56,885 nt of DNA from Catajapyx aquilonaris. Its lineage: Eukaryota. Where the stretch lies: positions 1-56,885 of the forward strand of contig JYFJ02002446.1 in NCBI GenBank assembly GCA_000934665.2. The letters run 5' to 3'. This document shows, in pieces, positions 1 to 56,885 of this stretch. The translations under genes were made by a program, and so were the position numbers. The notes under the pieces were generated by a model. The model was not told where the DNA came from. It searched no databases and saw only the letters and a program-made list of their open reading frames with translations. How positions within the stretch are numbered: position 1 is the stretch's first letter; each line of letters starts with the position of its first letter.

Positions 1-367
1 ACCAATTACGCTAATTGGCCACCTCACGTGACTTCGTATCTTATGGTAATTCCGGGATTTTGTGGGATTTGAAAGTAGACTTCCAGACAAAGTAAATACA
101 ATTAAATAATACAGTGCTTGCAAAATATTACTCCGTGTTGAAAACAAAATTTCCCATCATACATCTGTATGTACATTTCTAAAGTTATTCAGAGCAAACA
201 TATGGAACGAGGTGGGGGTGTGAAGTGGGGTTGGGGGGTCAAGGGGTCAAACATGCAGGGTCCTCCTTTTACACATCCAATCAGAATATCCGTGTCCACT
301 GTATGATATAAGACAAGCAGGTAATCTATCACAGATATGTACCCCTATCTTTACCAGCACCCCAACA

Positions 368-397
368 TACCCGGGCAACGCCGGGTAACCTGCTAGT
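368..397 (+). mobile_element. Helitron 3' terminus
   Basis: Hairpin TACCCGG-GCAACG-CCGGGTA followed by CTAG|T (393-397), the canonical Helitron end. Confidence 0.7.
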
Positions 398-423
398 ATT
401 ATGATAAATGAGACACCACCCAC

Positions 424-3350
424 CTTTGCTTTTCCTAGAGAGTCACATGGAGTCTCAACAGCTGCCTCTCTAGGCTTCCTGTAACTCCTCAGAAATCTCT
501 TCACCCTGATCTGCTCCTCTACGTCAACCTCTTGTTTGACAACTGCTGGCAAGGACTGAGCTCCATTTCTCATCATGCTTTCTTCTCTTTGGTGTTCCCC
601 TCCCAACTCCAAAGGTACCTTAAAAATTCACACAGGGTTAAGTTATATGCTAACTTTCATGGTGGAATAACACACTGTCCCAAGTATGACATCAAATATA
701 TAATCCATAAAATTTACAAACATCCTAATATCTCTGGAGAAAGAATCCACGCCTCCTACTCCTATCACAAGAGGCATAAAAGTATGAAAAATTATGCCAA
801 TTGTCAGGTCTAGAAATCCGCCACACTACAGTTTATTAGTACCTTAGCAATGAGTGTGGGGTTAAAGTGGACAGGACGTTGACAACCATGTGTTGCCAGC
901 AATGGATTACCGGGAAAGAATGAAAGGTGTCTTCTTGTTTTGACCACTGTGTTTCAGTCAGTCATGTCTTCTGCAATACTGGTTTTCACTTTTAAATGCA
1001 CGCTATTATGCACTCTTTGCAATGGAAACTTGTGCAAAATGGGTGTCCTGTAAATCCCATGCTTTAATTGCTGGCATTTTTGTATATGAATTTAGCCTTT
1101 TGCTCTATGGCCCTTTAAAAAATAAAAACAGACCTACAGTGCTAGAACCTAGAGAACACTGCTACACATATGTCTTAATATTTGTAGACTCACTCGGCTG
1201 GTTCAGTGACGCTACACTCTGGCAGTGTCAGTAGCAGTCTAGCATGCAAAATTAGCTTGGGATAAGGTGCTCTGCCTACTCGCACCCACCTGAACTGGCA
1301 AGCGGGAAGGGGCCAAGTGGCAGCCCTGCGCAATGCTGCTTAGAAAATGACAGACAGGAAGACGGGAACATGGATTTAGTTAGCAGACTTACATTTAGCG
1401 GAACTAAACGTAGCAGAAGTTAATTGGCCCTCTAATGGTTTACAAAGTTAGCCAAAATGCAAATCAGCTAACCAACAAGTTAGTTTTGCTAATTAGTGAT
1501 TAGTGGATTAGCAAAACCCTGCCCACCACTGGTTTCGTGCCAAGTTCATAATAGATAGATATGGGATCACACACCATCGATTTCCCTGGAGAGTCACATG
1601 GAGTCTCAACAACTGACTCTCTAGGCTTCCTGTAACTCCTGGGAAAGTTCTTCTCCCCGATCTGCTCCTCTACGTCAACCTCTTGTTTGACAACCACTGG
1701 CAAGGACTGAGCTCCATTTCTCATCATGCTTTCTTCATTATGAGGTCCCATTTCCAACTCCAAAGGAAACTTTAAAAAATCAGAGAAGAGATGGGTTACT
1801 TTAACAATCATGATACAATAAATAACTAACCCAAGTATGAAAGTAAATACAATGGACCCTACATATACGAGCCATGGCTATACTGTATAAGCAACATCAG
1901 TAATAGACACCTCCAAAAGCAGGTCCCAGGATACATGAATAATGGGTTATGTATTTGGATGTAAGAAACCATGGTTAGAGGATATTGCTTTCTGTGGTCT
2001 CTTGAAGTCTCCTATGTACAGAGTCAATTGTATATGAGAACAAAATTACAAACATGCGTATATCTTTGGAGAAAAAGTCCCTGTCTTTCCAGTATATTTT
2101 ACATGGCCTGGCTCATTGCAATTTAATTCATTGTGAGCAGGTAGAAAGTGGGGATTTGTCTACAGCTGGCAGGAGACTCAATCCCATCTGCATGGGTTAC
2201 CAATGAAGCTGTGAATGAAAGACTCCCATGAGGAGCTTGTACCCTTTCATCTTCCTGATGAGATGTCCTATCAAGAGCTCAAGTTTTTGACGTCACGACC
2301 CCCCCCCCCCCCNNNNNNNNGGGGGGGGGGGCGTGAGAGGCCATGGTTATTTTTATAAATTAAAAAATAACTATAATTTTAAAAATTGATAAAATAAATT
2401 TTATAGGAAATTTCATCACGCCGGTTTTTTTTCAACATCTCTTAACACTCGGGGAGGGGGGAGGGGGTCGCAGGTTACTTGACTATCATTAAAGGGGTCG
2501 CGACCCGAAAAAGGTTGGGAACCCCTGAACTATATATTGTTATTATGGTCACATAATATTACCACAACTCTGTTCTACGAGAAACTCCCAAGGGTCGAGA
2601 CTTTACACGACACCTCAGGAGCAGCATGACCGTGGCATGTACTACTCAACTTGGTGGGAGTGGGCAGGAATCTTGAGGTGCTACGGTAGTTGAGTCACCA
2701 TCCAAGAAATGGCAGGAGCAGATGGAACCACAAAGTACGTCTTGTCCAGCTCTATGACACTCCTCGAATACGGTAGTGTAATAACTGTGTCACATTGTTC
2801 GCTAAGACGCCATCTTGCTCAAGGTGCAATTCCTGTGGTAGGGAGCGGGTAGTCTGCCGCGATTGGCTGGATCTTTCTTTCCTTCCGCAGACTTACCTTG
2901 ACTAGAAAACCCCTCACTTTGCTCGCATTCTTCTACGTATGGCGCAGGCCTGGAAATCCTCTCTTTCTAGGCCTACACCACAGAAAAATGAGGGTGAAGC
3001 AAGAGTTTTTCTAGTTGTACTTGTACTTTAAAAGTCACAGTAATTTGCTCCTTCACCTGTCCTTCACTCCTTCCTGCCTCCTCTTCCTCCTCCTCCTGAG
3101 GCTCCTCCTTGATTCGAACTACAGCGTCCTTCACCTGTCCTCCACTCCCTCCTGCCTCCCCCTTGTTGAATCGCATGGTGACCCCCACCTGACCCCGACC
3201 AGTGAGCAGTCCTTCCTCCCCGTCCTGCAACTCCCTCTTGACCTCATCCCACTTGGAGTGTGTGAAGCTGTGCCCCAGGAGGAGGCATCTCCTGTCGAAC
3301 ACCTGGTCGCAGTACAGGCAGGGGAACCTCCCGGTGGCCATCCAGTCCAT
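424..3350 (-). CDS. C2H2 zinc-finger gene, copy 1 (partial, runs off the left edge). Proposed exons 3350-3057, 1769-1575, 618-424
   Basis: [31 protein letters not shown] is one C2H2 finger. Two 195-nt paralogous exons containing VKQE are each bounded by AG/GT in phase 0. Paralogous to the 12.4-7.4 kb copy. The donor at 3057 is inferred from the paralog. Confidence 0.6.
1375..1531 (-). mobile_element. hAT-like non-autonomous element end
   Basis: Minus strand begins CAGTGGTGGGCA, followed by many GCTAA/TTAGC subterminal repeats. Confidence 0.45.
2272..2527. mobile_element. hAT (Charlie/Buster-like) MITE spanning an N gap
   Basis: Right end GGGGTCGCGACCCGAAAAAGGTTGGGAACCCCTG. Degenerate left TIR CAAGAGCTCAAGTTTTTGACGTCACGACCCC. 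Confidence 0.55.
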
Positions 3351-3574
3351 CTTGCTGTGTCGTTAGGATGAAACGAAGCTGGCTCAGTTCCTGTGGAGGC
3401 TGGTAACAAGACCACTAGATGAGCAGTTTTCAAACGCCCCCAACTGGCACCCCTCAAGTGCACACACCTTTCACCTCCTTTGGCCCAACTCCACTGGTGT
3501 CTTCCCTGGACGTAGGGAGAGACTATTCCCCGATGACCTAGGCCTTCACCACGACACAGAAACAGGCCCGACGA

Positions 3575-3624
3575 GACGCCATCTTCCTTCGCCAGAAGAG
3601 CCGAAGTTGGGTGCATTCGGGTGG
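3575..3624 (-). promoter_or_regulatory. Shared 5' module of zinc-finger gene copy 1
   Basis: GGGTGCATTCGGGTGG at 3609-3624. YY1/Pho-like AAGATGGCG with ATG at 3582 on the minus strand. Confidence 0.5.
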
Positions 3625-3886
3625 ATGGTGGTCTGCAAGACATGTGCTACCATCTCTCCTCAGGAATGGGAAACATCCCTACCTGTAATGCACGTACGGT
3701 ACCGTCATACTGCTTCATGAAGTACCGGTACTGCAGCACTACTGTACTTGCAGGAAGACCACCTGCCACCTGCGGTCCGCCTCCTACACCTCCAACCTAT
3801 CCCGTCCTTTCTTTAATTATGATTCTTAATGACACGTAAAAATTTTTTTAGCCTGTCCTTTTCAGCTTGCTTTCCATTCATTTCTT

Positions 3887-3920
3887 CCCGAGCAACGCCG
3901 CGCCGGGTATCGCAGCTAGT
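3887..3920 (+). mobile_element. Helitron 3' terminus
   Basis: CCCGAGCAACGCCGCGCCGGGTATCGCAG-CTAG|T. Confidence 0.65.
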
Positions 3921-4989
3921 ATGGAAATAAACCAATGTAATGCGAAGACGACTTTGGATGACAAATTATAGCTTTTCATAGCTGTCATAACGACTTTCAT
4001 TATGCGTCACTTATGCTATTAAAATTTGTGTTTTGTAGAGCTTTTAGTATTGACCTACATTATCAGTCTGGCTTGAACAAAGTACAGGAAGTACCCATTT
4101 TGCGCCGTTAATTGGTTCCAGCAAAACGCGGCGTAAAGTGAATTGGCGTAAAACGAGACAAAATTATAATGTAAGTAAATGAGATAGGTTACAAAATCTC
4201 CAAAGATTTTTCCACAGGTAGTGCTAATATTCATGTTCGTAATGCCGAATATTTGAAACATTTATTGCAATTGTGCACATTTAATGGGAGATTCCAGGTC
4301 TCTCTGCTCTTTACCTGAAGAACCCTTCTCACGCGCTGCGTAAAGCCACTTCGTGTGACATTGCTATAAGCAGGCTTGAGTCCTCCTCCTCCTCTTGCTG
4401 CGGCCCAAAAGATGATCCTTTTCCTTTAGCTCCGCCTGTAAGGAAGGTCCCTTGTTTTGAAAATCTACGTATGTACTGTACACTGACACTGCTACCGCAG
4501 CTATGTCGCCTGGGCACATGACAAAGACTGGTCACAAAGGCACATAAAAACACATCTCTTTCCACTATCAAAGCAAGACTTGAATGTAAATTTTGGAAAT
4601 TGGTCTGGCATAATGCTTCCATTGCTTTTCCCTCCCTTTGTAACCTCATTTTTCCAACCCCGTGAAATAATCAGAGGCTTCATAGAAGCTAACTCACACT
4701 AACTGTGGTCTGTGGGCCTCCTCCCCAAAATCTCTCTTTCCAATCTAACTGCAAGGATCTCCAGGAGGCGAGCGGCTCTACAGGAATTGGTGAAGCACAA
4801 TATTCTTTGTGAAGAACAATATTTCTCACCCTTTCAGATACACCCAGATTTATGAATCCTATGAGCTTGCCTCTATGCCCCATGCCCCCCTTGGATGCAT
4901 GTGACGGACGAACAATATTTTAAAGAGATGTTTGCAATTATGCATGCAACATTCTTCCGCCATGCTGAAAAAGAGTATGCGTGGAGAAT

Positions 4990-5245
4990 ATTTGGGGAGG
5001 TGAAAGGCGAGTGGGGGTGATCGGGGCCTGAGGAAAATGCAGGATGTAGAAAATTTCATTTGGAAATGAGTTCAAGCTATTGTCAGGACAAGGGGAACAG
5101 CTAGGGGATATTCCAGGTGCAGGTCAGATGATGGATTGGGGTCACATGCTCCCTGCCATGAAAAAAAAGTCGCCCACATATTGACAGCAGGAATCTAGGC
5201 ACAGGTGAGATGGTCTTGATGAGAACGCTCATACCACTGTGTTGC
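4990..5245 (+). repeat. Dispersed ~250-bp repeat (second copy ~8563-8820), probably transposon-derived
   Basis: Shared GCAGGATGTAGAAAATTTCATTTGGA...ATTGTCAGGACAAGGGGAACAGCTAGGGGATATTCCAGG...GGTCACATGCTCCCTGCCA. Confidence 0.7.
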
Positions 5246-5739
5246 TCTTCCGGTACTAGGTTCACTGAATCAATAAGCCCTTGCATTCCTTATATCACCT
5301 CTCACTGTATGTTACAAATTATTACTCACTTTCTTATGTCCACAGGGGAAATAACAGGTAGCATCATCCTTCCGGAAGCTCCTGTTACACTGGCCGCAAA
5401 TATCCACATGTCGTACCTAATGGTGGCACAGAAAATGTATACCTTAATTTTTTCCCCTTAACTATGTATGTTGAAATGAAGTTTCCCTCCTTTTTTTCCA
5501 AGTCATATCGGACAACAGCATCATCATCAACAACTACAACAGCAATAACAATCATCGGATAAACTATTGTTTATCCGCACCTTAACAACGCGGTTGGGGT
5601 TGGGCAACTCGACGGTTGCGTCGCAAACAATCGGGTGCCTTCATACTACTGCTGCCAGTCAAATTCGCATGCCTTCACGTTTGCTATCGTGGTTGCTCTG
5701 TCTTGGCAAACCACAGTGTCAGTAGTGTCCAAATTCAGG

Positions 5740-5867
5740 GTGGAATACCGAAGGCCAATTTCTTCCTTCACTTGGCCGAGTACCTGTGGCGGAGGGAGAT
5801 GAAAAGGACAGGAACAGATCCATTCACAGGATTTGTGTCAGTTTGCTCAAAGCTGTATCTTGTGTGA
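5740..5867 (+). mobile_element. Merlin/IS1595 (ISXO2-like) transposase C-terminal remnant
   Basis: GGIPKANFFLHLAEYLWRREMKRTGTDPFTGFVSVCSKLY matches the L.E..WR....DPF...Y C-terminal signature of this family. Confidence 0.6.
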
Positions 5868-6100
5868 AAAAAGTAAAAACTTTGTTACATATGGATTCAA
5901 TTCGGGATTTTGAGGTGATTAAGTGGATGGAATAGCCCAAAGAGCTTGGAATAGCCCTTTGTCTTGGTGTTGCTGTATGGTTTTTTGTTACCGCAACAGT
6001 AGGCTACTGTCCATTGTTGTGAACCCTGCAACTGAGTCACTTCATTATTTTGTCAGTGGAAAGACTGCAGTTAGGAAGACGATTTTGTTAAAGGTGTAAT

Positions 6101-6392
6101 ACCGAAGCAGGTTGGCATAGTGGATAAGGCGTCCGACTGCTAATCGGGAGGTCCTGGGTTCGAATCCCGGGGCCGGCAACTCTGACCGTGGTTTTCTGTG
6201 GTTTCCCACGGTCCTTCCAGGAAAATTCCGGAGTTGCTTCCGTAATTAATAGGCCACAGCCGCTTCCTTCCGTCCCTATCCTATCCCAACGAGCGCAGTA
6301 AAATGAAAAAGCAAAGAGTTCCAGACAAAACAAACTTCCCCCCTAAAGAGCCGATGGCTGATAACGGGGTATGAATTATTATTATATTATTA
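6101..6392 (+). mobile_element. Full-length tRNA-derived SINE with TSD
   Basis: A box TGGCATAGTGG, B box GGTTCGAATCC, central GTTTTCTGTGGTTTCCC segment and (TTA)n tail. 16-bp TSD TTGTT(A/G)AAGGTGTAAT at 6085-6100 and 6393-6408. Confidence 0.88.
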
Positions 6393-7231
6393 TTGTTGAA
6401 GGTGTAATTATATTAATGAGTTCTGTAATTCTCTGAACCCACCCATCAGGTATGCCTGCTTGGAAAGAAATGTGCATCAGAGTTAGGCGCAGATGTTCTG
6501 TATGGAATTGTCGTCTCCTGGTCATGCTGTGCTGTGCTCTGCAGTTTCAGATGTACACTGCTGCCCACATTGTAATTTCGTAATGTAATTTCATGAAAAT
6601 AATACTGGCTGCTGCACACCCTTATTCAGGCCACAAGAGGTATTGCTCCTGTGACATGTGCGAAGCCATCACTCCCATGAGCACAGAGAATTATTTTCGA
6701 GTCCCTCTGATTTGGCTCACTATCGTGCTCACTATACAGCGTGTTCATGAATTCATCTGCCAAAATGATACTGGTGGTAAGGAATGCATAATTATGGTAG
6801 GCAAGGCATGAGTCGGAAAGTCTGACCAAGACTTTTGACATCTCCAAGATGTAGCATCGAAGGCCTTTCGGGCCCATGCCTTACCTCTACCTTATACGCA
6901 CCCCCTACCACCCAAACCATTTTGGTAGATGAATTCATGAACATGCTGTATATGCAGGTTGTACAAACTTCTTTCACTTATCAATCACTGTGCGAAGAAC
7001 GGGTCCCCTGCCATAAATTCATAGTAAAAATTCTGGCTGCTGCACACCCTCATTTAGGCCAACAGATGACATACTCATGTGACACATGTTCGATGCCATC
7101 ACTCCCATGAACCCGCAGCATTGCACATCATGTCTGACTTAGATCAGTGAATTACGTATAAATTTTATTAACTTCTTCTATTTACTCAATAACTTAATAA
7201 ATTCCCGTGTGAAGAACGGGTACCCTGCTAA

Positions 7232-7346
7232 TCTTACAACAAGTGTAAAGGCAAGTTTGTCTGTTTGTTTGTTTGTCCATGGCAATGGGTCTCCATGGAA
7301 TCAAACCATGGAAACAGGCAGTGTGAAGAACGGGCTTAGCTGCTAG
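7232..7346 (+). mobile_element. Mini non-autonomous Helitron, abutting another Helitron-like 3' end at 7204-7231
   Basis: A|TCTTAC...GTTTGTCTGTTTGTTTGTTTG 5' end and GTGTGAAGAACGGG...GCTAG|T 3' end. Confidence 0.6.
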
Positions 7347-7430
7347 TGATCAATAAATTAGAGGCTTGATCCTTAACTTCATGATATTTCAGACCTTGGA
7401 CTCTGCAGATGGAGAACCTCGTTTACTAAC

Positions 7431-10400
7431 CTTGGCTTTAGGATTCTCCTTCCCTGAAGTTCGTGTGTCTTCAATCACAATGACCTCTTCCTCTGCAGGT
7501 GAGGTGGGTTCAATCACAGTGACCTCTTCTTCCTCTGCAGGTGAGGTGAGTTCAATCACAGTGACCTCTTCCTCTGCAGGTGAGGTGGGTTCAATCACAG
7601 TGACCTCTTCTTCCTCTGCAGGTGAGGTGGGTTGAATCACAGTGGTCTCTTCTTCTGCAGGTGAGGTGGGTTGAATCACAGTGGCCTCTTCTTCTGCAGG
7701 TGAGGTGGGTTCAATCACAGTGGCCTCTTCCTCTGCAGGTGAGGTGGGTTGAATCACAGTGGTCTCTTCTTCTGCAGGTGAGGTGGGTTCAATCCCAGTG
7801 GCCTCTTCCTCTGAAGGTGAGGTGGGTTGAATCACAGGTACCATTTCCTCTGCAGGTGAGGTGGCTTCTCTCATTGCTAGCCCTTGTGGTAACAGGATGT
7901 CTTGAAGTTCCAGCCCAATTCCACCTTGGGATTCCTCCAATGCCTTATTGTGTTTTGAACAGAGATGAAAGGATGTATAATTATACATTGATAGGTTAAA
8001 CTGCTTAATACATATTCATAGCCTAGGAAACTTTGTAATTACTGTTTTATTAAGACAAGTACACACTGCTTATCTATTCCGTACCATATTCGAAATCATG
8101 CTGAACTATTCCGGGGGTTAGGGAAGAATAAGTTACAGTATTACTAAACATGGGTGAAATAGGTGGGAAGAGGAGTGTTAATTAAAAGCATCATCAAGAA
8201 ACATGTGATGTCCTGCTATTCCCAGCACATTACTGATGTCAAAAAGCATGTCCCAGTTGTTCATATATATTTTACAAAGATTTCACCATAAAAATTAACA
8301 TATGTATCATGATGCAGTGTATGTACCTTTACCTTCCGTTGCACACCGCACACTGAATAATATTACAACCTTTGGTACTTGTACCAGATTTTGTAAGACT
8401 ACCAGAACACCCTCACTCCATACTCTCCCCACATGCTCTCCCTATACTCTTCATCTCTCAGTCATTCCCTAGCACCCACCACCTCCCCATCTCCCAAAAA
8501 TGCTCAGGTGATGAAACAATAAGTGAAAGCCATTCATTGGAATGGCTAGACAGCTTGGAACATTTGGGGAGGTGAGAGGCCAGTGGGGGGGTGATCGTGG
8601 TCTGAGGAAAAGGCAGGATGTAGAAAATTTCATTTGGACATAAGTCCAAGCCATTGTCAGGACAAGGGGAACAGCTAGGGGATATTCCAGGCACAGGTCA
8701 GATTATGGTTCAAGGTCACATGCTCCCTGCCACCAAAAAAGTTGACCACATATTGGCAGCAAAAATTTCAGGACATCTGGTGAGATGGCCATCATGAGAG
8801 CACCCAAACCACTGTTGGGCAATCCCATGTGAGACCGCCCCAAAAAAAGCAAGATTCACACCCTCCATAATGAAAGTGAAAATTGGGAGTATCAACTTAC
8901 ACCACAACAAGAAAATATGATATCTAAGTGCCTCTTGGGGCAGGGTTGGCTGGTTTAAACCACATCGGTTGAAACCATGGTTTAAATCAAGTAGTTAAAA
9001 AAACCATTATGGTTTTTAAAATGAAAAGTAATACCAATTACTGCTAAAATTTACTTATTTTTGTTACTGAAAAATTAGCCAAATTAAATTCTTCAAGAAT
9101 CTATTTAAATTAACCTAATGAGTAGGGTCAGGTGGGGTAAAATATATGGGTAGTTTTTAATAGAGAGAGTACTTCCTTTTGTTACTGACACTACAGAGAT
9201 GAAAAAAATGGTCCTAAAATAATATTTTTATCCAGTTACATGCTTTGTGAATACACTAAAAACTCTCCAATTTTATTTACATTTATTAGATTAGTAGAAA
9301 TATTTTTTCACTAACAGTAAGCTAGGTAAAGGATTCTTGAAGGGATCTTATTAGAGGGCCGTTCTAAAATGATTTACAATTTATTTTTTGTTGCCACAAA
9401 TACAGTGCCATATAGGTCGGCAGATAGTCACATATTATAGAGGGAATCCTCCTGTAGCCGAATACACAGGAGTCATGGGTGTGGCAACCTTTCCAGTCCC
9501 TCCAGGAACCATTCTTTGGAGGTTTGGCGCACCCCCTCCCAGACAACTGGTTACAGTCAACAATGTCCTCGAAACCGCATCAGCAAAGGAATTTTTTCAT
9601 GGATCTGAACATGTAAAAGTCACTGGGGGCCAAGCTGGTGTGGAAGCACCCAAACCCAGATCCATGGGAAAAAAACCTTCGCTGACGTCATTTCGAGGAC
9701 ACTGTTATCAGTTGTTTACGTTGTTGATTGTGCACAGTTGTCCGGTTATGGGTGCGTCGCACCTCCAAAAAGTGGTTCCTGGAGGGCCTGGAGAGGTTGA
9801 CACACCTGTGGTGGCAGTTGGATAATCCAAGGAGGCAAATAATCCGAGGTCAGATAATCAGGGTTCTACTGTATGATAAATAAGACACTACCCACCTCTG
9901 AAGAGTCACATGGAGTCTCAACAGCTGCCTCTCTAGGCTTCCTGTAACTCCTGAGAAATCTCTTCACCCTGATCTGCTCCACTAAGTCAGCCACTTGTTT
10001 GACAAGTGCTGACAAGGACAGACCTCCATTTCCCACCATGCTTTCTTCTCTTTGGTGTTCCCCTCCAGGCTCCAAAGGGAACTACAAAATTCAAAAAAAG
10101 GGATCAGTTAATTCAACTTCATTGGAGCAACCAATAACTGTTCCAAGTATGATAGCAAAATATATGATACAAAAATTTACCACCATGCTAATAACTCTGG
10201 ATAACCCATGCCTTTTCGTATGGTCTGGATCATTGAAATGCAATTCTAACGGCTTCACACTATATTAAACATTGCCTGTTTGTGGGTGTGTTTGTTCGCT
10301 ATAGAAATTCAAGGGAATGCCCCTACACTGCCTTAAAATTGGCCTTACGGGTCATTGTGTAGTTATTGAAAGCAATAAGCCAAAGTTTTTAATTATCTGT

Positions 10401-12378
10401 AAAGGGGTCAATCTGGTGTAAGGCGATCATTAATGGCATCAATTCCTGCCAGAGCCGGGAGAGAAATAATTCTCAGTCGGTCGATAAAATAATGCAGAAA
10501 TGGAAAGCCATTGCTTTTGTTGGAAGTGATGCTCACCTTGAAAAGGCAGCTGCATCCTGATGTTGCTAATTATGGAAGCACTCCTGGTATGCAATGTTTG
10601 CGGGTTTTTTTTGGAGCATACACGAATAGGTTGCTGGGGGGTTCCTACATGTGAACATCCAACATACAGTTGTCCATGTGAAAAGCATGCATCCTCTAAT
10701 TGTAAACCTGCAACGGCCAATGTCTGCCCTTGGGCTTTGTTTATGGACATTGCAAAACTGAGTGTAACTGGAAATTGGGAGCCTTTTAAACGGAACAGGC
10801 AAGTCTGTGTCTGATGGAATGAAAGGGATTCTTGGCAATAGAAACCTTTCCCCCTTCTCCACATCCTGTGAGAATTTTGGCCTCAATCACATGTGGCATC
10901 ATTCTCATGACTGCCAGTCTAGTCCCATTACATAGTTGACGTGGATCTAATGGTGGATGGGTGCTCCTGCTTTTAGCTCCAGTTTGTGCGGAGGAAGACC
11001 AGGAGGCTGCAGTGAGTTTAGGAATTCCGTGGGATAATGAACAGCTTGTGATTCTGGAACTTCTCACTTTTTCAGTTTCCTTGGAAATGCTTACAAACAA
11101 AAACAGTATAGTGGGGGAGGCAACCATGTAGGGGACCCTGGTATAATTAACAGTCTCCGTTCTTGTCTTCAAAATCCAAAGAGTTCTGCTATTATAATAA
11201 TACCTAGAGGAGGCACTCGGGCTGAAATGTGAGGCAGGCAACAATGCAGGCAACAATATTACCTCCAACAAGATGGCAGACGCCTGACATTATTTGAACT
11301 AATTGTCGCCCAGTTGTCATTATTGGTTGTTGTCCCAGTTGCTAGACAACTGTTAGAACAACAATGTTACCTCCAACAAGATGGCCGCTGCCTCAGCCTG
11401 TCTAATGGAAAAGGATAGGGAGTACCTCCTCTAGGTATTATATTTATATTATATAATAGCAGAACTCTTTGGGCGTAATTGGCGGATGCGTTAATTTACG
11501 GAGATGGGATGTGCATAAGGGCATTTCCATGGGATTGCCATTGATGTAGATATACAATATTGTTGCCCGAGTAGTGAGAAGATTCGGGAATATGCGTGTT
11601 GTGGGAGTTAGGTTCATTTTCGGAAGCTGAAACATGCAGCGTTAAATTCCTTGAAAAATATTTACAATTTAACTAAGGCAATACAAAACAAATGCGTAGC
11701 ACATTGCAGTATTTGATGAGGAAACATGGATTTATTGCTGGGGCGGGACAGTTGGATAATCCAAGGAGGCAAATAATCCGAAGTCGGATAATCAGGGTTC
11801 TACTGTATGATAAATAAGACGCTACCTACCTTTGAAGAGTCACATGGAGTCTCAACAGCTGCCTCTCTAGGCTTCCTGTAACTCCTGAGAAATCTCTTCA
11901 CCCTGGCCTGCTCCTCTACGTCAACCTCTTGCTTGACAAGTGCTGGCAAGGACTGACCTCCATTTCCCACCGTGCTTTCTTCTCTTTGGTGTTCCCCTCC
12001 AGGCTCCAAAGGGAACTACAAAATTCAGAGAAGGGATCAGTTAATTCAACTTCATTGGAGCAACCAATAACTGTCCCAAGTTATGATAGCAAAATATATG
12101 ATCCTGAAATTCCATTATTTATGAAGACCCCCTGGTGCACTGGCACATGCAAGAATTGTCTCCCTCACCTGCCCTCCTCCACCAGCCTCCTTGTTGAATC
12201 GAATGGTGACCTTGACCTGACCCCGACCAGTGAGCAGTCCTTCCTCCCCGTCCTGCAGCTCCCTCTTGACCAATTCCCACCTGGAGTGGGTGAAGCTGTG
12301 CCCCAGGAGTGTCACCCTCCTGTCGAACACCTGGTCGCAGTACAGGCAGGGGAACCTCCCAGTGGCCATCCAGTCCAT
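7431..12378 (-). CDS. C2H2 zinc-finger gene, copy 2. Proposed exons 12378-12169, 12015-11830, 10081-9896, and probably 7943-7431; 3' end uncertain
   Basis: [31 protein letters not shown]. Phase-0 junctions CAG|GTGAGG, TTTTGTAG|TTCCCT, AAG|GTAGGT, GAG|GTGGGT. Repeat exon bounded by TAAG| and |GTTAGT. Confidence 0.55.
7465..7870 (-). repeat. Coding minisatellite, ~10 units of 39/42 bp encoding [17 protein letters not shown] repeats
   Basis: Unit TCAATCACAGTGACCTCTTCCTCTGCAGGTGAGGTGGGT. Unit lengths are multiples of 3 and the minus frame is open. Confidence 0.9.
8941..9020 (+). mobile_element. DNA transposon (hAT-like) terminus
   Basis: CAGGGTTG start followed by GGTTTAAACC-type subterminal repeats. 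Confidence 0.4.
9352..9806 (-). mobile_element. Degenerate mariner remnant with internal inverted duplication
   Basis: Minus strand [16 protein letters not shown] and [12 protein letters not shown] match the mariner transposase C-terminus. TIR-like GAGGGCCGTTCTAAAA at ~9354. Confidence 0.7.
9816..9873 (-). mobile_element. pogo/Tigger-like TIR (second copy 11751-11807)
   Basis: TA-CAGTAGAACCCTGATTATC(T/C)GAC, duplicated together with the adjacent exon. Confidence 0.55.
10590..10950 (-). mobile_element. Helitron PIF1-type helicase C-terminal fragment (frameshifted), intronic
   Basis: [46 protein letters not shown] and [11 protein letters not shown] motifs split over three frames. Confidence 0.9.
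11176..11472. mobile_element. MITE with ~45-50 bp TIRs
   Basis: CCAAAGAGTTCTGCTATTATA...TACCTAGAGGAGG(C/T)ACTC inverted at 11176-11218 and 11420-11472. Confidence 0.75.
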
Positions 12379-12599
12379 CTTGGATCGACCTGTGTCTGTT
12401 TGTATGGAACGAAGCTGTGGAGGCAACAGTTAGAGTCGTTCAAACCGCCTTCCCCCTGGGCAACCATTCCCCCAATGCGTTACCTCCTTTTGGCCTGCAA
12501 CTCCGTCCTTCCCTGGCCACCCTCTGCCCAACCCTCCCCGAATATCAGTCGCTTTTCCGACCAGACTTGAACACAACCCGAACTACTCGAACACGAGGA

Positions 12600-12654
12600 G
12601 ACGCCATTTTTGAAGAGGAAAAAAAAAGACGTTACGAAGGGTGCATTCGGGTGG
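12600..12654 (-). promoter_or_regulatory. Shared 5' module of zinc-finger gene copy 2
   Basis: GGGTGCATTCGGGTGG at 12639-12654. AAAATGGCGTC with ATG at 12607 on the minus strand. Confidence 0.5.
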
Positions 12655-13774
12655 ATGGATGGCAGGACGGGTGGCGCCATCTCTCCTCGGGGATGAGAAA
12701 CACCACCACCTGTCATATATACGGTACCGTCATGGCACAGGCATGTTATTACACCAGCAATTGTTGCACTTCACAAGTGTCCATAAACCACAAGTCATGT
12801 TCCAAACTGCTTTATTTCTTTTTTATGTAAAAAAAAAATTTACAAATCACACCGTGCAAAAAATATTTCCAACTGATAATTTTTTTCCCTTTAACATAAA
12901 GGATAATGATGCAATGATAATTTTGGAATCAACCACTAAATAAAATACATACTAAAAACTGGGACACCATTATTATATTCATATCAAGTCATCTTGGGGG
13001 TGGGGCATGGGTCAGTCAATCCAAGACTTTGTTCCTTTGCATAGTAGATCTACTATTTGTAAGTATACATGATCATGTGCACACAAAAATTGCTACTAAA
13101 CTGATACTTTCATTACGGTATTGAACTCACTTTGTTGATCACGGAAAATGAAGTACATTCATATGCAGAAGTGTATTTACTATGAAGCCATGATCTGCAG
13201 ATTGATCCTTCAAAGTTGAGGGTTGATTCTGCCACTTAATTATGTTAAAACACTTAATTGACATCTAAATACATTACTTTTCTTACAGCATACCTGTATA
13301 TAATTTGTCACTTTTCATCTCACTCTTTTTTTGGTCTGTACTGACTATACTAATAGCAAAAACAACTCGGGTACCATGATTCCAATCACGCAGCTTACAT
13401 AATATACTCGAATTGATCCTGTCGTCTGGCAATTAAAAGGCACTCTCTTCTCCAATTAGCCTTCGAACAGGATGTACAAATATTTCTCCTCTTTTACAAC
13501 CCTTCACAATGTTATTATGCTATTATTCTTGGTGCCTGAAAGCAATCACGCTTGCATAGAACCTTTAAGTTGTCAAAAATATGTAACGAGAAGATAAAGG
13601 AGACAAAACTAGGAATCCCTGACATGAATTTGGCATATGGGAGTCCTGACGAGTGAACACAACACTTTATCACATGCTTTCATCCAGTTCTAATTGTCTG
13701 CTTGTCTTTCTAGACAAATATCAGGCAGTGTATGGAATAAAAGCTTCTTATAAATATACCTGATTTGTAGTGAA

Positions 13775-13861
13775 TGCACTACATCGCTCAAAAAGATGGG
13801 AACGACTTTGCATTTGGTTACAGTGCAAAATTGTCTCCATCTTTTTGAGCGATGTAGTGCA
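13775..13861. repeat. 87-nt hairpin / inverted repeat just downstream of the zinc-finger gene stop codon
   Basis: Perfect 25-bp arms TGCACTACATCGCTCAAAAAGATGG / CCATCTTTTTGAGCGATGTAGTGCA plus an imperfect inner stem. Confidence 0.85.
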
Positions 13862-13928
13862 CTTTGCAGGTGGCCTTTCCCTTGCCCGCAACCTTGGATT
13901 TGAGATCCTGGTTGTCGGAGGAGCTCAG

Positions 13929-16900
13929 TTAATGAATTGCTGATCCTGCTATATCTCCAGTAAATTCTTCCACTTCTGTAGTTGGGACCGTCATTTCCAT
14001 CTTTAAAGAAAAATTTAGAAACTTACATGAAAGAAGTAAAGAAGTAAATGTCTTGTCAGGCAGTTTAAGATAAAGTGCATTTTAGTCACCTGGTCATAAC
14101 ATCTTACGAAACATAATATTGGCAGTTGCCCAAAAAATTAAAACTGGCAAATGCCTGAAGCCTGAAACTTTCAACTGTACCTGCAGTATAGCAACATTTT
14201 CCATAGTTCTTGCTCTAACATTGGGTGCCACTGGACCATTACGAAGACAATTCTCCGTTGCTTGCACATCTGATGGCAACTCATCTGGCAAATCTGGTGT
14301 GATCTGCTGACAAAGGAGACAAATCCATTCAACTGAATTGCATGTGCATGTGCAGTGAAGAAATTGAACTAACCTGCATGTGCTCAGAGTCAACATCAGA
14401 TGACGTGTAATTGTCTACCAGCATCTGAGATGGAATGGATGACAACTGTAACTGTGATGACAATATTGGGTAAGGCTGATCACGTGAGTTTGCAAAACTC
14501 GGAATCATGTTGTCCACAGCTGAGTTGCAGGTGAATAGGAAAGGACCTATTCCAGATGGCAAAATGGCCTGATCTGTGTCAATTATTAATGGCACTGCAT
14601 TTTGCAACAGTGTAGAAATTGTCTGTGGAGCCGATGTAGCAGCAGCAGATATTGGGGTGGCGGAAGCCAAGTTCACTGGGCCTTGGGGTACAACAGGCTC
14701 AGAAGCTGGTTTAGATATACACTTAGTTGCTCCAGTATGTAGTTTATTTTTGGACGTTTTGGCCACTGGGATTGCAGCTTCAAGCTTGTGGCGAGCAGCA
14801 TGGGCAACCCACTTTGCACGATTGATGGTCCAAAATGTGCACAGGCCACAGCTAAACATCAACCCTTCACTTTGCCCTGAAATATCACGTTGAAATTGCT
14901 AGTACACATTATAAAAATTATTATTAATGAATCGATAACTCACCTGGATGGTTGTTCTTAAGATGCACCTTGTAGGTGTTGGCTTGAATACAAGCATATG
15001 TGCAGAAGGGGCACTTGTAGGCCTTCTCCCCAGAGTGCCTCATCTTGTGTCGTCGAAGAGAGTTGTGGTCTGAGGTGCGGTAGTCACACATGTCACACAT
15101 AAATGGCTTCTCGTGCGTGTGCTGCCTAATGTGCAGATTTTGAGCAGCTCTGTTTGATGCGGCATATCCACAGTAGCTACATAGATTTGGGCGTAGCTTG
15201 TTGTGAACCGTGTCCTTGTGTGTACGCACCATGCGCTTGTCAGAAAAACGCCTTTGACAAATGTCACACTCGCCACTGCTGATCAGTCTATGAGGCCTTT
15301 TATTCTCATGAATCACCTGCATGGGATAAATTTATTAATATGTACACTTGTTCAAAGCTTTACAAAATGATAGTGATGATTACACTAACCTTGTGGTTTA
15401 AAAGCTGCTTTCTTGTCTTGAACATTTTTCCACATGTCTTGCAGAGAAATGAACGCTCGCTGCCATGGATTTGCTGGTGGTTATTCATCAAATTGCTGTA
15501 ACTGAACAAGAACATGAATTTATGGTTACATATGCATACCAAGATCATAGGTTTCATGCCAAATGTTTTTAGGAATCAAAAGGTAGGCAACAGCATTATT
15601 TTTGTAACATTACAATCACATACAAATTGTTATGTTTACTGAAGATTACCTGATGGTCTTGTAGTTGCATATGTCACATGAGTAGAGTTCCATGTCAATC
15701 AAATGTGCCTTCCATAAGTGCAATCTCACAGACTTCCATATGGCAAACACTTCGGTGCACTCAGGACACTCATACCACCGAGCACTATGATGGCATCGTT
15801 GGTGATATTCAATGTTGTCGTGTGACTTCATCCGTACTGCACAGCCTTTCTTGTTGCACTTGTACCTCCATTCCTTCACACCCATGCCTTTCGAACCTCC
15901 TGGCTGCACCTGGCCTTTTGAATTTTCATATTCATTTGCATCCAAGTCTGAACTTTGATCCTCACAACTGTCCATACTACTTGGGCCTCCTTCACTCTCA
16001 CATCTTTGTGCCAATGCATATGTGTTAGAGCTGCCATTGTGTTTCATAACTGCAGAATGTTCGTGACTCTCATATTCATTGCTTGACTTCTCTTTCTCCA
16101 GGCTAAGCACTTTAATAGCATCTCGGTTATCCACGTAAGTTTGTAGCTGTGGAGGAGTTTTTTTCTTCTTCTTACTCTGCAGGAAAATCAGCCATTCAAG
16201 TTCAGTGTTCCAGTTAGTGCACATCATGAAAATTACCAAACAATTATCATGAAAAAGAAACTGTTACTATTAGAAAGGATTGGACATGTACTTTCAAGTT
16301 AAACATAATCAAATTACTCTCACCTCGTTCTCTTTGTCTAGCTCAGCAAGTGCGGAAGACATCAGTTTATTCAGGAACATTTGCACGTGCCCTTGCTTCA
16401 TGTTGTGGTATTTCACCAGGTGAACCTTAAGCGGCTCCTGATTGAAGAACACGTTGGAACATCCAGGGCACTGCAACTTCGGCAGTTTCTCCCCTACACT
16501 GCTGTCATCCTCTGACTCTGGCTCTGATTCAGTCAAGTCTTCCTCGTGTTCTTCGTCAATGTGTCTTGACATCCCATTCTTGTCCATGCACAAAAAGGGA
16601 CAGATCTGGCATTTGAAGCAAGCTACTTGTTGCATTCCGCCTGCCCTTTTCTTTGTCTTCTCCGCTCTCTTGTGCACAGTGACAATTTCACTTGCGTCAT
16701 TGCTCTTATTGCTATGATGCTGCTTGTACACAGCATCTGGAGGAACTGACTCAATATCAGAATTATTCCTGTACTGCACATGGGAATTGCAATTACCACC
16801 ATCTACCATTGCATCTCTAGTACCGTCCACGCTATCCACTTGCATTGAAGGTGATGGCTCATTAAATGTGTACGAGTTGGTGAATCGGGCCTGACTGAAA

Positions 16901-17505
16901 TTAGGTGAAAATGTCACAGGTTGCGATGATGTTGTCATGACAGGTTCAGATGAATAAAAATTCGCTAGTGTTGCAGGAGCAAGTGTGAGCAGTGGTTGTA
17001 TCAGAGCAATTGACGTATCTTCATTGCTGCCTGTTTGTAGATCATGTGGCACTGCGCTGACTTCATGGGACTGACTTGATGTCCGATTAGAGCCCATGGT
17101 TAGATCAAGCGTTTGTTCATCGGACAAGTGTCCATCTGGAAATGACCCACTCAGTTCTGACATTGAAGATGGAAGCACAGAGCTAATTTGATCAGACGAT
17201 ACACCAAGATTATCCGACTGAGATTCTGGAAACCCAGGTGAGGACTTCATTAATAAGCCACGGAGGTGGAGATCTGATATTGGCTGAAGCTTTGATTTAA
17301 ATACCGACACTGGTGGCAATGGCCTTGTCGATTTACGCTGTGTTGCCAGCAGATCAAGTGATCCAGCATCTGCCTTGGACAGCACGGCCGTGACAGGCTT
17401 ATTATCGGATGGTGCAGAGGTAATCACCAGGTCATCAGTGGGTGAACAGTATGCTGTCCCACTTGTCACTATATCAGTTGTTGGAAGTGCTGCGAAGGTT
17501 GCCAT
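13929..17505 (-). CDS. Multi-C2H2 zinc-finger protein, ~964 aa. Exons 17505-16324, 16176-15650, 15501-15390, 15316-14944, 14876-14374, 14306-14181, 14000-13929
   Basis: Many C2H2 fingers with HTHEKPF and HSGEKAY linkers. All introns are GT-AG with matching phases and the exons sum to 2895 nt. Probable 5'UTR intron at 17572-17515. Confidence 0.88.
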
Positions 17506-17679
17506 CGTAAATGCCTGTAAAATTAAGCAATGGATACATTTTCGACTAGCATTGAACCATTGACAGCATTACCTTGCCTCCGTCCTTCTCTGGTCCAAAC
17601 CCTTCCAACAATGTCCTAACTCTTCCCAATTAACATCAATCAAAGAGACAGTGAGGCACTTCCAACGTAGGCTGAAGAA

Positions 17680-17719
17680 GACGCCATCTTGGAAACCATT
17701 ATGGGGTGCATTCGGGTGG
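17680..17719 (-). promoter_or_regulatory. Shared 5' module upstream of the large zinc-finger gene
   Basis: GGGTGCATTCGGGTGG at 17704-17719 and AAGATGGCGTC with ATG at 17687. Confidence 0.5.
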
Positions 17720-18117
17720 CTGAAGCTCTCCGGGATCTGTCATTGATGCGTGCTGTCATCTCTCATCGTGTGTACGAAACATCATGTATGTCCCGCGATA
17801 ATTTAATTATTCAGCACATTGCATGTGCCTTTCTTTTCATACACCATGCTCGAAACACTAAGTTTGATGATGCAGTTTATTTAAGATAGTTGTTACAAAC
17901 AATACTTTACAGCAGAAGTAGCCTACACAGTCATACACTTTGAGACACGATCATATAACGCACATCATAAAGACACGACAACATGTGCTAGAAATGTGCT
18001 GAAATTTTTGTCAGAATGTGTGAAAAAATGAATGATTACACATTCTTCTGTGCAGCATGCTAATAATATGGCCGTGCGTACTTCGGGAAGTGTTTGTAAC
18101 TGGTTTGCAAACAGCTT

Positions 18118-20085
18118 TCAGGGACAGTTATTACATCGACAGCTAACTTTCCGGATGCAGTTACTCTTTTTCCTGCTGGAGAAGTGCAGTATTTCCATCA
18201 AGAATGAAATGAGCGCCAGGAATATTCCTGCCAGCAACAAGCAAAAGGCTCCTTGCAGCTTCTCCATGGAGAATACTGCTTTATTCCCAATCGCCCGTCC
18301 GCCAGAGGTTCGTCGTTCTGCTTTCCTAGCGAGATGCCAAAATGTTCTGAATTTGTCCCAACGGTCGCTCTTTACGCCAAGACCAATGCTGTTGAATGCC
18401 TGCACCCAATAGTTGAAATTATTGGAGTACACGCTGTCTTTAGAGAAAGCTATTGACATGAAAAAGACAGCAAGAGAATCGTCGGATATGAATGATGGGA
18501 ATGCAGCGTCTATCGAAGGCATAGCATGCATAGCCCTGTAATATTTCAGAGTGGTTTCATCTGCTAGGCACACCCGATTTTCGTCACTGATAGTCAGCAC
18601 ACATTGCTTTTCCTTCATGATTTGTATTTTCTCAAATATTCCTTCGCTGAGGCCGTCATCACCAGCAGATTTCATAAACTCATACATGTATGACAATGTA
18701 TTGATCAGAAATTTAGACTTAATCAGTTCTCCAAAAGTGTGCGGGATTTTCTCTGTAGGAGGATACGTCAAGAAATAAAACAACTTTGCTTCGTAACCTG
18801 TCCCTGCGATGTTTGCAAAGAAATACCAAAAAATCAAGGCAATCATAAACGATAAACACATGTCACTGTTGACATCTGGGTACTGGTCAAGTGCCACTCG
18901 AGCCAGGTACTTAAAGCATCCAAACCAAGTACGGAATCTGAGCAAGAATGCACTGTGCTGTAGCTGTCGTTTGGAGAAGTAAAAGAGGAAACATCCGTAC
19001 ATGAGCAACGAAATGAAGAAGCAACACCAGGGTAAGAGTTGGTATGGATAGGCGATAATTAAGGGTGTGTTGATCTCCTTTGGATTTCGTGCAAGGAAGG
19101 CGACTCTGTCTTGATCGTGAGGAGTGATCATCCCGAACACCGCGCTTGTCACTTCTAACAATGGAATGCTGATCAAAAGTCCCAATTTTTCACTGCTGAC
19201 ATCCTGAACAGTTCCGAAAAATTTGCTCATATTTTTGGCAAGTTGAGATATTTCCAAATTTTCTGCACTCCATTCGAAATTGAGCGCCTCTCCTAAAAAG
19301 CATGTCATATGCAAGTGCAAATACACGTTAGAGTTGCAGTCTTTCGAACTAAACACCTCGTAAGCAAGTGCGTGGACCATTTTTCCATGAAAATTGTTAG
19401 CAGTGTCTTTCAACAACATATTTCCAAAAACATCTGTCATGCGGGTTGGGTTCACTAAAACCGATTCGATGGAAGGTTCACCATGAGAGCAGAAGAAGCA
19501 GACAGATGACAACTCGGTGGTTCCGTCTTCTTGAACTGCGATGCCTACTTTGTACTTCAGTTTCAAAGTAGGTCTTCGTGGCAGGTAATCTTCCTCTTCT
19601 GGTTTGTCCCTGATCCAGATCACAAACTTATCTTCCTTCTTGTTCACGACGACTATGCCTTCCTCAGGATCAAGCATCTCCTCCATAGCATCTTCGTAAT
19701 TCTCGAAGCAGGTGGTCACCAGGTTCACCAAGCACTTATACTGTCGAATATGGGTGAAAATAACAGGATCATGCTCGAGATCACTTGATCCCGACGACGA
19801 GCAGTCCCATCTGCTATGCTGAGAACCAGTATATTTGGCCAGAAGGACAGGCCTTCCTGCCAGGGACATGTTGGACAGGAGAAGCTCCAAATGTCTGGGC
19901 CAATCCCATCCGAGGTCATGGGTTACTGCCAGTGGACACTCCAGGTCAAGCAGGTCACCGTCCTTGAGCAAACTCCACATTGATTCAGTAACATGTTCCG
20001 GTAACTGCACCTGGATCACTGGGATGTCACACTGTACAATACTGAGAGAAAATATAGAAAACGTGAAAGTAAACAGCGGTTCCAT
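18118..20085 (-). CDS. Divergent ionotropic receptor (IR), subfamily A, intronless, 655 aa from the ATG at 20085
   Basis: Signal peptide, CFFC motif, M1 hydrophobic helix, M3-like GYEAKLFYF, P..F.EL motif, S2 lobe and final TM. Confidence 0.85.
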   Translation of the reverse strand: MEPLFTFTFSIFSLSIVQCDIPVIQVQLPEHVTESMWSLLKDGDLLDLECPLAVTHDLGWDWPRHLELLLSNMSLAGRPVLLAKYTGSQHSRWDCSSSGSSDLEHDPVIFTHIRQYKCLVNLVTTCFENYEDAMEEMLDPEEGIVVVNKKEDKFVIWIRDKPEEEDYLPRRPTLKLKYKVGIAVQEDGTTELSSVCFFCSHGEPSIESVLVNPTRMTDVFGNMLLKDTANNFHGKMVHALAYEVFSSKDCNSNVYLHLHMTCFLGEALNFEWSAENLEISQLAKNMSKFFGTVQDVSSEKLGLLISIPLLEVTSAVFGMITPHDQDRVAFLARNPKEINTPLIIAYPYQLLPWCCFFISLLMYGCFLFYFSKRQLQHSAFLLRFRTWFGCFKYLARVALDQYPDVNSDMCLSFMIALIFWYFFANIAGTGYEAKLFYFLTYPPTEKIPHTFGELIKSKFLINTLSYMYEFMKSAGDDGLSEGIFEKIQIMKEKQCVLTISDENRVCLADETTLKYYRAMHAMPSIDAAFPSFISDDSLAVFFMSIAFSKDSVYSNNFNYWVQAFNSIGLGVKSDRWDKFRTFWHLARKAERRTSGGRAIGNKAVFSMEKLQGAFCLLLAGIFLALISFLMEILHFSSRKKSNCIRKVSCRCNNCP

Positions 20086-21860
20086 TGTTTTGGTGTGGCC
20101 GATCTGTTCCTGTAACACTCACTCACTGGAATAATCCGACCTGAGATGAAGCGTGTGCTACCCACAAACAATGTCAGGAAAGTGAGCAATTTCCTTGAAC
20201 AACCAACTCCTCCTATCATTCCTGTAATAATTGTACGCTTCATATGTCACGGACGCATATGTTTCCACACCCTTCTCCGTAATGGTATCTTGCGAAATGT
20301 GCGCATAAACCATCCATATCCTATTATTACACAGGTTGGTGCACACACCCAAGACACCAAGTCACAAGGGAGGGGGAAAAAAACCTACCGGTTCATTATT
20401 GAACCCAGCAACAACACGAGTGGGTCAAAGTAGTAGCCTATCATTGGAGTTTGATGATTCATTATCCTAAGAGTTATTGGTAGGATCCACGCGATCGGTG
20501 TACTGTGTATACCTATTAAATACTGTATCTTGGAAGAGTATGGAAATGAACAATAAATTGAATTAAACATGTCTAAAACATTAATAAACTTTTTGCTGTA
20601 TGTCGTTTACATTATTTTTATTACACATTTTCATATTATTTCAGCCCTACCTCGGATCGAATGAATTTGGACAAAATGATTTTTCAAGACAATAATTATT
20701 AATCTTTTCTGTAGACTACCACACTGATTATAAAAGTGGTCTTTGTTAATTAAAGGTCTCTTTTAAAACTATCACAGTGTTGCCACTACCTTTCATCCAA
20801 CCCTCGTACATGTATACACTACAAGCTTTGGTACTACATGCGCACAAGAACATCCCTATCAACACAAATAATCATATGACAGCATAATAAATTCATCATA
20901 AGTTAGATACTAGTAGAGGTTGACTTGAAGCCGGTCAAAAAACAAGTCGAAAATGTGGAGGACATGGGGGAAATTTATGAGGTGGATGTCCAGAATCATT
21001 GACCAGTGCCAGTTCATTAAGGCATGCCACCTACCAGAGGCATTGTTACGGTATGTTGCAATTATTGCAGTAACTCTTTCCGAAGGTAGTTTGTTATTCA
21101 GCGAAGCATTGTTCCGTTGGTGACACTAAATGGCATCGACTGGTGATTTCTTGGAAAGGACTCGAGTTTCCAGCAAGGCAAAGTGGATGTAGATCAAAAC
21201 ACTTACTTATTAATATTTTACAAAGAGGTTTGGCGATGGACATACTTGCCGTTACAATTGAAATATCTATTGCAAAAAGCACATAACTTACCTTTAAAAA
21301 AATCACTTTTCAGGACCATTTCAGAACCACTATACTTTATGATTTTCATCGTACCTTGTAAATTTCCACAAACATAAGTGCTTCAAGTCATTTACAGAGG
21401 TAAATTTGAGCTTGTTTTCTCATTTATAAGTTGTATCGGAATTATAGCAGTGGTGGCAAGTTACTTTTAAAAATTATCAAGATTCCTTTTTCATGGCGTT
21501 CCTTTCTGCATATTTTGACGGAAATTATCAATTATTTCAGTGTCTAAAACATACAGTTTCACCCTGTGTAATGTGTACGCTGCCAATACAGTTGCATAAG
21601 TGATATGCTCCAGATAGGCCTATGACTCTGCATGTAAAAGGTCAAACACCTCTAGCACTTTTGGCGTCATATCGGGCGTGAAATTACAGCGCATGTAAGA
21701 TAATAAATTATTATCGAATAGGCTCCAAATTACGACAGTGCAACGTGATATATTATGTAGTTCCTTCAGTGCAGTCGCAGGAAAAGCACGCATTTTACAC
21801 ATCATTGCAATTTAGGTCGAGTAACATAGAAGCAACATTCGTCAGTTACTCCAAAGAAAA

Positions 21861-23828
21861 ATGCAAATTCTTTTGGCCATTGTCTTTGGTGCCTTGTCAT
21901 TTCCCTTGGGGCATTGCAGTGTGTCAGTGACTGAAGAGGGTCACGTGTTGGATGGACAAGTGACCGAGTCTGTTTGGCACCTTCTGCAGGGAGGGGACCG
22001 GGTGGACAGGGAGTGTCCCCTGGCCCTGACCCATGACCTCGGGTGGGGATGGCCTGCACATCTGGAGGTCATGGTGTCCAACATGTCCAGGGCAGGAAGA
22101 CCAGTGTTGCTGGCCAGATCCACTGGTTCTTCTCTGGAGAGATGGGACTGCTCCTCGGGGGGATCCAACAGCGATCCCGAAGGTGATCCCGTCGCATTCC
22201 AACCATCTCGACAGTACAAGTGTTTGGTCAACCTGGTCACCGTTTGCAGCCAGAACTACCAAGAAGCCATGGAGGAAGTGCTGGATCCTGAGGAAGGAGT
22301 GGTCAAGGTCAAGAAAACAAAGGACAAGTTTCTCATCTGGATCAGGGACGATCAGGATCAGAGATACCTGTTGGATAACCCAGCTTCGACGCTCAAGTTC
22401 AAAGCAGGTGTTGTCACCAAAGACAGTGACATCGCAGTGATCTCGTCAGTTTGTTTCTTCTGCAATCAGGGTGAACCAACTGTAGAAACTGTTATGTTGA
22501 ACACGAGCAATTTGCCACATGCACTGCTGACAATGATGTTTGAGGACACCGCTTATGACTTTCACGGAAAGATGTTAAGAACTATTTATTACGATCACTT
22601 CAGCTACGAAGAATGCCATCCGCATGATAGGTGGAACATTCTTCTCGTCTGCTTCATTGGCGAAGCTCTCAATTTCAAATGGAAAGCCGATTACGTGAAC
22701 CTTGCTGAAATTATTGGGGATATTGGCAAAGCACTTGAAGCTCTGGACGACCTTAGAAAGGGAAAGATATCGTTCATATTATTCTGTCCCAATATTGAAA
22801 TACTAAACACTGCATTCGATTTCATAACTCCACATTTTCAAGATCGCATTACGTTCCTGGTACGCAAACCCAAAATTATCGAAACGCCCTTGATAATTTT
22901 TTATCCGTACCAAAAAACCCCATGGTGCTGCTTTCTTTGTTCTCTATTTATGTACGGAGTCTTTTTGTTCATTTTGTCAAAACGACAGATTCGAACCAAT
23001 GATAACAATTTTTTGACTAGATTTCGCGCTGTTCTAGGAAGCTGTCAATATTTGGCACGAATCATGCTTGGCCAGGATCCAGGATGTAACACTAGAATGA
23101 ATCTTTCATTTATGATCGCCTTAATATCCTGGACTTATTTTTCAATGATAACTGGGACTGGTTATGTTGCAAAATTGTTTTATTTATTTGCTTACCCTCC
23201 AACGGAGAAAATTCCCCGGACTTTTCCGGAATTAATTGAATCCGAGTTTGGCATAAATATAATGGCATTTATTCACGAGTTACTTTTTGCAGGTGGTACA
23301 GACATGCTGGATGAAGCAGCTCTTAGAGTTACAGATAACATGGTCCTCGTGTCACAGGAGGATTGTGCACACTCGGTTTTAGCAGATAATGTAGTGTGCA
23401 TGTCCACTGTGGACCTGCTGGAGTACTACATGTATCTCCGATTTCTTTCGAGTGACGGGCAAATCAATACATTCATTTCCGATGATTCGTTTGGTTCATT
23501 CTACTTATCAATGGCCTTTTACAAGGACACCGTTTATTCCGCCAACTTTGACTTTTGGACGCAGGTGTACAACAGCATCGGCCTGTGGGCGAAAAGCCAC
23601 AGTTTCAATCAGTTTGTGAAACACTGGCGACTCGCGAGATTGGCGGAACAAAATGGATTAGACACTGATGTGAAAGGCGGAATAGTATTTTCTATGGAGA
23701 AGTTGCAGGGAGCCTTTTGCATACTTTTAGTCGGAATTGCATTGGGTCTAGTAGTCTTCTTGAAGGAAATTATTTGCCGCAAAAAAAATCTGCAGGAAAT
23801 AAAGGGCAGTTTACGTGTCACAACGTGA
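21861..23828 (+). CDS. Divergent IR, subfamily A, 655 aa
   Basis: Same architecture; paralog of 18118-20085 and 25996-27963. Confidence 0.88.
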   Translation: MQILLAIVFGALSFPLGHCSVSVTEEGHVLDGQVTESVWHLLQGGDRVDRECPLALTHDLGWGWPAHLEVMVSNMSRAGRPVLLARSTGSSLERWDCSSGGSNSDPEGDPVAFQPSRQYKCLVNLVTVCSQNYQEAMEEVLDPEEGVVKVKKTKDKFLIWIRDDQDQRYLLDNPASTLKFKAGVVTKDSDIAVISSVCFFCNQGEPTVETVMLNTSNLPHALLTMMFEDTAYDFHGKMLRTIYYDHFSYEECHPHDRWNILLVCFIGEALNFKWKADYVNLAEIIGDIGKALEALDDLRKGKISFILFCPNIEILNTAFDFITPHFQDRITFLVRKPKIIETPLIIFYPYQKTPWCCFLCSLFMYGVFLFILSKRQIRTNDNNFLTRFRAVLGSCQYLARIMLGQDPGCNTRMNLSFMIALISWTYFSMITGTGYVAKLFYLFAYPPTEKIPRTFPELIESEFGINIMAFIHELLFAGGTDMLDEAALRVTDNMVLVSQEDCAHSVLADNVVCMSTVDLLEYYMYLRFLSSDGQINTFISDDSFGSFYLSMAFYKDTVYSANFDFWTQVYNSIGLWAKSHSFNQFVKHWRLARLAEQNGLDTDVKGGIVFSMEKLQGAFCILLVGIALGLVVFLKEIICRKKNLQEIKGSLRVTT

Positions 23829-25339
23829 CACACCAGTCACCACACTTGTCTTAGGAAGTAAAATATGTACGTCATATTTATTTTCCAAAAAAAAGTAGAC
23901 GATAACAATGCTCCCGTATAATTTTGTGCGCCTGAAGTAATAATGAGGAATAATTACACCGTAAATAACCTATTACAACCAAAGTTGATACTGTGAAGGG
24001 TTGCATAACATTACGGTCGCTATACCTATAGTGTTCAGAAAACTGAATATAATAAATTTGAGACCTGTTTTGGTGATTTCAAATTTAAGAAGAGAATATT
24101 TTTGTTATATAATATATAAAATGTAATATGCTGTATATAATGATAAGTTGATATTATGTAAGGAGTGCTTATTCTTGTTTGACCATCCTGAATGATATTT
24201 CTAAATATTGTGATCCACGACACCAAATTATCCCTTCTCAGTCAGGCACCCTAGTTAAGAGCAGATAATACTACTTTACACATGGATTTTAAATTGTATA
24301 CTCACAGTTACGGATTAAATAAATTATGATGCAAATATGCAAAGGTGAAAAAAACGAGCCTTATTGTACATTTTTGTCCAAGATCCGCAGCAGTGAATTT
24401 CTTTCATACTGAATTTTCAAAGACAAAAATTAATATTTATTACGATGGGCTGAGTCCCTCAATTTGTGCCAGTTATATAAAATTGAAAAAGCATGGTTTT
24501 CGTAATATACCGGAATAGCCTCAAGAATATTCAGCATTGAAACGTGGCCTGGAATCAATAGTGCATTATTATTACTGCCAAGATGTAAATGTATGTGAAA
24601 TTGGGCGTATAATTACTCTCGGCAGAGTTGTCGATAAGGGAATTTCTAAAGGTCTTGGTCCGGGGGGGTATGTGGTGCAACTAGACGGAATCGTCTGATA
24701 CTTGATTGGACACCAGCTGATTTGCACCAAGGTGGCACTCATGACGTTGATTTCTGAACTGTGAACAGGTTTGTACAGTTTCGCAATGATGCATTAATTG
24801 GTGCTGATTTTTTTTTCTAGAATGTACTAAGCAAGCAAGGGGCCAATAAGTTACATTAAGTCAATTTTAGGTGCCAAAGAGAATGATTTTTCCTCATTAC
24901 CCCATACTTAGCCCTATTAGTTATTACTTACTAACAAATTTATTTCAGAGTGTATGACTCTAGTCTACATTAAGATAGGTTTTTTGATACCCAAAAAATG
25001 CCAATTACTCCGGTTAACATATATTATTAACACAAAGAATACAATAATACTAGCACATTATGTAAATGTTCCGGAAATATTTTAATTTCGTTGATAAGTG
25101 ATATAAATGAAGTACTTTTTACCATAAAAATGCCAATTACTCGAAAACTATACGTGAGGGAGTCAAATGGTTAACAAATTTGAAATCAGGACAGAGAGTT
25201 CCATAGGAATCGCACACTCATGTATGCGCCAAAAAAATTGTAATTTTGTCGATCAGTGTTACATATACATTGACGGAAGTTCATTGCTACCATAAAATGA
25301 TGATTACTCAAAAACGTGGATAGAGATTCGATGGGTTCA

Positions 25340-25395
25340 TTCTCTCCGTGTTCGCGTGGGTTTTCTCTGGGCTTTCCCGTTTCCTCCCACAATCA
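25340..25395 (+). mobile_element. SINE V-domain-like fragment
   Basis: TTCTCTCCGTGTTCGCGTGGGTTTTCTCTGGGCTTTCCCGTTTCCTCCCACA resembles the V-SINE central domain. Confidence 0.6.
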
Positions 25396-25995
25396 AGCAA
25401 AACCCTTCACAGGAAATTCAATGAATAAAGACTGTTTAACTATTAAAGACTCCTTGGCACTGTAGTTCCTCCCTCCGAAGGTCGTTTGTCATTGAGTGAA
25501 GGTGACTCTAAATGACATCGACTGGTGCTTTCTTGGAAAGGACTATAATTGCCAGCCAGGCAAAGTGTGTGGCAAGACACTTACTACTTATTAATTACAA
25601 AGAGGTTTGGCAATGGACAGACCTACTGTTCCGGTAGTTATAATGCAAGGGATTATTTTTGGATATATCACGTGATGAATTATTGAGACATAGCTGACGA
25701 AACTAACAAGATGCGGAGGGGGAGAGGAGAGAATTGTTTATTATTAATAATAGCCTTACAGAGGTGGTGTATGTAATATTGGGGGTACGGTCACAGCTGA
25801 ATGGATAATGATAAAGATTACTCCGCGTGCTGCTATACATGCGCAGGTATAGTACAAGGTCTCGGATTTGCAGAGTAGGTCTAATAGTGTACATTATGCA
25901 ATAATTCCATCAGAGCAGTCTCAGGAAAAGTACGCGAATAATCTTGCTTCAGAACATTGAGAAACGTAAAAGTACAGTACGTAGCTACAGAAAAG

Positions 25996-27963
25996 ATGCT
26001 CCACCTTCTTTTGGCCATTGTCTTTGGTGCCTTGTCCTTTCCCTTGGGGCATTGCAGTGTGTCAGTGACTGGAGAGGGTCACGTGTTGGATGGACAAGTG
26101 ACCGAGTCTGTTTGGCACCTTCTGCAGGGAGGGGACAGGGTGGACAGGGAGTGTCCCATGGCCCTGACCCATGACCTCGGGTGGGGATGGCCTGGTCACC
26201 TCCAGGTCATGGTGTCCAACATGTCCAGGGCAGGGAGGCCAGTGTTGCTTGCCAGATCGACTCGTGGTTCTAATCGGAGGAGGTGGGACTGCTCTTCGAC
26301 TAGTGACCCCGAGGGTGATCTAGTTTCAATCCAAGCAACTCGAAACTACAAGTGCTTGGTCAACATGGTGACCACTTGCAGCCAGAACTACAAAGAGGTC
26401 ATGGAGGAACTTTTGGATCCGGAGGAAGGAGTGATCACCGCCAAGAAAACAAAGGACTCGTTCTTAATCTGGATCAGGGACGATCCGGATCAGAGATTCC
26501 TGTTGGATAAACCGGCTTCGACTCTCAAGTTCAAAGCAGCTGTTGTCACCAAAGACAGTGACATCCCAGTGATCTCGTCAGTTTGTTTCTTCTGCAATCA
26601 GGGTGAACCAACTGTAGAGACTGTTATGTTGAACACGAGCAATTTGCCACGTGCACTGCTGACAATGATGTTTGAGGACACCGCTTATGACTTTCACGGA
26701 AAGATGTTAAGAACTATTTATTACGATCGGTTCAGCTACGAAGAATGTCATCCACATGTTTGGTGGAACCTTCTTCCCGCCTGCTTCATTGGTGAAGCTC
26801 TCAATTTCAAATGGAAAGCCGATTATGTGAACCTTGCAGAAATGATTGGTGATATTGGCAAAGCACTAGAAGTACTGGAAGAAATCACAAAGGGCACTAT
26901 TTCGTTCATATTATTCTGTCCCAATATTGAAATAATGAATACTGTATTCGATATCATCACGCCACATTTTCAAGACCGAGTTACGTTCCTGGCACGTAAA
27001 CCCAACATTATCGAAACGCCATTTATAATTTTTTATCCGTATCAAATAATCCCCTGGTGCTGCTTTTTCTGTTCGTTATTTATGTACGGAGTATTTATGT
27101 TCATTTTGTCCAAACGACAGGTTCGATATAATAATTTCTTGGTTAGATTCCGCACTGTTCTGGGCAGCTGTCAATATTTGGCACGAGTAATGCTTGGCCA
27201 GGATCCAGGATACAACACTGAAATTCATATTTCATTTATGATCGCCTTAATATTCTGGACGTATTTTTCAATGATAACTGGGACTGGGTTTGTTGCCAAA
27301 TTGTTTTACTTCTTTGCATATCCTCCAACGGAGAAAATTCCTCGGACTTTTCCGGAATTAATTGAATCCGAGTTTGGCATAAATACGATGACATTTATGC
27401 ATGAGTTATTATTTGCGGGCGATGCTACTGATGAAGACATGGACGCAACAGCTCTTAGAGTTAAAGAAAATCTGGTCGTCGTGGCACAGGAAGAATGTGC
27501 ACAGCCAGTTTTCGCAAAAAATACAGTGTGCATGGCCACTGTGGACCTTCTGGAGGGCTACCTTCCTTCGAGTGATGGGCAAATCAAGACATTCATTTCA
27601 GACGATTCTTACGCTGCATTCTACATGTCAATGTCCTTTTCCAAGGACAGCGTTTATTCGTCCAACTTCAACTTTTGGGCGCAAGTGTACAACAGCATCG
27701 GTCTGGCTGTAAAGAGCCATCGTTTCAGTGAGTTTGTAAGACACTGGCGACTTGCGAGACTGGCTGAACGAAATGTATTAGACACTGATGTCAAAGGTGG
27801 AATAGTATTTTCGGTGGAGAAGTTGCAGGGAGCATTTTTCATACTTCTATTTGGAATTGCATTGGCACTAGGCGTATTCCTGAAGGAATTTTTTTGCAGC
27901 GAGAAACTATGCTGCAGGAAAGGACATTATTTTAAGCATCGCAAAGTGACTCCCCATTCATGA
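25996..27963 (+). CDS. Divergent IR, subfamily A, 655 aa
   Basis: ATG at 25996 gives a signal peptide matching the paralogs. Close paralog of 21861-23828. Confidence 0.88.
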   Translation: MLHLLLAIVFGALSFPLGHCSVSVTGEGHVLDGQVTESVWHLLQGGDRVDRECPMALTHDLGWGWPGHLQVMVSNMSRAGRPVLLARSTRGSNRRRWDCSSTSDPEGDLVSIQATRNYKCLVNMVTTCSQNYKEVMEELLDPEEGVITAKKTKDSFLIWIRDDPDQRFLLDKPASTLKFKAAVVTKDSDIPVISSVCFFCNQGEPTVETVMLNTSNLPRALLTMMFEDTAYDFHGKMLRTIYYDRFSYEECHPHVWWNLLPACFIGEALNFKWKADYVNLAEMIGDIGKALEVLEEITKGTISFILFCPNIEIMNTVFDIITPHFQDRVTFLARKPNIIETPFIIFYPYQIIPWCCFFCSLFMYGVFMFILSKRQVRYNNFLVRFRTVLGSCQYLARVMLGQDPGYNTEIHISFMIALIFWTYFSMITGTGFVAKLFYFFAYPPTEKIPRTFPELIESEFGINTMTFMHELLFAGDATDEDMDATALRVKENLVVVAQEECAQPVFAKNTVCMATVDLLEGYLPSSDGQIKTFISDDSYAAFYMSMSFSKDSVYSSNFNFWAQVYNSIGLAVKSHRFSEFVRHWRLARLAERNVLDTDVKGGIVFSVEKLQGAFFILLFGIALALGVFLKEFFCSEKLCCRKGHYFKHRKVTPHS

Positions 27964-29085
27964 GGAAGTAAAATATATAACTGACATTTTTTTCTCCATA
28001 AAAACCAGAGCACCTAATAAACATCAGTGAAAATATCATATTTTGAGCATCTTATTGTATATCCTGTGTGTCTCAAAGTTAGTAATAAATATGACGGTGT
28101 TAACGACTACTTTATAGACTCTTCTGACCCTTTCAAGGCCTCATTCGAGCATGTTGCAAGATTCCAATGCGAAGGTCGCCAATTGTCATTGTGGTGCTAG
28201 TGTGATGGTCTGTTGGTTCAACTAAACTGGATCGTCTGAAACTTTAATGGACATCTGCCGATTTTGCAACAAGGCAGAGTGGGTGGCATTTATAACGTCG
28301 ATTTCTGAAAGGTTTGCACAGTTTCGCAATGGAACACGCATTGGCGATTCTTTTCTAGAATACACTATAAGCGAACAAGGAACCAATCAGAGAATGATTT
28401 AGTTTCCACATCAAAATTTGACACATGGAGAATTTTATGATAAAAATCATTGCAAAATTTAATTATTTTTTGATTACTCATAACACGTCAGATAAGAAAG
28501 GAAATTAAAAGGACGGATCATCAAATTATGTAGATTTCAAAGGCAGCACGGTGAAGTTTTACCATTTTGACATTATTCTGGCCAAATCACCTGATCTATG
28601 ACCTTGCCCCCAACACACATAACCTTACCTTGTGTGGAAATCAGCAGTTAAAACTGCACACAATGGAACATTAGCGTAATAAGTTTTCCGAACCCAGTTT
28701 ACTTCCGAAGAAAATAATACGTCGTCAGGTGTGATTAGTAAGTCACTTCCTGTGGCAATCTCGCCAAGTAAACTAACAAAGCATAATTTACTCTAAACCG
28801 AGCGAAGGCACGCAATAAGAGAAGTATGTCCCAATGGCCTCAGTGTCACAATGGGGCCATTACTTTTCAAGTCCTGACCGCTCCAACGTCACTCTTATCC
28901 TCTCACTTTTGCGAATCACCCGCCGCAACAATAGCCAATTCACTCGGCCAAACAATCCGTGACAAATATTGTGCCAGATGCACAGAAATAGGACTTTCTG
29001 CATACGCACTACTAGTCTCTGAATGGAATGCTAGGAAGTCGTGCCTTCGAAAGCACCGGATTGAGACCGAGCCTCTACTAAGACG

Positions 29086-29530
29086 ATGCTGGGTCGACCT
29101 TGCCTGATTGTGGCCCTCTGCTTGGCCCTGGGTCTCGCCCTGGGTCAGGCCTCGCCCCTGCAGCCTGGACGGGAAGAATTACGTCAAAAGAGAGGTGAGA
29201 TGTGACGCAACATACACGCAAATTGATATGGCAGAAGACAGAAGATGGAACTATCGCTATTCTCATTGGATTTCAGAAGCAAAGCATCATCACCGTACAC
29301 CGCCACCACCACCGCCGCCGCCACCTCCAGAAACCTTGACCTCTGGTCTGCACAAGAAGCTGAGCGATGTGGGAAAAGGACTGGAAGGACTGGACGGACA
29401 CGGGCAGAATTCAAAGGTCAGGCATTTTTCGCAACTAATCTGTTTTCTTCGGATTTTTGGAAAAGAATCCAGTCCTAACTAGCGCAATTCGTTTCAGGCC
29501 GCCCCTTTGGCGTCTGTGCTCGGAAGATAA
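29086..29530 (+). CDS. Small secreted prepropeptide, 93 aa. Exons 29086-29194, 29277-29416, 29498-29530
   Basis: MLGRPCLIVALCLALGLALGQASPLQPGREELRQKR-EAKHHHRT(P)10ETLTSGLHKKLSDVGKGLEGLDGHGQNSK-AAPLASVLGR*. Introns of 82 and 81 nt are GT..TTTCAG with phases 1 and 0. Branch-point-like CTAAC at 29475. Confidence 0.75.
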
Positions 29531-29699
29531 ACATATTACAATATTTATGATTATGTGGTCAATGATGACCACATATATATGATTTTATGCAGTAAATTAG
29601 AATGATCATACAATGCAACAACCAAATCATATCAAAATACTGACCGTCGGTTAATTTATAATAAGATTCACATTCGCCTAGTTTAGGATTTTGTCTGTA

Positions 29700-30170
29700 T
29701 CACTGGACAGTAGGCTATTATCTTGCAAACATGAACTGAAATATTTTTATAAAATGGATCCAATCAGTTCCGGAAATGTCAGCTTAATATTTTCCATGGT
29801 ATAGGATCAATAGAGAAATAAAATACTGACGAGCTTTTTATGCCACAACAATTATTACGATTTCGAAATAATCCCAAAAATAGTAGAGCTATCGTGAAAT
29901 GACACGGACATTGTAGTTTTTTTCCCTCCTGACCAAGTGTCACACACTTCCGTTCAATGTACTGAATCTGACCAAGAAGACATGGAGTCCTGAATCGCAG
30001 ACGTTTGGACAGATGAAACAGGAACCAACCGTATAAATGAGAAGAGAAGTAAAGAATCATCACCAAGACACACGATCACCAAAAGTGCCATTGGATTCAC
30101 GAACCAAAAAAAGTGACTAGGTCTTGAATATATATGGACATATCGAATCAAGCACGATCGTCACTAATTT
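29700..30170 (-). pseudogene. Degenerate IR (subfamily A) remnant, M1-M3 region
   Basis: Across frameshifts: LYGWFLFHLSKR, RFRT, QY..R..TLGQ, FTIALLF, TFPELIGS. Confidence 0.65.
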
Positions 30171-32253
30171 CAATTTTCCTACGAAAGGCGCGAGGGAATT
30201 AAAGAATTACTTAACTTCTGCCCCTGACCGTGACCTTCTGAAATTCTCTTATCGACAACTCTACCTACAGTAATTATACGTCAAATTATTTAACACATAC
30301 CAAGTACACCCGGTCAGTAATGATTTCATTATTGGTTTTCCGGCCTCTCTACTCAGCCATTGTTTTAATGCTAAATATTAACAATTCCATTGAATTTTTT
30401 GGGGGAAATGGCAAAATCATTGTATTGCTTTACAAATTGTTATTATTTCATCATGAATATTCTGCTCTTGCAAAATATATTTCCTAAATTATGTTGTGGC
30501 ACGATGTAATTTAATTTTGGGCTCTAAGTAATGGCCTTTAGCTCAGCTCTACATGTAAGGTGACCTTCTGAAGTTTTCTCATGAAAAAAGTAAGATGTCG
30601 TTGTGTGGGCGGAGCATAAGGTAAGATTATACATATTACATAATATTACTGACCTGCACATGATGAAATGACCTTGAGTCATACATGATAGATCTATAAG
30701 GTTAGACTTCTGGGAACTACAGTATGTCAATTGCCTCAGTAGCAGTAGCCGAGAAATGTACTATAGGAAAAGACAGTGGGAATTATTGCTGTTGTGGTTC
30801 CAACAAGAAAGGATTACAATAATATTTTTCTTGATTTAAGCAGTTTCCCGAGTCGAATCTTGCACTGTAGAAAGGCCTCTCTCATAACATGTGGAAAATA
30901 AATATTTTCGTCTCAGCGAAAAATGGCTGGGGTCATTATTTCGCTACCCGTATTCTCGGGTGCTTGGGGCCCAGCCAGTGCAGAAATGTTCGTAGAAGAC
31001 ATTAAATATTAATGTGACACCAACAGACCATCACATCACGCCACCACAACAGACGACATACGTATAGATGACTGTATATAACTGCGACATACCCGAACGA
31101 AGCGTCACACGTGTCGAGGTCACATAAATTTCGGTTACGTAATACAGGGTGACCCTAATGATTGGACACATAGGTAGGCCCTAATAGTAATTTATTGTTG
31201 GTTGCCAGATTTCCTGTTGTCAGCCAACAATACAAAACAATTATCCATGCGAAGACCTATACACATGTGGTATACAGTCTAAAACTCTCGGCGCCATCTG
31301 AGGTCAAATAAAAAGGGCTTGTTGTGGACGATCCTGTTGGACGAATCCTGATGAAATCTTGCACTTATAATAACTACTATAGTAGTACATTTATTAATAT
31401 CGCAGTAATTATGCAAAAATTGTCAGATATTGCATTCGGCTAAAATTAAGAACTTCTCCCATGTATAGCATGCTATGAGCAACTCTATTTCACTATTAGG
31501 ATTAACTTTTGTAACCAAAATCCTCATAATAAATTGATGAACCGTACTATAAAAGTCGTGTCGAATTGAGACAGTATTGCGAATGTCTGTGAATGACAGG
31601 GACACTGCCATGAGCAAAAGAATAATAAATGGCGCAGAAGTTAATGGCAGAATCCATGCTCATTTCCGCTCAGTATACAAGCCTGCACAGAACCGCCAGA
31701 AGTCCATCCCTCTATGTGTCAATAATGGCGCAAGACTCCTCATGCACTGCTCAATATACTATTTCTCTATACGTTATTTATTTTATTCCATCAGAACATG
31801 TCTCTGCACACTCATCAACACATTGTGAGTGAATTAATAATCACATTTTCATACAAGAGAGCAAACCTTAATGTGAAAATTATGTGATGTACGCCATTTG
31901 GTTAGCTATAGAACTTACATAAAGTTGTACGGCGGGAGAGTCAGATTGTCCATCTCTTACAAGCAATAATGGGAGAAGATGGATTTTATTCGCATTAACT
32001 GAGGTTAAGAATATTATATCAAAAAGTGAAACTCAGTCTCAGTCAAGCCATTTTTGAGATATTATGCCGGGACATAGAATTGGTATGAATGGTGGTTACA
32101 TAACATAACGACTAATGAGAAACGCATTTGTGTTAATAAAAAATAAATACTTGCAACACAGAATTACAATAATTTTGGTACTGGACAGGGAATGCTGATG
32201 ATCAGTCGACAAGAGACGGTGTCCACTGCAACATTTTTTGACGCATCTTCATG

Positions 32254-34209
32254 TTATCTGGCTCTGCAGCAGAAGCACGTCTCAAAGAACAACACCAACG
32301 CAGCAATAGTCAGTCCAAACAACCACACCTTGAACATGACCAAAACATGGTCAATAGTCAACACTTGCACTGCACTGACGCGATTCTGCTCTTCTCTGGC
32401 TCTGATTTCACTCAAACTGGTCAAAATATTCATGTAATGCTCATCGGACATGAATTTTGGTTGAGCACCTCCCTCTATAGCAAACCGAAAGACGTTGGTC
32501 AGCAAGTGGTACATAACAGTGTTGTCTCGTGATGTACCAGACCCCGTGTACGACCAGTACATGTCGTCCTCTGAATAACGAACAATCGCGCGACCCAAGG
32601 TGTCTACGTATCCGTGCCTTTCCATGTCCATTATGAAATTGAAGCCTAAACAGACCACTGATTCGTGGTAGGTTTTGTCCAAGCAGCTGGCAGCCTTCCT
32701 CACCGTCTCGACTCTCTCAAACACGTCGTTCATGAGAGTCTTGTCTGCAACGGACACTGCTGTGTGCAGAAAGAAGTATTGCAGCGAGTCCATCTCAATC
32801 TTCCAGTTGGCATCGAGCAATTCGTGGAAATTGACTGGAACAAACTCTTCTGGAGGCGACGACAGCAGAGCCGTGAATTTCGCGGTGTATCCGGTGATGA
32901 CCACTCTGGACAGAAGCATTGTGGCGATGGCCAGTAGGAAGAAACACCAGGCTTTCGATGGGTATTCCCTCGATTGCTCGACCAATTCCCTCACTATTGT
33001 GTCGATGGCTCTGTACCAACTCAGATTCAATGTTTTGCTCTCAGGCGCATTTGCAGTAAAGAAGTGAACCACAACCACGCAAATGTACATGGCCATGACA
33101 AGCACGATCCAAAACAGAGCTGTGTATGGTCTGTGCAGAAGGCTCAGATCCCAGCTGATTTCGCTCATAGGGTATCGAGTCAGAAATGCGACGTACACAT
33201 ACGCGTATGGCCATGTAAGGAGAGTGTACCGGACAGTGTCCTCCGAGAATAATATTAATGTTCCTAAACCCGCCTTTCCGGACACTAGTTCTTGCACCAC
33301 TCCTTGCCACGAGCCATTTTCCAACCTCTTGTCGAAATCCCCGTTTTCTGGATACACCTTGTTGATGACCATGTCCACTTTTAGGGCCTCCGCGGTTGTG
33401 AGGGCAGCGCGATCCAATATGTTGAGGCGAATCTCACCGTGCTGCTCTTTCACCTTCCGAGCCAATTCCAGGTCGATGTCGTAGTAGGAAGACACCGTGA
33501 CTTTAATGCCGTTCAAGTGAGCGTCGATGTTCCTGAAAAAGGGATCAGAACTGTTCTCTTTCGTCAGACTTCGCACATCTGGTCGTCCTCCTTGTCCGCA
33601 GTAGACGCAGGCAGTTTCGACCCGAATCTGTCCCGAATCAGTGGTTGTGAACACCTTCAATCTGAGAGCAGTTCCAGGTGGGGACGTCATCACCCGATGC
33701 ACTTGTTCCGTGTCTGGTGATTGGAAATGGACTAGGAATCGATCCTGACCCGGCACCAGTTTGGTTCTAGATGCAGTGTACATCAATAGCTGGGAAAATA
33801 GCGACGGTGTCGAAGGAATCAGAAGATGTAAAGTGCAGGGCATACTGGTCCATTCCCTGGATAGGATTTCGGGTGGGACAGTCCTGAAGTCCAGCAACTC
33901 CTCTTGGTTTTTGAGCCAGGGAAAGTCTCGATGCTTGAACGGAAATGATGTCATCCGAACTGCGAACGATGGCAGGTACTTGTCCGACTGTCCCCTCAGA
34001 AGCGCATGGACTAGGCCAGGCCAGGTCATCAGGTCGGTCGAAGTGACCAGTGCACACGACCGCAGGTCTTCGCTTCGGAGGATCAGACTGACCACTTCGG
34101 TTGCAGCACATTCCTCTTCATTCAAACACTCCCCAATCCGAAGAAAACCAATTTTAATCCCACTGATTACGGCCAAGAGTGTGGCAAAAACTAGTGTTAT
34201 TGGCTTCAT
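32254..34209 (-). CDS. Divergent IR, subfamily B, 651 aa
   Basis: S1 motif ENGSWQGVVQELVSGKA, M3 GYTAKFTALL, 3 TM helices, intronless. Confidence 0.9.
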   Translation of the reverse strand: MKPITLVFATLLAVISGIKIGFLRIGECLNEEECAATEVVSLILRSEDLRSCALVTSTDLMTWPGLVHALLRGQSDKYLPSFAVRMTSFPFKHRDFPWLKNQEELLDFRTVPPEILSREWTSMPCTLHLLIPSTPSLFSQLLMYTASRTKLVPGQDRFLVHFQSPDTEQVHRVMTSPPGTALRLKVFTTTDSGQIRVETACVYCGQGGRPDVRSLTKENSSDPFFRNIDAHLNGIKVTVSSYYDIDLELARKVKEQHGEIRLNILDRAALTTAEALKVDMVINKVYPENGDFDKRLENGSWQGVVQELVSGKAGLGTLILFSEDTVRYTLLTWPYAYVYVAFLTRYPMSEISWDLSLLHRPYTALFWIVLVMAMYICVVVVHFFTANAPESKTLNLSWYRAIDTIVRELVEQSREYPSKAWCFFLLAIATMLLSRVVITGYTAKFTALLSSPPEEFVPVNFHELLDANWKIEMDSLQYFFLHTAVSVADKTLMNDVFERVETVRKAASCLDKTYHESVVCLGFNFIMDMERHGYVDTLGRAIVRYSEDDMYWSYTGSGTSRDNTVMYHLLTNVFRFAIEGGAQPKFMSDEHYMNILTSLSEIRAREEQNRVSAVQVLTIDHVLVMFKVWLFGLTIAALVLFFETCFCCRAR

Positions 34210-34877
34210 GTTTGCAGTCTAAATGTGAAGGCCATTCTGTTACTTGTTACGTCTTAATGAGACAAGTCGTAATTTATTAACAGCACATATCATTTGTCAA
34301 AAAGTAATGAACGTGGCATTTATGACCTATAAATGGGGCAGATTTTAGCATAGTTATGGTCTACTGAAGTTCCACGGTAGTTAACCACATGAAAAAAGGA
34401 CATCTTTCAAACTGTGTTTTAAATTATTTAGTGCCATATTCTGATGATTTCTAAAAATGACCAGTTACATTGATTCGTTCAGACACGAGATCCATTATGT
34501 TAAAAATACTGATGGCGACATTACGCAGACGAAATGGCCCGGGGATGTCATTTGGCAAGAATATTTAACTCAACAAAATACGAAGCTACTATTCGTGATA
34601 TTGCAGCAAAAATCATTTTCGCGTAGATTATTATCATTGCATATTATTGCCCGCTTGGTATTTTCGTAGCAGTGCGTGTGACGTAACGACATGTGTGTTT
34701 GCCCGAGCGATTATTGCTGACTGAGTGCGTACTTTTAATGACAGTCTGTGCCTCAGTTTATTACCCATGGCATACTAATGATTCTTTGACAAATCGTCCG
34801 CTGTTAATAAATAATTAAGACCCGTCTCATTAAGACATGACAAGTGACAGAATAGCCTTCACATTTGGGTTGCAAAC

Positions 34878-36833
34878 ATGCAGATATTAACACTAGTTTT
34901 TGCCACTCTCTTATCAATAATTGGTGGGAAGCACAGTGGTTCTCTTCTGGTTGGGGAGTGTTTGAATGAAGAGGAATGTGCTGCATCTCAAGTGGTCAGT
35001 CAGATCCTCCGAAGAGAAGACCTGTGGTCGTGTGCATTGGTCACTTCCACCGACCTGATGACCTGGCCTGGTCTAGTCCATGCGCTTCTGAGGGGACAGT
35101 CGGACAAGTACCTGCCATCGTTCGCAGTTCGGATGACCTCATTTCCGTTCAAGCATCGAGACTTTCCCTGGCTCAAAAACCAAGAGGAGTTGCTGGACTT
35201 CAGGACTGTCCCACCCGAAATCCTCTCCAGGCAATGGACCGGTGTGCCCTGCACTTTGCATCTTCTGATTCCTTCGACACCGTCGCTATTTGCCCAGCTA
35301 TTGATGTACACTGCATCTAGAACCAAACTGGTGCCGGGTCAGGATCGATTCCTAGTCCATTTCCAATCATCAGACACGGAGCAAGTGCATCGGGTGATGA
35401 CGTCCCCACCTGGAACTGCTCTCAGATTGAAGGTGTTCACAACCACACATTCGGGACAGATTCGGGTCGAAACGGCCTGCGTCTACTGCGGACAAGGAGG
35501 TCGCCCAGATGTGCGAAGTCTAACGAAAGAAAACAGTTCGGATTACTTATTCAGCAACATCGACGCTCACTTGAACGGCATTAAAATCACGGTGTCTTCC
35601 TACTACGACTTCGACCTGGATGTGGCTCGGAAAGTGAAAGAGCAGCACGGTGAGATTCGCCTCGACTTCATGGAGCGCGCTGCCATCATAATCGCGGAGG
35701 CCCTGAAATTGGACATGGTCACCAACAAGGTGTATCCAGAAAACGGAGATTTCGACAAGAGGTTGGAAAACGGCTCGTGGCAAGGAGCGGTGCAAGAACT
35801 AGTGTCCGGAAAGGCGGGTTTAGCAACAGTAATATTCTTCTCGGAGGACACTGTCCGGTACACTCTCCTTACGTGGCCATACGCGTATGTGTACGTCGCA
35901 TTTCTGACTAGGTACCCGATGAGCGAAATCAGCTGGGATCTGAGCCTTCTGCACAGACCATACACAGCTCTGTTTTGGATCGTGCTTGTCATGGCCATGT
36001 CCTTTTGCGTGGTTGTGATTCACTTCTTTACTGCACATGCGCCTGAGAGCAAAACATTGAATCTGAGTTGGTACAGAGCCATCGACACAATAGTGAGGGA
36101 ATTGGTCGAGCAATCGAGGGAATACCCATCGAAAGCCTGGTGTTTCTTCCTACTGGCCATCGCCACAATGCTTCTGTCCAGAGTGGTCATCACCGGATAC
36201 ACCGCGAAATTCACGGCTCTGCTGTCGTCGCCCCCAGAAGAGTTTGTTCCAGTCAATTTCCACGAATTGCTCGATGCCAACTGGAAGATTGAGATCGAGT
36301 CGCTGCAATACTTCTTTCTGTACAGAGTAGTGTCCGTTGCAGACAAGACTCTCATGAACGACGTGTTTGAGAGAGTCGAGACGGTGAAGAAGGCTGCAAG
36401 CTGCTTGGACAAAACCTACCACGAATCAGTGGTCTGTTTGGGCTTCAATGTCGTAATGGACAGAGAAAGACACGGATACATAGACACCTTGGGTCGCGCA
36501 ATTGTTCGTTATTCAGAGGACAACATGTACTGGTCGTACACGGCGGCTGGTACATCACGAGACAACACTGTTTTGCACCACTTGCTGACCAAAGTGTTTC
36601 GGTTTGCTATAGAAGGAGGTGCTCTAGAAAAATTCCTTTGCGATGAGCAGTACATGAATATTTTGGCCAGTTTGAGTGAAATAAGAGCCAGAGAAGAGCA
36701 GAATCGCGTCAGTGCAGTGCAAGTGTTGACTATTGATCATGTTTCGGTCATGTTCAAGGTGTGGTTGTTTGGACTGACAATTGCTGTATTGGTATTGTTC
36801 TGTGAGACGTGCTTCTGCTGCAGAGCCAGATAA
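34878..36833 (+). CDS. Divergent IR, subfamily B, 651 aa (inverted duplicate of 32254-34209)
   Basis: Same motifs, with long identical tracts shared with the minus-strand copy. Confidence 0.9.
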   Translation: MQILTLVFATLLSIIGGKHSGSLLVGECLNEEECAASQVVSQILRREDLWSCALVTSTDLMTWPGLVHALLRGQSDKYLPSFAVRMTSFPFKHRDFPWLKNQEELLDFRTVPPEILSRQWTGVPCTLHLLIPSTPSLFAQLLMYTASRTKLVPGQDRFLVHFQSSDTEQVHRVMTSPPGTALRLKVFTTTHSGQIRVETACVYCGQGGRPDVRSLTKENSSDYLFSNIDAHLNGIKITVSSYYDFDLDVARKVKEQHGEIRLDFMERAAIIIAEALKLDMVTNKVYPENGDFDKRLENGSWQGAVQELVSGKAGLATVIFFSEDTVRYTLLTWPYAYVYVAFLTRYPMSEISWDLSLLHRPYTALFWIVLVMAMSFCVVVIHFFTAHAPESKTLNLSWYRAIDTIVRELVEQSREYPSKAWCFFLLAIATMLLSRVVITGYTAKFTALLSSPPEEFVPVNFHELLDANWKIEIESLQYFFLYRVVSVADKTLMNDVFERVETVKKAASCLDKTYHESVVCLGFNVVMDRERHGYIDTLGRAIVRYSEDNMYWSYTAAGTSRDNTVLHHLLTKVFRFAIEGGALEKFLCDEQYMNILASLSEIRAREEQNRVSAVQVLTIDHVSVMFKVWLFGLTIAVLVLFCETCFCCRAR

Positions 36834-37850
36834 AATGCAGTGGACACCGTCTCTTGTCGATTGATCATCACCATTCCCTGTCCGGTACCAAAATTATGAG
36901 ACTATTGTAGTTCTCTGTTGCAAATAATTATTTACTTATTTTATATTATATTATATTACCTTCCCTTGCCACCCTTTATGGGGTCTTCCGGGATATTTAT
37001 TTATTGTTAACACATACGGTAAATGCGTTTATCATGAGTTGTTATGTTAGGTAGCCACCATTCATATTATCTGGACACTGTATGACATCGGAGCTCTTCA
37101 TTCGGGCATATCTCATATCTGAGCTGTTCACGTCCCCTTAGAAGGTCGTCTGTCATCGTCGCGTGATGTGATGGTCGGTTGGCGTCACAATCTACCAACA
37201 TTTTCGCAATGGCCTTAGCAAAATTTGTGCATGTTACTGATTTAGCACCAGCTGTATAATATTATGTTCCTCAATAATGCAAGAAGCATTTTGAAAAATC
37301 ATATTTTGAAAGCGTTTGGTATTAACATGTACGGTATTCAAAATATTAACAACCATGTCTCACGAGATGTTACGTATTACGACAAGCCGAATTTTATGGC
37401 ATAAGGTACCGTGTAGTATTTAATTAGTGTGGTTTATGCTCTTCAACAAAGCAATGTAATGCACTCTATAAATAAATGTGTATGAATCATAAAGTACCTT
37501 TGAATCACTTCCGTCCCTTTTCTTGACTGTACAGTACAATATTATTCAGATCAGAATAAACACAGGGTGGGTTTTTCACCATCCGAAATATGCGTCCAAA
37601 AATTCAACAACCCGTATAATTTTAAATTGATGTATCTCAATATTTCATTGTCACTTCAATGTGAAAACATGATCTTGAAATTGCGTTGGAATTGCTCTCA
37701 TAACGAAGGAAAATAATACGTCTTGTATCTGTCATAATTTGTATTTTTTAAATTTTAATGGTAGTAATAGTAGATGACGTCCAATTTTTAATTCACATAG
37801 AACTCGCTGAAAAGAATTCGTAATGAAATTGTTTTTACAGTATGAGTATA

Positions 37851-38024
37851 GCAAATTGCCAAGGGGGTAATCACTCGACTGAAAAGTGTACACTGGAAGT
37901 ACCAAATTCAAGGAGTACCAGTGTACCACGGAGTAATAAAGAGTGAGGTGCCTGAGGAGTACCAGGGAGTACCACTCCCAGGTGTACACCGGAGTACCGA
38001 AGTGATTACCCCCTTGCAAATTGC
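37851..38024. mobile_element. MITE with internal GGAGTACC repeats
   Basis: TIRs GCAAATTGCCAAGGGGGTAATCACT / AGTGATTACCCCCTTGCAAATTGC. Confidence 0.65.
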
Positions 38025-38688
38025 GCTTCAAGTGGAACTATCAGAATAGGGGGAAATGAAGGTGCACATGCTAATAATGTCTTTAAAAGTAAGGTTTAGT
38101 GCGGCTCAAAATACTTGGAATTATCTGCCATTTCCACTCCAATTATGCAAGGTTTCTCGCACTTTGTGTGGCCATTTCAAGAGCTTAAGAATATTTGCAA
38201 TAATTTTACGAGTTTGAAGCTCATGTTTGCACAATTCCAGGGAACATGACATTTCAGAGCCGTGACGTATGTCAAAATTTGTTGCCCAGTGTAATTAGTC
38301 TATGGTTTATTTAGTCCTCTTTCGATAGTTGGAGTACATAGCATCCTTAGTCGCAGAAACTACAGTATACTCATCTGGTTGGGAAATATCATGATACTTG
38401 TAGAATAAAATTAAACCGGTAATATTTCACCGTACCTCTTGGGCTCTCTTGCGGACTGTAATATTATCGTATCATATAAGAAGCCGCACTGTGTAGGCGT
38501 TAGTACGTATGTCATGTGGAGCATGAAATTACAGTGTCGCGGATGAAAACATCGAACAAGCCCCGTGTGTCTTAGGGGTCTCGATTTTTCACGAGCATTC
38601 AGGTCTCTCATTGCAAGCGAAGGAAAAGTACGCGTTTTACACATCATCATTGAAGAAACAGGCAACAAGTACCGTTGCTGTAGACAAA

Positions 38689-40602
38689 ATGCAATTTCTT
38701 TCTGCCATTGTCTTCGGTGCCTTGTCCTTTCCCTTGGGGCATTGCAGTGTGTCAGTGACTGGAGAGGATCACGTGTTGGGTGGACAAGTGACCGAGTCTG
38801 TTTGGCACCTTCTGACAAAGGGAGGGGACAGGGAGTGTCCCCTGGCCCTGACCCATGACCTCGGGTGGGGTTGGCCTGCACATTTGGAGGTCATGGTGTC
38901 CAACATGTCCAGGGCAGGGAGACCAGTGTTGCTGGCCAGATCGACTGGGTCTCATCTGGAGAGATGGGACTGCTCATCGGGGGGATCCAACAGTGATTCC
39001 GAAGGTAATGATCCCATTTTCTCAGTCTACCCAGCTCGTGACACCAACAAGTGCGTGGTCAACCTTGTGACAACCTGCTACGAAAACTACGAAGACACGA
39101 TGGATGAGCTCCTTGATCCGGAGGAAGGAGTGGTTGCGGTGAAGAAAAATCAAGCAAAGTTCCTCATCTGGATAAGGGACGAAGCAGAGGAAGATTTCCT
39201 TCTGCAGAACCCAGCTTCGAAGATCAAGTTCAAAGTGGGCATCTCTGTTGGTCCTAATGGAACCACCCAGCTGTCTTCGGTATGCTTCTTTTGCGACGAG
39301 GGTGATCCGGTCATTACATCTGTCTCGGTGAATTCAAGCCTCTTAACAGCCACTCTTGGAGAAATGCTGGTAAGGGATACGGCAAACAACTTCAACGGAA
39401 AACTTTTTCGCACCCTTGCATATATGAACTACAGTTATGAAGATTGCGAGAGCGAGAGAGTGGAATTCCACTCCTTTGCCACTTGTTTCGTGGGAAAAGC
39501 TCTTAATTTCCGGTGGTATGCGGAGGACATAAATTTGGAGGAACTACCAAAAAACATGAGTAAAATATTTGCGATGGTAGAAGACATCACAACGGGAAAG
39601 GTTCTATTTGCACATAGCTTTACGTTACTGGAAGTGACGAACGCAGTATTTGACATGATGACTGTACATTATCAAGATCGTGTCACGTTCCTTGCGCGCA
39701 TACCGAGGGAAATAGATACATCACTTCTGATCGTGTACCCATACCAAGTGGTCCCCTGGTGTTGTCTATTCGTGTCCTTACTCGCCTATGGAGGCTTCAT
39801 GTTTCTCATTTCTAAACGCCAGATTCAATCCCACGGTTTCTCGACAAGATTTCACACTCTATTTGGAAGTGTCAAGTACTTGGCGCGAGTGACACTTTCG
39901 CAGCATCCAGGCGGTAATACTGGAATAAGTGCGTCATTAATGGTTGCTCTATTGTTCTGGTATTACGCCGCAATCGTAGTTGGCACAGGTTATACAGCAA
40001 AGCTGTTTTATTTCCTCAATTATCCTCCAGTGGAAAAGGTCCCTGCAACATTTTCTGAACTGCTCCACTCTGATTTTTTGATAAATACATTGGGTTATTT
40101 TTATGCTGTATATGTGTCTGGCCATGAAGTAAATCCTGCTCTACTGGATAAAATCAATGTTGTGGGAGGAAAAAGTTGCGTTGTGAGTGTAATGGAAGAA
40201 AATCAGGTGTGCTTGTTGGAGTATACTAAGTTGATGAGTGATATGTTCCAATATTTACCCTTACATGATGGTGAATTTGAAGCATTCATATCAGATGATT
40301 CTCTTCTTGTCTATCATTATGCATTGGCATTATCCAAAGACAGCATCTACTCAGAAAACTTCAATTTTTGGGTGAAAGTGTACAACAGCATTGGTCTTCG
40401 CGTGAAACATGAACGGCTTCACACATTCACACATTTATGGCAACGGGCAAGATTGGCAGAACAATCCGGATCACTTCAGTACAAAGGTGGAATCGTGTTT
40501 TCAATGGAGAAGCTGAAGGGATCCTTTTTCGCACTGTTGGTCGGTTGTGCATTGGCACTCTTTGCATTCTTGAAGGAGATCTCCACTATGCACAAAATTT
40601 AA
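38689..40602 (+). CDS. Divergent IR, subfamily A, 637 aa
   Basis: ATG at 38689 gives the signal peptide. CFFC motif, GYTAKLFYF, final TM. Confidence 0.88.
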   Translation: MQFLSAIVFGALSFPLGHCSVSVTGEDHVLGGQVTESVWHLLTKGGDRECPLALTHDLGWGWPAHLEVMVSNMSRAGRPVLLARSTGSHLERWDCSSGGSNSDSEGNDPIFSVYPARDTNKCVVNLVTTCYENYEDTMDELLDPEEGVVAVKKNQAKFLIWIRDEAEEDFLLQNPASKIKFKVGISVGPNGTTQLSSVCFFCDEGDPVITSVSVNSSLLTATLGEMLVRDTANNFNGKLFRTLAYMNYSYEDCESERVEFHSFATCFVGKALNFRWYAEDINLEELPKNMSKIFAMVEDITTGKVLFAHSFTLLEVTNAVFDMMTVHYQDRVTFLARIPREIDTSLLIVYPYQVVPWCCLFVSLLAYGGFMFLISKRQIQSHGFSTRFHTLFGSVKYLARVTLSQHPGGNTGISASLMVALLFWYYAAIVVGTGYTAKLFYFLNYPPVEKVPATFSELLHSDFLINTLGYFYAVYVSGHEVNPALLDKINVVGGKSCVVSVMEENQVCLLEYTKLMSDMFQYLPLHDGEFEAFISDDSLLVYHYALALSKDSIYSENFNFWVKVYNSIGLRVKHERLHTFTHLWQRARLAEQSGSLQYKGGIVFSMEKLKGSFFALLVGCALALFAFLKEISTMHKI

Positions 40603-41142
40603 CCCATAAAACTCTGGTGTGAAATATATCCCCATGTTATTGTGATGCCCCCAAAATACGCATGTTGTAATATCGAGTAACTTTTAACATGGAGAGTAAA
40701 TAGCCTTAAACAGGCTGGTTTAGACTTTGCAGCCAGCTACTTTTCATGCGTCTTTTGTTGAGCATGCAGTTCTTCCACGCGCATCCGACACCATAATGCT
40801 TGCCTCCCTACATTCTTATGGCATGAGAAGGGACGTGAGCTTTGCCCGCAACAAGGGCTGATTGTTAACGCTAGCTGTTTAGCACGCTACGTCATTTCTT
40901 CAGGCAACCAATCAGTATAGTTTTGACATCTTACTCAAGCCATCGACAGTGATGGCCAGTCAGAATTAACGTAACATTTAATAATTGGCCAATGAAATCA
41001 TTTTGGCCTGGCTGATTTTCGGGCAGCAGCTGAAGAAAGGAAAAGTGTACAGGGCAGTCGGTGGGCCCCCTTTGCAACTACAAGATGTGACCAAATTAAC
41101 CTCCAGCTTTCAATGGGAGTGTTTGTCTGATTTTTCAAGTAC

Positions 41143-41720
41143 TGTACCGTACTGGGTGGTGCGGTCACCCAAGCCTAATTCAATTTCAACTACACTATTC
41201 GCGCATAATCAACCCTCCCCCAATGTGCGCGACGGTCAGCATGGGCCATCCAACACACCCCGATTGTGGTGCGAACGTTACCAGTCATCACCATCCGGCG
41301 GCAACCAAGTTCTAGCAACTGCAACGACACCGAAGCTGATCATCCAACCAACCGGAAGGATGACCAATGGCAGACGGCAAACCAATAATCCAGACCTTTG
41401 ATGACCAGATGTACCAGCGGCCGTGACCTTCTCCTGCTAAGACGGGACGCTACCCGCCATGGAAAAAGAAGCAACAGTAAGGGAGACACGTCAACCGCAC
41501 ACTTCGGTCTAAAGATCAGTTGTCATTCGGGCAACAAGTGTAATGGAATGTACCTTTTTGTGTTGTCATCCAGACAACAAGTGTTAATGTAACTTCTGAG
41601 TTGCGATTTGAGTAACAATTGTGAATAATAACCACTTTTTAATACAATTGGTCGTGTTGACATTCATTCCTATTTTCCTGCGATTGCCACAACTTTCGTT
41701 CTCTTCCAGTAATTACGGTA
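41143..41720 (+). mobile_element. Probable solo LTR (~580 bp)
   Basis: TGTACCGTA...TACGGTA inverted termini (terminal CA missing), flanked by the direct repeat AGTAC at 41138-41142 and 41721-41725. Confidence 0.5.
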
Positions 41721-42079
41721 AGTACCTGATTATGAGGAGAGTCCGACATTATTAACATACTACTTTTAGAAAGAGAAAGAGAGAGAGAGAAATACTGTCT
41801 AACTAACGTAATAAAAGCACTTACACGAGTACGTATTGCATTATAATGGTTCATTCTTTATCCAAGGAAAGCAATGCACACGAATATTTTGTCCATTATT
41901 TGTAATGTACCTTTGAATCAATTCTGACCACGTTCCTTCTGCCCCATTGCGTGAAAATGTCGATGTGTACTGTACAATAGTAGTATACTGTACAATAGAG
42001 GGCTGCACCAACAGGACGGTTAATATGCAGCTTCATGAATTCATTTACGTGGGCATACTAGGTTACACATCATGGAGAA

Positions 42080-42290
42080 GTGTGGGAGTTCCATCAATAA
42101 AATCTATTCAAACCACCCGCACCTATATAGTCATAACTATGCTCAGTGGCAGTTTCTGTCACTTCGGCCATCTCCTGGCATACATACGAACTTGGAGCCG
42201 ACTAATATTGTTAGCAGATCCATGGACAGAGAGGACCAACCTTGTTCCCCACTCACAGTATTAATCAATTTCCAGGCCAATTAGGCCTAT
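42080..42290 (+). repeat. ~200-bp repeat, second copy ~46645-46845
   Basis: Shared AGTTCC.TCAATAAA.CTATTCAAACCACCCGCACCTATA...GAGGACCAACCTTGTTCCC. Confidence 0.75.
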
Positions 42291-42484
42291 ACTTCCGCCA
42301 GTTGCAAAAAGAAACGTTTACCTACCTTTCTGAAACGAAGAAGAAATGAATAGCTGATTTATGTGTTCACATTCACATTACAGACCTTAACAATTCAACA
42401 ATGATGAAAAATTTCTTTATGTAACGTACTACTACTTAACAATACATTCATTGATTACATTCCTGGGAATCTCATAAATTCCCT

Positions 42485-43145
42485 CTAAAGATTTTTGCTT
42501 TTTTGCTTGCCCTCCAACTGAGAAAATTCCAAGAACCATCCCGGAATTAATTAATTCAGAGTTTGGCATGAATGTAATACCAATTACTTACGAAATAAAT
42601 TCTTGCTGGTGTCCCAGACGTGGACAAAACAGGTGTTGTGGAAAAACTTCGAGTGATGTCAGTTAAAGGGTGTGCACAGTCGGTTTTAACGGAAAATGTA
42701 GTGTGCGTGAGTAGTGTATGAGTCATCAGATTTGACATGTATAGCCAATTACCTTCAAGCGATTGAAAAATCAAGGCGTTCATTTCCGAAGATGCTTTTG
42801 CTTATTTCTGCACATCAATGGCATGTGCCAAAGACTGTTTATTCTGCCAACTTCAACTTTTGGGCTCAGGTTTACAACAGCATCGGTCTGGCTATAAAGG
42901 GCGATCGTTTCAATGAGTTTGTAAGACACTGGCGACTTGCCAGATTGGCTGAACAAAATGTCTCAGGCAGAAATGTAAAGGATGGAATATTATTTACAAT
43001 GGAGAAGTTGCAGGTTGCATTTTGCATACTTCCTCTCGGATTTGCATTGGGTCTAGTTGTCTTCACGAAGGAAATTGTTTGCCACGATAATCGATGCTGC
43101 AGGAAAGGACATTCTGAACTACTACAACGTCACTCTCCGCACTAG
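42485..43145 (+). pseudogene. IR subfamily A 3' remnant (frameshifted)
   Basis: PPTEKIPRTIPELINSEFG, then VYSANFNFWAQVYNSIGLAIK...MEKLQVAFCILP. Confidence 0.85.
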
Positions 43146-44452
43146 TCAATAATTGGCACTTAATTAAGAGCTAGTTTTTCTTTAACGGTTGGACACCTTC
43201 ACATCTGACACGAGAAAAATGCTAATTATCTGGTTTGAATTTAATGATTATCCATGCAATTGCATTCATGCTCATTTTTATAGAGATATTAATAAATATT
43301 CCATCATATTTGCCTAGATGCAAATATAGCATTTAAATCGTGTAACCAAAACGACTATTTAACTTGTTGCGAAATTAGTGCAAGTCTTGCAACCACTGAA
43401 GAAATACTGTACGTATGTCTTTCATTCGTAAATAAATTACCGGAATTACTAATTAGGCTGTACTTGTCAATTGGCTGTTCCTGTCACACATGCATTGATT
43501 GCACGCCTTGGAATTGCGTAAATTCCTGTACCGATTCATGTTATACTTACAGTACATAAATGAACGTTCTGAGTATGACTCGATACTTTACGTAACAGAA
43601 ATTCATGTGACATTGACACTGAGGCCATGCCACCTGAGGCTTCGTTGGGGTATGTCGAGGCCACTGTCCTCTTCGAAGGTCGTCTGTTATAATAAGGTGG
43701 CGTGATGTGATGGTGTCACTAACATTCAATGTCTTCTACGTACATCTTCGCAATTATTAGGCCTAAGCGACACAGTAATTGTCTCCCGAGAAATTGGGTG
43801 GTTATCCAACGGAATAATAGTTTTGATTGCTTTTATATATGCCCAGCAACATTTGAATCAAACCATTGCTTTAGAGGGGATTGCATCACTTCATATGAAC
43901 GAAGAAATCTCAGATTGTATTTTGTATTGTTAATACCTATTCATAATTGGAAATTGTTTCTTATAGTCTTCGATGACTTTAATGATACTGTACTTTAACG
44001 ATATGATTGCTATGTTGCTGAGTACATTCAATTATTTCTAGTTAGTTGCAACTTGCCTACGTATAGAGCATGAATTTAATGACACCCCCATTGAATAATG
44101 TTGGCGTAAATGTAATCTTCAAGTTGCCTTAATAACTTTGAAAGAGCCGTTTCTGTTCGGGGGTAAATTAATCAATAATTACCTCCATTAATTTGCCATT
44201 GAGACCTCGAGGAGCTTCGGGGAAATAAACGGGTGTGGAAGGGCGGGTGGAAAGACCTCATAACGTCCACGTTGTCCATAATATTAACGGGAAAAGAAAT
44301 ATTGACAAAATCATATCGGACAGAATCTCTAGGTTTTTAGAACGACATTACATTGCATGTGCACTTACCGATTGAGTGCAGGCGATTTGCCAGTTGTCTC
44401 ATGCTAACGTTGGTTTACACTCTTATATTTGAAAATATCAGATAAAATTAGC

Positions 44453-46441
44453 ATGCATCTTTTTGCTGTCATTATCTTCTGCGCCATTTCTTCTCACTTG
44501 TCGAACTGCAGTGTTCGAGTGATAGACAGACATTCGCCAGACAGTCTCGTAACACAAATGGTGTGGCTCATGATGAAGGACGAGGAGAGTGTGGACAGGG
44601 AGTGTCCCCTGGCCCTGACCCATGACCTCGGGTGGGGTTGGCCTGGTCACCTCCAGGTCATGGTGTCCAACATGTCCAGGGCAGGGAGGCCCGTGTTGCT
44701 GGCCAGATCGACTCATGGTTCTAATCGGAGGAGGTGGGACTGCTCATCCGGGGGATCTAGTGATCCTCAGGGTGATCTAGTTTCATTCCAAGCAACTCGA
44801 GACTACAAGTGCTTGGTCAACATGGTCACCGTTTGCAGCCAGAACTACGAGGAGGCCATGGAGGAACTGCTGCATCCGGAGGAAGGAGTAGTGATAGTCA
44901 AGAAGAACATGGACAAATTCTTGATCTGGATCAGAGACGATCCGGATCAGAAATACCTGTTGGATAAACCAGCTTCGACACTCAAGTTCAAAGCAGGTGT
45001 TGCTACCAAAGACAGTGACATCGCAGTGATCTCCTCCGTCTGCTTCTTCTGCAATCAGGGTGAACCGAGCATAGAAAATGTTATGTTGAAACCGACCATG
45101 TTGTCACATGCACTGAAGACTATAATGCTGAAGGACACTGCTTATGACTTTCACGGAAAAATGTTCATAACTAGATTTGACAAAGTAATCAGCTATAAAG
45201 AATGTCATTCGCACGATCCATGGATCATTCTTCTTGTGTGCTTCATGGGCGAGGCTCTAAATTTCAAGTGGAATACTGAATATATGGATTTTTTCGAAGT
45301 TTTCAATGATCTGAGCAAGGCCCTTGAATTTGTGGAAGATGTCAGTAAGGGAAAGATATCGTTCTTATTATTATGTGCCAACATTGAAATATCAAACAAA
45401 CTATTCGACTTGATTACGCCACATTTTCAAGATCGTGTGACTTTTCTTGCTCGTGAACCTAACATTATCAGTACTCCGTGGTTAATTTTTTATCCGTACA
45501 AAATAATCCCGTGGTGCTGCTTTCTCTGCTCGTTGTTAACATACGGAGGGTTTCTGTTCATTTTGTCCAAACAACAACTTCATGCCAATAATATTTTCGC
45601 TAGATTCCGTACTCTTCTTGGAAGCTGCCAGTATTTGGCGCGAGCAATGCTTGTCCAGTACCCTGGATACAAAACTGGATTTAATCTCTCATTTATGATT
45701 GCGCTAATGTTCTGGACTTACTTTGCAATGATAACAGGGACAGGGTATATCGCTAAACTGTTTTATTTCTTTGCTTACCCTCCGACGGAGATAATTCCTC
45801 GGAATATTCCGGAATTAATTAATTCGGAGTTTGGTATAAATATAATAGAAGTTGTTAACCAGTTAATTCGAAGTGGTGAATCAGACATGGACGAAAATGC
45901 CCTTCGGGTTATGGAAAAACTTCAAGTCGTCTCTGATGAAGAGTGTGGACAGTCGGTTTTGACGAAAAATTTGGTTTGCGTAGGTAATCTAGAATTTCTG
46001 AAATCTGACGTGCAAAACCTATTATTACCATCGAGTGACGGGAAAATGAAGACATTCATTTCTGATGATTCTTTGGCTGGATACTATCTGTCAATGTCCT
46101 TTTCCAAGGACAGCGTTTATTCGGCCAACTTCAACTTTTGGGCTCAAGTTTACAACAGCATAGGCCTAGCTATAAAGAGCGATCGTTTCAATGAGTTTGT
46201 AAGAAACTGGCGATTCGCTAGACTTGCCGAACGAAATGAAGCTGGCAGATACGCAAACGATGGAATATTATTTACAATGGAGAAGTTGCAAGGTGCATTT
46301 TACATACTACCTTTCGGAATTGCATTGGCTCTAGTTGTCTTCGTGAAGGAAATTATTTTCCACGATAAACGCTGCTGCAAGAAAGGACATTCTGGACAAA
46401 GTGACTCCTCACACCTGTTAAAAGAAGTGCCAGTGAATTAA
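44453..46441 (+). CDS. Divergent IR, subfamily A, 662 aa
   Basis: ATG at 44453 gives a signal peptide. GYIAKLFYF; paralog of the 21.9 and 26.0 kb genes. Confidence 0.88.
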   Translation: MHLFAVIIFCAISSHLSNCSVRVIDRHSPDSLVTQMVWLMMKDEESVDRECPLALTHDLGWGWPGHLQVMVSNMSRAGRPVLLARSTHGSNRRRWDCSSGGSSDPQGDLVSFQATRDYKCLVNMVTVCSQNYEEAMEELLHPEEGVVIVKKNMDKFLIWIRDDPDQKYLLDKPASTLKFKAGVATKDSDIAVISSVCFFCNQGEPSIENVMLKPTMLSHALKTIMLKDTAYDFHGKMFITRFDKVISYKECHSHDPWIILLVCFMGEALNFKWNTEYMDFFEVFNDLSKALEFVEDVSKGKISFLLLCANIEISNKLFDLITPHFQDRVTFLAREPNIISTPWLIFYPYKIIPWCCFLCSLLTYGGFLFILSKQQLHANNIFARFRTLLGSCQYLARAMLVQYPGYKTGFNLSFMIALMFWTYFAMITGTGYIAKLFYFFAYPPTEIIPRNIPELINSEFGINIIEVVNQLIRSGESDMDENALRVMEKLQVVSDEECGQSVLTKNLVCVGNLEFLKSDVQNLLLPSSDGKMKTFISDDSLAGYYLSMSFSKDSVYSANFNFWAQVYNSIGLAIKSDRFNEFVRNWRFARLAERNEAGRYANDGILFTMEKLQGAFYILPFGIALALVVFVKEIIFHDKRCCKKGHSGQSDSSHLLKEVPVN

Positions 46442-47156
46442 GAGCTACTTTTTCTTCAAACGTTGCGAACCTTCGAATCTGATATGAAAAACAGGCTCAG
46501 ATACGGTGTGTCATTTCTTGGCAAGTCAAGTTGTTAGGAAAAGTAAACTTAGTAAAGATAATCCTTGAGATAATTTTTGTGGGAAGCACGCACCATAATA
46601 GGTTACGCTCTAAGTATATACATGTAGTATAGACTTTATAGACTAGTGTGGAAGTTCCGTCAATAAAGCTATTCAAACCACCCGCACCTATAGTACTATA
46701 GATTCAGTGGCAGTTTCTGTCACCTGAGCCATCTCCTGGCACACACACGAACCAATAGCCGCTAATAATTGTTAGCAGATCCACAGGCAGAGGACCAACC
46801 TTGTTCCCTCACTCGCAGTAATGGCAATAATCAATTCACAGGCCGTTTCGGACCTCAAGATGTGAAATGATACAAAATGCGTTACCGCAGCTTATTCATA
46901 TACTCACCGACAAATGATGCACTATAACTACTTTCGGATGTAATAGTTTAGGCTTCTACTATAACATTTACAAATGGGAAAAACATTCATTCTATATCTT
47001 ACAGAAATACACTGTAGAATAAGTCAAGCTTTCGCCGCATGTATTAACTCGAATTAAGAACAAATCTCCGAATAAATAAATGGTAGACATTCGCAACACA
47101 GAAAGTTTCGCTTAATTCCAACCAACTGAACAAACTCTATAAGGGCAGGGTCCCTG

Positions 47157-47375
47157 GGGCCGAATTCAGAGAGGTTGCTTAACGTAAACGCGCCCGATTA
47201 AATCCTTTAGTCATCCTCGATTAGCAAATTTAAAAGTGCTAGCAAGTGCGATTAGGGGGCATTTAGCGCTAATCGCCGTCTTTGTATTAGCAGGTTGGTT
47301 AAATTTGCTAATCGAGGATGACTAAAGGATTTAATCGGGCGCGTTTACGTTAAGCAACCTCTCTGAATTCGACCC
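47157..47375. mobile_element. PIF/Harbinger-like palindromic MITE with CTG TSD
   Basis: ~76-bp near-perfect arms starting GGG(C/T)CGAATTCAGAGAGG. CTG at 47154-47156 and 47376-47378. Confidence 0.8.
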
Positions 47376-48194
47376 CTGGTATACAAATCTGCTGTAATGT
47401 CTAATTGTTCACACAACAAAATTTGGTAAAATATTGTGAAAACAATTAAATGACGTATAGAATTCAGTATAGTAAACATTATTATTAATAACATTTCTCT
47501 TCCAAACACTCGGGTATTTCCTCCACAAATCAGTAGGCCTATATTATTTGGGAGCAGATAAGTAGGCCTAAATTATAATATTTTGCTTTGAAACTGTATT
47601 TCGGAGGGTGTGGCCACCCTTCCCTCACGTCACGACCAGTCACCCTGACATGATCTCTTCCAACGTAGTAGCTTCCTATTCGTCGCACCGATTCATGTTA
47701 TAAATAAATGAAAGCGTTTAGTATGATTCGACATACTGTATTACGTAATGCAGCCATTCATGTCACCTTGACACTGTATGCAGCCTATTCGTTCGGATAT
47801 GCCGCAGCTATGCAGTCCTCTTTGAAGGTTGTCTGTTGCGGTAGCGTGATGTGATGCAATGTTGGTTTCACTAACATGTAATGCCATCGATGAGCATTTT
47901 CGCAATGGTCAAAGTTGCGAAGTAATATCCACACCGAGAAAATAAACGGAGAAATTCGACGGAGAATTTTTTTGAAATGTTGAAATACCACTTCCATAGG
48001 CCTGGAGGCTTAACCATTATGTCATTATCTCAAGGCCTAAAAATTACAAGCGTGTAAATAATTTAGGACCAATTGCGCCACATCATGTTTCAAACATTAA
48101 TATAATTAATTATTACACTTTTTAATAGTTACATATTACTTTACTGAATACATTCAACTCTTTCTCTAGATAGTTGTTAATAACATAGCAACAA

Positions 48195-48495
48195 GGACAG
48201 CAGTCCCCTGGCCCTGACCCATGACCTCGGGTGGGGTTTCAATTAGTTTGTAAATTACTGGCGATTAGCTAGATTTGCCGAACAAAATGTATTATCAAGC
48301 AAATATGTAAATGGTGAAATTTTATTTACAATGAAGAAGTTGCAAGGTGCATTTTGCATACTTCCTCTCGGATTCGCATTGGCTCTAATTGTCTTCATGA
48401 AGGAAATTATTTGTCACGAGAAACTATGCTGCAAGATATGACATTCTGAACAAAGTGACTCTTCGCACAAGTCAATAGAAGTGTCGGTGAATTAA
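48195..48495 (+). pseudogene. IR pseudogene with ~1.55-kb internal deletion
   Basis: 5' tract CCCCTGGCCCTGACCCATGACCTCGGGTGGGGTT joined directly to the 3' region (MKKLQGAFCILPLG...EVSVN*). Confidence 0.8.
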
Positions 48496-48796
48496 TAGCT
48501 ACTTTTTCAATGGTTTCTATCCTTCGAATATGATATTATGAGAAAAATGCTCGGATTTATGTCATTGCTGGGCATACAAATGGACCACGGTTGTTAGGAA
48601 ATGGGGATCCATAATAATTATGTCTTATGCAATGGAAAAGGTCGGTTTATGTTCGCATTATTGTAGTTTATTATGTCCTTATTGATAGATGTGCGCATGG
48701 ATATTTTAAAGAACAATAACTTTTCCACGGTACCGGTAACTATTCTCTTAAAAAAAGAATAGTTAAAATTTAACTCTTCGTTTTTAGAGAGTAGTT

Positions 48797-48965
48797 ACTG
48801 GCAAGAATGGCAGAAAAATGTGGGTCAGACCAAGATAATGGAGAGATCGTATTTTCTATGGCGAAGCTGAAGGGATCATTTTACACACTGATGGCGGTTT
48901 ATCCATTGGCACTAATTGTATTTTTGAAAGAAATCTCCTGCCACACGGCACAAAGAATCTGTTGG
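48797..48965 (+). pseudogene. IR C-terminal remnant resembling the 38.7-kb gene
   Basis: LARMAEKCGSDQDNGEIVFSMAKLKGSFYTL...LALIVFLKEISC. Confidence 0.7.
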
Positions 48966-49415
48966 TTCTAATTTTTTCGCCATCAATTGGCTACTCGCTC
49001 TAAAGTCATCATTATAGAGCTAAGTCATCATAAGCCATGCACGTTTATTCAAGATTCTGTTATATTATGTAGATGTGAATGTATAAAATATAATCCGCTG
49101 CTATTGTTTTGCTTAGCTGCAAATATAGAACTTAAAAACCATTGACAATTATTCCAGGCACAGACCGTACATACCCGTATCTAAAGTTCGTATTCAAATC
49201 GTGGACGTTTTACCACTCCTTCCGTCCAGTAAACTCTTTCAGAGAATATTCTAACTGTTTCCGGTTGCAATGCGGGCAGGGACTGACTGTTTTCCATCTC
49301 GTTTCCGATAATGCCCCTTTGCTTATTTGCTGATATTTTATTTACTGATCAGATCCCAGGCAATATGGATATTATTTGCAGGGACTCTCACCATCGTCGT
49401 AAACAGCATCGATTA

Positions 49416-49737
49416 TCCGCCATCTTTGATGTTTTTGGCGGCCATGGCACTTCACGGCAAGAACAAGTTTTGCCATATGAGCTCCTTGCACTTTTCTCCA
49501 TATTATTTCCGTAAGTACGGCAAAAATATTTGAATTCGCGCGTGTTCTTGCCGTGAAGTTGCCATGGCCGCCAAAACCATCAAAGATGGCGGACCTTTAA
49601 GGCCTGCCTGTACCCTATTTATACCTCGTTGGCGTTGCCCCCGTTTCAAAATGGCCGCCAGCCTTGGCAACGGCCCCAAACAGAGAGACGCGCAAATCGA
49701 ATGTTTGCGCCTCTTACATGTAGTTATATGCTCCCTG
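49416..49737. mobile_element. Truncated copy of the palindromic CAGGGAGCATA MITE
   Basis: Same sequence as 51634-52115 in the opposite orientation; ends ATATGCTCCCTG. Confidence 0.8.
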
Positions 49738-51165
49738 CCCACATCTAACTGTACAAGGAGCATAAAATATTTTAAATATCGCGTGATTTTTCTACGAACG
49801 TTACGACTTCTGTGGCTAATAACTTCGGCTAATAATAACCGTGGACAACATCCAACATAAGAGTCAGCCATCCATCCATCTTTCTAAGGGCAATAAAGGA
49901 ATGAGTACACCTCATTGTGAAAAAAGCAATGAAGTTCCATCAATCGAAACACCTTTTGATGGGTCCTAATAACACGATGACATTGCACGCTAAGATGGAT
50001 AAATTAATCACAGAACCTGGATCAAGATGGGGGGGGGGGGGGNAACATGATCGAAACCTCTATTAATCATCATCATGGACCTACAGTTAAGAGACCACAC
50101 CTCTGTACATTACGTAATTATCTCCGCACTGAATAAGTGATGTAATGCAGGTGGCTGTGGTTATGAAAAAAAAAATCAGAAAATACTCGTATAGTATTAG
50201 AATAATATGTGAATCAATCAATTTCAAATTTACTCTGGATGAAGCAGCCTTCGTCCATCGCTGGTTCCTGATGAAGCTTTAAGTAATTACATGCAAAAAC
50301 AAAAAAATGAGTCCATATTAATTACTTTAATCATGTGTACCGTGACCACATCGCCATGGATTATTACAGGGACCATGTCCAGGTTTACGGGCAGGTGAAC
50401 TAGCAATCTTCCAAAACCTGTCTATTAACAAGTGAAAGAGAGCCCGGATAATTAGCGGATTAATAATAATCGCGGTGTCCAATGTCACGGTAACTAGGTC
50501 GCTGGGCAGGGCAAACAAACTGACACATTTCGCACACACATTACGTAAATTTTTACAGCGTATTGCGTAACTGTGTCGCCAGCTAATTAATAATGTCTAG
50601 CCCCCCCGCAGGTGGTACCTTCCATTGCCAACAGCATCGGCGGACTTGACCTCCGGATATGACCCATTGTTCAGACTAGGCGCCGAAGTAAATTAGGTGC
50701 AGGCTGCATTGAAATTGGGCGGAGGGAGAGGATTGGACCATAACTCACAATAGTCGTCGCAGCACCGGATGCTGGAGTTTCAAGTCCTCCGATTTCGTCT
50801 CCATTTCTCCGATGCTAACAGGGAATGGTCGCACTTCTCTCAGAATTACTGCAAAGAAAAAGAGTTTGTTGTCCTGTGATGGAGGCAGGTTCGGAACAGC
50901 AGAAAAATTTCAAGGATTTTAGATATTTCTACAAGTCTACCATCGCGAAATATTGGTACGAATCTGATCACGTATTGTCGGAGATTCTACGCAGTTTGAT
51001 ACTTTGATTCTAAATCATCCTGGGTTAATCCAAGTTATTGGAGCTTGGCGAGATGGGGAGGGCTAATTTGCGGCCAACCGACGCTACACTGTTGATCCCT
51101 CACACAATGATGGCCATTCCGCACTGCATTATCCGGCTCTACAAAGTCGGCGACTGGAATTCCCC

Positions 51166-51206
51166 TGGAGAAATAAATTGATAGCGGTCAGAGGTCACAC
51201 CTGCAA

Positions 51207-51273
<67 letters not shown>

Positions 51274-51398
51274 CGCTCGCTCTCTTCCCCATCGAAATTA
51301 GTTGCCCATGAAACCAGCATCGGGGACCACTTGGTGACAAGTGCGAAATAACGCTCAGGGATTGTCCGAAGGGGTTCCGCTATCAATTTATCACTCCA
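51166..51398. mobile_element. MITE-like element containing a (TC)n microsatellite (51211-51270)
   Basis: Inverted TGGAGAAATAAATTGATAGCGG / CCGCTATCAATTTATCACTCCA. Confidence 0.55.
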
Positions 51399-51633
51399 TA
51401 GACTTCGCTATGTCCAGGACTCGACGTCGAGAGATAAATGGGCTAAACTACAGGGTGTGATTCAAGCTGCTCATTCCAAGCAGTTGCACCTGATGTTTTT
51501 TAAAAAATGAGCGCAACCGAGTGTGCAACACAGTTGACGCAAATTGTTTCCAACACTACGCTGGAGGTGGTAACAATATGGAAGACTTTTGCGACCTTTC
51601 CAAGACTATGGAACGAACCTTAGAGGCTACCAC

Positions 51634-52115
51634 CAGGGAGCATATTATGCATAAGAGACGCAAACATTCGATTCGCGCGTCTCTCTGTTTGGGCCGTTGC
51701 CAAGGCTGGCGGCCATTTTGAAACGGGGGCAACGCCAACGAGGTATAAATAGGGTACAGGCAGGCCGTAAAGGTCCGCCATCTTTGATGGTTTTGGCGTC
51801 CATGGCACTTTATGCGCGAATTCGAATATTTTTGCCGTACTTACGGAATTAATATGTAGAAAAGTGCAAGGAGCTCATACGACAAAAATATTCAAATTCG
51901 CGCGTGTTCTTGCCGTGAAGTGCCATGGCCGCCAAAACCATCAAAGATGGCGGACCTTTACGGCGGCCTGCCTGTACCCTATTTATACCTTGTTGGCGTT
52001 GCCCCCGTTTCAAAATGGCCGCCAGCCTTGAGAACGGCCCCAAACAGAGAGACGCGGACATCAAAGGCGCCGACCGAAGTTTGCGCCTCTTATATACAGA
52101 AGTATATGCTCCCTG
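51634..52115. mobile_element. Full-length palindromic MITE (P- or hAT-like termini)
   Basis: CAGGGAGCATAT...ATATGCTCCCTG with long inverted arms. Near-TSD CTACCAC / CTACCAG. Confidence 0.8.
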
Positions 52116-54742
52116 CTACCAGTGTAAGGAGTAATTATTGTGGCAAGGTTGTTGTCGGAACAATAGACTTGCGCGAGTGTGGGTGCGCACTCGGTTGCGC
52201 TTGCAAAAAAAATCATCTACAGTTTAAGATGATATTTTAAATCCAATATTATGTCCGCATCCCTTTCAAACACTGTGAAATATTAGATTCAATGATTAGA
52301 AACACTTAGGTTGTAACCTTACTGAAGTCAAGACGAAATAGTTTCTACAAACTCATTACCTCAGACCTTCTCTACTCACCAGACTCACCTTTTTTCAGGA
52401 GGAAGCGGTCAGTATAAATTCACAGCGACAAACGGTGCTTTGCACTTAAGGCCCTCCATTTCGCAAACGCTATAATGGGTTAGAGTCGTTCATTACAATC
52501 ACTGCGATCGTTACTCTTATCGGGGAGCTCATTAACAGGTAACCGATATCGGAATCCGGATTTCTGTTAGCAAGTCGCGGAATACTGTTCAATCTTCCGA
52601 ATATTTCGGGATATTTTTCACGCAGATAATCTCGCAAACTGTATTTTAAATTCTAGCTATAGAAATAATAAATATTGAAGGGCAATGCCATCCCTGAGGT
52701 CAAATATGCAAATAAAAAATGCGCTTCCCTTTTTTAGTCTGGTCCAGACCAATCCGCGTTAGAGTGCGAGTAATTGGAAAATGACATGTGCTGTCACAAG
52801 TGCGATGCATGTCATCGTCACCGCAACGCGTCGTGCTTATCAGACACCCCAGCTCCAATCAGGAATGAACCTTCTCTCCTCTCATGTCAACGCCCTTATC
52901 TCTATTGGCATCCCCATCTATTATGCGAATATAGAGAGAGAGAGACTGCTCGCCTGATGGTCGGCAGATTATTGCAGAATCAACAAGTGACGATGCAATT
53001 ACTTGCTCCGTACATGTTAAAAGCTGGGTTGATCAAGTTGTCGGCAACAAGTTTGAAAATGCAAAATGTTGTTTTGGTAGTATTATTAGTGCAAAACCAG
53101 TACGAGCACACACTTCATATTTGGGGCTATTGTAATCACTCCAATAGCAATTCAGAGGACGGTATTATTAGCTCTAAAAGTCAGGTTCTCCGATGTGTAG
53201 CCGAGTCCTTTGTGGTACAGGATCCGGTTAATAATGCGGCGATGATTAATACCGAGCACCAAGTGCATCAGACAGGCCTTGTTTGCTCCACATACACACA
53301 CACAAAAAAACTCTTGTGTGTATAGGAACACTCGCATGAACAAAAATTGAGTTTAAAATCCTGAGAAGCCACGGATCAAAGGGTGGAGAAATTCTGGTTT
53401 ACGTACCCATTTTGGTCCATCATTATTCCCTTCAGGGCACAGCGTCAAAAGGGGGGGCTTCTTTCCAACAAAACAAAAGGTAATGGCCATTATCATCTAG
53501 ATTATAATTCCATAGTAGGCGCTAATGAATAGCAAAGGTAAAATGCAGTGTTGTGATGGCAAAATTCATTTCAGCAAAGAAAACAAGGCGGTGCTTTTCG
53601 TTCCTGTTTTCTTTGTGTCAGATGCATGTAATTAGCGATGGCTTTAATTTTGGTTCATGAAATACCCTACCACGCTTAATAATATTATTGTAAACACTTT
53701 GAAAATATGATCGGTTTGGCAATGAAGTGTACAGATTATTCAGTCTTTTTCATATACTGAATTGAGTTGTAACTAGGTTACAGCCAAAAACGGCAACTTG
53801 TCTGAAGTCAAATGGGGCCGCACAAAATGTTTTCGTGTCATGCAAGATTTTCTCTTCCATATTATGAATAATGCAGCAACTTCCTTCCAGTGCAGAGCTC
53901 TGAAATAAACACTATGTTTTATTTTTACCGTCTCAGTTATACTTCCACTGTCGCCGTTTTCTGGGGGTGTTTGTTGGATTATGTATATTTCAAAGTAGCA
54001 GCCCCATTTGTGCTGCACAAACGGAATAATATATGGGCAGAAAAGGGCCTGGTCACCTCGAAGGCACAACTTGGCAACTTATCTTTCTCTATACAATGAC
54101 CAATAGAATCGTCACGCTGACTGCTCACAAACATTGCAACTATCCTTAGAAGATTAGAAATAATGTTCGTGTGGTCAGCTCCCACAAATTGTGTGCCTGA
54201 ATTATTTAGTGAGTTATTAGCCCCAAATTGCAAAACGTTTTGTTGGCTTTTAGAGGATAATATATATGCGTGGATCACTTTTTGATGCCTTTGAACTATC
54301 CCTTATAGGCCTAATTGGTCGTCAATTTTTAATGAATCATGCAAGAGTGCGCCCATAACAACAATATTAGTAGTAGGCGCATAATTTGGGTTGGTACAAA
54401 ATATTTCGAGTCTATAGTAACACTCACTAAAACGTGCAATTAATGATGTGAGCACTTGATTTTAATATAGCGCTACATGCCATAAAATTAGTGCATTACA
54501 CTGGACGACATAAATGTGCAATTATTATTAGTTTCATTAATGGTTGGTGTACACGTTCCTGGACCATTTGCCCTGGACAAATTGTTGGATGTCACTATTT
54601 GTAGTGGAGGTTGGTAAAAGATTCCAGGTTGCTCTTGTCCTACTAAAAAGTCAACGAATATTTCTGTTTCCTCAGTAACCAAACACACTTGGCTCCTTAG
54701 TAATAAGATTGGGTAGAAAGCTAATTAACACATTAAGGCCCC

Positions 54743-54860
54743 TAGTCTGATGACCCTGGGTAAGCTATCCCGGGGGCAATCACCATGGCAGCATATGTAA
54801 AAGGATAGCAGTAAACAACCAGTTACCCCAGGGGGCAAGCTACTCCGGGTCACCAGACTA
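54743..54860. mobile_element. Short MITE
   Basis: TAGTCTGATGACCC...GGGTCACCAGACTA inverted ends. Confidence 0.55.
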
Positions 54861-54898
54861 TATACCTAAGAGCACAAATGCAAATAAAATAACTAAAA

Positions 54899-56730
54899 TT
54901 ATTCAAATTCGCGTTCGTGATAGATATTACAAAAGAGACGGATTATTACATGCCCTCTCTCATTTTCTATAAGAGAAATGGAAATTGCCCCACTGCACTG
55001 TCTTCCGCGAATTCTGGTGAGTAATTCGCAAATAAAGGAAACTAGTGACACAGCCAGTCCAATCAACCAGATTTTGAACATGAAGGAAACATGGTTTATG
55101 CTCAACACTTCAAGTTCGTTTTCAGTCGCAGTCTTTTCTTCTCGAGCCAGAATTTCCTTGAAGGAATGCAAGAAAGTGGTGAACTGCTCGTCATACGTGT
55201 ACTTCATAATGAGGTTAGATTCGATAAAGAAACGGGCGTGCTTCTTCAGGAGATGGAAAAGAGCCGTGTTTCCTCTGGACGTCGCAGCTGAGGAATACAC
55301 AGGGAAAATTGATTCCTTAGCAAACAGGACAGTCTTTCTACCCAGAGTGTCTCTGTGGCGAGACACTTCTCTCTGAAGCCACAGTTTAAAACCAAAGCAA
55401 ACAACCGGCTCGAGTTGTACTGTGTCCAAGCAATCCTCGGTACTGTCAACTTGCACCAATCTCTTCATTATCCGTTTGGGCATCTCTTCCTGAGAAAGTC
55501 GTGCCAATAATCCCACCAGAAGCAAGTTCACTCCACTAGCTTTTATGGCCCAGTCAGATTTGTCCAGCTCCTCGAAATTGCTGGGGACAAACTCCTTGGA
55601 AGGTGAAGACAACATGACGGTGAATTTCGCGGTGTAACCTGTGACGACAACTCGAGCAAAAAACATGACAAATGTGGCCAGAAGCAGGAAGTGCCAGTCT
55701 TTCGAAGGGTATTCGCTCGATTGCTCCACGAATTCTCTGCAAACTATTTCAATGGACTTGCTCCACGTGGAGTTTCCACTGGACACAGGAGTAGCAGCGA
55801 GGTACCGAACGGTCATCATTGTAAGGAAAATTGTGACCAAAAACACTGCCCAAAAATGTGATGTGTATGGCATCAGGAGAAGATGTGCCTCCCAGTTGAC
55901 CACACCCTGAGGAATTCTGGTCAAGAACGAGACAATAAGATACAGGATTGGTTCTGATTGAAGTGTGTATTGAGCAGTGAGTTCTGACATCAAAATAGCT
56001 CCTGCGATGTCCAATCTTCCTCTAACCAGTTGTCCAGTGAGTCCAACCCACGTCCCGTTTTCTAGAATCTTGTCCAGATCTTCATCTTCGTTGTATGTCA
56101 CTCTGAATTTAACTTCAGATTTCAACGACTGTCCGTACAAATAGAGGTAGCGTTCATACCATGCCAAACCCATCTCGCCAAATTCGTCCTTCTTCTGCAT
56201 GGCCTCCTGCCATTCGAAATCAAAATACATGGACAACTGGAGTTCCTTTCCGTTCATGTGCTCGTCCATGTTTTTGAAGAAATGGCTTAATGTCGGACGT
56301 CTGATTTCGGGCTGTCCATCTTGTCCGCAATAAAAGCAGGCGGTCTCGGTCAGAAGTTGTCCGGATTCTCTCCTGGTGGACACCTTAAGCCTTAGTGCAC
56401 TGGCAGGTGGTGAGGTCATCACTCGGTGCACTTTTTTCGCGTCTGATGACTTGAAGTCGATGAGAAACTTGTCATCCAGAGGGACAAGTTTGACCACAGA
56501 AGCTGTGTACATTAGCAGTGACCCCAATGAGGACGGCTTCGATGGTACCAGAAGGTTGAAAGTGCAGGACATTCCGGACCACGCCCTGGACAGAATTTCT
56601 GGAGGGACAGTCCTGAAGTCCAGCATCTCCTTTTGATTCTTGAGCCACGGATAATCTTTGTAGGTGTACGGAAATGTGGTCATACGGACTGTAAATGAGG
56701 GCAAATACTTCTCCGATTGTCCCGCAATAA
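54899..56730 (-). CDS. Divergent IR, subfamily B; the N-terminal ~65 codons are missing in this window
   Basis: ENGTWVGLTGQLVRGRLDIA, GYTAKFTVML and final TM. Homology to the paralogs stops at GQSEKYLPSF (~56730), with an in-frame TAG just upstream. Confidence 0.8.
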
Positions 56731-56885
56731 TGGGGAACTAGCCTTCATTTTGGAAACTACATAATAAATTCGCCCATATTTTTTGGATTTTTTTTGGCAT
56801 ATTCCGCTTTAAGATATCAGTTCCCGTTCCGGAGTAATTGGGGTTTTTATGTAGGGAAATGGTGACGTCACTGTTTCCCTAGAAA

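Follow-up and report, generated by a model that had tools for sequence, protein, structure and literature searches.

Evidence for a spliced three-exon gene encoding a putative secreted, probably amidated peptide within a receptor gene cluster of Catajapyx aquilonaris

Does the space between two receptor genes of Catajapyx aquilonaris hold a split gene for a secreted, amidated peptide? An original prediction for contig JYFJ02002446.1 held that it does and placed a three-exon gene for a 93-residue precursor inside an IR cluster. We analyzed the same 56,885-nt stretch of DNA (here called the window). The peptide gene stands alone in a 4.3-kb gap between two intronless ORFs, 25942-27963 (+) and 32254-34218 (-), and no other ORF of at least 60 codons with an obvious meaning was found in 30300-32250. 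The flanking ORFs belong to a set of eight iGluR-derived receptor ORFs of the smell/taste type, all of them intronless and 612 to 691 codons long:

18118-20118 (-), iGluR-derived receptor ORF
21825-23828 (+), iGluR-derived receptor ORF
25942-27963 (+), iGluR-derived receptor ORF
32254-34218 (-), iGluR-derived receptor ORF
34848-36833 (+), iGluR-derived receptor ORF
38527-40602 (+), iGluR-derived receptor ORF
44408-46441 (+), iGluR-derived receptor ORF
54899-56737 (-), iGluR-derived receptor ORF

These ORFs fall into at least two divergence classes, with either 19 to 21% or 47 to 79% identity to the first ORF. All five receptor ORFs scanned gave sub-threshold matches to the Pfam domain Lig_chan (E values of 2.7e-5 to 4.1e-3, all below the gathering score). 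A profile built from the eight ORFs matched ionotropic glutamate receptors in the PDB, the best being GluD1 (E = 4.4e-18; profile positions 277-657), which bears out the predicted IR setting. We saw no functional link between the peptide gene and the receptor genes around it. A 419-codon open frame at 16309-17568 (-) also lies among the receptor genes and has a weak, sub-threshold match to a C2H2 zinc finger (E = 0.0028).

The three coding pieces, 29086-29194, 29277-29416 and 29498-29530 on the plus strand, join exactly into 282 nt, that is, 93 codons and a TAA stop. Both introns are short and canonical, with the donors GAG|GTGAG (intron 1) and AAG|GTCAG (intron 2) and the acceptor TTTCAG| at both. 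Upstream, the frame is closed by a TGA at 29062, and no ATG intervenes before the main start. Without splicing, the three parts sit in different frames, exon 1 within an open stretch of 46 codons and exon 2 within one of 124 codons, so the gene is missing from a plain ORF list; this explains why the signal peptide frame was absent from the ORF track, as had been pointed out. The model, which a spliced contig from a public sequencing run (X1) matches, has the following features:

28963..29085 (+), 5' untranslated part (contig piece 28963-29194; 28963 is the contig edge, which need not be the transcription start)
29086..29194 (+), exon 1, coding part: ATG, hydrophobic signal-type segment, short pro-region and R-Q-K-R; contig-covered
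29086-29151 (+), signal-type hydrophobic segment, residues 1-22
29182-29193 (+), R-Q-K-R, residues 33-36
29195..29276 (+), intron 1, 82 nt, GTGAG...TTTCAG, phase 1; contig 82 letters short between 29194 and 29333
29277..29416 (+), exon 2: E-A, His triad, ten Pro and predicted amphipathic helix; contig piece 29333-29414, with 56 further letters that fit 29277-29332
29285-29293 (+), His triad (H-H-H), residues 40-42
29300-29329 (+), ten Pro codons, residues 45-54, mixed CCG/CCA/CCT
29339-29392 (+), predicted amphipathic helix, residues 58-75
29417..29497 (+), intron 2, 81 nt, GTCAG...TTTCAG, phase 0; contig joint, GT..AG
29498..29530 (+), exon 3, coding part: ten residues ending in L-G-R; contig-covered
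29522-29524 (+), Gly codon of the exon 3 end
29525-29527 (+), Arg codon of the exon 3 end
29528-29530 (+), stop codon TAA
29531..30360 (+), 3' untranslated part to the contig limit (end at about 30360, computed from the contig's length)

The final base of exon 1 (29194) is the first base of codon 37.

Is this model transcribed and spliced? Run X1 contains 0.68 of the sampled words of 28900-29850. Across 28500-30300, it gave a single contig of 1,235 nt with a word depth of 48.6 and 0 differing letters. The contig aligns in three pieces, 28963-29194 (record positions 1-232), 29333-29414 (289-370) and 29496-30300 (371-1175), and has 60 further letters after record position 1175, i.e., past 30300. 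At the second joint, it skips 81 nt bounded by GT..AG, and a shift of +2 places the joint exactly at 29416/29498 (depth of 48.6, with 82 letters on its shorter side). Where the genome has 138 letters between the first two pieces, the contig has 56; the 82 nt that are absent equal the length of intron 1, and the 56 intervening letters equal the length of 29277-29332. No joint row is listed for intron 1, because the CCN run at 29294-29332 falls under the repeat mask. Intron 2 is thus supported directly by the contig, and intron 1 is supported by length arithmetic. At 29194/29277 and 29416/29498, where the prediction had proposed to map RNA-seq reads, the contig lacks both introns. Because the contig is spliced, we infer that run X1 contains RNA-derived sequence.

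The transcript has a leader of at least 123 nt and about 830 nt after the stop, and an AATAAA lies at 29817, within its 3' part. Near 30360, the contig probably ends at a break in the assembly rather than at a poly(A) site, as a dispersed repeat has one of its copies just before this point (30221-30337, about 117 bp; 75% identical to 24553-24665 on the minus strand). That the gene is real and transcribed seems to us almost certain.

Next, we considered whether the ORF in this transcript has the properties of a coding sequence. Length alone does not set it apart from chance, as ATG-initiated ORFs of 93 and 97 amino acids also occur on the reverse strand of the transcript; other features do. The frame stays open through two splices, and base composition follows the model, with G+C contents of 0.62, 0.57 and 0.61 in the three coding exons, 0.415 and 0.395 in the two introns and 0.36 in the 3' part. 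Codon usage was scored with a table built from the window's eight receptor ORFs: the log-likelihood was +11.6 for the proposed frame and -16.5 to +6.0 for the other five. The ten prolines are encoded by an irregular mix of CCG, CCA and CCT rather than by a single repeated triplet. Tandem Repeats Finder nevertheless reports a period-6 repeat at 29298-29329, coding for the Pro run, and a period-9 repeat of 2.7 copies at 29376-29399, coding for the G-L-x stretch of the helix. As both segments are coded by short tandem DNA repeats, parts of the peptide (the Pro run and part of the helix) may have arisen by slippage rather than by fine tuning. A high-copy repeat, which was named with the prediction as something that would speak against a gene, is not what we see: the window holds no second copy of the gene, and no look-alike was found in the other DNA stretches compared.

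The leader carries three upstream ORFs (uORFs), all of which close before the main ATG:

28978-29022 (+), uORF 1, 14 codons
29023-29034 (+), uORF 2, 3 codons
29028-29081 (+), uORF 3, 17 codons

These uORFs may regulate translation of the peptide transcript. The third starts with M-L-G, like the main ORF, and ends 4 nt before the main ATG.

What kind of protein does the frame encode? The N-terminus has one Arg in its start, at position 4, followed by a hydrophobic core of about 16 residues; hydropathy (9-residue window) exceeds 1.5 for residues 5 to 17 and peaks at 3.3. Gly and Ala occupy positions -3 and -1 of the proposed signal cut, ahead of S-P. By these rules of thumb (hydropathy and the residues at -3/-1), the N-terminus would qualify as a signal peptide, in agreement with the cut before S-P that had been suggested. 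R-x-K-R is recognized by convertases, and a Gly with a basic residue after it signals amidation. A signal-type start combined with R-x-K-R, an X-Ala pair and a Gly-Arg end is the arrangement of convertase-cut, C-terminally amidated secretory precursors. Here, R-Q-K-R occupies residues 33 to 36, E-A occupies residues 37 and 38, and the chain ends in L-G-R-stop, so all of the processing motifs are where they had been placed. The exon 2 product also contains the expected K-H-H-H-R-T, directly after E-A (H-H-H at 40 to 42), and then the ten prolines (45 to 54). In composition-preserving shuffles, R-x-K-R within the first 25 post-signal residues occurred at a rate of 0.0115 and a terminal G-[KR] at a rate of 0.018; in this post hoc test, whose outcome is clear, both occurred together in 28 of 200,000 shuffles.

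Cutting after R-Q-K-R and removing G-R would leave a product of 55 residues, or 53 without E-A, in line with the predicted size of about 53. The 55-residue version would contain no Cys, 11 Pro, 7 Leu, 6 Gly, 5 Lys, 5 His and 1 Arg. Its calculated net charge is +2.45 at pH 7 and +5.96 at pH 5.5. An AlphaFold2 model of the exon 2 product (single sequence; 46 residues) has a helix at positions 21 to 38, corresponding to precursor residues 58 to 75, with a mean pLDDT of 80.4. In this 18-residue segment, hydrophobic residues are spaced 4-3-4-3 and the hydrophobic moment is 0.43, a value that 114 of 10,000 shuffles of these residues reach; the segment overlaps the stretch of 18 residues with the highest moment in the whole protein (0.455). 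The segment described earlier as amphipathic-looking is thus predicted to be an amphipathic helix. It also contains four Gly and two acidic residues, and its mean hydrophobicity is near 0.

We then looked for relatives with exon 2 (46 of the 93 residues) or the open frame containing it as the query. A word-index protein search in the size class of 68 to 217 amino acids gave 35 candidates, none of them at an E value of ≤0.01. Searching 1,835,955,588 representatives with phmmer gave a single match at an E value of ≤0.001 (1.6e-4), which we judged spurious: the target is a 780-amino-acid Lys/Glu/Leu repeat protein that matched in five stretches, and we rejected it as compositional. The ESM Atlas had no usable match to the exon 2 query, and none of 598 pattern matches in JGI metagenome contigs was confirmed. 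The best PDB match by sequence had an E value of 0.064, Foldseek against the PDB gave 0 matches, and VIA-align wide gave a best Z of 2.7, to unrelated helices. Pfam returned just a sub-threshold poly-Pro match of the exon 2 product to an unrelated plant domain, and a 16-residue stretch of the peptide had no match in the full text of papers. With exon 2, then, sequence, profile, metagenome and fold searches found no true relative, in keeping with the earlier remark that the peptide was not recognized as one of a known family.

A control search puts this result into perspective. The neighboring receptor ORF 25942-27963 also had 0 matches at an E value of ≤1e-5 among 5,499 candidates from a 5.8-billion-protein collection. 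The lineage is therefore poorly sampled, the status of the peptide gene as an orphan is weakly supported, and the empty peptide searches say little about conservation in close relatives. All nine N letters of the window form two gaps, at 2313-2320 and 50043, within long C or G runs, and these gaps look like assembly artifacts. Weak poly-Pro tblastn matches beside them come from the C/G homopolymer runs, and we rejected the idea that the two N runs mark related poly-Pro exons.

Taken together, we consider it somewhat better than an even chance (a probability of roughly 0.55) that the gene encodes a 93-residue prepropeptide from which a secreted, convertase-cut, probably amidated peptide of 53 to 55 residues is made. 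Secretion, cleavage, E-A trimming, amidation and effector activity are here all read from motifs. The hydrophobic N-terminus (about 22 residues) would bring the chain into the ER and then be removed, and an enzyme of the furin/prohormone convertase type would cut after R-Q-K-R (residue 36). A carboxypeptidase would take off the terminal Arg, and the exposed Gly would be converted to a C-terminal Leu-amide by peptidylglycine alpha-amidating monooxygenase; the E-A pair might be trimmed afterwards by a dipeptidyl peptidase. Free of Cys, the product would consist of a His triad, a rigid ten-proline rod, an amphipathic helix rich in Gly and, at its end, a short hydrophobic segment carrying the amide. 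Its role is a more tentative matter: it may be an extracellular effector of the host defense or secretory tissue kind, a possibility that we favor because of the apparent lineage restriction, the low complexity and the histidine-driven charge switch (from about +2.5 to about +6 on mild acidification, attributed to the five histidines).

Several observations weigh against the processed-peptide reading. A membrane-active peptide would be expected to carry more net charge at neutral pH, and the glycines and acidic residues of the helix point the same way. There is a single E-A pair only, whereas classic dipeptidyl peptidase substrates carry several X-A pairs. Tandem DNA repeats encode the Pro run and part of the helix, as is typical of low-complexity sequence born by slippage, and in the contig the main start comes after three upstream ATGs. 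The ORF takes up only 282 of the 1,235 transcript letters, ORFs of equal length exist on the opposite strand, the transcript was found in one public run only, and the searches returned no relative and hence no evidence of selection on the frame.

There are three rival explanations. The peptide could be the precursor of a neuropeptide or peptide hormone, made in neuroendocrine cells and acting via a receptor, in which case the amidated C-terminal part would form its active core. A signal peptide, a convertase site and a Gly-basic end are the hallmark by which neuropeptide precursors are predicted, and Cys-free, helical, amidated arthropod hormones of 30 to 46 residues exist in the CRF-like and calcitonin-like diuretic hormones. 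However, low-complexity segments coded by repeats are unusual in hormone cores, and the ...V-L-G-R end matches no arthropod amidated family known to us, being unlike the FGL-, PRL-, RF- and RY-amides. Such peptides are also usually widely conserved, yet phmmer found no true match among 1.84 billion representatives. The motifs of the peptide are likewise absent from one supplementary file (8,023 characters) of a neuropeptide survey covering non-pterygote hexapods (PMC4770511), a single file of that survey. We regard a neuropeptide precursor as unlikely, and a conserved neuropeptide as less likely than an extracellular effector. A bolder version of the processed peptide, which we think rather improbable, would be a lineage-specific peptide family, largely born from tandem repeats, with a new modular design (His head, Pro10 spacer, Gly-rich helix and amidated tail) that serves as a pH- or metal-switched host defense peptide or as a new arthropod hormone. 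After dipeptide trimming, the His triad would then be a copper/nickel-binding (ATCUN-type) or pH-sensing head.

The repeat-derived Pro10 run and Gly/Leu repeats, and the lack of a fold beyond one predicted helix, speak for a second rival, a secreted protein of low complexity that escapes processing to an amidated peptide. It might belong to cuticle, glue, saliva or seminal fluid, for example, and its R-Q-K-R and G-R would be incidental. This reading has to treat as accidental two processing motifs that lie where a prepropeptide needs them, a joint occurrence that the shuffles seldom reproduced, and 93 residues are very few for a structural protein; we consider it improbable, more so than a neuropeptide precursor. 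Lowest in our ranking, close behind, is an ORF that is functionally untranslated or very young (de novo), with a real RNA and a peptide without selected function. The searches made found no homologues, the length is within chance given the reverse-strand ORFs of 93 and 97 amino acids, and the three upstream ATGs, the low-complexity segments derived from repeats and the long untranslated 3' part all count in its favor. But the frame is preserved across two introns, exons and introns contrast in G+C, the proposed frame has the best codon score, and the prolines are spread over three synonymous codons. A signal-type start co-occurs with two correctly placed processing motifs, and the missing homologues are weak evidence given that the neighboring receptor ORF is also without relatives.

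The processed secreted peptide would be no surprise in kind, as lineage-specific secreted peptides are numerous in arthropod genomes. Annotation based on ORFs routinely overlooks small secreted-peptide genes with introns, and this one, backed by a spliced transcript, can join the gene set of a poorly sampled arthropod. The new gene model is sound, and the orphan prepropeptide that it describes has the canonical signals for processing. The presence of a Pro10 run and a G-L-x repeat, both coded by tandem repeats, inside a precursor with canonical signals bears on the origin of new secreted peptides. If the amidated peptide of 53 to 55 residues exists, it would offer a new template for host defense or signaling peptides.

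Among known systems, the closest in general layout are the precursors of insect antimicrobial peptides such as Drosocin/Buletin, apidaecin and the attacins. Like the precursor here, they are small and of the secreted type and carry a convertase motif, with an X-Ala pair placed at the N-terminus that the cut creates. As with these and cecropin-type precursors, the predicted product lacks Cys, is rich in Pro and partly helical, and has a Gly-basic end as an amidation signal. Insect antimicrobial peptide genes are often lineage restricted. Exon 2 queries of Pfam and phmmer found no sequence similarity to these families. Peptides of the apidaecin/drosocin type are short and strongly basic, with spaced motifs of the Pro-Arg-Pro type; a product with ten Pro in one block, one Arg among 55 residues and a charge of +2.45 is not of this type. 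Nor does the product resemble a cecropin, given its moment of 0.43 to 0.46, a mean hydrophobicity near 0 and a low charge, and exon 2, the part scanned, matched no Pfam family. The kB-like site GGGRNWYYYY has 0 matches in the 1 kb upstream (27964-28963) and 28 in the window, versus 25.6 expected; since this consensus comes from other taxa, the counts carry no information.

The His triad recalls the HHH peptides of mosquito saliva, which are small and secreted and for which Zn chelation and antimicrobial action have been proposed (PMC3878727). The family is described there as mosquito specific; compared by description only, the triad and an unassigned function are all that it has in common with our precursor. 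When the exon with the His triad was run through phmmer against 1.84 billion representatives, no HHH peptide protein was returned.

The signal-type start, the convertase site and the terminal amidation signal are shared with neuropeptide prepropeptides. The PP-fold layout of NPY and pancreatic polypeptide consists of a polyproline stretch, an amphipathic helix and an amidated tail, and our peptide would follow the same order, with polyproline, a predicted amphipathic helix and a predicted amidated tail. Unlike NPY and pancreatic polypeptide, it has no R-F- or R-Y-amide end (it ends in ...V-L-G-R) and is longer. We regard a PP-fold as unsupported, since no PP-fold protein was among the matches of Foldseek or VIA-align.

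The histidines invite a last comparison, with the His-rich metal-binding host defense peptides (histatins, clavanins and piscidins). As in these, a His cluster would lie at the predicted N-terminus, and the charge would rise on acidification, although His makes up only 5 of the 55 residues. The ATCUN motif requires His at position 3 of a free N-terminus, a geometry that the peptide would acquire only once E-A had been trimmed.
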